From the IMG/VR virus record IMGVR_UViG_3300028908_000007, positions 1-64,000 of that record: 64,000 nucleotides of DNA. One strand, 5' to 3'. The DNA is from a virus. Shown here piece by piece: positions 1 through 64,000 of this stretch; positions within the stretch are counted from its first letter, which is position 1; every line of letters begins with the position of its first letter. Made by a program: the position numbers and the translations under genes. The notes under the pieces were generated by a model, which had not been told where the DNA came from, searched no databases, and worked only from the letters and a program-made list of their open reading frames with translations.

Positions 1-1302
1 CCTCTTCCATACCCACACAATTGGACTACAAATCCAGTTAGGATTACCATTACTGCAAAGAATGAATCATTATTGTATTATGGAGTAACTGAGTTCATTC
101 TGGGAGAGTATCAGAAACCAATAAGTAATACTACAGATACAGTTAGTTCTTTATATACAGTACACACTGTAGTAAATAAAACAATAAAGAAACTAGATAT
201 AGATACCCTATCATTAGAACCTGTACAACTTCTAAACAATACAAGTGTTTTCAATAATGATTTTGAAGAAATATATGTAAAAGATGATAAGCTTATTGCC
301 GTTGGGTTCGTATCAGCCACCTATACTGATACCAATGGAAATACAGTAACAGCAACCAATGATAATATAGCTGTATTTGATATAGGTCTTAAATCATTAG
401 TAAAGACCAGTACGATTACAGGTACCGTAGTACAAGATGAAGTAACCAAAGAACTCTATACTATAGATCATTATACAGGCACTTTTTCTAGTCTGGATAT
501 TGATACCTTAACAGAATCAACGATTGTTGCTCTACCACAACCTACATATAGTGTATTGCTTCGTGATAAAGTAGCATATGTGTTATCAAAAGCACATACT
601 GTTGGCGGTGAGGAGCAACTATCTTTATATAAGATCGATATTCCAACAGGGACGTTTTCTGAGATATCGACAATAAAGAATTATAATCCAACTACATCTT
701 CTATGAATCCTTCTTTTAGTCCTGGAGATATAGCATACCAGAAAACAGATGATAAAGATTTATTAGTTATTAGAATTTTTAATACGACTCCGTTGAGTAG
801 CGATACTACCATACCCCAGGTAAATGGTATCAATCTTACAACAGATGTAGGTACTATAGATTCCGGTGTATTGAATTATGTGGTGGTAGATGTAGATGGT
901 GCGCCTTGGGTGGCTTTCCACTCTATGGCATGGGCAGTTCATCCAACCTTCTTACAAGAGCCAGGTATTGCTTCTATCCCAAGAAAAACATTAATGGTAG
1001 ACGATGAATATGTTTCTTATTTTTCATATAGGAAATCTCCAGACAATTACAGACTTTCCTACACACCAGTAACTTCCACTCTTAGAGGTGTAATTCAAAA
1101 TCCAGTATCAAAAGACCCAGTATATTGGACTAAGATTTCCGATATAGTACAGATATCGCCAGGCAAGTATTTGGTTATTGGTAAAGGACAACACAAACAC
1201 GGTGGGACACTTTCTACAACTAGTGCTGTAATGGCTATCTACACACCATCTGGTGAGATTATTTCGTATAAGATTGCATCAGGAGAGCTTGGTCGGGCGT
1301 GA
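1..1302 (+). CDS. Virion/tail-associated protein with probable beta-propeller, 5'-truncated by the window edge
   Basis: Frame is open from base 1 (PLPYPHNWTTNPVRITITAKNESLLYYG...). Thr/Val/Ser/Tyr-rich beta-strand repeats. Last codons overlap the predicted omegaRNA. Confidence 0.5.
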   Translation, partial: PLPYPHNWTTNPVRITITAKNESLLYYGVTEFILGEYQKPISNTTDTVSSLYTVHTVVNKTIKKLDIDTLSLEPVQLLNNTSVFNNDFEEIYVKDDKLIAVGFVSATYTDTNGNTVTATNDNIAVFDIGLKSLVKTSTITGTVVQDEVTKELYTIDHYTGTFSSLDIDTLTESTIVALPQPTYSVLLRDKVAYVLSKAHTVGGEEQLSLYKIDIPTGTFSEISTIKNYNPTTSSMNPSFSPGDIAYQKTDDKDLLVIRIFNTTPLSSDTTIPQVNGINLTTDVGTIDSGVLNYVVVDVDGAPWVAFHSMAWAVHPTFLQEPGIASIPRKTLMVDDEYVSYFSYRKSPDNYRLSYTPVTSTLRGVIQNPVSKDPVYWTKISDIVQISPGKYLVIGKGQHKHGGTLSTTSAVMAIYTPSGEIISYKIASGELGRA

Positions 1303-1465
1303 TCGTAAAGTAGACTAAGTCCTTTTAGTCCGCTCCATGTGATCACTATCAGGAAGTAGTCCTGTACGTACCGACCAGCGCTCCCACGATAGTGGGAAAA
1401 CAGTGAAGTAAGTTTGGTCAGCTAGTGAGACCGCCCAAGACCTATCTGTTCAAGATAGCGTATTG
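1288..1465 (+). ncRNA. Putative omegaRNA (HEARO-like scaffold) of the IscB system
   Basis: GC-enriched non-coding stretch directly upstream of iscB with nested stems: cttggtcgg/ccgcccaag, gactaag/tttagtc, tcacta/tagtga, cagga/tcctg, gacca/tggtc, tcccac/gtggga followed by aaacagtg, ctatc/gatag. Ends are approximate. Confidence 0.65.
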
Positions 1466-1493
1466 TAATGTGTTTTTATCTAGGAGGTTATTT

Positions 1494-3164
1494 TTGCCTA
1501 ACTATGTGCCAGTGTTATCTGACGATGATAGAATAATTGGCTATGGCCATCCATCTGTCATCCGAAAGATGTTTAGAGCAAAAGTAGCATTTGTATGCTC
1601 TCGTCACCCATTTATGGTGAAGATGAAGAAAGGCATCAAATGTAAACATGCTCTTAAGAAGTATGTAGAATATGGTATAGATCCTGGTGTACACCACACT
1701 GGAGTATCTGTAATATCTTACGATACGATACAAACTACTGAAGGTCGTATCTCTTTGCGAGATATATTAGCCATGTATGTATTGGAGCATAAGAAACTTA
1801 TTACTAGGAAATTAGAAGAAAGGGCCATGTATCGTCATCATCGACGACGTAGACAACAACGTAAAGGTACTAGATGGTCCAGACTAGGTAAAGAATTTCA
1901 CGTATTACCAGGAATAGATGAAGTTAGAGAAGACGGTACTAGGAAGTACCGTAAAGAGAAAGTAATCCTAGGATACAAAGAACGTAAACTACGTAACCTG
2001 GAATTACTAACAGAGTGGCGTAATTCTGGAAAGATTTCAGAAGAAGAGTATCGATCTAGAGCAAGACAGATCGATAAAGCTTTAAAAGAGCTAGATAGGA
2101 AATATTACAAGCCTAAGAGCTGGTTATCACCAGCTACTAGGAGTAGATTAGAAAACATAGGATATTTCATACATAAGATTTCTTATGGTTTAAATACTAA
2201 TAGACCTATGGTTATCTATTACGAAGATGTAAGATTTACACCTGAATTGGCAGAAGATATATTTAGAGATACCAATAGTATACTTAAACCCATACAAAAA
2301 GACTATATACGCTGGAGAGATAACTATCAGTGCCAGCTATGTGGCTATGATTTTATTAAGAATAATTTCAAAAGACAACCGCAAATAGACCATATCTATC
2401 CTAGGTCTAAAGGTGGTCCTAACGATAGGACTAATTTACAACTTTTATGCTCTAGCTGTAATCAGAAAAAAGATAATTATCTACCACATGAACTCTACTC
2501 TATATTCCCTAAGAAATACCATAAAGCTATAGACAAAATGCAAAATAAAACAAACCATACTAAGCAATATCAAACAAAATCCACTCAAACCAGGAAACTA
2601 TTTGCAAGATATCTGGAACTAGCCATTACAAAATCCAGACTAAGTCCTACTAGGCAAATAGATCTTAAATATCCTACCATTATGTTTAAGGATAAGATAA
2701 TTCATAATTCAGAATTAGTCTATGTCGATAGAGTACCTGGGTATTTTACATACTACTGTAGAAATTATAATAACTTACCAAAAGAACACTGTATAGATGC
2801 TGCCTGTGTATCTAGTAAACCAATACGAGTAAATATAAGATCATATCAGTATACTGAAATTAAAGTAAAGGGACATAGAGATAAATTATACATACGGCCA
2901 GATAAATATGGTTTTCCTAAGAAAACTAGACCTAAACCACGTACTAAGCGTATAAACGGATATCAATCTGGAGATCTAATAAAATATATTACCAAGAATA
3001 ATAATATCTGCAAGGCATATGTCTCTACATCAGCACAAGATGGTCGTATAGCGCTTAATAAAAATGGAAAACAAGTTTTTATGACTACCAAACGAATGCT
3101 ATCCATACTGCATAAAGCAGATGGATATCTCTGTAACCCTGTTAATTTTGGAGACCACTTATGA
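1494..3164 (+). CDS. iscB: IscB RNA-guided endonuclease (RRXRR/RuvC + HNH) with insertions
   Basis: PLMP-like N-terminus (VPVLS..IIGYGHP..IRKM..PF), RuvC-I GIDPG, Arg-rich bridge helix (LEERAMYRHHRRRR), WLSP, RuvC-II YEDVRF, HNH (CQLCG..IDHIYPRSKGG..NL..LCSSCN), RuvC-III EHCIDA, C-terminal GYQSGDLIK. Likely start is TTG 1494 after GGAGG. Confidence 0.93.
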   Translation: MPNYVPVLSDDDRIIGYGHPSVIRKMFRAKVAFVCSRHPFMVKMKKGIKCKHALKKYVEYGIDPGVHHTGVSVISYDTIQTTEGRISLRDILAMYVLEHKKLITRKLEERAMYRHHRRRRQQRKGTRWSRLGKEFHVLPGIDEVREDGTRKYRKEKVILGYKERKLRNLELLTEWRNSGKISEEEYRSRARQIDKALKELDRKYYKPKSWLSPATRSRLENIGYFIHKISYGLNTNRPMVIYYEDVRFTPELAEDIFRDTNSILKPIQKDYIRWRDNYQCQLCGYDFIKNNFKRQPQIDHIYPRSKGGPNDRTNLQLLCSSCNQKKDNYLPHELYSIFPKKYHKAIDKMQNKTNHTKQYQTKSTQTRKLFARYLELAITKSRLSPTRQIDLKYPTIMFKDKIIHNSELVYVDRVPGYFTYYCRNYNNLPKEHCIDAACVSSKPIRVNIRSYQYTEIKVKGHRDKLYIRPDKYGFPKKTRPKPRTKRINGYQSGDLIKYITKNNNICKAYVSTSAQDGRIALNKNGKQVFMTTKRMLSILHKADGYLCNPVNFGDHL

Positions 3165-3298
3165 TACGATCACACTGGCTAGTCACTAGTCCACGTTCGT
3201 CCTATAACGATGCTATGCATCACGTCCTCACTACGACCACCTCTGCTCCGCGATGCTACACATCCGGGGTCTGGAGGTCGTAATATATCCGTATATTA
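3165..3298. other. Structured GC-rich element downstream of iscB (IS end or second ncRNA)
   Basis: Hairpins ctag/ctag, cgtt/aacg, gatgc/gcatc, long tacgacc...ggtcgta, aatata/tatatt. Starts with TACGATCAC, the reverse complement of 1299-1307. Confidence 0.45.
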
Positions 3299-3303
3299 CT
3301 CCT

Positions 3304-3714
3304 ATGTCTGTCGTAATATTACCAACACTTAGTGATAAACATTGGGTAGTAGACCCCGTATCAAAAGCTGATATGTTATTTGCACATTTTATGGCAGGTA
3401 GTAATACACAAACCTATATGTATACATCGGAAGTATCTTCACTACCCTACCTATTACAGAAGTATGGTCATAATCCAAACGAATTTGCTACTAATGTAAA
3501 AACCAGATTACAAATCTACTATCAAAGGTACTATGACAATGTAGATATACAGGTCTATGCCAAAGAGGAAGTAGAAGGAACAAACAGATATAGCATACAT
3601 TTGGATATGATTGTTAGTGATGACGGTGGAAAAGAGATACAATTAGGAAGGATTTTGACAATTAATGATGGTAAAATGCAGAAGGTGGTAAAGTTAAATG
3701 CAACTGGATCCTGA
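3304..3714 (+). CDS. Conserved phiKZ-like virion/baseplate-type small protein
   Basis: ILPTLS..WV...KADMLFAHF..SLPYLLQKY pattern recalled from phiKZ-like phages. ATG 3304 preferred over 3253. Confidence 0.55.
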   Translation: MSVVILPTLSDKHWVVDPVSKADMLFAHFMAGSNTQTYMYTSEVSSLPYLLQKYGHNPNEFATNVKTRLQIYYQRYYDNVDIQVYAKEEVEGTNRYSIHLDMIVSDDGGKEIQLGRILTINDGKMQKVVKLNATGS

Positions 3715-4210
3715 CGAATTACTAGAGTTAGAAAAAGTAGAAGACCTAGCGTATAGCGGTTTGGTAGAAGACCAACCAAAAGGGAAGTTATCTGAGAAAA
3801 TATTTGTACAGTATTTTCTTCCTTATTTCTCAGGAAAGACCCCAATTACAGAGGAAGTTATCAATCAGTGGGTATCAGTAGCAGGAGGAATGACGAGAGA
3901 GGTAGATATTGTTGACGGAAAAGGAGAGTTTCTGTTTACGGTACCTGCATTATACGATACTGGTACAGTTACTGTTAGAGATGATAAAATATCGATATTT
4001 GATGTAGTAAGTACAGCAAACTTACATAATGAACGAGTTCCAGGTAGCGGAGATCCATATATTGCCAAGGCATCTGAAGAAACGGAGAAACTGGTAAACA
4101 AATCCAAGATTACACAGTTTTGGGAAGAGATGTCAAAACGCTATAATATTATAGAAAAGGAGAAAACTTCTGTAGAATCTGTAGAAGAGGACGATTTGTT
4201 TGACTACTAA
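3698..4210 (+). CDS. Conserved phiKZ-like hypothetical protein
   Basis: E.IF...FLPYF.G..W..VAGG...V...G..LF.VP pattern; acidic C-terminus; coupled to sbcD. Confidence 0.6.
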   Translation: MQLDPDELLELEKVEDLAYSGLVEDQPKGKLSEKIFVQYFLPYFSGKTPITEEVINQWVSVAGGMTREVDIVDGKGEFLFTVPALYDTGTVTVRDDKISIFDVVSTANLHNERVPGSGDPYIAKASEETEKLVNKSKITQFWEEMSKRYNIIEKEKTSVESVEEDDLFDY

Positions 4211-5390
4211 ATTTGACTATCTTGTCTATTCGGATATACACTTTGGTCATCGGAAGACCAGAATAGACAATACAATTCGGTCTATTGAGAACATATGGAA
4301 AGAACCTTGGTTTAGAGATCTAAAAGCAATATTTATTGCAGGCGACATATATGATAGAAAACTAGATCATGGTTCGTATGATGCTACTGAAGCCACACTA
4401 CACCTAATTAGATTAGGATATGTTTGTTTTAAGTATAATATAGAGCTTTACATATTAGAAGGAACACCATCGCATGATTGGAAACAAGCACAATCCGTTC
4501 CTGAGCTATATAGACATATGAAGATACCAATTACCTGCCACTATATTGATAAGGTAACAATAAAATACAGCAAAGCGTTAGAGAAGTATATTCTTTTTAT
4601 ACCTGATGAAATAGATACTCCGACCAATGTGTTTGATATGGTAAAGGAAGCAGTCCATAGTAAGGAACTGGATAAAGTTGATATTACGATTATGCATGGG
4701 GCTTTCAGATATCAACAATCCGGAGCTCCAGAAGAATATTGTCATTTAGAGATGGATTATCTAGCCATTACAAGATACTTGATACATCCTGGACATATCC
4801 ATCAACACACACATTATAAAAGGATTGTAGCACAAGGTAGCATTGATAGATATACACATGGAGATGAAGATCCAAAAGGATATGTTGTTGTAAGAAATAA
4901 TACCGATTGGATGTTTTATACCAATCCCACAGCTACCAAGTATGTTACAATCCCAATTCAGATAAAGACACTCGATGAAGCACGATCCGTGCTTTCAAAG
5001 CAAATTCAAACTCTTGACCTTCCAAAGAATAGTCACATTCGACTACAAATCCCAAAAAATAGTCCGATACCTTCTCTGATTTCAGAGATTAGAACACAGT
5101 TCCCATATTACCACATTACGTTTATTCGTGAAAAGGTGGTAGAGGAAGAGAAACCCAAAAGGTTATTGGAGGCTAAAGAATATGATTCTATCCAACTCAC
5201 TCCAGACAACATTATAGATATTGTTATGAAAAAACTGAACAGTTTAGACGTTTTTAGTACCGACCCAGTACCTACCATAGGGGTAGGTGATAAAAACGCC
5301 TCAGAGAGCCTCTCAGAGGCTCCTAGAGGGTATTCTGATGTACGTTCTGAGTATAAGAAACTACTATCCGAGATAATTTCAGATGTTTAA
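4200..5390 (+). CDS. sbcD: SbcD/Mre11-like metallophosphoesterase nuclease subunit
   Basis: SDIHFG, AGDIYD, EGTPSHD, MHG and GHIH phosphoesterase motifs. Confidence 0.9.
   Translation: MTTKFDYLVYSDIHFGHRKTRIDNTIRSIENIWKEPWFRDLKAIFIAGDIYDRKLDHGSYDATEATLHLIRLGYVCFKYNIELYILEGTPSHDWKQAQSVPELYRHMKIPITCHYIDKVTIKYSKALEKYILFIPDEIDTPTNVFDMVKEAVHSKELDKVDITIMHGAFRYQQSGAPEEYCHLEMDYLAITRYLIHPGHIHQHTHYKRIVAQGSIDRYTHGDEDPKGYVVVRNNTDWMFYTNPTATKYVTIPIQIKTLDEARSVLSKQIQTLDLPKNSHIRLQIPKNSPIPSLISEIRTQFPYYHITFIREKVVEEEKPKRLLEAKEYDSIQLTPDNIIDIVMKKLNSLDVFSTDPVPTIGVGDKNASESLSEAPRGYSDVRSEYKKLLSEIISDV
5243..5335. repeat. Phased quasi-palindromic element, copy A (inside sbcD)
   Basis: AGACGTTTTTA...TAAAAACGCCT dyad plus arm CTCAGAGAGCCTCTCAGAGGCTCCTAGAGG. 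Reverse complement aligns with 31696-31790. Confidence 0.75.
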
Positions 5391-6222
5391 TAAGATTACA
5401 AACCTTTTAGCTTCTAGAGAAGTAGGAGAATATCCAATATCGATACCGACTTCCATAGTCCTGGAAGCAATATTCAATAATGGAGATATGTTTTACCCGG
5501 AGGATATCAAACCTCCAAATAGACCAAACCCATCAAACTACGATTACCACTACTTCTCAATACCTACAATGATACGGAATCTAATATCATCCGTAGGTGT
5601 AAAAGAGATATCGGAGATACAAAGGAACCCAACTACTGTAGCTGAAACAGTACTGGAAGAAACAGATGTTATCAGGGAACTATATCAAGGAACATCTTGT
5701 AAACCAATTTTCTACACACACGGACATAGGAGTGTTCTAAAGGATACAAATCCGAATTTAGAATTTCGCAGGATCAGAGGACAGTTATTAGTAGTGGAAA
5801 GTACTATAAAACAGATTACATCCAAAGTAATCAATGAGGATTTAGAAGATCATCTCTTGGTTATGAATAGCTTTAAAAAGAATAACGCCAAAATACTAAT
5901 TACCACACACTACCCTGTAGAGCTTTTAGAAAGGGATAAATTTTCAGAAATGTCATTAATAGAATCTCATACTGGATCGTTTAAACCTTTTTGGTTATTA
6001 TACACGAAATATGCACATTATAAAGAAGACCCTAGATATAGTTTATTACCATGGAACAAACTACTTCTTTACTTATTGGGAGACAAGATACAGATTAAAC
6101 CAAAACCAAAAGAACTACGACTAAAGGTACTAACAATGGCAGAAAGGAAAAATTTTACACCAAGAACAAGTAATTCAAAAGTAATGTTGAATCTTCGACA
6201 GCTTGGTATTAAACTGTTCTGA
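5383..6222 (+). CDS. Conserved Chimalliviridae core protein (phiKZ gp67-like by synteny)
   Basis: ISIPTS, TMIRNL, TTHYPVELL, LIESHTG and LLGD motifs; lies between sbcD and the gp68-like gene. Confidence 0.55.
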   Translation: MFNKITNLLASREVGEYPISIPTSIVLEAIFNNGDMFYPEDIKPPNRPNPSNYDYHYFSIPTMIRNLISSVGVKEISEIQRNPTTVAETVLEETDVIRELYQGTSCKPIFYTHGHRSVLKDTNPNLEFRRIRGQLLVVESTIKQITSKVINEDLEDHLLVMNSFKKNNAKILITTHYPVELLERDKFSEMSLIESHTGSFKPFWLLYTKYAHYKEDPRYSLLPWNKLLLYLLGDKIQIKPKPKELRLKVLTMAERKNFTPRTSNSKVMLNLRQLGIKLF

Positions 6223-6275
6223 CATGTTGGTATATTTACCTTGTGTGTCCGATTTTTTATTCTTTGGAGCCTCAT

Positions 6276-7865
6276 GTGAAGTTATCGCTTAAACTTCTTC
6301 AAACACCAAGACATATAGAAATAGAAAACAATAATGAATCATTGACCATACCTATAGGTTTATTGAAACCAGGTATTATAAGTACCTGGAAAAAGGTAGA
6401 AGCTCAAGAACCAGAATTCTACTACTATATTAATAAGTATCTTGAAGAGAACAAGATCAATACAAACGCCATTATGGATATTTATAAGAAAGCAATAGAG
6501 CTTATAGACAACTCTTCTTCTTACAGGGAAGTAGAAGAACCACTACGTATGATTGTAAGTCAGCTTTACGATATATTCGTACCTGTGGATTTTAGGAATT
6601 GGTTCCTATCAAATGTAGAGATCAAGACACCTGTAGGAATCATGAAGGAAATGAATAAGACAAAGGAAGCAGAAGGTATGATGTCTAGGGAAAAGACATT
6701 CTTGGAGAGTGATTATAAGGAGTTATTTGTATTATCACAAGTACTACGTGTTTTCCTACCTATCTATGGGTACTATGATTACAAAAATGGAGATAGACTC
6801 ATCAGTAGCAAGAAGTCATACTTCTATTGGAAATGGTTGATGAAGAGTCGTTTCCTAGAACTCCCAGGATATCTTAAGCTAAAGACTTATGCAGAAGTCA
6901 TAGCCGCACCGAAATTAAAATACAGAGATGTAAGTAAGAAGATCTCCACGGAAGGATCTACATTATCAAAAGGAAAATCCATGATCATGGATGGTGTTTC
7001 CAGATCGGATAGGGTCATATGGGAAATCAGTAACCTTCTCTTATCATCCATTGTATTCAGAAAGCTACATAGTGGTGTTGGTGATAAGAATATGGTCGTA
7101 TCCATTTATACGGCCTTGAATCCAGCCGATCCAAATCGTGCTGGGTTATCTGACCAATACCGAACAAAGAGAGTTTCGGACTTGGATGGAGAGGAAGACA
7201 GACCTTCTGCTCTGGAGAGCTATAAGACTGGTACAGATCTATCCACAGGAGGGATAGAGGAAATGAACTTCTTAGCCGGAGACCCACATTACCTGCGAAA
7301 TACATTAAATACAGAGATACCTGATTCTCTATTGAATGCATTACTAGCCAACGCTATGGAATATATGCGTCTACACAGCGATAATAGCGTACAAGTACAG
7401 CTAAGGGATTGCCAAAGAAACCTGATAAGCTATATCATGTCTAAGATCATGGATCCGGAAGCTATACTATATGTAGACGTAAACAATATGGCAAACTTGA
7501 TTGCTGTATCTCAAGGACAATTGATACATCACGGATTTGGCGATATAGCAATGCTGCTTACCACCAAGATGTATATTGTCTCTACACCAAGTACAGAACC
7601 ACCTATAGTTCCAGATCAATACAAAGAACCACTACTATATAAATATCCTCCTATATCTACCGAAATGATTAATATATCTAATACAGAGTATGAGTTCAGT
7701 ATACTTGGACATATTTCTTATTTATCCAAAGATTGTACATCTTATAGATGGGGTGGAGTCGTCGGTGGTGATAGTGGAATATATCATCACAAAGACCATG
7801 AAGCCTATAAAAGACTCAAAACAACAATAATTGAAAGAATCGCAAATCTCTATTTGTCTCTTTAA
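6276..7865 (+). CDS. Non-virion RNAP promoter-specificity subunit (phiKZ gp68-like)
   Basis: ~530 aa helical protein at the gp68 syntenic position; TF...DYKEL and SALESYK motifs. GTG start after GGAG. Confidence 0.6.
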   Translation: MKLSLKLLQTPRHIEIENNNESLTIPIGLLKPGIISTWKKVEAQEPEFYYYINKYLEENKINTNAIMDIYKKAIELIDNSSSYREVEEPLRMIVSQLYDIFVPVDFRNWFLSNVEIKTPVGIMKEMNKTKEAEGMMSREKTFLESDYKELFVLSQVLRVFLPIYGYYDYKNGDRLISSKKSYFYWKWLMKSRFLELPGYLKLKTYAEVIAAPKLKYRDVSKKISTEGSTLSKGKSMIMDGVSRSDRVIWEISNLLLSSIVFRKLHSGVGDKNMVVSIYTALNPADPNRAGLSDQYRTKRVSDLDGEEDRPSALESYKTGTDLSTGGIEEMNFLAGDPHYLRNTLNTEIPDSLLNALLANAMEYMRLHSDNSVQVQLRDCQRNLISYIMSKIMDPEAILYVDVNNMANLIAVSQGQLIHHGFGDIAMLLTTKMYIVSTPSTEPPIVPDQYKEPLLYKYPPISTEMINISNTEYEFSILGHISYLSKDCTSYRWGGVVGGDSGIYHHKDHEAYKRLKTTIIERIANLYLSL

Positions 7866-7880
7866 AACCGGAGAAACATT

Positions 7881-9320
7881 ATGAACGACGCTGTAATCGA
7901 ATCCGTTTCCCTAATGGAGATTCCACACAGCAGGAAGTACTATCTACGACCCTATGATGTTTCGGTATCTGTAGAGAACCTGAACGATTTGGAAGCATCT
8001 ATCGTGGATAGTAGAAATCGAGGAAACATGGCAATAAATCCAGCAGACATACCGGCTGGATTGATAATGCCTACAGCCACACCTACTAAAGACGTACCCA
8101 TACCTGGTACTTGGGAGGCTACAAGATATACCTTCATCATAAAGGTAATGGAGGATAATGCTGCCATACAATCAAGAATAGAACATTATATTACAGGATA
8201 TACAGAAGAAACCGAGCTGTCATATGCTGGTAGTGTAGATCCGAATATGATTATGTATATCAATAATGTAATGCAGATTGTTGGTAGAAAACGCTTGTAT
8301 GATATAAATACGATTCTACATACACATGCGGAGACAAATATAGGTGCATCCGACGAGAATATTACCTATCTGAGAATATACGATACCATACCTAGCGAGC
8401 TGATAGAACAAGGTGATTATACAGGAGGTCTAACAATACAAGCAAACAGAATGTCTGTATTGGATAGGGGCGGGAGAGCGATTAGTGCAGAAGAAACAGT
8501 AGGAACAAACTTTATATCCAGCGCTGTTAATATATGGTTACAACAAGTCTTGGCAACTATGACAGCGGAGCATATCGAAACAAATACATACGATCCGGAT
8601 AGTATAATCGATGTAGGTCAATATAGAAAAGCACCAACCGATATGCTTAGCTCAATACAAGTATTAAAGCCGTCCGGTGCCTATAATTATATCAGTAATA
8701 GTATAACATATGCTCAACTAGTGTCCAAGGATCCATCAGTACCTCAGAAGACGATTATTTCTGACTATCTAGAACAACCTGAATCCAATTTTATAATGCC
8801 GGAAAACTGTGAATCATGGAAGGCGTCCACACAAGAAGCTGTAATAGCTACCATTATATCAGAACAGATGCCGTCGATTATGCTGTCGTCTGGTCTTATT
8901 ACAGCTGGAGTCATTTTTACCAATATGACCACAGATGGAGAGCCATTCCATTTGAATATCACATTCCCAGTTACGTTTGGATCTTTGGATGCATCTATAT
9001 TCTCTACTATCTTTAGAAATAGACTAATAAAAGAAGTCATTCCTTCAATTACACAGAACAATACGATTCCAGTATCGTTTACTGCAACACTTAGTTTGGT
9101 AGCTCCTTCTACCGCAATAATTCAAATCAACGGACCAGTTGGTCCAGAAAGCACTCCGTTTAATCTCCCAACATTCAACACAGGTATGCATTCTTCAGTA
9201 CTTCTTCCCTCAATGTCCTACCACCACCGGTTACGACAAGAGCTCGGCACGCTGCGTGAGGTAGTACAAGATACAGCAACATCCGCTTTCCAGCAACAGC
9301 CCGAGGTTTTCTATGGCTAA
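7881..9320 (+). CDS. picA: Putative phage-nucleus protein import factor PicA/Imp1 (phiKZ gp69-like)
   Basis: Follows the gp68-like gene; YLRPY, IPGTW...RYTF, YITGYT and YINNV motifs; ~480 aa. Assignment is mostly by synteny. Confidence 0.6.
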   Translation: MNDAVIESVSLMEIPHSRKYYLRPYDVSVSVENLNDLEASIVDSRNRGNMAINPADIPAGLIMPTATPTKDVPIPGTWEATRYTFIIKVMEDNAAIQSRIEHYITGYTEETELSYAGSVDPNMIMYINNVMQIVGRKRLYDINTILHTHAETNIGASDENITYLRIYDTIPSELIEQGDYTGGLTIQANRMSVLDRGGRAISAEETVGTNFISSAVNIWLQQVLATMTAEHIETNTYDPDSIIDVGQYRKAPTDMLSSIQVLKPSGAYNYISNSITYAQLVSKDPSVPQKTIISDYLEQPESNFIMPENCESWKASTQEAVIATIISEQMPSIMLSSGLITAGVIFTNMTTDGEPFHLNITFPVTFGSLDASIFSTIFRNRLIKEVIPSITQNNTIPVSFTATLSLVAPSTAIIQINGPVGPESTPFNLPTFNTGMHSSVLLPSMSYHHRLRQELGTLREVVQDTATSAFQQQPEVFYG

Positions 9321-10866
9321 TATTAACAACTTGTTGTCTTTCTATAGAAGCTTTCTAGAGAGCATCGGAATCTATATAAATAAAGACGGATATTTGACAG
9401 ACTCGGATGAGAAAATTATAACGGGAATAACGGATATTCCATTCAAGCTTCCTACAGAAGAAGCTTTGAAACATGTAATGGTCCGAGATGAGTCTCGGGC
9501 CAAATCTTCCTCAGAGCCATATGTACAGCAATATGAGATATATAATCCTCTTAATGAAATGGCTATTCTTGGAGGAACACATACTCCAGATATCCTACTA
9601 ACAGCAAAATACCTTTCTGATAAATATTCCACCTTGTTACATCACGCAGTAGGCGAAGTTATAAATGGACTTGGAAAAGAAGATGTCGCTGAGAATAATG
9701 AAGCTGTGGAATTACTTCTTGAAGTATCTTCAAGAGTAAGAGGTGGAAAGGATGTAATAGACAAATCATCATACAAGAATGTTAATAAGATATTCAACTC
9801 GATGTTTACCGATGATAATGGGCAATATCCCTTGTCCTTTATGGTTTCCAAAGGCGGTACCATCGATGGAGAAAAGTATAATCGAATTATTAGTGTATCT
9901 GTAAATATCTATAGACATATACACGAAAATGACTATAAGGCACTACGGGTACGGTCAAAAGACGTTATATTATTGGATGCAATACTCCAACATATATTTT
10001 CCAATATGTCCGAAAGTGGTATTATACTTGTTGGTAGTAAATCCAAAACATCTCCGTCTTTTGATGGTTTGGTAGAAGCAGCAGATATTATCGGTAATAT
10101 GATTGCCAGTGCAAGTTCGTTTATCGATGATGCAGATGTTCTAAAAGAAATCATCGCTGAAGATAGAGTAGTAGAGCGATATAAAACATCGAAAGATACT
10201 CTTATCAGAGAAGCTAAAATGATTGCTCCAATACGACATAGGCAGAAAGAGAAGAATTTAACACAGAAGAGGGAAAGTGATATGCCTTCAGTGCCAGACA
10301 CACCACCAACTCCCACTACTCCTACCAGGGAGAATAAGAAGGACCCAAGAAGTTTCTTTGGGAAACCAAAGGAAGATCCAGTAATACAGAGAGAAACTCC
10401 GAAAGAACCAGCCAAAGAAACGACGATGAATACACCATCTACGCCACAGCAACAAACACAACAGCAATATCATCAACAGACACAACCAATACAGCAGCAG
10501 TACCCTCAAACACCATACCCACAGCAAACTATGCCATACCAACCCCAACAAACACAACAACCCTATAATCCTACTCCATACCCACAACAAGCACCACTAT
10601 ATCAAACACAGCCAATGCAACAACAGTATCCTCAGACACCGTATCCACAACAGACCACACCGTATCAAACGCAACCAATGCAGCAGCCATACCAACAGAC
10701 GCCATACCCACAACAGGTACCGCTATATCAGACACAGCCAGTACAACAACCCTATACTCCTACTCCATATCCACAGCAAACTATGCCGTATCAAACACAA
10801 CCAGTGCAGCAACCATATGGAGAACCTCCTCTGAAGAGAAACGCATCACCATTTGGTCGGTATTGA
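9313..10866 (+). CDS. phiKZ gp70-like core protein with Q/P/Y/T-rich repetitive C-terminal tail
   Basis: FY.SFL..IG, LPT, YNPLNE and KGGTIDGEKYNR motifs; low-complexity C-terminal ~150 aa. Confidence 0.6.
   Translation: MANINNLLSFYRSFLESIGIYINKDGYLTDSDEKIITGITDIPFKLPTEEALKHVMVRDESRAKSSSEPYVQQYEIYNPLNEMAILGGTHTPDILLTAKYLSDKYSTLLHHAVGEVINGLGKEDVAENNEAVELLLEVSSRVRGGKDVIDKSSYKNVNKIFNSMFTDDNGQYPLSFMVSKGGTIDGEKYNRIISVSVNIYRHIHENDYKALRVRSKDVILLDAILQHIFSNMSESGIILVGSKSKTSPSFDGLVEAADIIGNMIASASSFIDDADVLKEIIAEDRVVERYKTSKDTLIREAKMIAPIRHRQKEKNLTQKRESDMPSVPDTPPTPTTPTRENKKDPRSFFGKPKEDPVIQRETPKEPAKETTMNTPSTPQQQTQQQYHQQTQPIQQQYPQTPYPQQTMPYQPQQTQQPYNPTPYPQQAPLYQTQPMQQQYPQTPYPQQTTPYQTQPMQQPYQQTPYPQQVPLYQTQPVQQPYTPTPYPQQTMPYQTQPVQQPYGEPPLKRNASPFGRY
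10480..10820 (+). repeat. Coding tandem repeat, ~21 aa (63 bp) unit QTQPxQQxYxxTPYPQQxxxY, ~5 copies
   Basis: Visible directly in the translation. Confidence 0.85.
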
Positions 10867-10874
10867 GAGCATAT

Positions 10875-10902
10875 ATCCCCGCCCGAATAACCGGGCGGGG
10901 AT
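10875..10902. terminator. Hairpin terminator between convergent genes
   Basis: atccccgcccg/cgggcggggat 11-bp stem. Confidence 0.75.
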
Positions 10903-10906
10903 TATA

Positions 10907-11221
10907 CTATCGGAGTAATTTTTTTATTTTGTCTAAATTGGTCTGGAGTGGAATCTTGAACAATGTCGTTACGCCATCATAATCTTGGCTGGATGGTATA
11001 TTGTTCATTGCGAGAATAGAATATAATTCTACACTATCGATGTTTGGATTTATAAACCGAAGCAAACCAAATAAATCTCCAGTAAATGCTAGAGCTTCTG
11101 TAGGTGTTACTTCGAACGTATCATATTGGTTTATAGTGGAGAAATAATTTATAATTGTACGTATGTTTCGTTCATCATGTATTACTGGGTTTTCGCTTTT
11201 TATCAGGGAGTGAATTGACAT
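10907..11221 (-). CDS. Small conserved phiKZ-like protein
   Basis: F.GDLFGLL..LY.I..MN.I.S..DY pattern; convergent on a terminator. Confidence 0.55.
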   Translation of the reverse strand: MSIHSLIKSENPVIHDERNIRTIINYFSTINQYDTFEVTPTEALAFTGDLFGLLRFINPNIDSVELYSILAMNNIPSSQDYDGVTTLFKIPLQTNLDKIKKLLR

Positions 11222-11251
11222 TAACTCGTCTCTTTGATATATTTAATTGTT
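11221..11251 (+). promoter_or_regulatory. Putative phage early promoter (AACTCG...TTTGATATATTTAA)
   Basis: 28/31 identical to 26390-26420; lies upstream of an nvRNAP gene. Confidence 0.6.
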
Positions 11252-11275
11252 GTCCAACCATCTGGGAGAACTTTC

Positions 11276-13417
11276 ATGCTTTCAAAGTCCGATATGCGAA
11301 TTGAGCATAGAGACTTATCCATTCATTCAACCAATCCATTCGTGGAACATAATTCATCTCCACGATCTTCTATGTATGCTTCTCATATCAACCAAGCTGT
11401 AGTACTGGAAGAAACAGATGTTCCATACATACTAACTGGTGGTGAAAAACGGGTCGGAGAACTCACAAAAGATATTGTCATACCAGAAGATGCTATCGTC
11501 GAAGCATGTATATATCGATATAATGGTGTTGGTACACCAGCATCAAAACGAGTAGAAACTCTGATACTCTACTATGGATTAGAGTCTACTACACTAGACT
11601 ATATCGTTATTCCTACTTTTGATAAGAACCATCAATACTTTGGATATTATTTACAACAGACAGATATATTCACACCTGGTATGAAGCTATACAAAGGACA
11701 GGTTTTAGCATCTACCCCATCAAAGACAAATAAGGAAGGATGGTATGGTTTTGGACGAAATTTAAATACAGCCTTTATGGATATGCCTGGTGTCGCAGAG
11801 GATGGATTTATTGTTTGTGAAGATGTATTAGAAAAGCTAGCTTTCCACGTATTTGAAAGAAGAACACTAGCTTTGAATATAAAAGGAGATGATTTAGAAG
11901 GAATTCCATCTATAAACATTCCGCTGAATTTATATGGGGATAGTGAGAAATATAAAGTATTTCCAGATATAGGAGAACCAGTAAGACCTGATGGTGTTTT
12001 GATGTCTACTCGTAGGATACGATTCAGTAGACTGGCAGCAGAAGCCAGTAGAGAACGACTCATGGTTTCAGAAGCCAAAACCGATTATGAAATCTTTACC
12101 AGAAATAATAATGGAGTAGTTGTAGATGTAGAAGTATTACGACAACCATATCTCAACAACAGTAGTCTTTTACCTTATGTACAATTGGATCATTATGCAA
12201 ATCTTTTCAAGAGCTTTTATAAGAAGATACTTGACGCAGAAACCTTGGTACGTCAGAAGTACTACAAATCAAAAGGAGAACTTAGACTTTCCAATAAATG
12301 TATAAGTCTATTTGAAAAGGCAAGACTTTATGCGGGTTCTTTATATAATAGCTCATCCAGAGGTATCAAGGAAAGAGCAATACGATTTGTAGAGAGGAAA
12401 GACTATAGCGGAGATTATCGCTTGTCTCTTACAGTAAACCACAGACTAATACCAGGTATTGGTTCGAAGCTATCCGACCGTGCTGGCGGTAAAGGTGTAA
12501 TTGTAGAGATACGGAAACCAGAACAAATGCCAGTCGATCAATATGGAGTTAGAGCCGATATCATCGTAGATAAAAATAGTATCATATCCAGAATGAATCC
12601 AGGCCGGTATTATGAGCAAACCTATAATTATACAGCAATACATACTACAAAGAAAGTAAGAGAAATATTGAACTTGGGACAAACAGAGAATAAGGAAGAC
12701 GCTAGAGAAAAATTAAGACAGGTAGATGATGCAAAAAAGAAAGAAGCAATACAATATTTGAAAGGTCTTTATAAGATAGTATCTCCAAAGCAATATAGAA
12801 AATTACAAGATAGTAGAAAAAGTATCAAAGATGAAGTATTAGCCACTATAGTAGATAACGGTGTTTTTATATGGAAAGATATCTCCGATCCCAGAGAACC
12901 TCTAGATATTGTAAGAAAACTGATAGAATCCGATTACTATCCAAAACCAACAACTGTATCATGGATGGGTTTCGATGGAAATATAAAGGAATCCAGAAAA
13001 CCAATACTTATTGCACCTACCTATATTATGTTATTGGAAAAGATAGGCGATAGTGGGATGGCATCAGCAAGTCCATTGATAAATCATGTTGGTGTCTTTA
13101 CAAAAGCTCCAAAACAATTTAAACACAGATATCCAATACGTTTAAATCCAGTAAGAATTATAGGCGAGTCAGAAACCAGAGTAATTACTTCATATACTGG
13201 ACCATTGGGAATATTAGAGCTTTTGGATCAGGGATCCAGCTTGCAGACACATAGAGAGATTTATAAGGTCTTTCTAAACCATGATAATCCTACCAACATA
13301 GACAGGATATTGGATAGAGACAAGTTCATTTACGGAAGATCTACACCAATACAGATTGTAGAACATGTTTATTTCTGCCAAGGCATTCATGATTTCTTTG
13401 TAAAGTGTGAGGAATAA
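11276..13417 (+). CDS. Non-virion RNAP beta subunit, C-terminal part (phiKZ gp71-73-like), uninterrupted
   Basis: SSPRSSM, GRNL..AF...EDG, GSKLSDRAGGKGVI, SRMNPGR and R.IGESE beta motifs. ATG 11276 after GGGAG. Confidence 0.9.
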   Translation: MLSKSDMRIEHRDLSIHSTNPFVEHNSSPRSSMYASHINQAVVLEETDVPYILTGGEKRVGELTKDIVIPEDAIVEACIYRYNGVGTPASKRVETLILYYGLESTTLDYIVIPTFDKNHQYFGYYLQQTDIFTPGMKLYKGQVLASTPSKTNKEGWYGFGRNLNTAFMDMPGVAEDGFIVCEDVLEKLAFHVFERRTLALNIKGDDLEGIPSINIPLNLYGDSEKYKVFPDIGEPVRPDGVLMSTRRIRFSRLAAEASRERLMVSEAKTDYEIFTRNNNGVVVDVEVLRQPYLNNSSLLPYVQLDHYANLFKSFYKKILDAETLVRQKYYKSKGELRLSNKCISLFEKARLYAGSLYNSSSRGIKERAIRFVERKDYSGDYRLSLTVNHRLIPGIGSKLSDRAGGKGVIVEIRKPEQMPVDQYGVRADIIVDKNSIISRMNPGRYYEQTYNYTAIHTTKKVREILNLGQTENKEDAREKLRQVDDAKKKEAIQYLKGLYKIVSPKQYRKLQDSRKSIKDEVLATIVDNGVFIWKDISDPREPLDIVRKLIESDYYPKPTTVSWMGFDGNIKESRKPILIAPTYIMLLEKIGDSGMASASPLINHVGVFTKAPKQFKHRYPIRLNPVRIIGESETRVITSYTGPLGILELLDQGSSLQTHREIYKVFLNHDNPTNIDRILDRDKFIYGRSTPIQIVEHVYFCQGIHDFFVKCEE

Positions 13418-13420
13418 TTC

Positions 13421-15379
13421 TTGATAAACATCCGAGATTTGGTAACACTCGAATTAGACCAGCTACAAGGTAAAATTCCGTCCTACTTTACTCTCCTCAT
13501 GGAAGATGGAGAGAAACTAAATACTACTTTTGCTGAGGCTTTTCTAACTACTCCATGGCTTAGAGTCTTACGAGAGTATCCGAAAGTAGTAATTACCAAG
13601 AAATTATACATACATGAATATCTACAAAACAACTTAATAAGCATTGGAGATATAATCAAGCTAGCCTCTGCTATACGTAAGGCAATAATTCTTACATACA
13701 ATATTACAGACCCTAACGATATCGTAGAGTTAAATGATAAAGTAGCCGCATGTAGAAATGTATTCTATAACTCTATTATCTATCTAGAACCTTATATGAG
13801 TGGTGGGTGTTTAGAAGATTTTATAGAGATACATAATAATAAAAGAATAAAGAAAAATCTTTCTCAGAGACTACAATACACAGAATGGGTAGAACAAACC
13901 CACAACATCATTATGGACGAGTTAATAAAAGCAGATAGTATTTCTTTAGACAATGAAATAAGGAAAGCAATTCTAGCAAGAAATGTAAATACTACACAAG
14001 CATTACAATGTGTAGGTCCTAGAGGAGTATTAGCCGATATCGATGGTACGATTTACCCGACTATTATCACACGAGGATATTCAGAAGGTCTTGAAAATAT
14101 TGTATTCATGGCACTAGATAGTCGAATGGCTGCCAAAGCATTGTTCTTAGCAGACGATATGATCAGGAAAGCTGAGTATTTTGCCAGAAGACTACAAGTA
14201 GTAGCCATAGGTATAGAAAGAGCAGAAGGAGACGATTGTGGTACGAATAACTATCTAGAGTGGGATGTAGAAGGAATGCTTTATGAAGATGGAAGTGTAA
14301 AGAGTTGGGGTACATTACCCTATTTGATAGGATCTTACTATCTCGACGACTCTGGAGAACTAAAAAGGATAGAAGGAAATGAAAAACATCTTATAGGAAA
14401 GACTATACGAAAAAGATGGGTAGTAGGATGCAAGAATAAGAACCCGCATACGAAGTGTAGAAAATGTTTAGGAGATATTGTATACAACGTACCACCACAG
14501 GCAAATATAGGACATCTGGCTGCTGCTGTAATGACAGAGCAAACCACACAGCGTGTCTTGTCTGCCAAACATAAAATGGGCAGTACAATTGAAACAAACC
14601 CATTTATTACAGATGTAGCCAAAAGATATTTTCAATTTGAGGATGAAGCGTATTGGATAAAAGATAACACATATACACATATCGGTATCAATATACAACA
14701 GCTTAGGAATTTAAGTATGAAATCTATTATAGGTTCTGTTGAGATAGGTAATATAGATACTGTATCTTTGTATAAGGATAATGATTTAGAGAATCCAAAA
14801 CGTGTACGCATTATCAACACCAAAGGAGGATTGATTCTATCGAAGGATTTTATTAAATACATTAATAATATTACAATAAACAATAATGGAAAGGAATATA
14901 TATTTACATTAGAGAAGTGGAAGTTTACCAAACCTATCTTTAGATTGATACCAAAGGAATATGGGTATCAGGAGCACTTGGCCGATATAGAATCTGTGCT
15001 ATTTAGTCTATCGAAAAACAATAGCTATAGAAGCAATAAGATCCTCGATAGAGATCCTAGAGAAGGACTATTGGATTTTTACCATAAGATAAACCCAGAT
15101 CTACAGATGAATATATCCTTTTTGGAAGTTATAATCTGTGCATTGTGTGCTAGAAATCCCACAGTGGGAGACTATAGACTACCAATTGGAAATCCAGAAG
15201 CAAAGATGGTAAAGATATTGGAAATCTCCAGAAATCGCTCTAAGGCCCTACTATACACATATGAGAAAATGACAGATCCGATTTATAGCCCAGAGGGAAT
15301 AGGTTGTAAGGTAAAAGATGATCATATATACGATGTGCTTATCAAACCACACGATGTTTACAAATCTCTAACATCTTAA
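13421..15379 (+). CDS. Non-virion RNAP beta' subunit part (phiKZ gp74-like)
   Basis: Bridge-helix-like AEYFARRL, DDCG, Zn cysteines C..CRKC, trigger-loop-like EQTTQRVLSAKH. Confidence 0.85.
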   Translation: MINIRDLVTLELDQLQGKIPSYFTLLMEDGEKLNTTFAEAFLTTPWLRVLREYPKVVITKKLYIHEYLQNNLISIGDIIKLASAIRKAIILTYNITDPNDIVELNDKVAACRNVFYNSIIYLEPYMSGGCLEDFIEIHNNKRIKKNLSQRLQYTEWVEQTHNIIMDELIKADSISLDNEIRKAILARNVNTTQALQCVGPRGVLADIDGTIYPTIITRGYSEGLENIVFMALDSRMAAKALFLADDMIRKAEYFARRLQVVAIGIERAEGDDCGTNNYLEWDVEGMLYEDGSVKSWGTLPYLIGSYYLDDSGELKRIEGNEKHLIGKTIRKRWVVGCKNKNPHTKCRKCLGDIVYNVPPQANIGHLAAAVMTEQTTQRVLSAKHKMGSTIETNPFITDVAKRYFQFEDEAYWIKDNTYTHIGINIQQLRNLSMKSIIGSVEIGNIDTVSLYKDNDLENPKRVRIINTKGGLILSKDFIKYINNITINNNGKEYIFTLEKWKFTKPIFRLIPKEYGYQEHLADIESVLFSLSKNNSYRSNKILDRDPREGLLDFYHKINPDLQMNISFLEVIICALCARNPTVGDYRLPIGNPEAKMVKILEISRNRSKALLYTYEKMTDPIYSPEGIGCKVKDDHIYDVLIKPHDVYKSLTS

Positions 15380-15386
15380 TTTTCCT

Positions 15387-17171
15387 ATGTCTGATTTTAC
15401 CTTAGAAATACATAAATATCCGAGGTTCGTGGTGTTAAAAACCACGAACCCTACCATTCTTACTGATATGTATCAGTTAGTAAATAAGTTTTCTGTTTAT
15501 AATTTCTTTCAAAAGAAACAACTTTATAGTAAGAAAGTATCTCCAAGGGAAAAAGCCAATATAAAACCAGCCAGGTATTTTGGCGGTTTATACGATAACA
15601 CAGAGTTACGTTTTCATATATCCGATTACAAAGATATCAAACTCTGGCTTGAAGTAAACAATATAAAGAATATTGACGTATACGAACATGAGTGTTGTCC
15701 TGGTAAGGACATTGACCTTGAATTGAAAGAAGGATGGGTGCCTAGAGATTACCAAGTAGAACCGATAGAATGGATAACGAAACCAGGAGATAAGATACTT
15801 ACCTTTCAACCAGGGGATGGTAAGACATTTATGTGTGTTGCTGCATTATCGAAATTAAAGAAGAGAACTGTATTTGTCATAAAGCCGAGATATATCGACA
15901 AATGGATAGGTGATTTACAAGAGTTATCGAATACCACAGAAGATCGAATACTTCCAATACAGGGAGGCTATTCTCTAAATGAGTGGTTAGAAGCTTATCG
16001 TGAAGAAGATCAGGGACACGATTTTGTACTCATCAGTAACCGTACTTTCATGGACTATTTAAAGAAATATGAACAAGGTTTTGGATCTGATATCGATCCA
16101 CAGGATTATTGTAATGTGTTAAATGCAGGTATTCTTGTAGTTGACGAGGTCCATCAAGACTTTAACTTCAATTATAGACTTAGTACTTATACCACAGCAT
16201 GTAAGTTTATAGGGATGTCGGGTACGTTTATATCCTCAGATAGGGATATATCTTCCAAGATGTGGAGATTATTTCCTAAAGATACTAGATTAAAGCCAAG
16301 GACAAAACCAGCGTATATCGACATATATGCGGTTCGTTATAAGTTCGCATTTACACATATCCCAAAAGAATACCACTATACCTTGGCCGGTGCTTATAAT
16401 CACATTCGCTATGAGCGCTTTATAATGGCAAATATCTATAGACTTTACGACTATGTAAAACTTATAGAGGAGTACTTCCAAACATATATCGATCGTAGAG
16501 AAGATGGAGACAAATGTCTTATATACGCAGCTAGTATAATGATGTGTCATTTCCTAGCGAATTATATAAAACTAAATTACCCGGAATTTAAGACCACTAC
16601 GAAGGTCGAAGGAGATATCTACGACGTTATTATTGAAAATGATATCATAGTCAGCACAGTACAAAGTAGTGGAACTGCCTTCGACATACCAAACTTAATC
16701 ACCGTAGTACAAACGATGTCTATTGATACATCACAATCCAATTTACAAGCTTTGGGTAGATTGAGAGATCTAAAATCGAAAAAGATGGAGTTTTATTATC
16801 TCTATAGCACAGATGTCCAAAAACATACCACATACCATTTTAATAAGAAGGAACTCTTCCAATCACTAGCAAAGAAGTTTCGGTCTATTGCGTATGATAA
16901 ATCACTAGGTGATAGTTATAATGTAGCCAGGACAAATAAGAAAGTAAGAAGTGAAGTGGCAGAACTTGAAATACTTAGAGATTATATCTTCCTTAGAGAT
17001 ATAAAGATAAACTATCCTAAACAGATAAAACAGACAAAGGAAGCCATTACAAAATCGGCTGGTAAGAAAAAGGGATGGTTACGAAGAAAACTCAATAATC
17101 TTGAACGAGAGTATAGAGAGTATCTCTCTAAGGAAAAAGAAATCATCCAGTCCTTTGAGGACTTGTTCTGA
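15387..17171 (+). CDS. SF2 DExH helicase (phiKZ gp75-like)
   Basis: PRDYQ, QPGDGKT, DEVH, SGT, FDIPNL and QALGRLR motifs. Confidence 0.9.
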   Translation: MSDFTLEIHKYPRFVVLKTTNPTILTDMYQLVNKFSVYNFFQKKQLYSKKVSPREKANIKPARYFGGLYDNTELRFHISDYKDIKLWLEVNNIKNIDVYEHECCPGKDIDLELKEGWVPRDYQVEPIEWITKPGDKILTFQPGDGKTFMCVAALSKLKKRTVFVIKPRYIDKWIGDLQELSNTTEDRILPIQGGYSLNEWLEAYREEDQGHDFVLISNRTFMDYLKKYEQGFGSDIDPQDYCNVLNAGILVVDEVHQDFNFNYRLSTYTTACKFIGMSGTFISSDRDISSKMWRLFPKDTRLKPRTKPAYIDIYAVRYKFAFTHIPKEYHYTLAGAYNHIRYERFIMANIYRLYDYVKLIEEYFQTYIDRREDGDKCLIYAASIMMCHFLANYIKLNYPEFKTTTKVEGDIYDVIIENDIIVSTVQSSGTAFDIPNLITVVQTMSIDTSQSNLQALGRLRDLKSKKMEFYYLYSTDVQKHTTYHFNKKELFQSLAKKFRSIAYDKSLGDSYNVARTNKKVRSEVAELEILRDYIFLRDIKINYPKQIKQTKEAITKSAGKKKGWLRRKLNNLEREYREYLSKEKEIIQSFEDLF

Positions 17172-17181
17172 AAGATCATAT

Positions 17182-17238
17182 CCTCCTCACACCAGACTAG
17201 GTGTGAGGAGGTAGATCATACTGAGTATTTTTTTTTTG
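17182..17238 (+). terminator. Hairpin terminator with displaced T-tract
   Basis: cctcctcacacc/ggtgtgaggagg 12-bp stem; T-run at 17228-17238. Confidence 0.65.
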
Positions 17239-17249
17239 AGGGGTTTTGA

Positions 17250-17846
17250 GTGTCTGAAATAGCTTCATATTCGAACTATCGACCAAATTTACGGTCTGGT
17301 GATCTGGTAGCTTGGGGAACTGTCCCAGATAACTTATCTTTGTTTTCAAAGATTGTCGTATGGATCGTCACGAAAGCTTTAAGAAGTCCGTATTATCATG
17401 TAGGAATTGTATGGCGTACGAATAACAGAGTCTTAATAGTAGAGGCAAGTCCTCCAAGATGTAGAATAGACGTATTGTCTCGTCGAGGAGATTTCGTACA
17501 TATACCAATGCCTACTGTATGGAAGAAGAGTTCAGAAAACTACCTACTACAATATGTAGGTAAACCATATAGTATATGGGAAGCTATGTTAGTACCATTT
17601 AAGATAGGTGGTGTAAAGAACAGAGCATGGTACTGTTCTGAGTTGGTTTCGGATTTCTACAATGGACAAGGTTATTATATGGAGGGTATATCCCCAGAAG
17701 ATGTCTTGGTATCTGCAATCAAGGAGTATGAAACAGAATTGGTTCCTGTAGTAATGGAAGATGAAGATTCTCCAGATTTTGAAAAGAGAAGCAAGAAAAT
17801 TGCTGGTTTGGTGCAGAGAACGTTGAGGAAGGCCAATGTTACGTAA
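17250..17846 (+). CDS. Permuted papain-like NlpC/P60 (YiiX/YebB-type) amidase
   Basis: LRSGDLV, HVGIV, VEA, GKPYS and YCSELV; His precedes Cys. Confidence 0.85.
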   Translation: MSEIASYSNYRPNLRSGDLVAWGTVPDNLSLFSKIVVWIVTKALRSPYYHVGIVWRTNNRVLIVEASPPRCRIDVLSRRGDFVHIPMPTVWKKSSENYLLQYVGKPYSIWEAMLVPFKIGGVKNRAWYCSELVSDFYNGQGYYMEGISPEDVLVSAIKEYETELVPVVMEDEDSPDFEKRSKKIAGLVQRTLRKANVT

Positions 17847-18168
17847 GAGAAGTTTTTTCATTTGGGTAGGTTTATTACTGACGACTGTTTTGTGGCTTTC
17901 CACAGATCCAGATCTCGGACTATATCAAGATCTACCATTTGGTAGTTCTTTTGTAAGCCTTATTACGATTATCGTTTCTACCGTACCATGGTTGGTATTG
18001 TTACATATTGCAAGAAAAGCTTTATTCGATTATAAAGAGGCCGATATACGAAGAACAGCACTTATTGCACTAAAATCTCCTACAGGAGCAGGATTAGTAG
18101 TAGTAGGTATTGCTATTGGTATATTGGCTATTGCTATCATCATAGCTGCTGTGGCTGTAAATGTCTAG
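17836..18168 (+). CDS. Putative holin-like membrane protein (3 TM)
   Basis: 110 aa with three hydrophobic segments; overlaps the endolysin start. Confidence 0.5.
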   Translation: MLRKRSFFIWVGLLLTTVLWLSTDPDLGLYQDLPFGSSFVSLITIIVSTVPWLVLLHIARKALFDYKEADIRRTALIALKSPTGAGLVVVGIAIGILAIAIIIAAVAVNV

Positions 18169-18862
18169 ATTATTACTCACCATACTGTTACTGTATCCTC
18201 TTTTTGGGTACAGTAACAGTATGACGACATATATACCAGATAAAGCATATAGATACCTAGATGATGTCTATAATGAACAGAAACGAATATTTCCAGATCA
18301 TCCACTCCCTCCTTATTTCCCATCCCTAATAGAGCAAGAATCCTGCATACATCTAAAACATAGAAGATGTTGGGATCCTACCTCAGAATTGAAATCACAC
18401 AGAGAGCAAGGCGTAGGGCTAGGTCAACTAACCAGGACCTGGAGGAGAGATGGGTCTATACGATTTGATACTCTAACAGAACTCAGGAATAGACACATGA
18501 ATGAGTTACGAGATCTTACATGGAAAAACATAAAATATAAACCCGATCTGCAAATAAGAGCTATATTACTATTATACAAGGACAACTGGGATAAACTACC
18601 AGGAACTATAAAAGATCCAATAGATAGACTAGCTATGACAGATATGGCTTATAATGCAGGAATTGGTAGAATATTCAAAGATAGGAGATTGTGTGGTTTG
18701 AAGAAAAACTGTGATCCTACGAAGTATTGGGGAAATATGGAATATGTATGTACTGCTTCCAGGAAAATACTATATGGAAATAAATCAGCTTGTGACATTA
18801 TGAAGGATCATGTAGAAAAGACACTACTGAGAAGGATTTGGAAGTATGCGCGTATTTATTAG
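18161..18862 (+). CDS. Lysozyme-like lytic transglycosylase (endolysin) with N-terminal signal peptide
   Basis: IEQES catalytic Glu, GLGQLT and AYNAG motifs; hydrophobic N-terminus; several Cys. Confidence 0.8.
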   Translation: MSRLLLTILLLYPLFGYSNSMTTYIPDKAYRYLDDVYNEQKRIFPDHPLPPYFPSLIEQESCIHLKHRRCWDPTSELKSHREQGVGLGQLTRTWRRDGSIRFDTLTELRNRHMNELRDLTWKNIKYKPDLQIRAILLLYKDNWDKLPGTIKDPIDRLAMTDMAYNAGIGRIFKDRRLCGLKKNCDPTKYWGNMEYVCTASRKILYGNKSACDIMKDHVEKTLLRRIWKYARIY

Positions 18863-19424
18863 TTTCTTATTACTACTTATCACTAGCAACATATATGCAT
18901 CAGATAGCTACTATCTGGTAAAACCAAAAGGTAATTATTCTAAGAACGAACCAACTACTACAATATTATACAGAATATCGAAATTAGCCACTAATAAATA
19001 TAATAGGCCTTATATGGAACGTAAATACATTACAAATACAATATTACAACTCTCATATACAGTATGGTGTATGAATCAAAATAGAGGTATAGATATGGAT
19101 AAGATAGCAACGGATATTATGTATAAAGCACAAAATATAGAAGTATTACCTCTTTTACGAGAATACAGCGAATGTTGGGTTAGTGATAAACAAACCACTA
19201 GTATAATACTAGATAGAAACGATGATAGCTTCTTGAGAGCAATCAAAGCTTCTTTAAAAGCTTATAATAAAAAGGATTTTACAGATTATGTATTTAGAGA
19301 TGATAACGTAGGGAAATGTGAGATACATACTTGTGGTAGTGAGACTGATGAAGGATTAGAAGTACTATTAGAGAGACTTAGAGCAATTGCCAGAGAAAAA
19401 GGCTTTAAAGTTATAGATTTTTAA
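18846..19424 (+). CDS. Hypothetical exported protein
   Basis: Signal-peptide-like N-terminus; coupled to the endolysin gene. Confidence 0.5.
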   Translation: MRVFISFLLLLITSNIYASDSYYLVKPKGNYSKNEPTTTILYRISKLATNKYNRPYMERKYITNTILQLSYTVWCMNQNRGIDMDKIATDIMYKAQNIEVLPLLREYSECWVSDKQTTSIILDRNDDSFLRAIKASLKAYNKKDFTDYVFRDDNVGKCEIHTCGSETDEGLEVLLERLRAIAREKGFKVIDF

Positions 19425-19491
19425 ATTAATTTATTTTATTCGTATATATAAGGAGTGTCTTTAACATAAGTTAACCTAAAGGGGGTTTAAA

Positions 19492-19818
19492 ATGCCTAAT
19501 TCAGATGTTAGGACCTGGATGACCAAGGATCGGTATAAGAAAATATATGGAGAGTACCGTAGAGATGTGAAAGAATGGAGTTGTGATTGGACTGCGCAGG
19601 AGGCGCTTGGTGAAAAATACAGGGATGTGATGTGTGTAGTTAACCCGAACATGGAAGTCTGGCCGTTGGATCAGCGGCGTGGAACCGACCCTAGGTTCTA
19701 CTCACCGAAGAACATGGTATGGTGGTGGAGGACATACTACAATGTCCCCACCTATCGTAGGGAAGCGATCAGTTTGAGGGATTTTTATAAGAAGTCAGTG
19801 AGTTTGGATCCTTATTGA
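19492..19818 (+). CDS. Hypothetical protein (Trp/Tyr/Arg-rich)
   Basis: Own AT-rich upstream region and AAGGGGG RBS; followed by a terminator. Confidence 0.6.
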   Translation: MPNSDVRTWMTKDRYKKIYGEYRRDVKEWSCDWTAQEALGEKYRDVMCVVNPNMEVWPLDQRRGTDPRFYSPKNMVWWWRTYYNVPTYRREAISLRDFYKKSVSLDPY

Positions 19819-19833
19819 TCCAGACTTGCTAAT

Positions 19834-19879
19834 GGCAGCAGGTAGCGGTGTACCGCTACCTGCTGCCTTATTTTTTTTT
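19834..19879 (+). terminator. Intrinsic terminator (likely bidirectional)
   Basis: ggcagcaggtagcgg/ccgctacctgctgcc 15-bp stem plus T-tract. Confidence 0.85.
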
Positions 19880-19880
19880 G

Positions 19881-21410
19881 TTAAAAATCGTCGGAATCCG
19901 AAACTCCGGTTTTTAATTCCTGCACCGTCCTGGCGCCCTGTTTTATTTCTTCAGTATCTGGAGGTATGGGCATAGATTCTGGGAATTCGAATACCAAATA
20001 CTTATCTTTTGTAGGAATGATTCCAGTGCCTCTATGTTTTCCTCGACACATATGTAAATATGTCTTCCCGACTCTTTTATCTTCTTCTAGTGCGATATAT
20101 AATTCTAAGTCGATTTCTGTATCTAACTGCCTTGACTTTGCGTAATAACCGCCGCCGTTGATTTCTTCGAGAAGTTTTCTTCCACGTATTCCTTCTCTCC
20201 ACAGTTGTTTTGCCTCTGTTGAGAGTTGATGAGGTGTAATGAAACATATCTTTTTACTACTAAAGAAGTTTCTTACACGTTTGAACATATCCTGCACGTC
20301 AGTGCCAGCAGCTCCACTTCGATCACATCCATAGGTAGGTAGCATTGAAAGATAATCTACCATACACATATGGACTTCATATCCTTCTGCTTCATAGTTT
20401 AATATAACATCCAGAAGATTTCTATAAGTCCATTCGGAAGGATTTACACGCAACATCTTTATATGATATCCATTTATCTCTAATTGTTCTTTGACATAGG
20501 ATGTCATTTCCTTATAATCGTATTGGTATGGATCTACGTTTTCTCGGGTTTCTGCATATTTGAGGTAGGTAAACAACATCGAGAAGTTATGATGAAGTTC
20601 GTCTTCGAGAGATATTCTTAATAAGAGGGGCTTGCGATCTTCATTTATCATGGATGGTTTATTGCACATAGCGATTTGTGCAAATAGACTTAAACCCATT
20701 CCTGTCTTATAGTTATGTTGTAATGCTGCGAGAGTTACAAATTCTCCTCTACGGAATCCACCTTGAAGAGTCTTATTTAGTACTTCCCATCCAGTTTTCA
20801 GTATGGCAGTACCATCGTGTTCTTCTCGCGCTCTTTTGTAGATCTCTTCCAATGTGTTTGGATCGTCAAGATTTACTTTGTCAATAATGGCTGGATCTTC
20901 TTCACCAGAGCTTATCTCTCCTTCGATTTCTCCTATCAGAGTACTAATGGTAGTCTTTAGTGGTTTTCCACCTTCTGCTAACTCTCCATAAGCTCTAGAT
21001 ACGACATTGATCAGTCTTTGTCTTCTTATTTTTTCATTGAGTTCTCTTTTTATCGTTATTATTCTTTTTGTTACGGCTTCTGGAGTCATAACTGAACTAT
21101 CTTGTATAGCTGATCGCAATGTGCTATACAATGCGTCTTTATGACCCATCGTAATAAATTCTATATCGGCTAATATATCCTCTCTCGAATACTCTATATC
21201 TGGAGGATCATTACACATATCATATACTGTTTTAATCAATAATCCAGTACCATCCATATTATGCACGCCTGGTCCTACCAGACGCTGGATCATTTTGTCA
21301 TTGTCGAGTAATTCCTTTACCAGTTCCCTGCTATCAGACTGTCTTGGTTTTATAATGGTCTCTAGATATAACAGGATATAGCATTTTGATAAAATTCTTC
21401 GTTCTTCCAT
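19881..21410 (-). CDS. dnaB: DnaB-like replicative helicase (phiKZ gp118-like)
   Basis: GGFRRGE, ALQHNYKTG (variant Walker A), ISLEDE, VDYL, TPHQLS and RGKHRG motifs. Confidence 0.88.
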   Translation of the reverse strand: MEERRILSKCYILLYLETIIKPRQSDSRELVKELLDNDKMIQRLVGPGVHNMDGTGLLIKTVYDMCNDPPDIEYSREDILADIEFITMGHKDALYSTLRSAIQDSSVMTPEAVTKRIITIKRELNEKIRRQRLINVVSRAYGELAEGGKPLKTTISTLIGEIEGEISSGEEDPAIIDKVNLDDPNTLEEIYKRAREEHDGTAILKTGWEVLNKTLQGGFRRGEFVTLAALQHNYKTGMGLSLFAQIAMCNKPSMINEDRKPLLLRISLEDELHHNFSMLFTYLKYAETRENVDPYQYDYKEMTSYVKEQLEINGYHIKMLRVNPSEWTYRNLLDVILNYEAEGYEVHMCMVDYLSMLPTYGCDRSGAAGTDVQDMFKRVRNFFSSKKICFITPHQLSTEAKQLWREGIRGRKLLEEINGGGYYAKSRQLDTEIDLELYIALEEDKRVGKTYLHMCRGKHRGTGIIPTKDKYLVFEFPESMPIPPDTEEIKQGARTVQELKTGVSDSDDF

Positions 21411-21445
21411 TGTGGTAATAGAGTTGTTGGAGGTCAGATTATCAC

Positions 21446-22018
21446 TTGAGTATTTCGGAGAAAATTATGGGCCTTAAGATTTCGTTTGTTCCTGAGTGGA
21501 TGGCTCGGAAGCTTACAGATAGCGGATATCCTATACGTGATATATTCAATAAAAAAGTAGTAAATAAATTATTATCCAAGACATCTATTAGTGAGTTGTA
21601 TTACCTTAATAATATGTATAGTTATCTACATAATAAAGTATTTGGTACTGGGAGTAATTATGTAGATTTTAGAGCAGAGGTATTGGTATCTGATAATGAC
21701 TATCCAGAATCTCCTAACCTGATAGACGGTCACCATAACCATTCATCAAAGGTAAGAGACATATTAGAGAGTTATAAAGAGTCTGAGTATATCGTAAATA
21801 TTGCTGAAACATATGAAATTATCCATTCTGAAGAAGATTTATTCATCCTTATGAAGCCTGATTTTTACTATGTTATCTATACTGATCCCAAGTATCTAAG
21901 AGCATTATTTAAAGAAATATTGGATTACTGTATGAAGCATCGCAAACATACCCACCATTATGAATTGTATTATTGTTCGTCATTTAAACTTTTTCTTAAC
22001 ACCGCTTCTAAAGTATAA
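21446..22018 (+). CDS. Hypothetical protein (phiKZ gp119 position)
   Basis: ORF between dnaB and the capsid gene. Confidence 0.5.
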   Translation: MSISEKIMGLKISFVPEWMARKLTDSGYPIRDIFNKKVVNKLLSKTSISELYYLNNMYSYLHNKVFGTGSNYVDFRAEVLVSDNDYPESPNLIDGHHNHSSKVRDILESYKESEYIVNIAETYEIIHSEEDLFILMKPDFYYVIYTDPKYLRALFKEILDYCMKHRKHTHHYELYYCSSFKLFLNTASKV

Positions 22019-22161
22019 TTATTACTTGAGTATGCGGTTGAGAGTCGAGCTTGCTCAATCCGTCGGGTTTTTGATCTGATATGCTTAAACCTGTCAAAAG
22101 TTTTTTTACTCGTTGCTCGTCAGCGAGAGTTTTGTTTGAATATTTTTTCTGGAGAAAATAA

Positions 22162-24354
22162 ATGCATTTAAAAGACATCGTTGTCGGAAGGCGAGGTTAC
22201 TCCGATAGCACCTCTGCGCTCATTGGCGAGCTTCAGCGAGAAGTTGAAGACAGGCAGGTGCTTCGTGAGGACATCGCACCTATCGTTGTAAATACAGAGT
22301 CTCTTGACGAAGTAGCGAAGACCCGTCTGCAATCTGCTGCCAGCACCATGATCGATTCCTTCGAAGCGGTTACCGCTAGCCTGGGTATTGATGTGCAAGC
22401 AGAAGAACACAACGTACAAGCTGCTGTCGTTGCTTCTCTGCTGGCTACTGCTGGTCGCAAGGCGCTGGCCAACAAAATCAGCACGCCGTCTGCAAACGGT
22501 GAAAATGTAGTAGTTATGGAATCGGCTACTGCTGAAGATTCCTATATCTCTCGGAATGTAAATTTCGAAGCATACGATGAAACTGAAAACAAGCAATCGG
22601 CTGTTTACAGCTTCTTCTACAACTTGATTTCCTCTACACAGGATCCGGTTGCCGAGCTGTTCTTCCCGACCATTGTTATCAGTCCTGACCAGCATGGTCT
22701 TGAGATCAATGTTACGCTGCTGCGGATCTTCGACGAGGTAGAGCACAGCACCAGCGGCGCCGTAGCTGATTTCAAATTCAAGAACGTTCTTCGCGCTTAT
22801 CGCGATTACACTGTTTTAAAGTCCGACGTGACCAAGATCGTACCTGTGTTCCGCAGTGGTGTCAACGACACCAACTTCATGAGCACGGATCTGACGGTCG
22901 GTGTTCCGAATGTAAACACCAATGGTAGCTGGAATACCACTGTTGGTGGTGAAACTGTCGAAACCCTGCCGCTGAAACCTGGCGTACGTCTTGACCTGAT
23001 CGGTCTGTCTCAGACCAACGCACTGCTTGCAAAGGGTGTAATGGATGAGACTGACGCAGTCGACACTGCTATCTACCTGGATAGTATTTATGTCAATCTG
23101 GGTGATGATGGTGCAAGTCCTCCGGGCGATGTTGATGTAATCAAGCTGTCGACCAAAGGTCTGCCTGAGTCCAACTTTGTATATGGTCCGCAGGGCGATT
23201 ATCGTAACATGATTCTGGTCATGGATAACACTGGTCTGGTTATCAGTGATCCGACCTGCATCGACGGTGCTGCTCCGTCCAATGTTACCTGGCCGAACGG
23301 CTATAGCGCTCGTATCCATATCGAAGCAAGTGGTCAAGTACAGACTCAAACTGGTCGTGCTGTTGTTTATATCACTCGTTTCGAGCTGGATTCTGTATAT
23401 GACAGCAACAACCAGATCGTTGCTACTACTGACACCAACTATGCTGCAATCAAGACCATCATCGATGACGCAGAAGTTGTTGGTTATGAGCTGGATGCCA
23501 ACCGCACCAACACGAACCGTCGTCAGCGTGGCCAGATCATCGACGTTAATGTGAAGACTGCGATCTTCCCTGTTCGTCTGCGTAGCCCGATCAGCTCGAT
23601 TCGTCCGATTGGATATGGCGATGATGAAGACGCCAAAGCAATGACGGCTCTGAATACGACTACTCGTATTCGTACCAGTAAGGATGCTATCACCGCACTT
23701 ATTGGTGCTTCTGATGTTCTGTCGGCTTGGGAAGCTCTGCCGAATACGAACTCTGAACTGCCTGAGATTCTGGGTGTTGGTCGTTATCTGGTGAAGCCGT
23801 ACTACATGCAGGAAAGCATCGATATGACCACGATTGTGGACAGTGTCATGTCCTCCAATCGTCAGGAAGACATCCGTGCAGCCCTGATGGGTAAGATCAT
23901 GGACCACGCTTACCGCATGTGGAGTGAGTCCGAGTACAGTGCAGCGTTTACTGCTTTCGCCGGTACTGGTGCTCGTCCGACCGTTATTGTTGCAACAGAT
24001 ACCGTTCTGTATCGCTATCTGAAGCCGCAAGAAGGTTCGGATATCTCTACCGATGCTTTCGACGTACGTATCGCTGCCGATCCGGATAGCCGTCTGTCGG
24101 GTAAGATCTTTATTTCGTTCGGTATCTTCGATGATACCCGCAATAAAGAGCCGAATCCGTTGCAGTTTGGTAACATGGCCTGGGCTCCGGAGGTCACTGC
24201 CGTACTTCCTGTTAGCCGTGGTGGTCAGATCTCGAAAGAGCTGACTGTATGTCCTCGCTATCAGCATGTTGTTAACCTGCCGGTTATGGTACGACTGGAT
24301 GTTAGCAACCTTGAGAGCGTCCTGAATAAGGTCACTATCAACAACTCTGTATAA
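22162..24354 (+). CDS. Major capsid protein (phiKZ gp120-like)
   Basis: 730 aa; QDPVAELFFPTIV, NTNRRQRG and PRYQHVVNLP motifs; strong high-expression codon bias; follows dnaB. Confidence 0.88.
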   Translation: MHLKDIVVGRRGYSDSTSALIGELQREVEDRQVLREDIAPIVVNTESLDEVAKTRLQSAASTMIDSFEAVTASLGIDVQAEEHNVQAAVVASLLATAGRKALANKISTPSANGENVVVMESATAEDSYISRNVNFEAYDETENKQSAVYSFFYNLISSTQDPVAELFFPTIVISPDQHGLEINVTLLRIFDEVEHSTSGAVADFKFKNVLRAYRDYTVLKSDVTKIVPVFRSGVNDTNFMSTDLTVGVPNVNTNGSWNTTVGGETVETLPLKPGVRLDLIGLSQTNALLAKGVMDETDAVDTAIYLDSIYVNLGDDGASPPGDVDVIKLSTKGLPESNFVYGPQGDYRNMILVMDNTGLVISDPTCIDGAAPSNVTWPNGYSARIHIEASGQVQTQTGRAVVYITRFELDSVYDSNNQIVATTDTNYAAIKTIIDDAEVVGYELDANRTNTNRRQRGQIIDVNVKTAIFPVRLRSPISSIRPIGYGDDEDAKAMTALNTTTRIRTSKDAITALIGASDVLSAWEALPNTNSELPEILGVGRYLVKPYYMQESIDMTTIVDSVMSSNRQEDIRAALMGKIMDHAYRMWSESEYSAAFTAFAGTGARPTVIVATDTVLYRYLKPQEGSDISTDAFDVRIAADPDSRLSGKIFISFGIFDDTRNKEPNPLQFGNMAWAPEVTAVLPVSRGGQISKELTVCPRYQHVVNLPVMVRLDVSNLESVLNKVTINNSV

Positions 24355-24376
24355 CGACTAAGTCGTGTACTAACTG

Positions 24377-24428
24377 CATCCCCTGTCCTTCTTGGGCAGG
24401 GGATGTATATTACCTCTCCTTTTTTTTT
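24377..24428 (+). terminator. Terminator after the capsid gene
   Basis: catcccctgtcc/gggcaggggatg stem; T-run ~14 nt downstream. Confidence 0.7.
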
Positions 24429-24484
24429 GTGTCCTTCCTTTTTTCCTTTTCCAAATTAAATCAAACTCTTGATATATTTAAAAC

Positions 24485-24745
24485 ATGAGAAGAATAAAAG
24501 ACGGTTATCTTATAGAACATTTAGACGAGTTATTAATCTTATTTCAAAATAACATTATGTATGATAAGGTAAAGGCAGTTATAGATAAGGCTGCTGAGAA
24601 CGGACATAAGTGGTGCAAAGTTGTAGTTGATAAGAATATACGTATTAATCCAAAAGTTCTATATGTAGAGACAAAACCTTCAATTTCCAATAAAGATCAG
24701 AATTTCATCCGGCGTGAGAAACTCTATGGATCCGATTATATCTGA
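24485..24745 (+). CDS. Small hypothetical protein
   Basis: ORF immediately after the promoter-like motif at 24464-24484. Confidence 0.45.
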   Translation: MRRIKDGYLIEHLDELLILFQNNIMYDKVKAVIDKAAENGHKWCKVVVDKNIRINPKVLYVETKPSISNKDQNFIRREKLYGSDYI

Positions 24746-26393
24746 ACTGACCGAAGAAGAAGTTCCTAGAGGACATAAGGAACTCTTGCATGGATTGGCG
24801 AAGACGCAGCTAATGGATAGTGCTTTAGTGGTAGATAAAATCTTTAGGGAGGCTAGTAGATCATTTCCTTCTTGCTTACAATATGAAGGTTATAAGGTAT
24901 TAACTCCAGACGAGTGTTATAAATCTTTATTGGATATATCTGGTAATAAAGAATATGATATAGCCAAATGTAGTCTGTACATGGCTGAATTTGTATTTAG
25001 CACCGATATAGATGGAGAACGAGTTTATATTCCTAGGAGGATCTTTTTACCATATATAGAGAACGACGGATCGATATACTTAAGTGGAAATAAGTATTAC
25101 TTCAAGCCAGTACTTACGGATAGAATTATATCTGCCACAGGTGGAGGATTCTTTATAAGACTCATGCAGGATAAGTTTCCATGCGGTGAGAAAGGATACA
25201 ATATTTGTATCAATAATGAAATCAAGATGGTATTTGTATTGGAAGTACCTGTATTTAATAAACTTAGACCCAGACGTGGGCGGAAGACACTAATAGAAAT
25301 TCCAAATGCAGTACACTATATACTTTCAAAATACGGATTACAAGATACATTTTCTAAGTATTTAAAGAAAAAGAATATTAAGATAATACCCAAATCCTCT
25401 ATCACACCTTCCCATATGGATGATTTTTATGTATATACTTCCGCAAAACACATAGATTTGGATATTGCATTCATCATACCAAAGGATGATGTAAAGACGA
25501 TATCTGATAGGGAAACTATAGATGCGTATATGGCTGGGATATTTCAAGTGTTGGATCGCTATGGAGTATCTAACCGAGATAAGAAACCAACGATTACTAT
25601 GGAAAACATCTATGATAAGAGATCATGGAAGAATGCTCTTACGAACTTATTGATTACCAGTACTTATAGTGGTAAAGTCGTCACATATCCATCTACAGTA
25701 TTGCTTAGAGAAATAAGTATACACTATGAAAGATTGGATACCTATCTAGAAAGACAATTACAAGACTATCTCTCACACATCGGCGTGAGAATAGAAAACT
25801 TTTATGATCTTCTCCATTATATCATCTCCCACTCCAAACACCTCCGAGCTGCCAATAACGTCTGGATGAAGTATCTTGACGTATCCTACTACATTTTCTA
25901 TAAGTTTATCGAGACGATTTTTAGTGTCAAGAACACAATCGTAGGTAAGCTTGCGGCAGGTAATAGGGTAACTTCGAAAGACATTTCCAAACTCTTGCAA
26001 AAACTATCCACACGAATGTTTCTAAACATAACGAAAGGCGGTAGTAGAAACATAGTGTTAGACACGGTAGATTACCCAGGAGATAATATCTATCTGGGTA
26101 TGACACAGTTGATCACATTGCAGGAATTAGGGGATGGTGTGGCACAAGGAGGCAGAAATACGACATCGGTACTTCCTCCAAGTGTAAAGAGACTACACTC
26201 CTACGATATAGCTGTAGGTAGTCTATTAGCAGTATTCAAGAGTAGACCTACACCAAGGGTACGTCTGAATCTCTACGTACAATATGATATCAAAACAGGA
26301 AAAGTGGTCACAAGTCCAAGATACAGGAAGAAGATGGATACACTACAGAAGTTGATTGATGGTAGTCTGCGGTGGGAGCGATTACCAGATTAA
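24726..26393 (+). CDS. Non-virion RNAP beta subunit, N-terminal part (phiKZ gp123-like)
   Basis: L.YEGYK.LTP.E, YDIA, IFLPY, SG..Y...PVLTD motifs; syntenic after the capsid gene. Confidence 0.75.
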   Translation: MDPIISELTEEEVPRGHKELLHGLAKTQLMDSALVVDKIFREASRSFPSCLQYEGYKVLTPDECYKSLLDISGNKEYDIAKCSLYMAEFVFSTDIDGERVYIPRRIFLPYIENDGSIYLSGNKYYFKPVLTDRIISATGGGFFIRLMQDKFPCGEKGYNICINNEIKMVFVLEVPVFNKLRPRRGRKTLIEIPNAVHYILSKYGLQDTFSKYLKKKNIKIIPKSSITPSHMDDFYVYTSAKHIDLDIAFIIPKDDVKTISDRETIDAYMAGIFQVLDRYGVSNRDKKPTITMENIYDKRSWKNALTNLLITSTYSGKVVTYPSTVLLREISIHYERLDTYLERQLQDYLSHIGVRIENFYDLLHYIISHSKHLRAANNVWMKYLDVSYYIFYKFIETIFSVKNTIVGKLAAGNRVTSKDISKLLQKLSTRMFLNITKGGSRNIVLDTVDYPGDNIYLGMTQLITLQELGDGVAQGGRNTTSVLPPSVKRLHSYDIAVGSLLAVFKSRPTPRVRLNLYVQYDIKTGKVVTSPRYRKKMDTLQKLIDGSLRWERLPD

Positions 26394-26420
26394 CTCGCTT
26401 CTTTGATATATTTAACTGTT
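26390..26420 (+). promoter_or_regulatory. Putative phage early promoter, second copy
   Basis: Near-identical to 11221-11251. Confidence 0.6.
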
Positions 26421-26481
26421 AGTACGATTTGGTGTGCACGCCAATCGTCTTTTTTGTTCAATAATCTCCAGGAGAAACAAC

Positions 26482-29400
26482 ATGACTGAATCAGTCGAAA
26501 CAATTCAACTTGTAGAACCTATTCCTTATTGGAATAGGCAATCTTTGCGTCTCTCGAAGTATGAGGCGAGTGAAGCCGCGAGAGCGGCGATTATTACAGA
26601 GAATACTACACTTGAAGAAATAAAAGAGCTTTCCGATAAGATACGAGAGACATATTATAATATAGAGCTTTATCCCTATCAAGATGAAAAACTAAACTAT
26701 CGTGAAGATGGTTCTCTGGATCTGGAAAATCCGACTATTACAGTGGATGATGTTCTAAAAACAACTGTTCCTAAGGAAGGCGTTGATCCTGATTATATAT
26801 ACGTAGCTCTATATAATACCGAGAAGAAAACAATCTGGCTTATGACTCTAGAAGAGTTTTTACGTGTTTCTGGAGAAGCGCCAGAAGTCATAAAGAAAGC
26901 AGTAGAAGTATCAGATGTGGAAGATATCACAAAACAACTTCTTAATAGCATTGGTCTTAAATATGACCGTAGTACATATGAAGGATATGTAGAAAATTAT
27001 GTAGAAGGTGAAACAAATTTCATGTCAAATGGTGTGGAGGTCTTGCGAGAGCTCAAGAAGGAAATGAAAAAGGCTCAGAGCCCTGAGAAGGATTCTACCG
27101 AACTGCTTTCGGATGAGGACTCCACAAAAGAAGACTTTGATATTGTTCCCATAGAATACATATCCAGTGTAGGTGTTGTAGAGTATAAAGACTATGTAGA
27201 AGGTGTAGAGCATTATAATTTTATTACACAAGTCATTAGACGATTCGAGTATGAGTTCGAAGCTAAAGAAGGTGAGAATAATATATACACACTTCCGGAG
27301 CCTTGGTGTGGGACGGATGTTTTATATTATCGTAACAATGATGAAAGGGATTTTATCGATAATAAACTTCAAAGTAAACCAAAATACGGATATGGTTTAA
27401 AACATACTGCAAATTTCAAAGCAAAGATAGCTACAATCTACGACCAAGAGTACAGAAGAAAGAAATATGACGAATATGTAGAATCTGGACGTGGTATTGA
27501 TGATACAGACATTGCTACTGTTATTGAAGTCGACGAAGATGATATTATCTCTAGTAGCGATATTTATCAAGAGAAGAACTTTGGTACCGCAGAGTTTGTA
27601 AAGCTCAATACGACAGAAGGATATGAAATCATCCTTTACTTGGATGAATTCCAAGAACTCCTGAACACTACACTTGTATTAATGCCTAGCGGTTTTTCAG
27701 AAGAAGAGTATCTGTCATTTCTGGCAGAGCAGATCAACATCTCTGTAATTGAAGGTCGTTTGGCAGTTGTATACTATACTGGTGTAGATAAGGAACTCCT
27801 TATCGAAGTGCTGGATGGAATGGAAGTATATTACAATAAGTATCCTATCGATGATACGAAGAAGCGTTTGAGAGTTCTTAGCTCGAACCACATTCCGTAT
27901 GCGGTTGCGCATGTAGACGCTCTTTATACAGAAACACCAAAGGTAACTTGTAAAGATTTCATCAAGAACGGTTATCGTTGGGTAAAAGTCATTACAAAAG
28001 ACAATAATTCTTTATTATTGAATATTACAGAATTGAATAGCATCGAGAATAATGAATATTTACAGAAGCTTTTACAGCGTGATGAAATCGATTACGAGAC
28101 TGCTAGAAGAATAGAAAAACGTATTATGTATAATTTCGAACCTATCCGTGGAAGAATTCCCATGGAGATCAAGGAAGAGATGGTTATCGAACCAAAAGAA
28201 CCAGAACCTTCTGTAATGAAAAAACCGGTATTGGAAGTAACAAGACCAGAAATTCCAATTACAGAAGAAACGGAGTATAACGAAGATGATATCGATATTA
28301 CGGTTACCAGCACACTGAACGATCCTATACCAGAACCAAAGATTCAGCGACCTGACAGGAAACTGACGGTAGAGCTCATCTACGAGAATATGATCGAGAA
28401 TGTTCGCGATCAGTTAAAGCGTGGTGAGCCTGCGCCTGGTGCTGATAGAATCGTTCGGGATAGTATCGAACCGAATATCGTAATCCGTAATCTGGATGGA
28501 ACACTAACTACTGTCGATTATTGCGGCGATTATGAAACAGTTTATGTATTAGACTATAAAGGTATGGTACATAGACTGTCTGTAGAAGAAGCCATTCTTT
28601 GGTTTAATACAATTAAGATTATCAATAATAAGTACGAGTCTATTAAGGTAATACCCAGGAAGATCTATGAGATCGATCCAAAAGAAGTAGAGGATCTCAG
28701 GGAACTCAACTCCAGAATACATGTCGTAGATAGAGCGAAAGCAATGCTTCGCCAGTTCATTGATAGACAAATTAACCCAGCATTCAGAAACACTGAAGCA
28801 AATTTCGAAGCTGGGAAAGATATGTACAGGCCTACAGCGCCATATACCAATATCACTTCCTCTAATCTACATACCGATATGTACCAAGAATATGTTAGAA
28901 GTCAGGAAGCACAAGGTAATAATGTAAGGAACAAGAAGAACTTTTATGAGAAAATGGCAAGAGCAAAAGAGGAGGCAAGTAGAGAAGAACCCAAAACTCA
29001 GACTGAAGCACCAACAAACCAGCCAAGCAAGAGCTCTGTAAAGAAGAAGATCGATAATCTTCTTAGCAAAGTACCTGAGGAAATCCGAGACGTTATGTTG
29101 GAGATTGCTCAGAGAGCTGCTCAGAATAACGGTATTCTTCCGAAGAGCTCTAGACATGTTACAAGTTCGCCACACTGGCCAATTTGTAACACAATCATTC
29201 AACTTTTGATGGGAGAAAACGGAACAACACAAACACAACGTCCACAACAGCAATATACCCAACAACAACCTACACAACAATCCACACAACAACAGACATT
29301 TACTACCCAACAGAGACCGCAGTATACACAGCCTAATACTATGGCAAATCGTTTATATACTACACAACAGGGACATCCATCCACGCTTTATGGACAGACA

Positions 29401-29895
29401 CCTACACAACAGCCTATGATGCATACACAGCAACCACAGCAACAATATACCCAACAACAGTATCCACATCAACAATACCAACAACAACATCCCCAACAGC
29501 AGTATGGACACCAGCAATATCCACAGCAACAATACGGACATCCGGGGTACGTACAGCAACCGTATCAACCGCCAAGAGTACATAACGGTATGAGAGGTCA
29601 GCAAGTGCCACACCATCAGTACTACCAGCAACCTACTCAGCCGTACCATCAAACACAACAGCCTATGATGTATACACAGCAACCACAGCAACAATATACC
29701 CAACAACAGTATCCACATCAACAATACCAACAACAACATCCTCAAACACAACCTATGATGCATACACAGCAGACACAATATCAAGAACACTACCCGCATA
29801 CTGCATCGCAGATGCCACAAACACCGCAAGTCGCAGTACAAATGGTTCAGTCAGCTAGACCTGCGACGGGGTATAACGGCGGCCCTTTAGACTAA
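26482..29895 (+). CDS. Large acidic hypothetical protein with Q-rich prion-like C-terminus
   Basis: ~1137 aa from ATG 26482 (GGAGAAACAACATG); C-terminal ~220 aa is Q/P/Y/T/H-rich. Confidence 0.65.
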   Translation: MTESVETIQLVEPIPYWNRQSLRLSKYEASEAARAAIITENTTLEEIKELSDKIRETYYNIELYPYQDEKLNYREDGSLDLENPTITVDDVLKTTVPKEGVDPDYIYVALYNTEKKTIWLMTLEEFLRVSGEAPEVIKKAVEVSDVEDITKQLLNSIGLKYDRSTYEGYVENYVEGETNFMSNGVEVLRELKKEMKKAQSPEKDSTELLSDEDSTKEDFDIVPIEYISSVGVVEYKDYVEGVEHYNFITQVIRRFEYEFEAKEGENNIYTLPEPWCGTDVLYYRNNDERDFIDNKLQSKPKYGYGLKHTANFKAKIATIYDQEYRRKKYDEYVESGRGIDDTDIATVIEVDEDDIISSSDIYQEKNFGTAEFVKLNTTEGYEIILYLDEFQELLNTTLVLMPSGFSEEEYLSFLAEQINISVIEGRLAVVYYTGVDKELLIEVLDGMEVYYNKYPIDDTKKRLRVLSSNHIPYAVAHVDALYTETPKVTCKDFIKNGYRWVKVITKDNNSLLLNITELNSIENNEYLQKLLQRDEIDYETARRIEKRIMYNFEPIRGRIPMEIKEEMVIEPKEPEPSVMKKPVLEVTRPEIPITEETEYNEDDIDITVTSTLNDPIPEPKIQRPDRKLTVELIYENMIENVRDQLKRGEPAPGADRIVRDSIEPNIVIRNLDGTLTTVDYCGDYETVYVLDYKGMVHRLSVEEAILWFNTIKIINNKYESIKVIPRKIYEIDPKEVEDLRELNSRIHVVDRAKAMLRQFIDRQINPAFRNTEANFEAGKDMYRPTAPYTNITSSNLHTDMYQEYVRSQEAQGNNVRNKKNFYEKMARAKEEASREEPKTQTEAPTNQPSKSSVKKKIDNLLSKVPEEIRDVMLEIAQRAAQNNGILPKSSRHVTSSPHWPICNTIIQLLMGENGTTQTQRPQQQYTQQQPTQQSTQQQTFTTQQRPQYTQPNTMANRLYTTQQGHPSTLYGQTPTQQPMMHTQQPQQQYTQQQYPHQQYQQQHPQQQYGHQQYPQQQYGHPGYVQQPYQPPRVHNGMRGQQVPHHQYYQQPTQPYHQTQQPMMYTQQPQQQYTQQQYPHQQYQQQHPQTQPMMHTQQTQYQEHYPHTASQMPQTPQVAVQMVQSARPATGYNGGPLD
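29406..29741 (+). repeat. Near-exact ~86-bp direct duplication in the Q-rich tail (about 29406-29492 and 29655-29741)
   Basis: Both copies encode QQPMM(H/Y)TQQPQQQYTQQQYPHQQYQQQHP. Confidence 0.85.
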
Positions 29896-29963
29896 TCGGG
29901 GAGTTATACCCCAATCTCCTGGAGAGTGCACAGACCTATCTGGAGTCTAAAGCAAACGGATAT

Positions 29964-30425
29964 GTGAATCCTTACTTTGTTAGGGATGTCGTCAAGGAAG
30001 ACGTTATTCACTCCGGAGAGAAGGTTACGTGGCTTGGTGTTGACATTACACCACACGATTACCATCCAGATTATTCAGCACCTGGTATGGTATTGCCTCC
30101 TCCATCAGATCAAAATACGAGATACGATTTATTTACAGAGATGGAAACTACCGCGAAGACATATCTAATACTGGATAAACTTAATAGTAATCGAATTGAA
30201 AGATTGTTACATCAACGACCGAGGCTTATAAAGGTATTGCCACATGGGTCTGGTGAGACAGATTATTACATTCTGACATTACCAGAGTTCCTGTGGTTAC
30301 TGTATAACTATTTCATGGACATGCATCGACATAAAGTATTAAGTTACGATATGATACTGCGTCTCCTTGAATATGGTTTTTATAAGCTCCCCCATTCACC
30401 AGAACATATAGGTTTCTTCTTATGA
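29964..30425 (+). CDS. Hypothetical protein
   Basis: ORF coupled to the next gene. Confidence 0.5.
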   Translation: MNPYFVRDVVKEDVIHSGEKVTWLGVDITPHDYHPDYSAPGMVLPPPSDQNTRYDLFTEMETTAKTYLILDKLNSNRIERLLHQRPRLIKVLPHGSGETDYYILTLPEFLWLLYNYFMDMHRHKVLSYDMILRLLEYGFYKLPHSPEHIGFFL

Positions 30426-31606
30426 GCGATATCAAAATAGTCGATATACAATACCATTCCATACATCCATGCTACAAGAAAGCAGATAACATCTTAGATA
30501 AATCCATGAATCTTCTCTTGAGTCAGATGGCTTACTTCTATCTGACTCTTGAGTATCATGGAGTAGTAAAACAGATCGATATGTCGGATCCTGTAATTAC
30601 TACATCATACGCCATGTGGAATATGTCTCTTCGTGAGTGGATTAACCAACATGGTCCTTATTTTAAGATCTATCGTTCACCATCTGTCGTTGCGAAGGAG
30701 GTAATATCGTCAACCTACACACTGGTTAAGTTTGTTGGAATGCCGTATTTACAAGAAGTATATTCCAAGGATATATTTGGCAGGGATAGACAGTTCCACA
30801 TACACGATTATACAAAGTCCGATTATCAGGAATACTACGATACCCACTTATTCTTTGTAAATGGATACTACCACAAGGCAAGCACAAACCCAGATGGAAA
30901 GGGTATAACAATTCATGACGCAACAAGCACTGCTTCTCATTCAAAAGTAAAGGAGGTGGTCCATCTAAATTGTAAGAAACCAGTCAAACGGCTTCCTATT
31001 GAAGCCTCACATATTGTCCAAACAAACCCAAACATGCTGAATGGTTTTACCATCCAGATTCCAACAACTGAGGAGGTGCAAAACCCAATAGTATTTATCT
31101 GTGGTATGCTGCTTGATAATGAATTTTATCAGGTGGTTTCAAAAAGCCCATCGCTTCTTACTTTGGAAATAAATCCATTTGTATTGGATTTCAAGAAGTT
31201 CTTTTATCACGCTAGCAGATTTCTCGATCTGAAGGAGGTGTTTCAATACCGTATCCCAGCCACTTACTTTGAGACTCTCAATTTTTGGGAGGATTTGTTA
31301 ACATCTAACTATTCGGAGGTAATTGATATCGGAGAAAACTCAGAACTTGTACATACTCCCATAGAGCATATACTTTGCGATCTTAAAGATTCGTTAATCA
31401 AAACCGAATACTACCAGATAGTTCCGGTAGAGAACTTTCATAAAACAATGTACGGGATAACAGATGCTGTAGATTTCGATTTTCAAGATCCTACAAAGAC
31501 ATACCGTTTTAATCCAATACAAATAATGGTCGGAAGTGATTACATTCGCTACGACTACAACGCAAAACCAAAATTCATTTTTCAAGTCGCTCACACCGTT
31601 TACTAG
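30422..31606 (+). CDS. Putative virion structural protein (phiKZ-like)
   Basis: LFFVNGYYH and VFICG motifs typical of phiKZ-like virion proteins; next to the portal gene. Confidence 0.55.
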   Translation: MSDIKIVDIQYHSIHPCYKKADNILDKSMNLLLSQMAYFYLTLEYHGVVKQIDMSDPVITTSYAMWNMSLREWINQHGPYFKIYRSPSVVAKEVISSTYTLVKFVGMPYLQEVYSKDIFGRDRQFHIHDYTKSDYQEYYDTHLFFVNGYYHKASTNPDGKGITIHDATSTASHSKVKEVVHLNCKKPVKRLPIEASHIVQTNPNMLNGFTIQIPTTEEVQNPIVFICGMLLDNEFYQVVSKSPSLLTLEINPFVLDFKKFFYHASRFLDLKEVFQYRIPATYFETLNFWEDLLTSNYSEVIDIGENSELVHTPIEHILCDLKDSLIKTEYYQIVPVENFHKTMYGITDAVDFDFQDPTKTYRFNPIQIMVGSDYIRYDYNAKPKFIFQVAHTVY

Positions 31607-31627
31607 CCACATATTACACATTCTTGT

Positions 31628-31660
31628 CCCGCCCTTCGGGGCGGGTGTGGCTTTTTTTCT
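31628..31660 (+). terminator. Intrinsic terminator
   Basis: cccgccc-ttcg-gggcggg plus T-tract. Confidence 0.8.
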
Positions 31661-31695
31661 TTATTTAGCGTATTTTTACATCCAGATGCCTATCC

Positions 31696-31790
31696 AAATA
31701 TACCTCTAGGAGGCTCTCAGATGCGTTCTAAGGCGTTTTTAGACATCTACCCATACCTACCTACAGGGTAGGGGTCTTTAACGTCTTAAA
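31696..31790. repeat. Phased quasi-palindromic element, copy B (intergenic)
   Basis: CCTCTAGGAGGCTCTCAGATGCGTTCTAAGGCGTTTTTAG with TA/CA steps at 31707, 31718, 31729 and 31740. Confidence 0.75.
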
Positions 31791-31808
31791 TGTCGTAGGG
31801 GAAAGACT

Positions 31809-31841
31809 ACCTCTGCGGACCAAAACGGCCCGCAGAGGTAA
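31809..31841 (-). terminator. Hairpin terminator for the portal gene
   Basis: tacctctgcgg/ccgcagaggta stem. Confidence 0.65.
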
Positions 31842-31850
31842 TAGGAGTAA

Positions 31851-34220
31851 TTAAAACTCAGGTTCTTCCTCAGCGCCGCCAGTATCACCACCAGCAGCAG
31901 GTTCTTCCTCACCTTCTTCGCCTTCTTCTAAGCGATCCAGCTTTTTCTCCAGCTTCTTTTTGACCGGATTGATATTCTTAAGGTAATCGTATATTGAATT
32001 CATCAACTTAGTACTGTGCTCAGAAGTAATTTCTGACAGAGGTATCACCGGCTTGCCTTCTCCGTCTGTATTGATAATATCGAATAGCTCTGGCAAGTAG
32101 TTGTTGTCTGCCATCCATTTCCTTAAGAAGTACGCCTTATACACTTCTATAATGACAGGTAGCTTATCTCCAATATCTCCAACAACTTGTGAATCCAACA
32201 GCTCTTCTTTCAGTAGAGCTTCCACAGCTTCATCAAGAGCGCTCTTATATTCATTATACTGTTCTGTAAGGTTTTGCAGAGTCGTAGTTTCTGGACTTGG
32301 TAATTTTATAATAATATTGTCTATAAATGCCTCAGTGATTGTATTTATTGCAACAGGATTATCCAGATTTTTCCTATGTTCTGGTGGTAATTGTTTTTTG
32401 ATAGAAGGGAGGTTATCCTTTACAATTTCCCGTAAGTTGTCTTTGATAATTTCGTCATAGCGTACCAACTTTCTAACATGGTCTGTAATGAATCGATTAA
32501 ATACCTTCTGATACATACTGATTCGTTTACTGAGCAAGATATTGTTTGCTACTACAGTGGTGGCGAAGTCTCCAGAGAATCCATTGTCTACTACTTCAGC
32601 AGGAAGACCCAATGCCATAAAGGATCTTTTCCTTAGATTCTCATCGAGTTCATCATCTGGTAGTTCGTGATTTATTTTAGTACTTTCATAATTTATGTTC
32701 GTAGTAGGAATACGAGGATGTCCACTAAATTCGAACTCATATCCTAATTGACTTGCCCAGTTGGCTAGGTCTGAAATATTAGTAGAACCAACAGGCAGAT
32801 AAGTCCTTTGTGATCCTAATATGTAGGATACGATAGTCTCTATTGTTTTATCTGGATCTGGATCTGTTTCATCCAACTCTACTTGTACTTTTGTAGTAGG
32901 TATAGTATTCTTTACCATTGCCATTAATTTAGCAAAAAGTGTCATTGCTCGTATAGACGAAATTACTAAAAGGTCATCCGTAAGACTTTTACCTACACCG
33001 TTTGGATAGTATTTGTATGCATAATACACCATAACTTCTTGTGGAATATACAATATTTTTGTTTTCATCTTAGACATATGTCTAAAGAGTAATAGTTTGT
33101 ATACTTCGTCCTTATTACTGATTTCTATTTCTTCTTTCTTATATACTCCATTCTTTAACTTTTCTACTAACTCTTTTTCCACCAAATCCTTGTAGAAGCT
33201 CAATACTTCTGGCATATTCTTGGTGCCTTTCTTATTTATATTTAATGCCTTCTTGGCTTTCTTTATGATTCGAGAGGTTTCTACTTCACCACCTAACTGT
33301 GTGTTGAAAACTTCTGAAAACTTCTTATCGCTAAACTCTTCTGTATGTTTTCTTGTAATTGGATTACCAGTATTATCCAGTAATACGAAGATGCCGAGTT
33401 TCTTATCTAATCGACCAGGAGATTGTACTGGAATAACAGCCTCTGATGGTAAGTTTAATACCATAGGACGCCCAATACTTTCTCGTTCTCCAGTAGTCGG
33501 CATAGTTATCATTGTCTTGTCTTTGTTTGCAATATCTGCATTATAGAGCCAAGACATTCCAGCCCTTCTCGTTCTTGTACCAGTAATAATAGATTCTACC
33601 GTTACTTCTCTTTCTATTTCGTAGAACTTCGGTAACTTTAATTGGTCGAGATTATCCGATATTTCCAAATACTCGTCTACAGTTTCAGTGTTAGACAATA
33701 TGCCTTTATTGGAGCTAATATGATATTTTCGTTCCAATACACTTTCTGTAGTAACTTCCTTATTGGCTAGTAAACGATCTAGGACGTTTTCTGGAATAAT
33801 ACATACGACATGACTTCCCTTTTCAAATAAGACATTTCTGATGATCTCTGGTAGTTGACTTCCAATATCATAAATTGTGTTTATATTCTCTTTAACATGA
33901 CTTAAAAGCTTATTTACCAAGTCATATGGTAGGTTAATTTTATCAACTGAGTATTGGAGTTCCTCAGACATCATGTCCTTAGGAGACATGATGGAAGATA
34001 CTAATATCTGTATTGCCAGCTCCATATCTGGGAACAGACTGGTAATATCTTCCAGGACTTCCTGCCGTTTTATAGTTCCTTTAGAGATATTGCTTAACGC
34101 GTCTAACGGTGGCGTTGTAATCTTTTTATTTTTTTCCTTTACACCTTTTGCTAGTAATGAGCCAAGATATGGTGTTTTGCTGGCAGTATCTTCTATCTGA
34201 ATGTTAGTGGTTTTTGTCAT
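31851..34220 (-). CDS. Portal protein (phiKZ gp129-like)
   Basis: LFPDMELAIQILVSSIMSPKD, LPSEAVIPV, G.GKSL and FATTVVANNILL motifs; ~790 aa; acidic tail. Confidence 0.75.
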   Translation of the reverse strand: MTKTTNIQIEDTASKTPYLGSLLAKGVKEKNKKITTPPLDALSNISKGTIKRQEVLEDITSLFPDMELAIQILVSSIMSPKDMMSEELQYSVDKINLPYDLVNKLLSHVKENINTIYDIGSQLPEIIRNVLFEKGSHVVCIIPENVLDRLLANKEVTTESVLERKYHISSNKGILSNTETVDEYLEISDNLDQLKLPKFYEIEREVTVESIITGTRTRRAGMSWLYNADIANKDKTMITMPTTGERESIGRPMVLNLPSEAVIPVQSPGRLDKKLGIFVLLDNTGNPITRKHTEEFSDKKFSEVFNTQLGGEVETSRIIKKAKKALNINKKGTKNMPEVLSFYKDLVEKELVEKLKNGVYKKEEIEISNKDEVYKLLLFRHMSKMKTKILYIPQEVMVYYAYKYYPNGVGKSLTDDLLVISSIRAMTLFAKLMAMVKNTIPTTKVQVELDETDPDPDKTIETIVSYILGSQRTYLPVGSTNISDLANWASQLGYEFEFSGHPRIPTTNINYESTKINHELPDDELDENLRKRSFMALGLPAEVVDNGFSGDFATTVVANNILLSKRISMYQKVFNRFITDHVRKLVRYDEIIKDNLREIVKDNLPSIKKQLPPEHRKNLDNPVAINTITEAFIDNIIIKLPSPETTTLQNLTEQYNEYKSALDEAVEALLKEELLDSQVVGDIGDKLPVIIEVYKAYFLRKWMADNNYLPELFDIINTDGEGKPVIPLSEITSEHSTKLMNSIYDYLKNINPVKKKLEKKLDRLEEGEEGEEEPAAGGDTGGAEEEPEF

Positions 34221-34226
34221 ATAAAA

Positions 34227-36221
34227 ATGGGGCGGTTGTTGATCGTGAAAAAACTCGAATTGATTCTGCAAGATTACATACTATCTACCTTTAAATTGGC
34301 AGGAAGTATGCAGATAAAAAATATAGATGCTGTAGAGAGCATCAATGACTTTTTACGCATCACACACGGTGATAGTAGTGTCGGCAGTGACCCGCTTACA
34401 TGGAAATACTATTTAAATGTTTCCGGGGAATACCACAGCACAGATAAACCAATGTCTGTAAATTCTGTGGAATTACAAGGATTGGTCATTCCATTTACTA
34501 AAGCTTCTTTAGATACCTATAAATTAACGAAAGATGTATACTCTTATGGAACCGATAAGTATTATCAGTTGGTAGAAAAATATCCAGAACAAGAACTATT
34601 AATAAAAGGAATTCTATACCCAACAGATATCAATAGAGCCATTTCTGCTCAAGATGGTGAAATACTCGCCTATGATGAGCGATATGTGCAGAGTAATGAA
34701 TGGGGTCTTATTGAGGAAATAAACCAGTGGATTTATAACTGGCTGAGTCGTTGGAATGAGCGAGGATTCACTTTAACAGACGAGCTTTATTCTGCGGCCA
34801 GACATGGTATTATGTCGATGTATCTTCCCCTGAAAATAATGGATATACGTCAAAGAAAAATAGGGACGATACATGCTCATGATTTTCATAAGAAGTTATA
34901 TATCAGTAGCAGGATGTCTGAGGATATTGTAACTTCTGTACTGAACGAATATAGCATACAATGGATCTATAGAAATCTTCGATATATCAATGCTCAAAGA
35001 GGGAAGGCTTTGACTAGCGATATCATAATAGATAATTTATTGGAACTGAACAAGATACCAATCTCATGGACTACCAGGACACAGGTAAAACAACCGTATC
35101 CTAGTCTTCTTCCAGATATACTTTATAAAGATAAAGCATTGACGACTCGTTGGAATACAGCAAAAGAGCTATACAGGACAGAAGCAGAAGTTATCGATTT
35201 AGAAAAAGACGAAGCATACTATAATGCAAGCTACCTGGATTATCATACGAAATCTTTATCGAAATATACGAGATTTTCCTCTATGCCTACTAAGGTTCTG
35301 TTATCATACATAATAGATAAAGGAGACTATGTATCACATACCTATAAACATATCTTAATAGAGCATTGGGGATATATGGTAGCTTCCAATGATTATAAAG
35401 GCAATGTGGTATGGAAGAATACCTACAATGATTTAGAACACACTCTTACTATGTCAGAAGCTTTTGCTCTATACATGTATTTCACTTTGAAGAAACTCAA
35501 TAGTTCTTTGGAGCCTGTCGGGTTCCCGAGATGGTACTACACCCATATAGCCAATAATACAGATACTGCTACAGTATTAACCAACATGCCAAAGGATGTA
35601 AAGGTAGACACAGATATACAAGACTATGGCGACCAACACACTGTAATTGATACAGTAATTGGTGGTGAATTGTTTAAGACACAGATAAAAAAGATATATG
35701 AATCAAATATCTATGGTTGGAAAAAGGTATTATCAAAAGGAAATCTATATTCAAATGGCATTATGCGTAACATGTGGTTCAAGTACTATAAGTATGGAAG
35801 CATACCTTTAACAGATTATCCGGATTACAACACAATGTTCACAGCACTAAACATTACAATGCCTGATAACATGTCCATGAGTTATATAGATACATCGTTA
35901 AACGAGTTACAAAAGTTATGTATTGGAGACGTAGATGAAGACACTTTGAGGATATTGCAAGAATCTGTATTAAGGATATTTGATCTGTCTACTTCCTATA
36001 GGACACAAACAATAAGTAAGATAACCAATACGTTCTCATATTACGGAAGACATTGTGGTGTGAAATACACACCAGGAAAGATTAGCCAGTACTATTCTAA
36101 GGTTCATCCAGTGATAAGTGAACCACCACATGAAGACATCCACGTAACAGGAGATTGGTTTCTAGTGTCTTTTGATCAATTAACACCAGCCCAACAAGCA
36201 CAAATCGGAGATATTTACTAG
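34227..36221 (+). CDS. Virion structural/baseplate protein (phiKZ-like)
   Basis: TWKYYLNVSGEYH, YPEQELLIKGILYP and YRNLRYI motifs. Start codon uncertain. Confidence 0.65.
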   Translation: MGRLLIVKKLELILQDYILSTFKLAGSMQIKNIDAVESINDFLRITHGDSSVGSDPLTWKYYLNVSGEYHSTDKPMSVNSVELQGLVIPFTKASLDTYKLTKDVYSYGTDKYYQLVEKYPEQELLIKGILYPTDINRAISAQDGEILAYDERYVQSNEWGLIEEINQWIYNWLSRWNERGFTLTDELYSAARHGIMSMYLPLKIMDIRQRKIGTIHAHDFHKKLYISSRMSEDIVTSVLNEYSIQWIYRNLRYINAQRGKALTSDIIIDNLLELNKIPISWTTRTQVKQPYPSLLPDILYKDKALTTRWNTAKELYRTEAEVIDLEKDEAYYNASYLDYHTKSLSKYTRFSSMPTKVLLSYIIDKGDYVSHTYKHILIEHWGYMVASNDYKGNVVWKNTYNDLEHTLTMSEAFALYMYFTLKKLNSSLEPVGFPRWYYTHIANNTDTATVLTNMPKDVKVDTDIQDYGDQHTVIDTVIGGELFKTQIKKIYESNIYGWKKVLSKGNLYSNGIMRNMWFKYYKYGSIPLTDYPDYNTMFTALNITMPDNMSMSYIDTSLNELQKLCIGDVDEDTLRILQESVLRIFDLSTSYRTQTISKITNTFSYYGRHCGVKYTPGKISQYYSKVHPVISEPPHEDIHVTGDWFLVSFDQLTPAQQAQIGDIY

Positions 36222-36222
36222 G

Positions 36223-37047
36223 ATGGATTACGTAGTCCCAACTATCTATCAAGCGCAATGTACTACAGCACAATTACTCGGGAAGCCATATGTTCCTTTA
36301 CAGAATACTACTCTAAATGAAAAGTGGGGTATCTATGATACGCTTATTCCATCATCGTCTACATACCCGACATTAAAATATCTTGCCATTGGAAATGGAG
36401 GCCACAAAGTATTGGATACTTCTGGAGGTCCGCCATATAGCATAAACCCAGTACAACATAAACCAATCAATGTAAGTTTGTATAATCATCTTCCATGGAT
36501 AATACGTCCTGCCAATAATGATTTAACACCCACTGAAAGATTACAATATCGTATGCGAGTACCTGTCACCATACAAGGTGATGATTATATTGCTTATTAT
36601 TTAAAGTTAGTTGATACTTCAAGCACAAACCCAACAATAAATGTAGTTACCTGGAATACCACAAGGGTATCTTCCCCACTATCAGGAGGTGGTAGCGTAT
36701 TGAACCCAATTCCTACTACTAACAATAGTACTGCTGGGGACGATTATGTTACCGTAGATGCTGAACTACCAATAAGAATAGACAATGCACAACAAAATGA
36801 AATCAGGAATGCTGGGAATCTTATATATGGAGATATGGCAAAGGTAGTGATTAGCGAACTCGGTCTTTACATGGGCATAGATACTGTAGTAAATGCAGTA
36901 GATAGTAGTTCAAATCCTTTTACATATACAGAAACCATTTATACACAACCCACAGTATTGATGAATACTTTTATCTCTTTACAACATAGTGTAAACAATA
37001 TTGAATTAGATCTCGGCATAGGCTGCGCAGAACCCATGCAACTATGA
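36223..37047 (+). CDS. Virion structural protein (phiKZ-like)
   Basis: TTLNEK, YLAIGNGGH, YYLK, ISELGL and EP C-terminal motifs. Confidence 0.65.
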   Translation: MDYVVPTIYQAQCTTAQLLGKPYVPLQNTTLNEKWGIYDTLIPSSSTYPTLKYLAIGNGGHKVLDTSGGPPYSINPVQHKPINVSLYNHLPWIIRPANNDLTPTERLQYRMRVPVTIQGDDYIAYYLKLVDTSSTNPTINVVTWNTTRVSSPLSGGGSVLNPIPTTNNSTAGDDYVTVDAELPIRIDNAQQNEIRNAGNLIYGDMAKVVISELGLYMGIDTVVNAVDSSSNPFTYTETIYTQPTVLMNTFISLQHSVNNIELDLGIGCAEPMQL

Positions 37048-37565
37048 TATCTCATATTTTAGCACTAGATCCAGGCTTAGTATCCACAGGTGTTGCCATT
37101 GGAAACATTGATTCAAACACACTTGAACTGAAGGAGGTTGATACACGAACAGTAGAGTTGGAGTTTTTGGAGAATATGATACTTCCGGAACACGGAAATG
37201 TCAGGGATCAAAGACTGTTGGGATTTAGAAATTGGCTAGTAAGTTTGATTGAAGAGTATGATATTATTACGGTAGGGTATGAAACACCCTTTTATGATAG
37301 AAGAAAACCAAATGCCCATGAGAGTCTGGTAGAGGTTTGTATGTCAATACGTATGGCGGTGTGTGAATACAATCCAGCCATACCAATACACGGGTTTTCT
37401 CCGGCAGCAGTAAAGAGGGGAATTGGTTTAAAAGGTAATGCAAAGAAAGAGGAGGTGGAAAGACGAGTAAGAGAACTATACCCGGATCTTGTTAGGAATA
37501 TCTCACAACATGAAGCAGATGCCGTAGGGGTGTTGCACACGTTACTTCAAAAATTAGGAGGGTAG
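37044..37565 (+). CDS. ruvC: RuvC-like Holliday junction resolvase
   Basis: ILALDPG, YETPF, SPAAVK and HEADAV motifs. Confidence 0.85.
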   Translation: MISHILALDPGLVSTGVAIGNIDSNTLELKEVDTRTVELEFLENMILPEHGNVRDQRLLGFRNWLVSLIEEYDIITVGYETPFYDRRKPNAHESLVEVCMSIRMAVCEYNPAIPIHGFSPAAVKRGIGLKGNAKKEEVERRVRELYPDLVRNISQHEADAVGVLHTLLQKLGG

Positions 37566-37632
37566 TCTATCAAATAGTTTATCTTTTCTGTTTGTGTTCT
37601 TTTTGTTTGATTGTTTTTAAAGGGGGTTTAAA

Positions 37633-38367
37633 ATGCCTATTTTTACCGATACTCCAAGAGAAGTCGTTTATACGGAAGATATTACTCTGGACGACTTGGA
37701 AAAAATGACAGAACTCGAATTTAGTAAGTTGTTATTCTTTAGATCAGATATTTCACACGCATTGTGGTTTGCAATCGCTACTGTTATTCTTACATTTGTT
37801 ATAGGTTATAAGATGTACCATAAAATTACTACAAATTCAGTACAAGTTACTGTTAATGAAGCAATAGAAAAAATAGAGACACAACACCAACAGGAATTTA
37901 GGAAACAGGAGAAGGTACATAAAGTATCCAGGAGAGTTGTATCCAAAACAATGGTACAAGAAGCAAAGGCTGCACAGTCCTTCGATGAAATTAAAAGACT
38001 CATGCTGAAGACATCTACAGAAGACGAACGATATGTGTTAATAAAGAGAGCATTTGATTTGTTCGACAGCTTGCATCCTTCAGAGTCGTCTGAATTCAAG
38101 AAACGAATCTATAATGCTAAGACAGTAAATGAGATGTATGAGATTACATACGAATATATGATACTCATGCATCCTGATTATGGAAGAGAAGCTTTAGAAC
38201 GTTATCGTCAGGGCAAGCCTTTAAAGAATAAAATCACTGTAACGAAAGTAAAACCAAAAGGAGGACTTGTTCATACGGTCTACAAAGGTGTTGGAAAACC
38301 AATTTCCATTGCTGCACCTACTATTGATCCGAACAACCCAGACACATGGTTAAAACCGTTTGTATAA
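37633..38367 (+). CDS. Single-TM membrane protein, i-spanin candidate
   Basis: One TM followed by a helical/coiled region; 3' end overlaps the o-spanin start. Confidence 0.4.
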   Translation: MPIFTDTPREVVYTEDITLDDLEKMTELEFSKLLFFRSDISHALWFAIATVILTFVIGYKMYHKITTNSVQVTVNEAIEKIETQHQQEFRKQEKVHKVSRRVVSKTMVQEAKAAQSFDEIKRLMLKTSTEDERYVLIKRAFDLFDSLHPSESSEFKKRIYNAKTVNEMYEITYEYMILMHPDYGREALERYRQGKPLKNKITVTKVKPKGGLVHTVYKGVGKPISIAAPTIDPNNPDTWLKPFV

Positions 38368-38684
38368 CATTTCTTATTCTTCTAGTAGCTAACGGCTGTT
38401 CTATATTCAGTAAACGAAAACCTATTATAGTACAACAACAAAAATTATCGACAGTACAGATACCTGAAGAATTACTGAAACCATGTAAGTCTTTTAATCT
38501 TCCGAATAATGAGGAGTGGAAAAATCTATCACCAACTCTTAGAGGTATGGTGTTGTCATTGACAGTGGTGGAGTTATTGAACAGAGTTGCAGAATGTAAT
38601 AGTAGGATAAGTGGAATAAGAGAATGGAACGAAGAAATTATAAAGGTCTTAGGTGATGAGAATACATCTGCCGTCGCACAGTGA
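38346..38684 (+). CDS. Outer-membrane lipoprotein o-spanin (Rz1-like)
   Basis: Lipobox-like VANGC, IPEELLKPC and ECN.RI..IREW pattern. Confidence 0.7.
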   Translation: MVKTVCITFLILLVANGCSIFSKRKPIIVQQQKLSTVQIPEELLKPCKSFNLPNNEEWKNLSPTLRGMVLSLTVVELLNRVAECNSRISGIREWNEEIIKVLGDENTSAVAQ

Positions 38685-39093
38685 CGATATACGGATATTT
38701 TATAAGACATATAAAGAAGAATTCTCTAAATGGCTAGAAGATGAGGATATATCAAAGTCTTCACTAGGTAGAATACACGCTGCCTTTAAAGAACTCGATA
38801 GTAAGGATCAAGAAACAATTATATACATACTTCTATTAGATGTAATACGCTGTTATAGAATACCTGATAAAGCTGCCAGAGAAGCTGAAATCGAATTCAG
38901 CTATCTCCGGAAGCTTAGTCAGGTAAAGATTAACTTTATAAGAGTATTTGGCTACCTGATGATTGGTATCCTAGTATTTGGATTGGTAATTGCTATAGCA
39001 TCGATACTGAGTTTGTATAACTGGAACATAGTAGATCTTATAAAAGATCTGGCCACACATATTGGTATTTTTGGCATGAGTTCTAAATACTAG
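38653..39093 (+). CDS. Hypothetical membrane protein
   Basis: C-terminal TM segment. Confidence 0.5.
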   Translation: MMRIHLPSHSDDIRIFYKTYKEEFSKWLEDEDISKSSLGRIHAAFKELDSKDQETIIYILLLDVIRCYRIPDKAAREAEIEFSYLRKLSQVKINFIRVFGYLMIGILVFGLVIAIASILSLYNWNIVDLIKDLATHIGIFGMSSKY

Positions 39094-41513
39094 CCAAGCA
39101 ACATAACGTCGTCGTTGTTGACTATATTGAATAGATTCGTATCTCTACTAAGAGAAACCACGTCTCTATTTTTAAAGTAACCAAAATCCTCTATATAATG
39201 GCTTATAAGAAATACTTGACTAAACTCTTCACTCGTTGTCAGTTCTTTATATACCATCTCATAGGCTTTATCCCGATGTGGACCGTCAAAACTTCTTCCG
39301 AACTCGTCTAGGTATAATGGGTAATCCGTTATACCTAGACGAGATAATATCACAATTTTAAATACTAGGTTTATAATTTCCTGCATAGAAGAACTTACTT
39401 TCGATACATCACTACTAACATGATTCTCAAGACGTACTGGGAAACGGTATGATAAATCGATATCATCTCCTTTACTACAAGGCAAGACTTCTATATCATA
39501 TCGCCATATTTTACTAAGAAGATTATTCATATCTTCCAGTATATAAATAATACCATTCATAATACTTTCTCCTATTATTCCTTCTGTAGGAGAAATAGTC
39601 TTTAATAGTGTCTTAAGTCTGACCTCTTCTAAGCTTAACTTCTCTATTTCCTTTATTGTGTCAGTCAGCGTTCTTTTGATTCTTTCATTTTCTTGTAATT
39701 TATACCTAACCTTTTGCTCTTTCTCTTTGAATTCAGTAATTAGTTTATCGATGGCGATTTGTCTGGATTTTTCAGACATCTGTTTATGAAGACTATTATA
39801 TTTTTTAATTACCTTCTCTCCTTCCTCCATTAATCCTTTTACTGTATTCTTCTTTTCTAAAACTTCCTTATCTGCTTTGATTCTTGTTAAAAGCTCTATT
39901 CTCTCATGAGTCAGTTTGGTTTCTTTCTGTATTAACTCTTCCAGTTCTTTTTCTAACAATTCTACAGTTTCATTAGTTTCTTCAGAAACAGAATTGTTTT
40001 CGATTTCTTCTAACTGTTGTCGTAGCTTCTTATACGAAATAATATCTCCAATACTATTATTTAAGGTAATCCATTTATTTAGAGCACTATTAGTGTCTGT
40101 TAACAATTCCTCTATTGTTATATATTTCCAAACCATAGAGTTATTTATAATAGATTTTATTTGCTGGGCTAGATGATATCTATTGTAAATATCTTCATAT
40201 TTCTTCTTCTCTATTTCTAATTCTTTACGCAAATCTTCTACTGAAGTTTTTTTGGAAGTATTTTCAATATTGAGTTGTCCTATATCTGATATCCATCGAT
40301 GTTTACAATTTGGACACTCCATATGAACTTTCAAAGCGTCTTTCATTTCCTGTAAGTTAATCAAACCAGCTTCCCTTAACTCAGTAGTACGTATTATATC
40401 TTCTAAATGTTGTATTCGTTCTTTTTGGTTTTGTAAATCACTATTTGTGATAGTGCCATAATTATTAGTTTCCAAATAGCTTTCTAATAGATCTCTAAGC
40501 TTATAAGAAATAGATTCCCAATATTCTTGCAATGCGTCGTCTATTTCCCTGGAATGAAACCAAGGATCAATAAGAGATTTTACTTTCTCTATTTTCTTTT
40601 TAATAGATTCTTTATGGTCTTCTAATTCTTGAAGAGTATTTAGCTTTAATTCTTTCTTGAGCTTTAGCTGTTTTGTTTTTCTATCAATACTCTCTCTAAT
40701 TATTTTTAGCTCTCCATTGATTTTTGCTACCAGTTCTTGTAGCTTTTCTATGTCTTCTTCCGAGACAGACTTTCTAAGACTAGGGTCTTTCATTACTCGT
40801 CTGATTTTTGAACTGATCTGTTCAGCTTGTTTTCCATACTCTTCTTGAAGTTTTATATTATCGATAGTATTTCTATTTGGACGTATCTTTCGTAAGTCTT
40901 CAATGGCTGCATTGAAGTAGCAGTCATATTTTTCTAATGTTTTTAATTCGTCATCAGAGAGGATTTTATCCTCTTCTAATACCTTCTTATGTCTTAGGTG
41001 CTTTAAAACGCTCTGTGTGGCTCTCAGACGCTCTGAAATAGCCTTATAGACAGCCAAACCGTATGTGTGATCCTTACCAGATGCCTTTGTAAACCACATT
41101 TTTCTATCAGCCAGTGACATCGTAGTAAATTTATCTATACCAATCATTAATGTCATGGTTTTCGTATCAAAACCAAAATGATCTTCAGCCAAAATAGCTT
41201 GTGTGGATTTATTACCAGACTGATTGAGTTCTTCACCGTCTACGATAAAATGGTACTTTGGTGTCTTTGTAAAGATGCTTTTTAACTCGTATAGTTTTCT
41301 ATTATGTTCGATCTTTAGGATTTTATATCCGTTTTCTTCATAATCGTTCCTATTTGTTGGAAATGGTGTAAGTTCTTCCAATAGAGAACTCTTCCCAGAA
41401 CCATTAGGACCGATGATAATTTGAAGTTTTTCATAAGGCCTATATAGAATTTTATGGGTATTATGTAAATTCGTTCGTTTAAAACCAACGATTTCAATTT
41501 CGGAGAACTTCAT
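39090..41513 (-). CDS. sbcC: SbcC/Rad50-like SMC ATPase
   Basis: GPNGSGKSS Walker A, long coiled coils, CPNC zinc hook, signature SSSM, LYLDEFG Walker B, LISH. True start 41513. Confidence 0.92.
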   Translation of the reverse strand: MKFSEIEIVGFKRTNLHNTHKILYRPYEKLQIIIGPNGSGKSSLLEELTPFPTNRNDYEENGYKILKIEHNRKLYELKSIFTKTPKYHFIVDGEELNQSGNKSTQAILAEDHFGFDTKTMTLMIGIDKFTTMSLADRKMWFTKASGKDHTYGLAVYKAISERLRATQSVLKHLRHKKVLEEDKILSDDELKTLEKYDCYFNAAIEDLRKIRPNRNTIDNIKLQEEYGKQAEQISSKIRRVMKDPSLRKSVSEEDIEKLQELVAKINGELKIIRESIDRKTKQLKLKKELKLNTLQELEDHKESIKKKIEKVKSLIDPWFHSREIDDALQEYWESISYKLRDLLESYLETNNYGTITNSDLQNQKERIQHLEDIIRTTELREAGLINLQEMKDALKVHMECPNCKHRWISDIGQLNIENTSKKTSVEDLRKELEIEKKKYEDIYNRYHLAQQIKSIINNSMVWKYITIEELLTDTNSALNKWITLNNSIGDIISYKKLRQQLEEIENNSVSEETNETVELLEKELEELIQKETKLTHERIELLTRIKADKEVLEKKNTVKGLMEEGEKVIKKYNSLHKQMSEKSRQIAIDKLITEFKEKEQKVRYKLQENERIKRTLTDTIKEIEKLSLEEVRLKTLLKTISPTEGIIGESIMNGIIYILEDMNNLLSKIWRYDIEVLPCSKGDDIDLSYRFPVRLENHVSSDVSKVSSSMQEIINLVFKIVILSRLGITDYPLYLDEFGRSFDGPHRDKAYEMVYKELTTSEEFSQVFLISHYIEDFGYFKNRDVVSLSRDTNLFNIVNNDDVMLLG

Positions 41514-42552
41514 GGATTTAACAAAATTCCAGGTTTTTTCATTAGCTATTGTCGCTGAGAACAAAGAAAGAGATTCGGTAGATATCTCTGCATTACCTAT
41601 AGAATATCTACCTTTTGTGGATGGAAAGCTTACAGAGGTCGTAGAAGAACAAGCAGAATATTTCTTGGAAAATGAAAGACTTTCGACTACTATCAAAAAG
41701 GAAAATGTAGTAATAGCCAAATGGCTTCCATTCGGTCATAGTAATAGAGTTACACCACCAGATTTAATAAAAGGAGAGACCGTATTACTATTTACCTATG
41801 GAGATACGGGAGAATACTACTGGACAACTATTTTCAACGAACCTATCATACGTAGACGAGAGCGAGTAGTATATCTATATGGAAACATGGATGAAGATAC
41901 AAAATACAAAGAAGTCCTTGGTGAAAATAACTCCCATTGGATAGATATAAACGCATATGATAAATATATAAGACTGCATACGTCAGATAACGCAGGAGAA
42001 GCCACTGCGTATGATATCATTCTCGATTTAAAAGAAGGAGTACTTACAATACGTGATGCACAAGAGAACAGCATCGTATTGGATAGTGTAAATGGTGTTC
42101 TAACTGCACAAATCAATGAAAAGATACATGCTATTACAAAAGAAGTCGTAGTGGATTGTGATAACGCTACTGTAAATGCATCTGAAGATATTAAGGCACT
42201 TGCAAAGGGAAATGTTGTGGTAGATGCTGGAAAGAATATATCTGCTACTGCTGGGTCTAACATTAGTGCCAATGCAAGTGGAAACATATCTGCCTCAGCA
42301 GGTGGAAATGTATCAGTACAAGCTTCTGCTGTGAGTATTCAGGCTCCAAACATAGCGTTACAGGGAAATGTAACAATCAGTGGTAGTTTAGCAGTAGCAG
42401 GAGGAATGGCAGTAGGTGGCGGTAGTCCAAGTAGCGGGCAGTTGAGTATCAATGGGAATTTGGTTGGAACTGGTAGCATTAATATCAATGGTGATCTCAC
42501 AGCAAATACACTAACTGCCTTGGTTTCCTGTTCTTGTCCTAACTATCCATAA
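41512..42552 (+). CDS. Baseplate central spike protein (OB-fold + beta-helix; phiKZ gp164-like)
   Basis: AKWLP..SNR.TPPD..KGE.V N-terminal domain; 8-residue repeats (NISATAGS, NISANASG); C-terminal CSC. Confidence 0.75.
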   Translation: MDLTKFQVFSLAIVAENKERDSVDISALPIEYLPFVDGKLTEVVEEQAEYFLENERLSTTIKKENVVIAKWLPFGHSNRVTPPDLIKGETVLLFTYGDTGEYYWTTIFNEPIIRRRERVVYLYGNMDEDTKYKEVLGENNSHWIDINAYDKYIRLHTSDNAGEATAYDIILDLKEGVLTIRDAQENSIVLDSVNGVLTAQINEKIHAITKEVVVDCDNATVNASEDIKALAKGNVVVDAGKNISATAGSNISANASGNISASAGGNVSVQASAVSIQAPNIALQGNVTISGSLAVAGGMAVGGGSPSSGQLSINGNLVGTGSININGDLTANTLTALVSCSCPNYP

Positions 42553-42596
42553 TTTTTTGACTAGTCATATTTCGTTTTTTAATTCCGGAGTTTTTC

Positions 42597-43277
42597 ATGG
42601 CAACACCTGTAACAGCCACAGAATTTAGCAGCGCTAATACCTTTAAGCTTATGTATGAGTGTCCTTCTACGAGCACTTATGCGATCGTAGCTGTAAAGGT
42701 ACTTAATACAGATCCAACGAATAATGCTATTATACGCATTGCTGTATCAACACAAGCAACGACTGCGAACCCATCTCCAGCAAACGATGAGTATATTGAA
42801 TATGCTACCACTCTTGCACCAAAGACCGGTATGGAGAGGGGTAGTATCATTATGGCTCCTGGAGAGAAACTGGTAATCTGGTCTAATACTTCAACAGTAG
42901 CGTTTAGAGTACATGGTTTGGAGAGAATTACCAGCAATCAGGCAGTGAGTGTGGCAAAATCCAGTCCATCTCAAGGAAGCTGGAATACAATCTATACTAC
43001 TCCTACAACAGCAGGAACAAAAACAGTAAACTATGGAACATACCATATCAATATTTTGAACAATGGCGGTAGTGCAGGCGATCTGGATCTTGCCATTTCT
43101 CCAGCCTCTCCTCCACTGAATAAAACACTGATCGAACGCGAACAAACCCTCCAAGCCAACGGAGATGGTCTTATTCACACATGCAATATCATGGTGCCTG
43201 GTGAGAAAGTATTGATCAAACCAACCATCGGTACTATGATTATTCGTGTGGCTGGTATCATGGATCTGAATCCATAG
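42597..43277 (+). CDS. Probable virion protein with two tandem homologous beta-domains
   Basis: Internal duplication (…LN…AxS…IE…L…MxPGEK.L/VI…RV.G twice). Confidence 0.55.
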   Translation: MATPVTATEFSSANTFKLMYECPSTSTYAIVAVKVLNTDPTNNAIIRIAVSTQATTANPSPANDEYIEYATTLAPKTGMERGSIIMAPGEKLVIWSNTSTVAFRVHGLERITSNQAVSVAKSSPSQGSWNTIYTTPTTAGTKTVNYGTYHINILNNGGSAGDLDLAISPASPPLNKTLIEREQTLQANGDGLIHTCNIMVPGEKVLIKPTIGTMIIRVAGIMDLNP

Positions 43278-43288
43278 GACGACATATT

Positions 43289-43319
43289 CCCACCGCTCCC
43301 ACAGATTGGGAGCGGTGGG
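43289..43319. terminator. Bidirectional hairpin between convergent genes
   Basis: cccaccgctccca/tgggagcggtggg 13-bp stem. Confidence 0.75.
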
Positions 43320-43329
43320 TAGTATAAAA

Positions 43330-44196
43330 TCAGGTAAGATTTTTGTAGAAGATAGATGCGGCATCTCCCTCACCACACGGTCCTACCTCAGACAAGAACA
43401 GCTCTGGGTCTTCTGGGAATATGTCTTCTGGTATTGTAGGATTCCATATTGGTCCTGGATCCATTGTCTCCCCTCTGACATGCTTGTCATAGAAAAGATC
43501 ATCCCCATCAATTGCACAATCTGTATAACAGAGCTCGACAGTCTCATCCTGAACGATTGACGGTCCTCCAGGACTATCACAATCATGACCACAACAACCA
43601 TTCAGCAATAGACATTCCATACTATCCATAACTGTCTGATCAAGCGCCATAACATTTTGTAATTCTATATAGCGCTGTTTCCAACTCTTTCGCACAGTAA
43701 TGGCGTTTTGTCTCATAGTTAGAATCTGTTCATGATCGTCATATGGGACTTTCATTACTGCTGAATTCAATACGACTTCAATGCCAGGTGTAATACCTAT
43801 TCTGTCATGAATAACTTGTGCTACTTCATTCACCAACGCAGATAAATCATAATCCACTGGAAGTGGACCAATATCTATCGCCAATGCTTTCGACTGATAG
43901 CGTACACCACTTACTACAGGATACGACAAGACATATGGTTCTGGTATATGTAATACTTCGTTGCCATCCCCTATAAAGGTAATAATCGACTTACCTTCGT
44001 CCAAATGTTGTTTAAAAACACTCTCTGGTACACCTACAGGTTGATAGATTTCTTCATATGGGTTTTCCCCACTAATCTTCATGTCCGGTAGAAGCCGGAT
44101 GGAATATACCTGATAAATTCTAGATGGATTAATTAAAGTGTCAAAAGGTGCTGCTACAGTAATACAGCCTTTTGCACCAATTGTTGGAAGCGTCAT
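43330..44196 (-). CDS. phiKZ-like virion protein with Cys/acidic C-terminal extension
   Basis: P.IG.KG...APF, Y.P.G, IPE.Y..SYP and IGPLP motifs. Start ATG 44196. Confidence 0.6.
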   Translation of the reverse strand: MTLPTIGAKGCITVAAPFDTLINPSRIYQVYSIRLLPDMKISGENPYEEIYQPVGVPESVFKQHLDEGKSIITFIGDGNEVLHIPEPYVLSYPVVSGVRYQSKALAIDIGPLPVDYDLSALVNEVAQVIHDRIGITPGIEVVLNSAVMKVPYDDHEQILTMRQNAITVRKSWKQRYIELQNVMALDQTVMDSMECLLLNGCCGHDCDSPGGPSIVQDETVELCYTDCAIDGDDLFYDKHVRGETMDPGPIWNPTIPEDIFPEDPELFLSEVGPCGEGDAASIFYKNLT

Positions 44197-44220
44197 TTCG
44201 CAATCTCGGGTTTTTAAATC

Positions 44221-44484
44221 ATGAAATTTGGCATAACGATTATAATCGGCTTGATTATGCGATTTCTCCGGGAGTCCTATATTGAGGAAGACGGATATTC
44301 TTTTCACTCCCCAAGATTTGATTTATTCAACTGGACTCTCATTATTGCTTTGGTTATCTCTATTTGTTTAAATTTATATGCGTTTGTAGGATTCATAAAA
44401 CTATCAAAAACATTGTCAGACATCGAGGAGATGATACATGTCGATTGTGCTATACCTAAATCTTCTGTCAGAAGAAAGAACTAA
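44221..44484 (+). CDS. Small membrane protein
   Basis: Hydrophobic segments; divergent from the previous gene. Confidence 0.45.
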   Translation: MKFGITIIIGLIMRFLRESYIEEDGYSFHSPRFDLFNWTLIIALVISICLNLYAFVGFIKLSKTLSDIEEMIHVDCAIPKSSVRRKN

Positions 44485-45655
44485 AATCTATATTGGTGGT
44501 TTTGGTTATCAATACTCTGTAGGTGATAAAAAAGATAAGGGAGTGTCTTCTTATAAAACAAGAAAAGCCACAAAAGAAGGATTAGTAAAGAAGGCAGAAG
44601 ATGAAGCAGAACTCGTAACCATTGAGAAGTATATCGACCTATATTGTGTAACCGATAGAATACCTCTCACATATAAGAATATCAAAGAGTTAAACCATAT
44701 ATACGAAGCTATAGAAAACCTTATAGGAGACGAACACTCTATAACAAAGATAATTACCAATAGTAATGTCATTGCAAGACTCTATAGAAATCATAAAGTA
44801 CCTATCGAATACATACGAAGTAATTCAGACGAAGAACTATTACGTATTGCTGAGCTTAACGCAAAGTACGCATATAAAGTAAAAAAATCAGGAATCGATT
44901 ATAGCGATAGGGTAAGTAGATGGAAACCTAAATATGAGAAATCTGACCTATTTATTAACCAGAATCTGCTCTACTTTACTACAGATAACATCGATACGAG
45001 TAAAACAATTTATATTACATATAAGACAGTAAAGGATACTGATTTTGGTCAGAAACACAATAGCACTATCTATAGCCTATTTATTCCAAATAAACGAGAC
45101 GAGTTAATCGATAGAATTACTGCAAAACGACTTGAAATATCGGATTATAATACTTTAAGTGCTTTATCACTACAACGACTTTACGATGTCGAAGTACAAC
45201 GACTTCTTTATAAAGATTTTGACTCTGTCATAGAAGTTAAATCATCAAGAAGTAATAATCCTCCAAGATACATTACTTGTTTGGATTATATAACTCTGTC
45301 TTGGGATATACTACCTCCAGGCTTGGGGATGCGTATCCTTAACATAGAGAATCAATTAGAACGTTTGATGAAGGAGTGGCTTTCCTGGCTGAATACTCCA
45401 AATAACTTAACATGCTACGAGATAACAGATTCTATAAATGAGTCATTAAGTCCTAAAGATAAGGATGTGTATATAAAGAAATTAAACAAGAAACTCATTT
45501 ATGGTTTGGATCTGCCACCAAGAAATAATTTGAAGAGATTACAAAAACTAAACTATCGCGTCTATATCATAGAACAGGATGAGAGGTTTTACACAGGCAT
45601 CGTTACAGATGAGGGATCTATATTTTGGACAGCGTACTACTCAAATTTCAGTTAA
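44438..45655 (+). CDS. RNase H-like protein (phiKZ gp155 position), active site apparently degenerate
   Basis: GGFGYQY, PPGLG and GLDLPPRN.LKRL motifs and synteny; no N-terminal DG. Confidence 0.5.
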   Translation: MSIVLYLNLLSEERTKIYIGGFGYQYSVGDKKDKGVSSYKTRKATKEGLVKKAEDEAELVTIEKYIDLYCVTDRIPLTYKNIKELNHIYEAIENLIGDEHSITKIITNSNVIARLYRNHKVPIEYIRSNSDEELLRIAELNAKYAYKVKKSGIDYSDRVSRWKPKYEKSDLFINQNLLYFTTDNIDTSKTIYITYKTVKDTDFGQKHNSTIYSLFIPNKRDELIDRITAKRLEISDYNTLSALSLQRLYDVEVQRLLYKDFDSVIEVKSSRSNNPPRYITCLDYITLSWDILPPGLGMRILNIENQLERLMKEWLSWLNTPNNLTCYEITDSINESLSPKDKDVYIKKLNKKLIYGLDLPPRNNLKRLQKLNYRVYIIEQDERFYTGIVTDEGSIFWTAYYSNFS

Positions 45656-45711
45656 CATTTCTAAACACTTTCATCCCGTTTTGGGTTCATCAACTTTGCA
45701 GATAGTTTTTT

Positions 45712-46179
45712 ATGTGGATATTGTTAAAAGTATTTTCCAAGATACTCGGAGATACAGCAATCCATCGATTGATTGTTGGAGGAGTATTAGGATTACTGGT
45801 AGATAGAAATTCGTCCTATGAAGAAATAAAACATATTGTCGATAATATCAATAGGAAACGTGAATTAGCCCACGATCCAGAATCATTGATACTTCCGATC
45901 TGGTTGGCTACGGAAATGTGGAAAGCACCTACAATATGTGAGTTTACGAAGTCGTTTGAATTAAACAACGACTCAGATTGCTCTACACTGAGAGATGCAG
46001 TGCTCCATTCGAATGTAAGTCATAGACAGATCGCTGCTTGGCTGATAGATCGGTTAAACCCGGTATTGCGAAAGCGCATTAGCGGAAAGGAAGAAACATA
46101 TATACACGATATTGTACATCTTTTAGATGACTTTGCTAGTCTTACTACATCCACTACAACCCACGCTCACGCAGCGTGA
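45712..46179 (+). CDS. Hypothetical protein
   Basis: ORF followed by a terminator. Confidence 0.5.
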   Translation: MWILLKVFSKILGDTAIHRLIVGGVLGLLVDRNSSYEEIKHIVDNINRKRELAHDPESLILPIWLATEMWKAPTICEFTKSFELNNDSDCSTLRDAVLHSNVSHRQIAAWLIDRLNPVLRKRISGKEETYIHDIVHLLDDFASLTTSTTTHAHAA

Positions 46180-46199
46180 TTGTGATGGAGATAAAACAC

Positions 46200-46230
46200 C
46201 CACCCTCTCCCAATCCATGGGAGAGGGTGG
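46200..46230. terminator. Bidirectional hairpin between convergent genes
   Basis: ccaccctctccca/tgggagagggtgg stem. Confidence 0.75.
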
Positions 46231-46246
46231 GATAAATAATACTAGA

Positions 46247-47053
46247 TCAGATCTGATCAGAAATCATCTTCATTCCAACATAAAATGCAGAAACGGTATC
46301 TATAACTATTGTGTTATAATATGCCGTGTTTTCTACTGCATTTATTGTAGCTTCCAACAATCCCTTTATGACGATCAACTCCCTGTCGTCGAGTTTCTTG
46401 GCATTTTTATAAAGCTTGTCAACTTTTGAATCAACCGCTTTTATGATCCCATTTACTCTGGATAAGTCTGGAGTAGGGTCTTGCTTTTCAAGTAAGAAGT
46501 GATTCTTTATTGTGCTTACCAAGAGTTTTTCATTTCCATATGCATTCGATACGGTAGATATTTCTACTTTTGAATCCATTTGAAAGTGCGATCGTATATC
46601 ATCATCTACGACTCTATTTATCTTTTCACATTCATCCCTTATTGACTTAATTCTACCATGCTCGTCTACCATTTCTTTCCCATAGACTTTTACTGCGATA
46701 TATTTGTCTAATTGATCTAATATGTCTGCCATAGTGGCTGTTAAATAACTATTCTTTGCTAAGTCCGGATATAGTTTATACATTGGATCTGATAGACCAA
46801 TTGGTATAGGTACGGTATTTGATCTAAGTTTATAGAAGTTTTCCCGAGTTATACGTTTACTCACATACCTTAATGTATTTCGTACAGTAGGAACACTATC
46901 AGGCAGTTGAGTATAGATAGAATTTGTACGGCGAAATATATCAAAAACACCCAACAGATTTGAGAAGCTTCGACTTAGAAAGCCAATGGCTTCCAAACTA
47001 TCTGTTATATTGGTGTAGTCTTCGGAGGAAAAATCCGTAATCTGAATGGACAT
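46247..47053 (-). CDS. Probable virion (head) protein, phiKZ gp153 position
   Basis: SLE prohead-protease-type motif near the N-terminus; divergent from uvsX. Confidence 0.5.
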   Translation of the reverse strand: MSIQITDFSSEDYTNITDSLEAIGFLSRSFSNLLGVFDIFRRTNSIYTQLPDSVPTVRNTLRYVSKRITRENFYKLRSNTVPIPIGLSDPMYKLYPDLAKNSYLTATMADILDQLDKYIAVKVYGKEMVDEHGRIKSIRDECEKINRVVDDDIRSHFQMDSKVEISTVSNAYGNEKLLVSTIKNHFLLEKQDPTPDLSRVNGIIKAVDSKVDKLYKNAKKLDDRELIVIKGLLEATINAVENTAYYNTIVIDTVSAFYVGMKMISDQI

Positions 47054-47111
47054 ATTAAAAACCTAAAAAATGACATAGTCAGAGAATTTCATCAATTTTG
47101 GGAGAAACAAC

Positions 47112-48497
47112 ATGGCAAAACATTCAATAAGTGAACTTCGACAAGTACCAGGGATTCGTCCAATTATCAACATTGGTGCTTGTCTTGATATACCTACATC
47201 CTTGATTACCACAGGTGCTAAAGGAGAAACCATCATCAATGGCGGATTATCCATGCTGACAGGCATTGTTGGTGATGGTAATCTATTTAAATCTACTATT
47301 ATGCATTATATGGTATTAACCGCAGCCGATAGAATTGCTACAGCAAAACCAAATATCTTTACTTATGATACAGAAATGAATATGCATGTAGAGAGACTAT
47401 TTAGTCTTGCTTCTGGTCTAGAACATCTTAGTATAGAAGAGCTGGAAGACCTATGGATTATTACAGATAAAACACAACATCTAGGGGAAGAGTGGTTTGC
47501 TATTATGAAGGACTATATGACATCAAAGAAAAAAGAAGTTACTACACCTTTTGTAAACAGGAAAGGTGAACAAGTAAAGATTATAAAACCAGACTTTATT
47601 GAAATAGACTCTTTGACAGACTTTGAAACATCGAACCAGATGGACTTGTATGACAAATCTGACTTAGGTGAAAGTGGAGGGAATACACTATTCTTACGGG
47701 CGGGTCTGATTAAGACAAGACTTATTCTTGAGTTGGTAAATCTTGTTTACAGATATTCCACATATACTTTGTTTTCAGCACACATGGGTGAAAAGGCAGA
47801 ACTCAATGCCAGACCTGGTATGCGACCAAAGAAGAAGATGCAGTATATGGAAGCAGAAACAAAGATCAAAGGTGTTTCTGATAGAGTATACTATAGTCCT
47901 TCCATCGTATGGAGGCCTAAGAAAGCTGTCAATATGAAAAAAGCAGATAGCCTTAGTCCTGAGTATCCAATAAGAGCAGCGGAGGATGGCAAAGGCGATT
48001 ACACAGAACTCAACTTGGTAACGCTTGTAGCAATGCGATCGAAGAGTGGTAGAAGTGGCTATAGCATAGATTTGGTAGTAAGTCAAGATGAAGGTGTCTT
48101 ACCTACATTGACAGAGTTTCATTTCCTAAAAAGCAATAAGAAGTATGGTATGGAAGGAAACAATGTTCGTTATCATATGGTGTTGTATCCAGAAGTGACA
48201 ATTACAAGACCGTCTGTAAGAGAATTGATTTCTGGTGATCCATTGCTTAGACGAGCTATCAATATCACATCAGAACTACTACAATTACATATCTTTAAAC
48301 CAGAGTTAAAAGCCCAGGGATTACTGTGTAGCCCAGAAGAACTCTATAATGATTTAAAGAAGAAATATGATTGGAAGGAATTATTGAAGACAAGAGGCTA
48401 TTGGACACTGGATCAATATGAGAACAAAGTACCGTATTTAAGTATTATTGACCTGTTAAAGATGCGTACAGGTGAATATACTCCTTACTGGCTCTAA
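47112..48497 (+). CDS. uvsX: UvsX/RecA-like recombinase
   Basis: NIGACLDIPT, GDGNLFKST Walker A, YDTE, IDSL and RSKSG.SG motifs. Confidence 0.85.
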   Translation: MAKHSISELRQVPGIRPIINIGACLDIPTSLITTGAKGETIINGGLSMLTGIVGDGNLFKSTIMHYMVLTAADRIATAKPNIFTYDTEMNMHVERLFSLASGLEHLSIEELEDLWIITDKTQHLGEEWFAIMKDYMTSKKKEVTTPFVNRKGEQVKIIKPDFIEIDSLTDFETSNQMDLYDKSDLGESGGNTLFLRAGLIKTRLILELVNLVYRYSTYTLFSAHMGEKAELNARPGMRPKKKMQYMEAETKIKGVSDRVYYSPSIVWRPKKAVNMKKADSLSPEYPIRAAEDGKGDYTELNLVTLVAMRSKSGRSGYSIDLVVSQDEGVLPTLTEFHFLKSNKKYGMEGNNVRYHMVLYPEVTITRPSVRELISGDPLLRRAINITSELLQLHIFKPELKAQGLLCSPEELYNDLKKKYDWKELLKTRGYWTLDQYENKVPYLSIIDLLKMRTGEYTPYWL

Positions 48498-48522
48498 ACT
48501 TTTTTTTGAGAGATTTTTTCAC

Positions 48523-49182
48523 ATGAGAAAGACTGTTCAGACAAACGACAACGGACTTATCAGCTATAAACTGGACAAATACCTGATTTCCATACCAGAA
48601 TTACCGCCCAGCTTGATTAGGAATACAGAAACACTTGCGACAGCTCCTGATCTTACCTCCCTATTTTTTATACCAACTGGTTATACAGTAGTTACCTCTT
48701 TTGAAAGTATCTATACTGGAAAGACTATTATCGTTTATCAGGACGATAACAATAATTTATTACTTATGGCAGGGTTTTATAAATATGCTAATATGAATCC
48801 AGCATCCCTACATATGGAGGCGTATGGTGTAAGTAGTAATAAAGGAAAAATAGGGGACCAAGTAGATGTTACTTTCGTACAAGAAGATCTTGAAGAGGGA
48901 AGCAGTGGATTCCCTGCACCGATTCCGGCTGGTGGGATTACTGCTGCGTTGCTGAATACTGTAGAGATGGGTAATCCAGATCTTTCAAGAGCCAGTATTA
49001 TTAACACAATGACTGGTAATCGAATTGTAGTACAGTCTACGATTCCGGTTCTCACACTGAGCTTGAATGCTCCTGTAAAGTATCATCCTTGGTTCATTGT
49101 ACCTACAGTAGGTACTGGACATAAGTTTATGAAAGGACAGCTTGGGGAGTATAATGAGATCAGTATACCCGTTCTTCTCTGA
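48523..49182 (+). CDS. Hypothetical protein
   Basis: ORF between uvsX and the vRNAP subunit gene. Confidence 0.5.
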   Translation: MRKTVQTNDNGLISYKLDKYLISIPELPPSLIRNTETLATAPDLTSLFFIPTGYTVVTSFESIYTGKTIIVYQDDNNNLLLMAGFYKYANMNPASLHMEAYGVSSNKGKIGDQVDVTFVQEDLEEGSSGFPAPIPAGGITAALLNTVEMGNPDLSRASIINTMTGNRIVVQSTIPVLTLSLNAPVKYHPWFIVPTVGTGHKFMKGQLGEYNEISIPVLL

Positions 49183-49844
49183 TGTCTCGCAAGAAAGCTG
49201 AAGATATTATAATAAAATACATTAATAAAATCTATCCAAATGGGAAGGCAGTAGAAGCATACAAAGAAAAGTTCAAAAAGATGAGTGACAAGGAATTCAA
49301 AAAGTTCATGGAAGAACTTCGAGATGGGAAAAGAGAACTAGTAGTTATTGCACCACCGTATGGGAAATCCAAATTATCAACAGAGAAGAATATATCCATT
49401 GCAAAAGAACTTGGATATACATTTCACCAGCATTTATGGATTGGTCCTACAAAAACACTACCAAAATATAAAACACCAGTTAAATATTTGGTATTAGAAT
49501 TGCCTTACAAGAGAGCAGCACAGACACTTACAAAAAAGATATCGGTACCATCTACTAGCAGGATAGTTGACACATTGACAGGACAACCAGCTGGTTCATC
49601 AAAAGGAGCAGCAGTAACCTATCCAGAACTGATGGTTCTTAGTGGAATGGGTTTGGATAAGTCAATCGAAGAATTGATTAAATATCGAGGAGGAGATAAG
49701 GGAGGATACCAGGCTTTCTTAGGAATGGCTGATGCAAATGGAATTATTCGCCAGGAATCTATAAAGTTATTTGCTACAGATGTATCCAGTAAGACTAGTT
49801 TAAAGCATTACCTTCAAGCGGCTCTACTTAGGAATAACTTGTGA
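49182..49844 (+). CDS. Virion RNAP beta subunit C-terminal fragment (phiKZ gp149-like)
   Basis: MSDKEF..FM, LP..R..Q.L.KK.S, D.LTGQP, SKGA.VTYPE and KYRGGD motifs. Confidence 0.8.
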   Translation: MSRKKAEDIIIKYINKIYPNGKAVEAYKEKFKKMSDKEFKKFMEELRDGKRELVVIAPPYGKSKLSTEKNISIAKELGYTFHQHLWIGPTKTLPKYKTPVKYLVLELPYKRAAQTLTKKISVPSTSRIVDTLTGQPAGSSKGAAVTYPELMVLSGMGLDKSIEELIKYRGGDKGGYQAFLGMADANGIIRQESIKLFATDVSSKTSLKHYLQAALLRNNL

Positions 49845-49854
49845 TACTATTTAT

Positions 49855-49894
49855 ATACCCAGCCCGACAGCTATTTGTTTGCCGGGCTGGGTAT
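49855..49894. terminator. Bidirectional hairpin between convergent genes
   Basis: atacccagcccg/cgggctgggtat stem. Confidence 0.75.
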
Positions 49895-49898
49895 GAAA

Positions 49899-50276
49899 TT
49901 ATTTTATAATTTGATCCAAACTTATATCGGTTTCTCCGATACTCAACTCTCCAGGAACATCCATTGGATCCACCTTCTTTGTTTTTGTTGGAGCCTGTTT
50001 TCTTTCAGTTAACGTAGTTTCTACGGTTTTCATTTCCCGAAGTATATGTGCAGCAAGTTCTGCTGTTCTCTTGTTTTGTTCATCTTGAGTTTTTATAGAT
50101 GCTTTCGATAGAATCTGTCTATCCAAACCATCTATAAGATCGATGAAGAATCTGTTGTATTTCCTATCCGGGAGAGGATTGTCTTCATCCACCAAGGTCT
50201 CTAATGCTTTTCTTCTTAGACTTCTTGTATAATTAAGATCGTCTATATCGGAAGGACCGAAAAGGGTATCTGACAT
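49899..50276 (-). CDS. Conserved phiKZ-like hypothetical protein
   Basis: L.YT..LR, L..LD.Q and VPGE..IG pattern. Confidence 0.55.
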   Translation of the reverse strand: MSDTLFGPSDIDDLNYTRSLRRKALETLVDEDNPLPDRKYNRFFIDLIDGLDRQILSKASIKTQDEQNKRTAELAAHILREMKTVETTLTERKQAPTKTKKVDPMDVPGELSIGETDISLDQIIK

Positions 50277-50291
50277 AATCAAAAACCAGTC

Positions 50292-50801
50292 ATGTTGTTA
50301 AAAAAACTATTCAGTAAATTTAAAGATGAGGCTGTCTCTAAGAAAGACGATAAAAAGCCTTCTAGGAGCTCCTCAGAGGCTCTCAGAGACGTTTTTAGCG
50401 ACATAGATAGGGTTAGGTATTACTTAGCCAATATAGAGTCTAAGATTGCTTTAGATATCCATAAGAACAAATATAGCCTGATCAAATTACCTACTAATAT
50501 TAAAAACATAGTAGAATATCGAAACATTCTAGGAACCATTATAAACAACAACAATAATGATCTATATAAACACTATGGTATGTTAAATAATAATAGAGAT
50601 GTTTATCTACAGGAATGGTTTACACTAAATGGATATTACATAGAAGATCCTGTAGAGGAACTTAGGCTATTTTTAGACTATGTAAAGTTATTTATAGAAC
50701 ACCTAAATGACAATAAAAATCTTACAGTTTCTAACCAACTAGCCATAACTAATATAAAAGATATACTAGAAGTTTTCTATCAAATCAGCTCAACTCGCTA
50801 G
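50292..50801 (+). CDS. Hypothetical protein
   Basis: Divergent ORF; contains repeat copy C. Confidence 0.5.
   Translation: MLLKKLFSKFKDEAVSKKDDKKPSRSSSEALRDVFSDIDRVRYYLANIESKIALDIHKNKYSLIKLPTNIKNIVEYRNILGTIINNNNNDLYKHYGMLNNNRDVYLQEWFTLNGYYIEDPVEELRLFLDYVKLFIEHLNDNKNLTVSNQLAITNIKDILEVFYQISSTR
50356..50460. repeat. Phased element, copy C (in-frame inside an ORF)
   Basis: CCTTCTAGGAGCTCCTCAGAGGCTCTCAGAGACGTTTTTAG matches the arm of copies A and B. Confidence 0.7.
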
Positions 50802-50841
50802 TATATATAATAACTGTCCAATAACTTGTCGGAGAAACAAC

Positions 50842-51327
50842 ATGACTAATATTTCCATTGCCGCCATCGGAGTCGATGTAGTAAAAGACGTTAGCAAATA
50901 TCTGGATGAAAATAAGGAAACATATCCAAAGGCTATGGAAGGGTTGGAGGAACTATCCAAAATAACAGTATCTATGTTTCTACATCCTAGATCGATGAAA
51001 AAGATACAGAAACTTATGGAAGAGAATCAGGAATTCAGAGACATGGTTTTTACTACTTATACTCGTTTCCATATGAGACTTAAATATGACTATGAGCGCT
51101 TGGGTGTAACAACTGATAAGTTAATTTCTTCCATAGTCGAATCTGTACAGTACTATGGAGGAAGCTCATACATGGGATATGTAGAGAAACATGAAATGCC
51201 TGAGACCAGCACAAGTCAGATACTCTGGGAACGATATAATTCATCTGAAGCAAATGTATGGATCAAGTACAATCCATACGCTATTGTTTTGTTTCTTATT
51301 CTGGTTTATTATAACGATAATTCGTGA
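50842..51327 (+). CDS. Hypothetical protein
   Basis: GGAGAAACAACATG start context; promoter-like motif at 50791-50817. Confidence 0.6.
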   Translation: MTNISIAAIGVDVVKDVSKYLDENKETYPKAMEGLEELSKITVSMFLHPRSMKKIQKLMEENQEFRDMVFTTYTRFHMRLKYDYERLGVTTDKLISSIVESVQYYGGSSYMGYVEKHEMPETSTSQILWERYNSSEANVWIKYNPYAIVLFLILVYYNDNS

Positions 51328-51431
51328 TAAAAAAAATGTCAAATCGATTTAACACATTCACATATTTTTTAAGTGAGAAGGTTAGAGATCTTCTCAAATT
51401 CACCCACAACTCAACTAGAGGTAATATCCTT

Positions 51432-52160
51432 ATGGCAAGTATCAAAGACCAAATGAAAACCATCCAAGAAAACCCGAATTTCGAGCCGAGAATCATTGGC
51501 TCTGTATTGGATAAATGCAAACAGGTTCCAGAGCTCTATGAGGAGCCGCATATCAATCTTAACCCAGACATGTACTCACACGGTCCAAATGCTGAGGATG
51601 TGGAACTGGGCAGGAAGCTGAGTCCGTTCTGGTTCAGGAAGTTCGAGTATCTCGGGAATATTTACCCGAATATGGACTTTTTTATGAACACCATCAACAT
51701 TGCCAGAGGGGATCTTCGTGAAAAGATCCGTCCCTCAGCTTCTCGATCCATTGCCGGTTTTGTTCGGAGGAACAAATATAAAAAGATACACCTTCCGAAC
51801 TACTGGGCGCTCGTCACAGACGCAATGATTGCATCTATAAAGAAAGACGAGAAACTCATGGCGATGCTGTATGAGAGCAAGGCGCCCTTCACCATGTACT
51901 CGATGAAGGACGCAGAGGTACACGGCTGTACATATAGCGTTGTCGAATATAACCCTGTACTGGCGAAGTATGTCGGTATGATGGAGGAGATCAGAACTGT
52001 TCTGAAGAAAGGAGGTGGTGTTTTCGACAACGATCTCGTTCTGGAGCTGTTGGAGAATATCAAGGCAGACAAAGAAGCCGACATGCTCGAAGGCATCATG
52101 TCCGTGCTCTTCATCAAAGAGAAGGATGGTTCGAACAAACAACAGGACGAATCCGCTTAA
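51432..52160 (+). CDS. Conserved jumbo-phage protein, likely highly expressed
   Basis: HINL..ELGRKLS..F motif; codon usage is GC-shifted like the capsid gene. Confidence 0.55.
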   Translation: MASIKDQMKTIQENPNFEPRIIGSVLDKCKQVPELYEEPHINLNPDMYSHGPNAEDVELGRKLSPFWFRKFEYLGNIYPNMDFFMNTINIARGDLREKIRPSASRSIAGFVRRNKYKKIHLPNYWALVTDAMIASIKKDEKLMAMLYESKAPFTMYSMKDAEVHGCTYSVVEYNPVLAKYVGMMEEIRTVLKKGGGVFDNDLVLELLENIKADKEADMLEGIMSVLFIKEKDGSNKQQDESA

Positions 52161-52199
52161 CTGTTAGTCGGGCTTTGTTTTGCAAGCAAAGCCCTAAAC

Positions 52200-52276
52200 G
52201 GGCCTTTAGCTCAGTTGGTTAGAGCAGTCGACTCATAATCGATTGGTCGCAGGTTCGAGCCCTGCAAGGCCCACCA
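52200..52276 (+). tRNA. tRNA-Ile2 (CAU, lysidine type; Met less likely)
   Basis: Full cloverleaf GGGCCTT/AAGGCCC, anticodon CAT, encoded CCA; body resembles enterobacterial ileX (AGAGCAG.CGACTCATAATCG.TTGGTCGC). Confidence 0.85.
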
Positions 52277-52277
52277 T

Positions 52278-52362
52278 CGGGGTGTGGCGAAATTGGCAGA
52301 CGCAAGGAACTTAAGATTCCTCGGTTTTTACCGTGTCGGTTCGAGTCCGACCACCCCGACCA
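52278..52362 (+). tRNA. tRNA-Leu (UAA)
   Basis: CGGGGTG/CACCCCG acceptor stem, AGGAA-CTTAAGA-TTCCT anticodon arm, long variable arm, encoded CCA. Confidence 0.9.
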
Positions 52363-52370
52363 TTGCCTAT

Positions 52371-52415
52371 TACTGTCTCCCTCGCCTAACGGTGGGGGAG
52401 ACAGTATTTTTTTTT
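52371..52415 (+). terminator. Intrinsic terminator after the tRNAs
   Basis: tactgtctccc/gggagacagta stem plus T-tract. Confidence 0.85.
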
Positions 52416-52456
52416 CTTCCTTCGGAATTTTATGAATTTTGGCTTGGAGATTTTAA

Positions 52457-54439
52457 ATGCCTCTTCGCTACGAAGAATTTCAATTACCTACAGAAGGTCA
52501 AATCCTTTCAGACGTTCTGACAAAACAAGGAAGGTTGAGTAATTATACTCCAGACCTTTTAAACGGACAACCTATAAGTAATTACCTTACAAAAGGAGTA
52601 TTAGAAGAAAAAATAAAGAATACACCTAGAAAGGACTTTTTAGAATACTTTACTATTGATATTAGAGAACATACCGGGTATACAGATCCAGATGTGACTA
52701 GGACAGGGATATTAGCAACTGGTTATATAAGTGCCGATGGATTAAACGGACACTATGACGATGTATCTGGTGTAGAATGGAGATACAGATATGTAGGACA
52801 AGATTGGATATATGAGAAATACCCATGGATACAGACATATATTACTGTTCCTCTCAATAAACCAGGAGCTACTGTAGAAGTACAATGTAGAGTACAATTT
52901 GGTACACATCAAAGTGCCTGGTCTGATACATTTACTTATACCTTAAGTATGACAAATGAAGTATTACCCATTCCTAGACTATGGAATTCAGAGATTACGG
53001 TAGATGGTAACTTTATTATTGATGTAGAAAATAAAGACTACTACAAAACTATAATTACTAGGTCTTATGTTTCTTTATATACGTTAGATGGACGTTTTAT
53101 GTATACTAGAAGTACTGCTATTGGTTTCGATCAATGTTACCTTCCTCCAAATGTACCTGCTGGAGAATACTACGCATTAACACGTTATAGAACCGACGGT
53201 GCTAGAAACTATAGTCCTTTTGGGCTGGATAAAGTCTATATAAAAGAACGTGGTCGTAAATGCGTTATTGTCGATATGAAGAATACAAACAAATGGGCAC
53301 AACCTCCATACGATATGTTAGATGTTCGCTCTCCCTCCATATGCGCCTATGGTGAAGACGGTGACTTGGCAGTCGGTTTCAATGGTGGTTTAAACGCTGT
53401 AAACAATACGACTTTCCCGAATGACTATGGTTTTACTCATGTAACTATCTTAAACAAAGACAATGAAGTCGCAGAGATAATACCATTTGATGTAAAATGG
53501 CCTTCTGATATCGATCCCGCGTCAGGTCCTCCAAATTATACTATAAACAGAACTCCTATTTTATTAGGTCTTACCTATGAGGGAGGTGCGTTATATGCAT
53601 TATGTATGGATTTGACAAATGCACCAGTAAGTGGGTCTATATATACTACAGTAATTTATAGATACAAGGCGGTGAAGGATACAACCTATGAAACACATTG
53701 GGAGTTATTTAAAGTAGTCAATAGTCCTGCTGTAGGTGATTCATTTAAAGGATATACTATATGTCATTCATTTGTTGGATTAGGAAATGGGTATATAGCT
53801 TGTAATCTTGGCAGTTTTACAGGAAGAACAAACTGGCTATATGTAATAAACACTAATACTGGTAATATACGAGCTACAGTAAACAGGAATACGAATGGAG
53901 ACTTACTGGCTACAGATTATAGGGGAACCCTTTATATATTGGATATCATTGGTAACAAAATGTACAAATCCACAGATGGTGGAGTAACGATTACTCAAGT
54001 AACCTACACTAGCGGTACTCCTATTCCAGTAATTGGAAATACATATAATACATACGGATGGACTCCAATTGAAGTGTCGTCTTGTATTAGTGTTGCTAGC
54101 TCACAAGACGGACGTATAATTATTACACATCCAAGAGAAGTATTGGATAGAATACCTCAGATTCGTGGTTTTAATATACATAGGGGATTTTGGCAGTATT
54201 ATTACGATGCTGCGCACTATTATACAAACCAAACCAATATCAACCTAACGACACCTAGCCAGAATCATAACAACCTCAGAGGAGGTGATAGCAAGTATCA
54301 ATACAAAATAAATACAGCAGTTACCAATGGTAGTAGACTGTATTTGATAGGTGGAACTGGGTTTGTAAAAACAGTGACTTGGACTGATGGTGGAAATCAA
54401 AACAAGCATTTTCCTGTTCTGAGGCAGTATAACGTTTAG
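52457..54439 (+). CDS. Fibre/RBP-like paralog 1 (Fn3-like + beta-propeller)
   Basis: PDLLNG N-motif; SAWSD.F Fn3 end; propeller-like C-terminal half. Confidence 0.55.
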   Translation: MPLRYEEFQLPTEGQILSDVLTKQGRLSNYTPDLLNGQPISNYLTKGVLEEKIKNTPRKDFLEYFTIDIREHTGYTDPDVTRTGILATGYISADGLNGHYDDVSGVEWRYRYVGQDWIYEKYPWIQTYITVPLNKPGATVEVQCRVQFGTHQSAWSDTFTYTLSMTNEVLPIPRLWNSEITVDGNFIIDVENKDYYKTIITRSYVSLYTLDGRFMYTRSTAIGFDQCYLPPNVPAGEYYALTRYRTDGARNYSPFGLDKVYIKERGRKCVIVDMKNTNKWAQPPYDMLDVRSPSICAYGEDGDLAVGFNGGLNAVNNTTFPNDYGFTHVTILNKDNEVAEIIPFDVKWPSDIDPASGPPNYTINRTPILLGLTYEGGALYALCMDLTNAPVSGSIYTTVIYRYKAVKDTTYETHWELFKVVNSPAVGDSFKGYTICHSFVGLGNGYIACNLGSFTGRTNWLYVINTNTGNIRATVNRNTNGDLLATDYRGTLYILDIIGNKMYKSTDGGVTITQVTYTSGTPIPVIGNTYNTYGWTPIEVSSCISVASSQDGRIIITHPREVLDRIPQIRGFNIHRGFWQYYYDAAHYYTNQTNINLTTPSQNHNNLRGGDSKYQYKINTAVTNGSRLYLIGGTGFVKTVTWTDGGNQNKHFPVLRQYNV

Positions 54440-54448
54440 GAATATCCG

Positions 54449-56446
54449 ATGGGGCGAATCAGAAGACAGAATACAGTATTTTCCAAAGACGACTTACTTG
54501 GCTTGATTTCCAGTAAGAAAGTCTTGGATGCAAAAACCATAGACGGCTTTAGTGCTGGGGAATTCATGACCAAGGAAGAATGGTATATGTGGATAAAGAA
54601 TCTTTCCATGGAAGGAAGGGAATATGTTTCTGGAGCAAAAGTAGTTTACCCAGTACATGGAGATATTGACGTAGATGATTTATTTCAGATAGAAGTACTT
54701 CCTAGTGGAGAATATAGTAATAATAAACACAGAGCTACTTCTTGGTATGTGTTTAAAGATCCAGGACTTACCAAACTACTAGATTGCAGTATAGAGGATG
54801 TAGTTAATCTTACTTCCTGGAGGCCTCATATGCGTGGTCTTCAAACAGGCTATTTGGTAGTAAAGATACATCACGACCTTATGAATAGTTGGTATAGCGT
54901 TCCCGTGCGATTTAAAACCAAGAGCGATTATACTAACATCTCAGCGCCTGAACCCTATATAGTAAAAGGAAGTACTAGTCTCAATAGAACGATTGTGCGA
55001 ATAGACGGGCGGTCATATGGAGAAAATCCTACTATAGATCCAGATAATGTAGATTGGGTATTATCCAAGAAAAGATTAAACGGCTATTATGAGGTAGTGC
55101 GTAGTGAGTTAGATTCCACACAGTTTAAGAAATATATCGATATATGGTCTGGTGAATTAAAACCAAATACAGAAATACGTATAAAGACAAGGTACCAGAT
55201 TAACGGTAAAAAAGGACCATGGGGATATGTAGATTTTAAAATACCTTATAATGCAGTTTCGTATAAATATAAGAAGTTGATGAATACACCATTAATTATA
55301 CAACACATAGTACCACTTGGTGGTGATGAGTTTGTATTCTTTACTGGAGAAACTTCCTTAAAAAGAGGACCTATAGACATAGAGAGAGCTGGTAACGTAT
55401 GTAGCGTATTTATATATAATGCCAAAACAGGAGATATTCGCTCACTTCCAAACCTACCCACAGCGATGCAGAAAGATTACGGGGTAGGATATCATCCACG
55501 AGAGAATAGATTATATATCGTAGGTGGGTTTTCATTACAAGATTCTTTTTATCCGAACAGTATTAAACCTACCAAAGCATCTAGAGCTGTTTGGTATCTT
55601 GAATTAGATAGGGTATTAGGGAGAAACCATCCATATGTCAATGGCAAATATGGAAGAACAGAAGATACAGCCGTTTATAAACATCCGTCGAGTATGGAAA
55701 ATGAAGCACAGTGGAAAGTATTTGGACAGCTTTACGATACAACGAGTGGAAAGAGTCCTATTGTAATAGAATTTACAAGAAGAGGAGTATACAATCCTGC
55801 TACCAATAAATTGTACTTTATTGCTAGTCATAGTTGGAACTATGAGAACAACTCTACTTTTGATGATGGAAATAAAACTTACCTTATTGGTATAAACGCT
55901 AGTGGAAAATCTTATACAATAGATCCTTTTCCAACGACATATAATTCAAGACGCACAGCATTTACAAGACTTGCGGATGGTAGAGCTTTGGCTACTACTT
56001 TTCATCCAAGATTACCGAATAGTCCTAATGAAGCCCCATCAAATACAACAACATTTGTTACTAGTGATCCTACAGACTGGGAAGGTAGTTGGGTGCCTGC
56101 GCCTGCCAGACCTGGAGGTCCTGGCTTTCCAGCCACACATGGTGGATATATGGATACGACAACGGAAGGACTTACTCTCTTTATAGGAGACTATAACTAT
56201 GGCGGGAGAGCAGACTTTGGAGTATTAACCAATTATGCCTGCCAATATGATTTTGTTCAAGATAAGTGGTATCTTGTTTCAAATATTCCGTTGGCTGGAG
56301 CAAATTCGATCTTGGCAGCTGGAGATGATTATTTTCTAATCGCTCAGCGGACAACTTCTGTATTTGGATTTAGTAATGGTAATCCAGGGGAATTTCCACA
56401 TTCTGAAGCAAACACAAACATCATCAAGGTTTCTCTATGTACGTAG
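54449..56446 (+). CDS. Fibre/RBP-like paralog 2 (Fn3-like + Kelch)
   Basis: LDAKTIDG N-motif; LYIVGG and YDFVQDKW Kelch motifs. Confidence 0.6.
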   Translation: MGRIRRQNTVFSKDDLLGLISSKKVLDAKTIDGFSAGEFMTKEEWYMWIKNLSMEGREYVSGAKVVYPVHGDIDVDDLFQIEVLPSGEYSNNKHRATSWYVFKDPGLTKLLDCSIEDVVNLTSWRPHMRGLQTGYLVVKIHHDLMNSWYSVPVRFKTKSDYTNISAPEPYIVKGSTSLNRTIVRIDGRSYGENPTIDPDNVDWVLSKKRLNGYYEVVRSELDSTQFKKYIDIWSGELKPNTEIRIKTRYQINGKKGPWGYVDFKIPYNAVSYKYKKLMNTPLIIQHIVPLGGDEFVFFTGETSLKRGPIDIERAGNVCSVFIYNAKTGDIRSLPNLPTAMQKDYGVGYHPRENRLYIVGGFSLQDSFYPNSIKPTKASRAVWYLELDRVLGRNHPYVNGKYGRTEDTAVYKHPSSMENEAQWKVFGQLYDTTSGKSPIVIEFTRRGVYNPATNKLYFIASHSWNYENNSTFDDGNKTYLIGINASGKSYTIDPFPTTYNSRRTAFTRLADGRALATTFHPRLPNSPNEAPSNTTTFVTSDPTDWEGSWVPAPARPGGPGFPATHGGYMDTTTEGLTLFIGDYNYGGRADFGVLTNYACQYDFVQDKWYLVSNIPLAGANSILAAGDDYFLIAQRTTSVFGFSNGNPGEFPHSEANTNIIKVSLCT

Positions 56447-58398
56447 AACCATATAAAAGACCGGATATCACAGTTAGTGATATAACTCAACTCCTAGGAA
56501 ATAACCAAGGACATGGAAAAGGATTGGATGCCGGTTCTTTGGAAGGACTTAGATTATCAGACTTTGTTTTGAAGGATGATGCTTTTACAGGATCTGATAT
56601 AAACTATACCACACACGATGATATTACAGAACCACCCATGGGTATTATAGAGCAAGATAATAATACATGTGTGTGGTTATTGACACAAATACCAGAACAT
56701 AATAAGAAGTATAATATAGAATTTGATACTCTTCGAGTTATCTATTACGATAGTTCACAAACTTACATACGATTTGTCGATTATAGTGCGTTATTCAATA
56801 AAGTACGTTTTATGGATAGTATAGATGGTCATAAGACCATGCTTACTGAATTGAATACAAACACTACGTATTATATACGTTTCTTCTACTCTGATAGTCG
56901 TACTGGTTGGAGATCACACTACAGCGATTATATAGAAGTTAATACTACTGCTGATTATAATTATACAAAAGATCCTGAAATTACGTTCTATAATAATAAG
57001 AAAAAACAATCTACATATCCTTCCATAGGTGTCTCTGTAAATATCACAGATGACTTCAAAGGTGTTGGAGGGATACGAAAGATACAATGTATCGTAATAG
57101 ATAAAGAAACTACAGAAGTAGCATATTCAGACATACAAGGTCAACGAAGTGGAAATATACATATTCCTCCAGGTAAATTGGAACCTAACACCGATTACAT
57201 CATAGCTGTAAGATGGTTTAATGGATTTGTTTGGTCTAATTGGATAAGTGACACATTTACTACACATTATAAAGGAGTAATAAAAAGATTATACGCATAT
57301 ACATACTATTCAAGTGGACTTAGCTATGTGGCAAATACCGATACAGCTACCTTTGATGATAGAGAGGGAATTGTAGCTACTTTTCCAGGACGACATGTTG
57401 CAGATAATAGAACAATAACTTCTATCTCTGCTAACATATCTCCGAAAATGTCATACTGGTTACGTAGAAGATCTTATCCAATTAATAGTAATACTGGTGT
57501 ATACAATGTTACAGACCCTACTGGACCAGGTGTCATAGGAGCTGCTGCTGCGTTATATTACAAAAATGGTACTATAAAAAGAGCTATGACTTATGGAGGT
57601 ATTAACATAGGTAGTGGTTTTTTGGTTAGGAGACCACACATAGTTGAATATAACGGACTTAATATGTATACCGCTACCACCAGTACAGGAAGTTGGTTAT
57701 CTACATGGGGTGTAGCATTTCATACACTTACTGGCGTATTAGACTACCAAGCAGCATACTTAATTGGTGGGGTAGCTGTAGGTGGAGATGCAGCACCTCC
57801 TGCTACGAATCCCTATCTGTTTGGTACTGATGAAATGTCTGGGTTTTCAATAGTAACAAATATATACGAGGTTACAGAAACCGGTATAGTAAAACATATG
57901 AAAAAAGCAATAGATAGACCAACTTCTCATGCTGCGGCTACACTTGTAGATACTTTTAAAATTCTATATTTTGGAGGTGTAGATAAATATGGAACACCTT
58001 CTAAACGAGCATACCTGGTAGATGTGAAAGCACGTACAGTAACAAGGTTACCAGATCTTCCATTCCCTATCTACAATCATAGAGCAGTAACAGTACGAGG
58101 AGATAGAGTTATCGTATACGGAGGTGTTGTTTCTACTTTATACAATACAGCCACGGGTACTGATTACATCGTAAATGATCTGGTAGATAATAGTGGTTGT
58201 GTTTATGATTATGACTGGAGGAGGGGAAAAATGGAAATTATTGATATCTTACCAGGCTTCAGAGAGCGTGGTATTATGGGAGTTCCCTATGAAAACAATG
58301 TTGTTGTTCGAGGCGGTGGTAAATTCTCTACTGGAAGATCTGGAGATACTACCTATTCAAACTCAGCAGCCGAAATAACGTATGTTTACGAGGTTTGA
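56437..58398 (+). CDS. Fibre/RBP-like paralog 3 (Fn3-like + Kelch)
   Basis: LDAGSLEG N-motif; LEPNTDY..WS.W; repeated hhhGG and LPDLP motifs. Confidence 0.6.
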   Translation: MYVEPYKRPDITVSDITQLLGNNQGHGKGLDAGSLEGLRLSDFVLKDDAFTGSDINYTTHDDITEPPMGIIEQDNNTCVWLLTQIPEHNKKYNIEFDTLRVIYYDSSQTYIRFVDYSALFNKVRFMDSIDGHKTMLTELNTNTTYYIRFFYSDSRTGWRSHYSDYIEVNTTADYNYTKDPEITFYNNKKKQSTYPSIGVSVNITDDFKGVGGIRKIQCIVIDKETTEVAYSDIQGQRSGNIHIPPGKLEPNTDYIIAVRWFNGFVWSNWISDTFTTHYKGVIKRLYAYTYYSSGLSYVANTDTATFDDREGIVATFPGRHVADNRTITSISANISPKMSYWLRRRSYPINSNTGVYNVTDPTGPGVIGAAAALYYKNGTIKRAMTYGGINIGSGFLVRRPHIVEYNGLNMYTATTSTGSWLSTWGVAFHTLTGVLDYQAAYLIGGVAVGGDAAPPATNPYLFGTDEMSGFSIVTNIYEVTETGIVKHMKKAIDRPTSHAAATLVDTFKILYFGGVDKYGTPSKRAYLVDVKARTVTRLPDLPFPIYNHRAVTVRGDRVIVYGGVVSTLYNTATGTDYIVNDLVDNSGCVYDYDWRRGKMEIIDILPGFRERGIMGVPYENNVVVRGGGKFSTGRSGDTTYSNSAAEITYVYEV

Positions 58399-58401
58399 TC
58401 C

Positions 58402-60243
58402 GTGTCCATAAAATACGATTACGAAACAGTAGGTCCTGATGAACTTACTGTTCTTGGTATTGTAGCTGATTTAGACGATACTGGAAATTATGACGCTGAC
58501 TCCTTAGATGGGAAACACGGGGAAGATATACTACGAAAGGATCAATTACAAGAACTCATGGATGAGAAAGTAAATCGCTTTACTACGACTACTGCATTAG
58601 TTACTCCAATAATTCTATCTCCAGCTAACGGTGCTTCTAACATTAAAGAAGTTATAATAGAGATTTCTGTTAAGGATTCTTGGAACGTAGATATTGATTT
58701 AATACAAAAAGATTTATACTGGGATGTAGAAATTGCTACCGATAGTGCTTTTACCAATATCTTTAGATCTATATATAACGATGCTGCAAATCTTCCAGTA
58801 TGGCGTCCTGATCTATTGGATAATACGACATATTATGCAAGGGCACGGATAATACAAAATGGTATAAAAAGCAACTGGTCTCCTATAGTTACATTTACTA
58901 CAGGGACTACGCAGTATGCAAAAATCACAAATGATTCTGCTAAAGCTATCCATAGGGAAGATAACTCCAGGACATCATCAGTGCCTGTTGTTAGAATACC
59001 TAGCGCAAATACTATTATAAAAAAGAATGTTGGTAACTATATTCGTACGGAAATTTCAGTATTTAAAAATAATAAAAGAGCAATGAAATATGGTAGTGGT
59101 ACTCCTAGTACTGCTACCACACCTCCAGACGCTGTATGGAACGATGTAGTAACCAATTCAACTTCTGGTATTTCATATATACTTATAGATCCTACGGTTC
59201 TTGAAGCAGATACAGAATATTACTGTAAGATTCGGTATGTATATCAAGGTACGTCAGGAATTAGTGAAATAAAAACCAATGCTACTGGATTTGTATTCAA
59301 AACTAAAAAGTACATTAGAGATGTATCGCATATTCAATTACCCACTTATTTTACAAAAGGGCTTTATACTGGTCCTGGTGTTACTATCCAAACAACACAA
59401 CCTCCAGTAGGAAAAATCGATAGCACTACTATTGTAATGCAAGCACATATTAGTGCTGCTGAAACTATATTATATCGAATGGAGGTAAAACCAGAAGGAT
59501 TTGTACCCTATAGAGTCATACCGAATACTAATGGTGTTTTACAACAAAAACAAGCGCTCTGTTATCTTGCATCTGGACAGTGTCTGATGATTGATACTAG
59601 CACACTTGAGACGCATATATTGCATCTGTGGGGTGCTGTTCAACAAGTAGGATCATTGGAGGCTGTCTCTACACCATCCAATAGAAAACATCCTGGATTG
59701 GTACGTTTGTATAATGGAGACATATATGCTATATACTCAGCACAAGGTGGTGTAAACGACAAGAAGTTAATGAAGTTTGATACTACTACCAATACATGGA
59801 GTTCTGCTGGTTTGAATCAGGGATTTACAAAACGAGATGCCTTTACAATTGCCGCTATAGATGAACGATATTTTATGGTGTTTGGCGGTTATAATCCAGA
59901 CGATAACACCAGACCTACATTCGCAGAGATATATGATTCTGTAGACAACCAATGGTCTATGACTCCTACCATACCTCAAATGGCATATAATTATGCCTAT
60001 AATGTAGGTAATGGTATTCCTGTAGAATTATACACAGGTATCGTAGCGTTCGTTGGAGTAGAAACAATACAAAACAACGCTGCAACATACGTATGGGATA
60101 ACCACAAACAAACATGGACTTTTTACATAACAGACGATGGAGCTCTTGGTAGCGGAGGCGGTGGAGCTACATTGCATCCTGGCGAAGCATATGGATTCTC
60201 AGGATACAAACTAATAACAAGCCTTGTCAAGGTGGAGTTGTAG
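58402..60243 (+). CDS. Fibre/RBP-like paralog 4 (Fn3-like + Kelch)
   Basis: YDADSLDG N-motif; YYARAR..SNWS; FDTTTNTWS, VFGG and YDSVDNQWS motifs. Confidence 0.6.
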   Translation: MSIKYDYETVGPDELTVLGIVADLDDTGNYDADSLDGKHGEDILRKDQLQELMDEKVNRFTTTTALVTPIILSPANGASNIKEVIIEISVKDSWNVDIDLIQKDLYWDVEIATDSAFTNIFRSIYNDAANLPVWRPDLLDNTTYYARARIIQNGIKSNWSPIVTFTTGTTQYAKITNDSAKAIHREDNSRTSSVPVVRIPSANTIIKKNVGNYIRTEISVFKNNKRAMKYGSGTPSTATTPPDAVWNDVVTNSTSGISYILIDPTVLEADTEYYCKIRYVYQGTSGISEIKTNATGFVFKTKKYIRDVSHIQLPTYFTKGLYTGPGVTIQTTQPPVGKIDSTTIVMQAHISAAETILYRMEVKPEGFVPYRVIPNTNGVLQQKQALCYLASGQCLMIDTSTLETHILHLWGAVQQVGSLEAVSTPSNRKHPGLVRLYNGDIYAIYSAQGGVNDKKLMKFDTTTNTWSSAGLNQGFTKRDAFTIAAIDERYFMVFGGYNPDDNTRPTFAEIYDSVDNQWSMTPTIPQMAYNYAYNVGNGIPVELYTGIVAFVGVETIQNNAATYVWDNHKQTWTFYITDDGALGSGGGGATLHPGEAYGFSGYKLITSLVKVEL

Positions 60244-62277
60244 ATGGGAATTTTCAAAAGAGATGATTTAGTAAACACTATAGTAAACTACGCATTACAA
60301 GCTGTAAAGAATACCCCACTGGATGTAGATTATGCCTCAGATACCGATTCTACGTATTTACAAACTACTGAGGCTGCTTTTAGACTCTATCAGAGTGTTG
60401 AGTTCCATGGTTATTTTCCAGAGCTTATTCTTAAGGTAAAAAGAGTAGACGGAATTTATAAAGCAGCTCTTGCTCCCGTTTGGACAACTGCTGTAAATTT
60501 GGAAGTTAAACACAATATTACAGAATGGCAGTTATCGACTACGAATACATTTAGTAATGGTCCAAATACATATTCCTTTATTACCAGACATCCCGATGAT
60601 TTACTGGAAATCGATATACCACAATCCTTCTTACTTACTAATCCTACGTCTACTATTTATCTTAGAGCTAGAATTGCATCTGGTAATATTTCGTCTGATT
60701 GGAGTAATACGGCTACACTTCCACCGATACAGGCAATAACAGATCCATCAAATGCTATTGTTAGGAATAACTTAATACCTTACGATGTATACCTCAGATT
60801 TCGATATGTAATTGGTGGAATAGAAGGCGAGTATTATATTACAGATATTAGTGGCGCTGAATTGACAGATTCCTCGTTTAGTAGTGATAGAATTTCTCAT
60901 GTAGAAATTGCTGTAGAAAAACCAGGAGAAGGGATACTATTTAGTAGAAAAACTACTGGCGGAAATGTCCTTATTAGGACACCAAAAGAGATTGACAAAG
61001 AAGGACAGTATAGAATATGGTATCGTGTATGGAGTGGTAAACATAAGACCATTTGGAGATACAATAATATATATGTGGATAGGGTACAACCGACTGTTGT
61101 TACAAAGATGTATAATCGCTGGGGTAAGGCTTATGGAGTAATAACAGAAGTATTTGATAGTATTGTATTTGGAGCAGGACGAGCAATACGAGATTTAGAT
61201 GGATCTGTGTACAGCGAAGAAAATAAAATGTTTATACATCCCGTATATGAGACAGAAAATGATTACTTTATGGCAAACAACGGACTTCCTGCTGGCGCTA
61301 CCTGGGGTGGTAGTTTTGTGGCGTCGCATCATCCAACAGCACCGCATACGGATATAAAGAAAGGGGTAATATATGATACTCCAAATCTGGATGTAAGTGG
61401 TGCCAACTTCACTACGCCGACGCGTAGAAGATTTCGTAAATTTAATTTACAGGATAATGCTGCTGGAAATGTAATATACCAGAGTAGAAATTATACCAAC
61501 TTTTCTGTTAGAAGAACGTATGTACAAAGTTGTTATATCGGTACTAGGAATATGGAATCTAACCCAACATACCAAAACGCCGCTGCATTTCCAAACTCTG
61601 ATGGCTCGATATATGCCAGTAATTTTATATTTGTCTGTGGTGGACTTTACAGACCAAATAACTCCAACGATGTTTATCCAGCTAGAATGGCAAAACTCAT
61701 TAGAAGAAATCTAGCAAATAATGGTTGGGACACTATCCCTCTCCCAGGAATGCCTAGATACCTATGGCATCATTCAGTAACCGATGTAGGTATAGGTGCG
61801 TTAGTTACAGGCGGCTATTACTGGCCATATGATCCGGCTGTTACACCTCCAGTTTATGGAGAGGATGACGAAGACACTGTGCGTATGTCCAATCGTACCT
61901 ACTTATGGCGCCCGAATAAATCTGGCGCTGATTATTGGACAGGACATTGGTATAGAATGGCAGATCTTCCATTTCCTATATCCAGCCATTGTATGGAGCA
62001 TTTACGGGATGATACTGTATTGATTATAGGCGGTCAAATAACAGAACATAATAAATATTTGGAAGGTAAATACTCATCTCCTATTATCTTTGAATTCAAT
62101 TATGTAACAGGAGAGTATAACATAATAGGATATCTTCCAGAACCGCTGTACGCGGCTGCTTCTGTGAAAGATCAGTTAGGGAGGATTTGGATATTCGGAG
62201 GAGAAGGTCTGAGAGCTCGACCTGGATCATATACGAATGTCCAACCAATTCGCAATGGTCTTCGGTTGATTTATTAG
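60244..62277 (+). CDS. Fibre/RBP-like paralog 5 (Fn3-like + Kelch)
   Basis: YLRAR..SDWS; VCGG, VTGG, IIGG and IFGG Kelch repeats. Confidence 0.6.
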   Translation: MGIFKRDDLVNTIVNYALQAVKNTPLDVDYASDTDSTYLQTTEAAFRLYQSVEFHGYFPELILKVKRVDGIYKAALAPVWTTAVNLEVKHNITEWQLSTTNTFSNGPNTYSFITRHPDDLLEIDIPQSFLLTNPTSTIYLRARIASGNISSDWSNTATLPPIQAITDPSNAIVRNNLIPYDVYLRFRYVIGGIEGEYYITDISGAELTDSSFSSDRISHVEIAVEKPGEGILFSRKTTGGNVLIRTPKEIDKEGQYRIWYRVWSGKHKTIWRYNNIYVDRVQPTVVTKMYNRWGKAYGVITEVFDSIVFGAGRAIRDLDGSVYSEENKMFIHPVYETENDYFMANNGLPAGATWGGSFVASHHPTAPHTDIKKGVIYDTPNLDVSGANFTTPTRRRFRKFNLQDNAAGNVIYQSRNYTNFSVRRTYVQSCYIGTRNMESNPTYQNAAAFPNSDGSIYASNFIFVCGGLYRPNNSNDVYPARMAKLIRRNLANNGWDTIPLPGMPRYLWHHSVTDVGIGALVTGGYYWPYDPAVTPPVYGEDDEDTVRMSNRTYLWRPNKSGADYWTGHWYRMADLPFPISSHCMEHLRDDTVLIIGGQITEHNKYLEGKYSSPIIFEFNYVTGEYNIIGYLPEPLYAAASVKDQLGRIWIFGGEGLRARPGSYTNVQPIRNGLRLIY

Positions 62278-62286
62278 GATTTCTTA

Positions 62287-64000
62287 ATGGGTAGAGAAAG
62301 AAAAGGTAAATTTATTAATTGGCTTCCTCAAACATCGCGTGGTGGTGTTTTACACAATTCAGGTGCAGGAGCCATAGTCAATGCCGATAAGATACGTTCG
62401 ACTTTAGTAACACAATTAGCCAGAGAAAGTATAGTTGATTCAGATATCAATAATCTCGTTAATAGCACCAATACTTACTTTATAAAGAAGCCAGAAATAC
62501 TTACACCTACAGATGGACAGGTATTAACTGGAAATGATAAGATATTGCTTGTACCTCCAATACTAGGAAACTATGTAACCGGACAACATATTGCTACACA
62601 TTGGAGAATATTAAATAGTTCTTCTAACTCTCTTGCCAATTCTATCTATAACGAAGTGGTGTATGGAGAGGGTTTGGTAAGTCTTCCTCTTCCTGAAGGA
62701 TTATCTCCAAATACAGATTATTGGGTAGTAGCAAAAATACACATAGCTTCTAAAGAAAATGAATTCGATAACTGGCTACCTAGTGAATGGTCAAATATTG
62801 TTAGATTTAGAATTGATAATAATGCGACATTACAACCCATTCCAGACATAGAAGAACTCATACCTTACGAAAATGCCGACCATATAAATAGATTTCGTTT
62901 TAAAGAAAATAATAAGGAAACATATGCAGCGGGTTCTACTTATAAAGTATTAAAGGTACGTGCTGAGATTACTTCAAACGAAATGTCACGACCTAATAAT
63001 AGTAATGTAATTCTGATTAACAAAACCATAACCAATTATGGAGTGGATCTTACTTTCCCGGAATATGGAAATACTGATCCAGTAGAAACAGAATTAGCCA
63101 GAAGAATATTAGAAAAAGAAAATACAGCCCGATGGAAAGGTATTTTTACATTCTGGTATGAAGACTTAAGTGGGAATAAAGGACTACCAATAACTAAGAA
63201 AGCACAACTAGTATATAAAGAACCAAAATTACTTAACCCATTTCCATACGCTCTTAAGGTAGCCAAAAATACTACGAGTATGGCCACACTTATCGGTAGT
63301 GGCGCTGATAAAATAGGTCATGGATCAAATGCTGATAGATCAAGAAACATAATGCTGATACGATATGATTATACTACTGCAAATGGAGGCATTACTCGTT
63401 TCTGGATGTATGATAAGGTACGGAATACTTGGCTATGGAGAGGATCTCATCCAGAAACAAATTACTATACAAATATGCATAATATTGCTTTTATAAACTC
63501 AGAAGAAGTATTGATTGCAGGAGGTTGTAAAGATAACACCTCATTAGCCAATCCTACAGTTAGTAATGTATTAAATACTACCTATGTTTTCAATGTACGT
63601 ATAAATACATGGACACAGAAAGCTAACTTACCTACGCGGTTATTCTCCTCCAATAGTGTAATTACGAAGAACGGCGACATATACATCGTAGGTCTGGATA
63701 GAAACAATTCCTATAGATTAATGATAATACATTATGATCTAGCAACAGATACACATACTGTTGTTTATACAGAAACCAACACAACACCAAACGTACAAGT
63801 ATACAACGTTCTTCCATTTAAAAATGGTTTTATCTATAGTCTTACCAAAAAATATGCGGGTAATTCGGATCTTAGAACACACTTCTACTATGTTGATATC
63901 ACTGGTACTTCGTATAATGCAACTTATACACTACTGAATTCGTTAAATGATCCTACGCAGAGAAGACATAGATATCCTCTAGCACCTGCACCAGGCGGTG
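62287..64000 (+). CDS. Fibre/RBP-like paralog 6 (Fn3-like + Kelch), runs off the window; absent from the ORF track
   Basis: ATG 62287: MGRERKG...VNADKI...KPEILTP...LSPNTDY...SEWS...LIAGG...NTWTQKANLP...IYIVG. Confidence 0.6.
   Translation, partial: MGRERKGKFINWLPQTSRGGVLHNSGAGAIVNADKIRSTLVTQLARESIVDSDINNLVNSTNTYFIKKPEILTPTDGQVLTGNDKILLVPPILGNYVTGQHIATHWRILNSSSNSLANSIYNEVVYGEGLVSLPLPEGLSPNTDYWVVAKIHIASKENEFDNWLPSEWSNIVRFRIDNNATLQPIPDIEELIPYENADHINRFRFKENNKETYAAGSTYKVLKVRAEITSNEMSRPNNSNVILINKTITNYGVDLTFPEYGNTDPVETELARRILEKENTARWKGIFTFWYEDLSGNKGLPITKKAQLVYKEPKLLNPFPYALKVAKNTTSMATLIGSGADKIGHGSNADRSRNIMLIRYDYTTANGGITRFWMYDKVRNTWLWRGSHPETNYYTNMHNIAFINSEEVLIAGGCKDNTSLANPTVSNVLNTTYVFNVRINTWTQKANLPTRLFSSNSVITKNGDIYIVGLDRNNSYRLMIIHYDLATDTHTVVYTETNTTPNVQVYNVLPFKNGFIYSLTKKYAGNSDLRTHFYYVDITGTSYNATYTLLNSLNDPTQRRHRYPLAPAPGG

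Follow-up and report, generated by a model that had tools for sequence, protein, structure and literature searches.

A divergent IscB element with a candidate omegaRNA at a start codon in a phiKZ-like jumbo phage

The iscB gene and its host phage

The sequence analysed here (the window) is a 64,000-nt stretch of the 75,388-bp virus record IMGVR_UViG_3300028908_000007. Close to its left end, on the plus strand, lie a structured RNA (1288-1493), the gene iscB (1494-3164) and a conserved 3' segment (3165-3303), followed directly by the start codon of the next gene.

IscB is a small ancestor of Cas9. The iscB ORF encodes 556 aa from a TTG start 6 nt after an AGGAGG ribosome-binding site (1482-1487, plus strand), and its GC content of 34% is phage-like. 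Pfam profiles for RRXRR (PF14239, E 3.4e-16) and HNH (PF01844, E 1.2e-13) matched the protein, which could be aligned over its full length to IscBs named as such by NCBI. Its domains are ordered as a PLMP-like N-terminus with a diverged motif, RuvC-I, an arginine-rich bridge helix, an insertion, RuvC-II, HNH, RuvC-III and a TAM-interacting domain. D63 (GIDPG), E244 (YEDV), H432/D435 (HCIDA), D299-H300 and N323 were invariant in the alignments, as were the zinc cysteines C280, C283, C319 and C322 (CxxC...CxxC), and the columns G489, G493-D494, G517 and G544 of the C-terminal TAM-interacting domain were conserved. An AF2 model of the protein was of moderate confidence (pLDDT 70). Its top Foldseek matches were 9nvu, 9liq, 8csz and 9k30 (IscB) and 8dmb (IsrB), followed by Cas9s, the best of them being IscB-omegaRNA-DNA complexes (E 4e-14 to 2e-12). 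The ORF is a full-length IscB with intact active sites. The initial annotation, made from the letters alone, had reported complete RuvC and HNH catalytic motifs and had proposed profile and structure searches against IscB and Cas9; the results of both bear it out.

An insertion of ~80 aa (residues ~127-205; 1872-2108, plus strand) was apparent from the gap pattern of the alignments. It follows the bridge helix, where Cas9 has its REC lobe, and was present only in the window IscB and its 57%-identical relative on the metagenome contig L003, where the insertion DNA is ~87% identical. AF2 placed helices at 161-178 and 183-204, in part as a helical hairpin, and gave low confidence for 125-160. A TALE-repeat similarity of the C-terminus (E 4e-18) was dropped because this segment is the conserved TAM-interacting domain and the score was summed from ~20 weak per-repeat matches (i-E-values 23-1800).

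CheckV put the completeness of the 75-kb record at 29%. The window encodes split RNAP beta subunits, a phiKZ-type major head protein and a gp128 homologue, and the ORF at 7881-9320 matches PHIKZ069, which is PicA (PMC11087766). These genes support a phiKZ-like, Chimalliviridae-type jumbo phage with a PicA homologue as the host, in line with the jumbo-phage context and the nearby PicA-like gene first noted. The element had also been placed between two virion-type genes, a label that neither neighbour sustains. The downstream gene (3304-3714) is phrog_3294, of unknown function and conserved among phiKZ-like phages; its PHROG profile match begins at residue 4 counted from the ATG at 3304. The upstream ORF, co-oriented with iscB and reading into the element, gave no match whatsoever in deposited phages or in PHROG-type profile and protein searches. 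The element itself heads a conserved core-gene block near picA. Starting from an in-frame ATG at 3253, the downstream gene would gain 17 codons; this frame is open in both copies of the element, but all 6/6 differences are non-synonymous and the extension is thus not coding-constrained. Counts of sigma-70 promoters and terminators were no higher than chance. No CRISPR array was present near the locus or in the 75-kb record, where tandem repeats occurred only in coding regions at 10.5 kb and 29 kb.

A conserved structured RNA upstream of iscB

The 206 nt at the 5' end of the element (1288-1493, plus strand) form an omegaRNA-like scaffold, as judged by fold, conservation and covariation. Its GC content is 45.6%, against 37.4% for the window, and its MFE z-score is -2.7. 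Helix P1 (1291-1296/1371-1376) encloses P1a (1299-1346) and P1b (1350-1364); P2 (1383-1396), P3 (1416-1432) with a conserved 9-nt loop, AGCWAGUKA, and P4 (1442-1458) follow, all on the plus strand. The scaffold is ~90% identical to that of L003, though the two proteins are only 57% identical, and the spacing from the ribosome-binding site to the aligned start codon is the same. In a pair-retention test based on the MFE structure of the window alone, 6/8 changed pairs were kept in L003 (P about 0.003-0.005). At the locus L004, whose protein is 34% identical, the helices come in the same order and the P3 loop motif is the same, with different stem sequences. A covariance model (R1) found its top match in L004 at the expected place (E about 0.065). 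The 5' structure, supported by three loci (the window, L003 and L004), is thus kept, with covarying stems, in relatives whose proteins are as little as 34% identical. The structured RNA reported upstream of iscB is accordingly real in the sense that its fold is kept in two relatives.

HEARO (RF02033; gathering threshold 83 bits) had no match at E<=10 in the window, L003 or L004. Amongst positive controls, 17/22 canonical IscB loci exceeded the gathering threshold (86-144 bits) and another 3 had sub-threshold scores; HEARO was scored in 15/17 canonical loci fetched as controls, 12 of them above threshold, and occupied the same position as the 5' RNA described here. The two RNAs share position and strand relative to iscB, a similar length, and a long-range helix enclosing two hairpins, then AG, a small hairpin and further hairpins before the ribosome-binding site. 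Unlike HEARO, the 5' RNA has a GGUCG start, a GACC-(N)CGCU junction, the AGCWAGUKA loop and no demonstrable pseudoknot. Calling it the locus's own omegaRNA was therefore right as to a conserved structured RNA in the omegaRNA position, whilst the Infernal search with the HEARO model that had been suggested gave no match. Indirectly, by position, size, architecture and covariation and not by family membership, the evidence points to a divergent omegaRNA. A RAGATH-12 match at 1354-1410 (E 0.89) scored 19 bits where the threshold is 75 bits and was treated as noise.

The 3' end of the element (3165-3303, plus strand) is also conserved, with ~85-90% identity to L003 up to the ATG, and GC-rich (50.4%, MFE z-score -3.6). 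It contains several hairpins, the terminal one (3279-3298) stopping 5 nt short of the last element base, 3303. Its structure is supported by two loci: an RNAalifold consensus of the window and L003 only retained 35/35 pairs, a result that is circular as a sign of covariation, and an unbiased test was not significant (P 0.19-0.55). Conceivably this 3' module is the RNA partner of IscB, or a second component, and the 5' structure a cis-regulatory leader or DNA-level end. The 5' RNA does lack a HEARO match, no part of the element is richer in GC or folds more stably than the 3' module (50% GC, z -3.6), and the RNAalifold consensus has wobble pairs only on the iscB-sense strand. However, characterised IscB omegaRNAs all lie 5' of the ORF, as does HEARO in the 15 control loci, and pair retention was significant for the 5' structure, which is kept in L004, but not for the 3' module. 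A conserved 3' end is moreover found in canonical IscB elements, cyanobacterial examples having one of ~110 nt. We regard such a role for the 3' module as very unlikely. The segment is probably a transposon end with a subterminal hairpin for a Y1 transposase. Hairpins lie close to both element ends and are not obviously alike.

Element boundaries, insertion site and relatives

The limits of the element were set by comparison with the second copy on L003. The neighbours of that copy are a phrog_1479 gene and a dUTPase gene, both unrelated to the genes that flank the window's element, and this change of context fixes the limits at about 1288-3303. Similarity begins exactly at 1288 and stops at the ATG (3304-3306 in the window); the flanks are unrelated, and the element ends are ~90% identical. 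The locus had been given as 1288-3298, of which the left limit agrees with the start of L003 similarity whereas the right limit moves to 3303. The segment 1288-3303 is thus a discrete element with conserved ends, common to the window and L003. L004, the third relative, sits in another phage context and has the left-end motif in common; its upstream ORF again reads into the element. In the window, each of the three reading frames is closed by a stop codon within the first 30 nt of the element.

The right flank begins with ATGTC (3304-3308, plus strand), a target-site or TAM-like motif that adjoins the element end and whose ATG starts the phrog_3294 gene. The corresponding flank in L003 is ATGAC, its ATG starting the dUTPase gene. 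ISC elements insert at N|ATGA without target-site duplication, and targets of ISC and IS200-IS605 elements are N|ATGA, GT|GG or GT|RA (PMC4810608). The GstIscB TAM, TTCAT, reads ATGAA on the iscB strand (Meers et al., bioRxiv 10.1101/2023.03.14.532601), and the 3' ends of canonical IscB loci precede ATGAAA-like flanks. The ATGT of the window, here based on two right ends in all, departs from the published ATGA. On the left, the flank ends in AGGAGAG; its AGGAG (1281-1285) is probably the downstream gene's Shine-Dalgarno sequence, which the insertion has parted from the ATG. The probable insertion target is ATGA-like, as for ordinary ISC elements, and coincides with a start codon, so that the element lies between the likely Shine-Dalgarno sequence and the ATG. 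The initial annotation had remarked on neither point.

When the empty site was reconstructed with the boundary between 1287 and 1288, the two neighbouring ORFs were fused in frame; including a CT dinucleotide shared by both junctions gave a stop 14 nt into the downstream gene. This CT leaves 2 nt of ambiguity, and because no insert-free allele was found the boundaries are uncertain by up to ~4 nt. A 9-bp inverted repeat (1299/3166) and a 12-bp complementarity (1508/3168) were not kept in L003 and probably arose by chance.

Structured RNA on both sides of the ORF, stop codons in every frame at the left end and the position between a Shine-Dalgarno-like motif and an ATG would also fit a self-splicing intron (group I/II or IStron-like) carrying an HNH homing endonuclease, with splicing rejoining the two translation signals. 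Rfam models, however, gave no group I/II match at E<=10 over 1100-3500. The 5' part lacks the length for group II domains I-III, and if a group I 3' splice site followed the terminal G, the start codon of the downstream gene would be lost. The encoded nuclease is an IscB and not a typical intron endonuclease. The ORFs on either side are not the same genes in the two copies, nor in the same frames, and in relatives they are separate genes. An intron is extremely improbable.

The clade to which the window IscB belongs is rare (7 related clusters among 1.84 billion), and its members were seen on large phage-like contigs only. Profile scans found no member in 185,579 prokaryote genomes or in IMG/VR, and exact-pattern scans of IMG/VR matched neither element end. 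The element is single-copy in the record, and with the R1 model a second one was detected neither in the window nor close to 68 other loci. Insert-free alleles of either copy were found neither in IMG/VR, searched via the flanking proteins, nor in deposited phages, searched as DNA and protein, so that the comparison with empty alleles proposed at the outset had no insert-free relative in any collection to draw on. Close relatives of either host phage were likewise not found, the L003 dUTPase reaching at best 49% identity in IMG/VR. The window had been said to lack TnpA; Y1 TnpA (PF01797) and serine recombinase (PF00239) proved absent from the whole 75,388-bp record (~29% of the genome). IscB elements are mostly without TnpA (Meers et al.).

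A single copy with no transposase, a flank of ATGT in place of ATGA, and the lack of an empty site or of any sibling polymorphism would suit an inert relic, inserted once and now active neither as a nuclease nor as a mobile element. The 556-aa ORF is nevertheless intact, with every catalytic and zinc-binding residue present. All nine members of the clade keep these residues at 29-58% identity, indicating purifying selection, and the RNA structure has been maintained via compensatory and wobble changes. We thus consider inertness distinctly unlikely.

A predicted flank-derived guide and its possible role

Taken together, the results favour, with a probability of roughly 0.65, a non-autonomous ISC-type (IS200/IS605-superfamily) OMEGA element at 1288-3303 whose flank-derived guide would cut insert-free alleles and so promote homing. 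It was compared with published ISC elements (Kapitonov et al. 2016, PMC4810608), GstIscB/ISGst5 (Meers et al.) and the OgeuIscB structures 7utn, 7xht and 8csz. Like these it has the protein architecture, catalytic residues and fold of IscB, a length of ~2 kb with one gene, no transposase and a co-oriented upstream gene. A structured RNA of ~200 nt directly 5' of the ORF reaches the element end, the 3' end is conserved and bears hairpins, and the insertion appears to precede an ATGA-type motif with no evident target duplication. It differs in its HEARO-negative RNA, diverged PLMP motif, ~80-aa insertion after the bridge helix and ATGT flank, and in belonging to a clade found only on phage-like contigs, here in a Chimalliviridae-type jumbo phage. 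The element is thus of a known kind in a divergent, phage-only form.

The predicted guide segment (1272-1287, plus strand) comprises the 16 nt of flank adjoining the element end and is uncertain by ~4 nt; its position and length follow the IscB literature (PMC12660989; Meers et al., bioRxiv 10.1101/2023.03.14.532601). An earlier proposal of ~1265-1287, in the 3' end of an upstream virion gene, covers these 16 nt abutting the end defined by L003, but the gene's virion label is backed by no match of any kind. Read-through transcription from the co-oriented upstream gene would yield an omegaRNA starting with ~16 nt of left flank (about 1272-1287). The IscB-omegaRNA complex would then recognise the left flank followed by ATG, since the guide would be the left flank, and this joined sequence is present only in insert-free genomes. 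Such genomes would be cut, and repair from an insert-bearing genome would copy the element in, giving homing or retention; co-infecting relatives might also be put at a disadvantage. To move to a new site, the element would depend on a Y1 TnpA supplied in trans. These steps, from guide use through cleavage to homing, are inferred, as is any passage of IscB into the phage nucleus.

In their expected action, cutting of genomes that lack the gene and copying-in during co-infection, and in the lodging of a nuclease gene between conserved phage genes, free-standing and intron-borne phage homing endonucleases (T4 Seg/Mob; PhiPA3 gp210 on PhiKZ) resemble this element. They differ in that the target here would be read by a flank-derived RNA guide and not by protein. 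That nucleases can be imported into the phage nucleus has a precedent in PhiPA3 gp210, which acts on PhiKZ (PMC11087766, PMC13565253).

The same precedent, of imported nucleases acting between nucleus-forming phages (gp210; PMC11087766), could be taken to favour a domesticated weapon, an IscB that the phage keeps against competing phages or host DNA, with a guide that would be fixed by its position at a conserved gene boundary and a protein that would be imported into the phage nucleus. The element does head a conserved core-gene block close to picA, the composition of iscB has ameliorated to that of the phage, and the clade occurs only on large phage-like contigs and not in the 185,579 prokaryote genomes. 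Against this, L003 and L004 have the element at sites unrelated to the window's, so that it is mobile, not fixed. The guide segment has no other target in the window with <=3 mismatches, and nothing sets a weapon of this sort apart from selfish homing. Domestication therefore appears unlikely. Somewhat tentatively, the phage-only lineage may have remodelled its RNP, with a non-HEARO scaffold and diverged PLMP, as an RNA-programmed homing or competition nuclease inside the Chimalliviridae nucleus. On this doubtful reading the helical insertion at the REC-lobe position in the window's branch would be a small parallel to the route from IscB to Cas9, and action inside the phage nucleus would entail PicA-type import of the RNA-guided enzyme or its RNP.

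Nucleus-forming phages shut DNA-targeting enzymes out of their replication compartment. If active, the IscB described here would be an RNA-guided DNA nuclease encoded by such a phage. The locus makes testable the import of such a nuclease or RNP into the phage nucleus, RNA-guided homing between co-infecting jumbo phages, and translation of the downstream gene after its ribosome-binding site and ATG have been split. As a compact IscB with a non-HEARO scaffold and a probable ATG-type TAM, the protein is also of some interest for enzyme discovery. IscB elements parked at start codons are, as a class, already published. Canonical HEARO-IscB loci were found in the deposited phage genomes LR756508.1 (uncultured, 484-kb) and OR578707.1 (Microcoleus phage My-WqHQDG), which makes a phage-borne OMEGA locus less exceptional than first implied. 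As in the window, an IscB and an upstream guide-RNA gene reside in a phage genome, there unannotated or as a hypothetical protein; by contrast, their RNA is a standard HEARO (129-144 bits) and their proteins are 23-26% identical to the window IscB.

Coding sequence and borders of the element

The element at ~1288-3303 is an already known type of IscB-encoding element in a divergent, phage-restricted form. Its divergent traits are an upstream RNA that we read as a non-HEARO guide RNA, an insertion at the REC-lobe position of the protein and a diverged PLMP motif. The gene itself (iscB, 1494-3164) codes for 556 aa from a TTG start codon 6 nt past AGGAGG. Its product matches the Pfam RRXRR (E 3.4e-16) and HNH (E 1.2e-13) domains and aligns end to end with proteins named 'RNA-guided endonuclease IscB' at NCBI. 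Across the aligned proteins the RuvC residues D63, E244, H432 and D435, the HNH residues D299-H300 and N323 and the four zinc cysteines are unchanged, and the C-terminal TAM-interacting domain is kept. The initial annotation had claimed an intact IscB with all RuvC and HNH catalytic motifs, and these results bear it out. The structure search it had proposed gave the same family, with IscB-omegaRNA-DNA complexes as the best matches to an AlphaFold model (pLDDT 70), followed by IsrB and then Cas9s. An insertion of ~80 residues follows the bridge helix and occupies the position of the REC lobe; apart from this protein, only a relative with 57% identity has it. A likeness of the C-terminus to TALE repeats was rejected as an artefact of weak repeat matches added up.

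That relative is encoded by a second copy of the element on a metagenome contig, L003. The non-coding DNA flanking iscB on either side is ~90% identical between the two copies whilst the neighbouring genes are unrelated, being a phrog_1479 gene and a dUTPase gene in L003 and an ORF without assigned function and phrog_3294 in the window. Similarity extends from 1288 to an ATG at 3304-3306, with which the downstream gene begins in both copies. A further relative, L004 (34% protein identity), lies in a different phage context and has the left-end motif GGTCG(R)G as well; its upstream ORF, too, runs into the element. In the window, the element brings stops in every frame within 30 nt of its left end.

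The target of ISC elements is N|ATGA (or GT|GG, GT|RA), which is not duplicated on insertion, and iscB lies on the strand opposite tnpB in elements with the same ends (Kapitonov et al., PMC4810608). The TAM of GstIscB is TTCAT (Meers et al.), i.e. ATGAA on the iscB strand. L003 has ATGA as its right flank and the window has ATGT, and by this sequence match the insertion thus probably follows the family target rule. The N|ATGA rule would also explain why the element sits on a start codon. The left flank in the window terminates in AGGAGAG, probably the Shine-Dalgarno sequence of the downstream gene, whose ATG now lies 2 kb away. The 10-nt sequence GTCGTAATAT forms an exact direct repeat, with one unit at 3277-3286 in the terminal hairpin and the other at 3310-3319 in the right flank, 6 nt from the element; L003 does not clearly retain it. 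GGTCGTA recurs as well, at 1743, 3042 and 3276, and GATCGTA is present at 1301.

RNA structure upstream and downstream of iscB

The stretch from the left end to the iscB start (206 nt) has a GC content of 45.6% versus 37.4% for the phage. Helix P1 (GGUCGG/CCGACC) is a long-range helix around a 19-bp and a 5-bp hairpin, and is followed by P2, P3 and P4. To measure conservation, the fold was derived from the window sequence alone and the L003 substitutions were then scored against its pairs. Six of the eight changed pairs were retained in L003 and both broken pairs lay at helix ends, compared with 7.9 broken pairs expected under the null (P about 0.003-0.005). One P3 pair switches from U-A to C-G. 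The L004 RNA is almost without primary similarity and its stem sequences differ, but helix order is the same and the P3 loop carries the same 9-nt motif, AGCWAGUKA. With a covariance model built on the window and L003, the best L004 match fell exactly where expected but was weak (E about 0.065). The structured RNA noted in the initial annotation is thus upheld, its fold being retained with covariation in L003 and its helix order in L004.

The evidence that it is an omegaRNA is indirect. The Rfam HEARO model, the canonical IscB omegaRNA, gave no match even at E<=10, whereas it scored 86-144 bits at 17 of the 22 canonical IscB loci scanned, with three more sub-threshold. In architecture the RNA does resemble HEARO: its first helix encloses two hairpins, and AG and a small hairpin come next. 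We therefore read the RNA as a divergent omegaRNA on the grounds of position, size, architecture and covariation, and not of family membership. Rfam RAGATH-12 showed a weak similarity at 1354-1410 (19 bits against a threshold of 75, E 0.89), centred on the P2 hairpin CCCAC-GAUA-GUGGG, which is probably due to chance.

Downstream of iscB, 3165-3303 has a GC content of 50% and a stable fold (z -3.6), and is 85-90% identical to L003. RNAalifold retained 35/35 consensus pairs, three with double changes, in a test that is circular; with single-sequence structures pair retention was not significant (P 0.19-0.55). Canonical cyanobacterial IscB elements have a conserved 3' end of ~110 nt with hairpins, ending right before ATGAAA-like flanks. 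The simplest reading of 3165-3303 is a transposon end with a subterminal hairpin, which may have an additional role, e.g. in translation of the downstream gene. The final 51 nt of each copy (3253-3303 in the window, 2893-2943 in L003) form an unbroken, ATG-initiated frame continuous with the downstream gene. The two copies differ here at six nucleotides, each time non-synonymously, so this frame is probably not a selected N-terminal extension.

Distribution of the clade

Only seven related clusters came up at E<=1e-30 when all 1.84 billion representative proteins were scanned with HMMER; they are on contigs of 2.7 to 197 kb, and catalytic residues are retained in all related IscBs. Neither 185,579 prokaryote genomes nor the rest of IMG/VR yielded a clade member. 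Two different IscBs of the clade, P0004 and P0020 (486 and 552 aa), are assigned to contigs of identical length, 196,646 bp, and a single jumbo-phage genome may therefore hold both. Canonical HEARO-IscB loci occur in an uncultured 484-kb phage (LR756508.1, 1829-3403) and in Microcoleus phage OR578707.1 (1898-3409), with HEARO directly upstream at 144 and 129 bits, respectively. In the deposited records these loci are without annotation or labelled 'hypothetical protein', and our literature search found no description of IscB in jumbo or nucleus-forming phages.

Host phage and possible homing

The record (75,388 bp, of which the window is the first 64 kb) is 29% complete by CheckV. The window encodes split multisubunit RNA polymerase beta subunits, a phiKZ-type major head protein, a DnaB-like helicase and homologues of phiKZ gp128 and PicA, and the host is therefore a phiKZ-like jumbo phage. 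The PicA-like gene that had been placed ~5 kb from the IscB locus was recovered at 7881-9320 as a homologue of PHIKZ069 (gp69; 30% identity across the N-terminal 144 aa, E 5e-10). The gene is part of a block downstream of the phrog_3294 gene that shows synteny with Erwinia phage Ea35-70 and Burkholderia phage FLC9. PHIKZ069 is the nuclear import factor PicA, whose gene belongs to the core set of the Chimalliviridae (PMC11087766). The host phage is very probably nucleus-forming, which makes the activity of the element worth testing.

By analogy with published IscB biology, the guide would come from the flank, as the ~16 nt just 5' to the scaffold (about 1272-1287), and would be transcribed via read-through from the upstream gene. 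Its target would be a guide-matching sequence followed by ATG, present only in insert-free genomes. These would be cut and repaired from an insert-bearing genome, resulting in homing or retention. We found no empty allele and no close sibling phage in IMG/VR or among deposited phages, including a search of IMG/VR with the L003 dUTPase. Moves to new sites would require TnpA in trans. The initial annotation had seen no transposase, and this holds across the whole record, where we found no Y1 TnpA, serine recombinase, second HNH, second copy of either element end or CRISPR array. An SbcD-like nuclease subunit (4200-5390; phrog_100, E 8.5e-35) is encoded 0.9 kb downstream of the element, and such a DNA-end-processing enzyme could be relevant to break repair after homing.

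Elsewhere in the window, two adjacent tRNA genes lie at 52200-52359 (74 and 53 bits). Coding tandem repeats at 10480-10818 and 29223-29751, with periods of 63/126 nt and 15-42 nt, give rise to low-complexity, Q/P/Y/T-rich protein tails.

Follow-up and report, generated by a model that had tools for sequence, protein, structure and literature searches.

An IscB encoded in the jumbo-phage DNA studied here carries ~70 more residues than ordinary IscBs between its bridge helix and the WLSP (LTP-type) start of RuvC-II, at the very site of the OgeuIscB REC linker and the Cas9 REC lobe, as an initial annotation of this DNA had claimed (PMC9640706, PMC13180657). Judged from its sequence, the insert is real, functional-looking and unique apart from one homologue. 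It probably represents an enlargement of the REC linker for binding omega RNA and/or the guide:target duplex on its TAM-distal side, a role proposed here by analogy with OgeuIscB. The window (the whole stretch analysed, 64,000 nucleotides) covers the opening 64 kb of an IMG/VR virus record of 75,388 bp, with an estimated completeness of 29%. One sequencing run with this DNA is a hydrothermal vent metagenome, and RNA runs are not listed for it. Genes around iscB match jumbo-phage PHROGs, and further downstream lies:

11234-13417: multisubunit RNA polymerase beta-subunit gene (phrog_3295, 2e-151)

This beta subunit marks the record as a fragment of a phiKZ-like (chimallivirus-type) jumbo phage. 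Relatives of the product of the gene downstream of iscB (phrog_3294) were found only in phiKZ-like Erwinia, Ralstonia and Burkholderia jumbo phages, at 28-30% identity. The gene order is otherwise on the plus strand and is interrupted by minus-strand ORFs at 19881-21410, 31851-34271 and 39090-41720.

IscB is a small RNA-guided DNA cutter and the ancestor of Cas9. The gene, its bridge helix and an additional insertion discussed below are positioned as follows:

1494-3164, plus strand: iscB gene, an intact ORF of 556 aa with a TTG start after AGGAGG
1800-1862, plus strand: Arg-rich bridge helix (aa 103-123), a helix in the AlphaFold2 model
2622-2717, plus strand: second clade-specific insertion (aa ~377-408) before RuvC-III, a gap in canonical IscBs (alignment A1, columns 501-540; also by hhalign)

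The product of 1494-3164 is an IscB by its fold, its RuvC and HNH domains and its bridge helix. A gap of 6 nt separates AGGAGG from the TTG, and the homologous locus (L002) has an ATG at the equivalent position. Pfam profiles for HNH (1.2e-13) and HNH_5 (1.1e-11) match the protein, as does RRXRR (3.4e-16), whose profile positions 1-140 are spread over aa 5-229, pointing to a large insertion. The RuvC catalytic residues D63 (GIDPG, motif I), E244 (YYEDV, motif II) and H432/D435 (HCIDAA, motif III) are invariant or near-invariant in alignments A1-A3, and the HNH domain inserted in RuvC conserves C280, C283, H300, C319, C322 and N323, with H300 among the catalytic residues. Given the conservation of these RuvC residues, of H300 and of both CxxC pairs, the nuclease looks intact by its motifs. 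Bridge-helix residues R110, R114, R117 and R118 are nearly invariant across 117 IscBs.

An AlphaFold2 model of the whole protein, based on a 117-sequence alignment, reached a pLDDT of 86 and a pTM of 0.82, with pLDDT >89 over aa 1-60. Foldseek and VIA-align ranked IsrB, OgeuIscB, TbaIscB and engineered OrufIscB as its best structural matches (E down to 4e-17, Z ~20), and IscB/IsrB chains align with the model from residue 2-3 to residue 548-552 (Z ~20). This full-length alignment takes in the PLMP domain and the C-terminal TAM-interacting beta barrel by which an IscB is recognized. Type II-D and other Cas9s rank after IscB/IsrB, at Z 12-14. The PLMP domain is absent from Cas9; unlike Cas9, the protein retains it, together with the size of an IscB. 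Its motif is diverged (IIGYGHP), and ~30 extra residues (aa ~377-408) precede RuvC-III compared with canonical IscBs, both as initially annotated. The protein has no close relatives in IMG/VR, GTDB genomes or GenBank phages. A PDB sequence search also returned TAL-effector repeat proteins for window 3006-3128 (aa 505-545, TI barrel), which we rejected as a repeat-summing artefact, the summed E of 4e-18 arising from ~20 weak repeat matches with E >10 each. No regularly spaced CRISPR repeats were found in window 1-9000, and the adjoining genes are phage genes, with no cas gene among them.

The REC site itself comprises three segments:

1863-1973, plus strand: first part of the insert (aa 124-160), a basic stretch with a low-confidence fold, possibly a small beta hairpin around REDGT
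1974-2108, plus strand: second part of the insert (aa 161-205), an antiparallel two-helix hairpin with loop GKIS (AlphaFold2 helices)
2121-2138, plus strand: WLSPAT, the LTP-type motif (named in PMC13180657) that opens RuvC-II and closes the REC site, with W210, L211 and P213 invariant or near-invariant

Window positions 1857-2120, where the insertion had been annotated, correspond to aa 122-209. The original count of ~88 aa between RHHRRRRQ and WLSP was accurate, since 89 residues separate R120 of RHHRRRR (aa 114-120) from W210. In a MAFFT alignment of 117 related full-length representatives, obtained by searching 1.84 billion proteins, the same interval measures 10-19 residues in 90 of the 117 (modal value 17), at least 30 residues in 18 and at least 80 in six; relatives mostly show 17-20. 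An artefact of alignment or reading frame can be discounted. A homologue with 57% identity overall (P0003, whose gene is on the 4.8-kb metagenome contig L002) shares the insert, which is itself 83% identical. The initial annotation had divided the region into two inserts around an equivalent of the RYRxxRFxN (FNNR) motif. The stretches that it named, GYKERKLRN (aa 160-168) and LELLTEWRNSGKISEEEYRSRARQI (aa 169-193), are both present as written, but the proposed anatomy was not supported. The motif equivalent is GYKERKLRN in that reading, TRWSRL (aa 126-131) according to MAFFT, and according to hhalign YRKEK (aa 152-156) for YRxxR and YRSR (aa 186-189) for FxNR. An alignment revealed no recognizable RYRxxRFxN motif at this site in the six other clade members. 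As three methods disagree on the motif and the clade relatives are devoid of it, aa ~124-205 are treated here as one enlarged linker.

The two halves of the insert differ in how they were modelled. Helices spanning aa 161-178 and 183-204 were predicted with pLDDT 75-92 in the whole-protein model and ~90 in an isolated model (aa 95-240 alone, four-sequence alignment); the next helix, aa 213-229, opens RuvC-II. Residues 124-160 remain at pLDDT 45-57 in both models, and a two-residue beta bridge in the REDGT region is hinted at in the isolated model only. Each half bears a net charge of ~+4, as counted from sequence. The helical hairpin anticipated for the second half is thus seen in two independent models, but its identification as SHOCT-like was not upheld. 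A Pfam scan of the excised 51-aa segment yielded GvpG at E 0.02, DUF1707 at E 0.11 and SHOCT at E 0.12, the latter with 12.6 bits against a cut-off of 27 and 17 residues matched, and none of the three matched the whole protein. SHOCT is by definition a short C-terminal domain. Membership therefore fails, both on a score below the gathering threshold and on the internal position of the segment (aa 169-205 of 556). What is shared with SHOCT (PF09851) and DUF1707 (PF08044) is the pattern L..L....G.IS.EE[FY] and a helix-turn-helix shape, a resemblance rather than a membership for an internal segment with so short a match.

Comparison of the isolated insert domain with 48,161 PDB chains retrieved only generic helical hairpins, the best being the ESCRT-I core at Z 7.7, a range that the search tool itself describes as non-specific for helical models. 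Further structural neighbours are a serine-integrase coiled coil, IcmR-IcmQ and GvpG, and an ESM Atlas search added GvpG and recombinase coiled-coil hairpins. On the models, the hairpin resembles protein-protein coiled-coil hairpins (ESCRT-I core, serine-integrase) as much as anything else; such generic matches give no specific fold assignment, yet they are no demonstration of a new fold either. No Cas9 REC occurs among the 50 best structural matches of the isolated domain. In these matches, the likeness to the Cas9 REC lobe that had been suggested is apparent at the topological site and not in the structure. The REC of type II-D and other early Cas9s likewise follows the bridge helix and is helical, but it forms a triple-helical bundle with sub-insertions, whereas two helices are predicted here.

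Constraint on the insert was assessed against its single homologue. A search with the insert alone across 5.8 billion protein clusters, covering near and shorter length classes, recovered only the window's own protein and P0003. The two proteins are 83% identical within the insert, rising to 89% in its first part (aa 124-160), compared with 56% over the rest of the protein; insert and rest have the same fraction of conserved residues encoded by identical codons (~0.7). For this one sequence pair, Nei-Gojobori estimates give the insert a dN/dS of 0.116 at dS 0.82 (0.067 for the first part, 0.145 for the hairpin), compared with 0.35 for the rest of the protein and 0.12 for the HNH domain. A dN/dS of 0.12 against 0.35 elsewhere indicates that the insert is functional. 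Few parts of the protein are more strongly constrained in this pair than the insert, and that holds for its poorly predicted half as well. Divergence between the two iscB copies is mosaic: the N-terminal 100 residues (from window 1494-1830) show dS ~2.0 and 40% amino-acid identity, the C-terminal 115 residues (2800-3164) dS 0.63, and the flanks are ~90% identical. This pattern suggests recombination between element variants.

A FastTree phylogeny built with the insert columns left out placed the window's protein and seven others in one group (SH-like support 96), with the window's protein and P0003 as sisters (support 100). Bridge helix-to-RuvC-II spacings in the eight members are 34, 35, 36, 41, 43, 53, 89 and 89 aa. 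The distinct lineage originally proposed was recovered as a small monophyletic clade with an enlarged spacing in every member. Outside it, spacings of at least 39 aa are scattered over at least eight other places in the tree, some of them representing zinc-finger inserts with CxxC..CxxC, and this occurrence on several separate branches identifies the site as a recurrent insertion hot spot. Kannan et al. 2025 selected IscBs with >20 aa at the REC site for screening, and the published variety includes the beta-hairpin REC linkers of OgeuIscB and OrufIscB, the zinc finger of CzcbIscB, and TbaIscB (PMC13180657). The annotation would have lost its point had the insert been common in ordinary IscBs; inserts at this site do recur and have been published, but this particular sequence is in two proteins only.

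The insert studied here is a new example in the documented class of IscB REC-site inserts, not a new kind. It shares with the Kannan inserts a site between the bridge helix and an LTP-type motif (here WLSPAT), it exceeds their >20-aa criterion, and the core of the protein (PLMP, RuvC, HNH and TI domains) is likewise intact. It differs in that its confidently predicted part is a two-helix hairpin rather than a beta hairpin, zinc finger or three-helix bundle, in having one detectable sequence relative and no confident location for the FNNR motif, and in being carried by a jumbo phage from a hydrothermal-vent metagenome.

Directly flanking iscB are two conserved blocks, both GC-richer than their surroundings:

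1288-1447, plus strand: 5' block, candidate omega-RNA scaffold, ~90% identical to L002, with its left conservation boundary at ~1288
3100-3303, plus strand: structured 3' block, consisting of the last 65 nt of iscB and ~140 nt beyond, and reaching right up to the start codon (ATG) of the next gene

Each block is predicted to fold well (z ~-2.3 compared with shuffles), and most sequence changes between the two loci leave base pairs intact. In the 5' block the consensus fold comprises 47 pairs, with one two-sided change and four one-sided changes to wobble between the window and L002. For the 3' block, ~90% identical to L002, 50 pairs were predicted, three of them with two-sided changes, and its sequence features suit an RNA or a single-stranded-DNA transposon end. 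Its non-coding part (3165-3303) contains a long hairpin at ~3237-3285 with several G-U-compatible changes compared with L002. A 9-bp inverted repeat, GTGATCGTA (1299-1307) and TACGATCAC (3165-3173), spans the gene; in the consensus fold of the 5' block a local alternative partner, UGUGAUCAC (~1338-1346), is available, and L002 would retain only seven of the nine long-range pairs, including two as G-U. Rfam searches of window 1-6000 and of loci L002-L004 returned no family, HEARO included, at E up to 1, and HEARO had no match at E up to 10. A RAGATH-12 match to the 5' block alone scored 19 bits against a gathering score of 75 and was dismissed as chance.

The two copies have different neighbours: in L002 the unit is preceded by an unrelated ORF of 121 aa and followed by a dUTPase, and in the window it is followed by the phrog_3294 gene. 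As their ends are ~90% identical in these different surroundings, the unit ~1288-3303 is read as a mobile element, measuring 2016 bp in the window (1288-3303) and occupying 961-2943 in L002. Deleting 961-2943 from L002 restores TTC CTA TGA CC, with an ATGA stop/start overlap of the upstream ORF and the dUTPase. Deleting 1288-3303 from the window would instead join the upstream ORF in frame to the downstream one, so the exact left boundary is uncertain by 1-2 nt. The upstream, virion-type ORF of the window takes its last four codons (LGRA) and its stop from inside the element (1288-1302), and the upstream ORF of L002 overlaps the 5' block by 30 nt, in another reading frame. Directly after both copies stands ATG(T/A)C, the start codon of the next gene, which may be part of the TAM. 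No TnpA (PF01797) matched in the 75-kb record, itself 29% complete, and most IscB elements are without TnpA. Exact-pattern scans of IMG/VR for both element ends found nothing, and no empty site was found in related phages. The nearest of these, the Erwinia, Ralstonia and Burkholderia jumbo phages, have a downstream protein of only ~28-30% identity and no match to the upstream protein.

These features resemble GstIscB-type non-autonomous ISC/IS200-IS605 elements (Meers et al. 2023, 10.1101/2023.03.14.532601), which also have no TnpA in cis. As in other ISC/IS200-IS605 IscB elements, one end carries a conserved structured region upstream of iscB and the orientation follows that of the upstream gene, here in two gene contexts. 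The GstIscB TAM, TTCAT, reads ATGAA in iscB orientation, and both copies described here are followed by ATG. Differences are the lack of a HEARO match, the extra structured 3' block and the jumbo-phage carrier. By this comparison, the unit is consistent with a non-autonomous IscB element of the ISC/IS605 type, in which the upstream flank would supply the guide. Such a phage-borne element could home into co-infecting relatives.

How the insert might act is best considered alongside OgeuIscB (PDB 7XHT, 7UTN, 8CSZ; Kato et al. 2022, PMC9640706), with which the model aligns at Z 19-20 and which likewise links its bridge helix to RuvC-II through this segment. The OgeuIscB REC linker (~40 aa) binds the central stem and nexus hairpin of the omega RNA and forms a channel for the heteroduplex, and deleting it abolishes editing (PMC9640706). 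That linker contains a beta hairpin, unlike the ~89 aa found here, half of which are predicted helical. We propose that the REC linker joining bridge helix to RuvC-II would have been enlarged in a lineage-specific manner, by ~70 residues. Its basic stretch (~37 aa), possibly a small beta hairpin, would probably become ordered only on nucleic acid, and the rigid two-helix hairpin (~45 aa) that follows would complete an added protein surface on which the omega-RNA scaffold and/or the heteroduplex, in its TAM-distal part, is held. The RNP would belong to a TnpA-less IscB/omega-RNA element in a jumbo phage. Position, charge and constraint, read in the light of the OgeuIscB linker, make a nucleic-acid-holding role the most likely one, and the conserved structured block directly upstream of iscB makes an RNA partner plausible.

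A more far-reaching interpretation, raised in the initial annotation, that the insert acts as a small REC lobe through which a longer guide:target duplex is read than the ~13-16 bp of ordinary IscBs, appears unlikely to us. The insert does occupy the site of the Cas9 REC lobe and is under purifying selection, and in OrufIscB the effective guide became longer when REC domains were grafted at this position (PMC13180657). Yet among the 50 best structural matches listed nothing resembled the REC of Cas9 or Cas9d, the ESCRT-I hairpin at Z 7.7 leading them, and a two-helix hairpin is much smaller than a triple-helical REC bundle. Guide length is unreadable from sequence. The non-coding region upstream of iscB, ~205 nt from 1288 to the start codon with ~160 conserved, is not clearly shorter than the 242-bp average of IscB omega-RNA regions, and so gives no sign of an exchange of RNA for protein on the way to Cas9.

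The hairpin could instead be a protein-protein module, SHOCT-like or coiled-coil-like, used for nuclease dimerisation or for docking a phage or host factor and not for nucleic acid. We regard this as very unlikely: the SHOCT and DUF1707 signals (E ~0.1) and the interaction hairpins that are its nearest structures (ESCRT-I core, serine-integrase coiled coil, IcmR-IcmQ) speak for it, but none of these matches reaches a threshold and any alpha-hairpin would typically give them, SHOCT domains are C-terminal where this segment is internal, and the site faces RNA and DNA in solved IscBs. No solved IscB or Cas9 is known to oligomerise via this site. That the insert is tolerated filler without a function of its own is extremely improbable. 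Many unrelated inserts are found in this loop, which tolerates even REC domains grafted from other proteins (PMC13180657), and part of the insert is predicted to be disordered, but its dN/dS of 0.07-0.15 at dS 0.8 is the lowest in the protein and level with that of the HNH domain. Binding of omega RNA and/or the TAM-distal duplex by an enlarged REC linker is thus the reading that we prefer.

As a scaffold for genome editing, IscB has the merit of being compact and the weakness of a short effective guide, and natural REC-site inserts are raw material that has already been used for improved variants, e.g., NovaIscB. To these the present protein adds a natural solution at the REC site, a strongly constrained two-helix hairpin with a basic stretch, from a high-temperature-associated phage community, and the clade spacings of 34-89 aa offer a graded series for asking what REC-site inserts do. 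A broader proposition, which we hold to be quite doubtful, is that a phage IscB clade of eight known members has, without connection to the Cas9 lineage, enlarged its REC linker (from 34 to 89 aa) while using a short, non-HEARO 5' RNA (~160 conserved nt) and a second, 3' structured RNA. The picture of IscB/Cas9 evolution stays unchanged unless the insert alters guide read-out or replaces part of the omega RNA. If the new surface took over scaffold- or duplex-reading from the omega RNA, the guide might be longer or differently checked, and the clade would represent a parallel natural experiment in the IscB-to-Cas9 transition.
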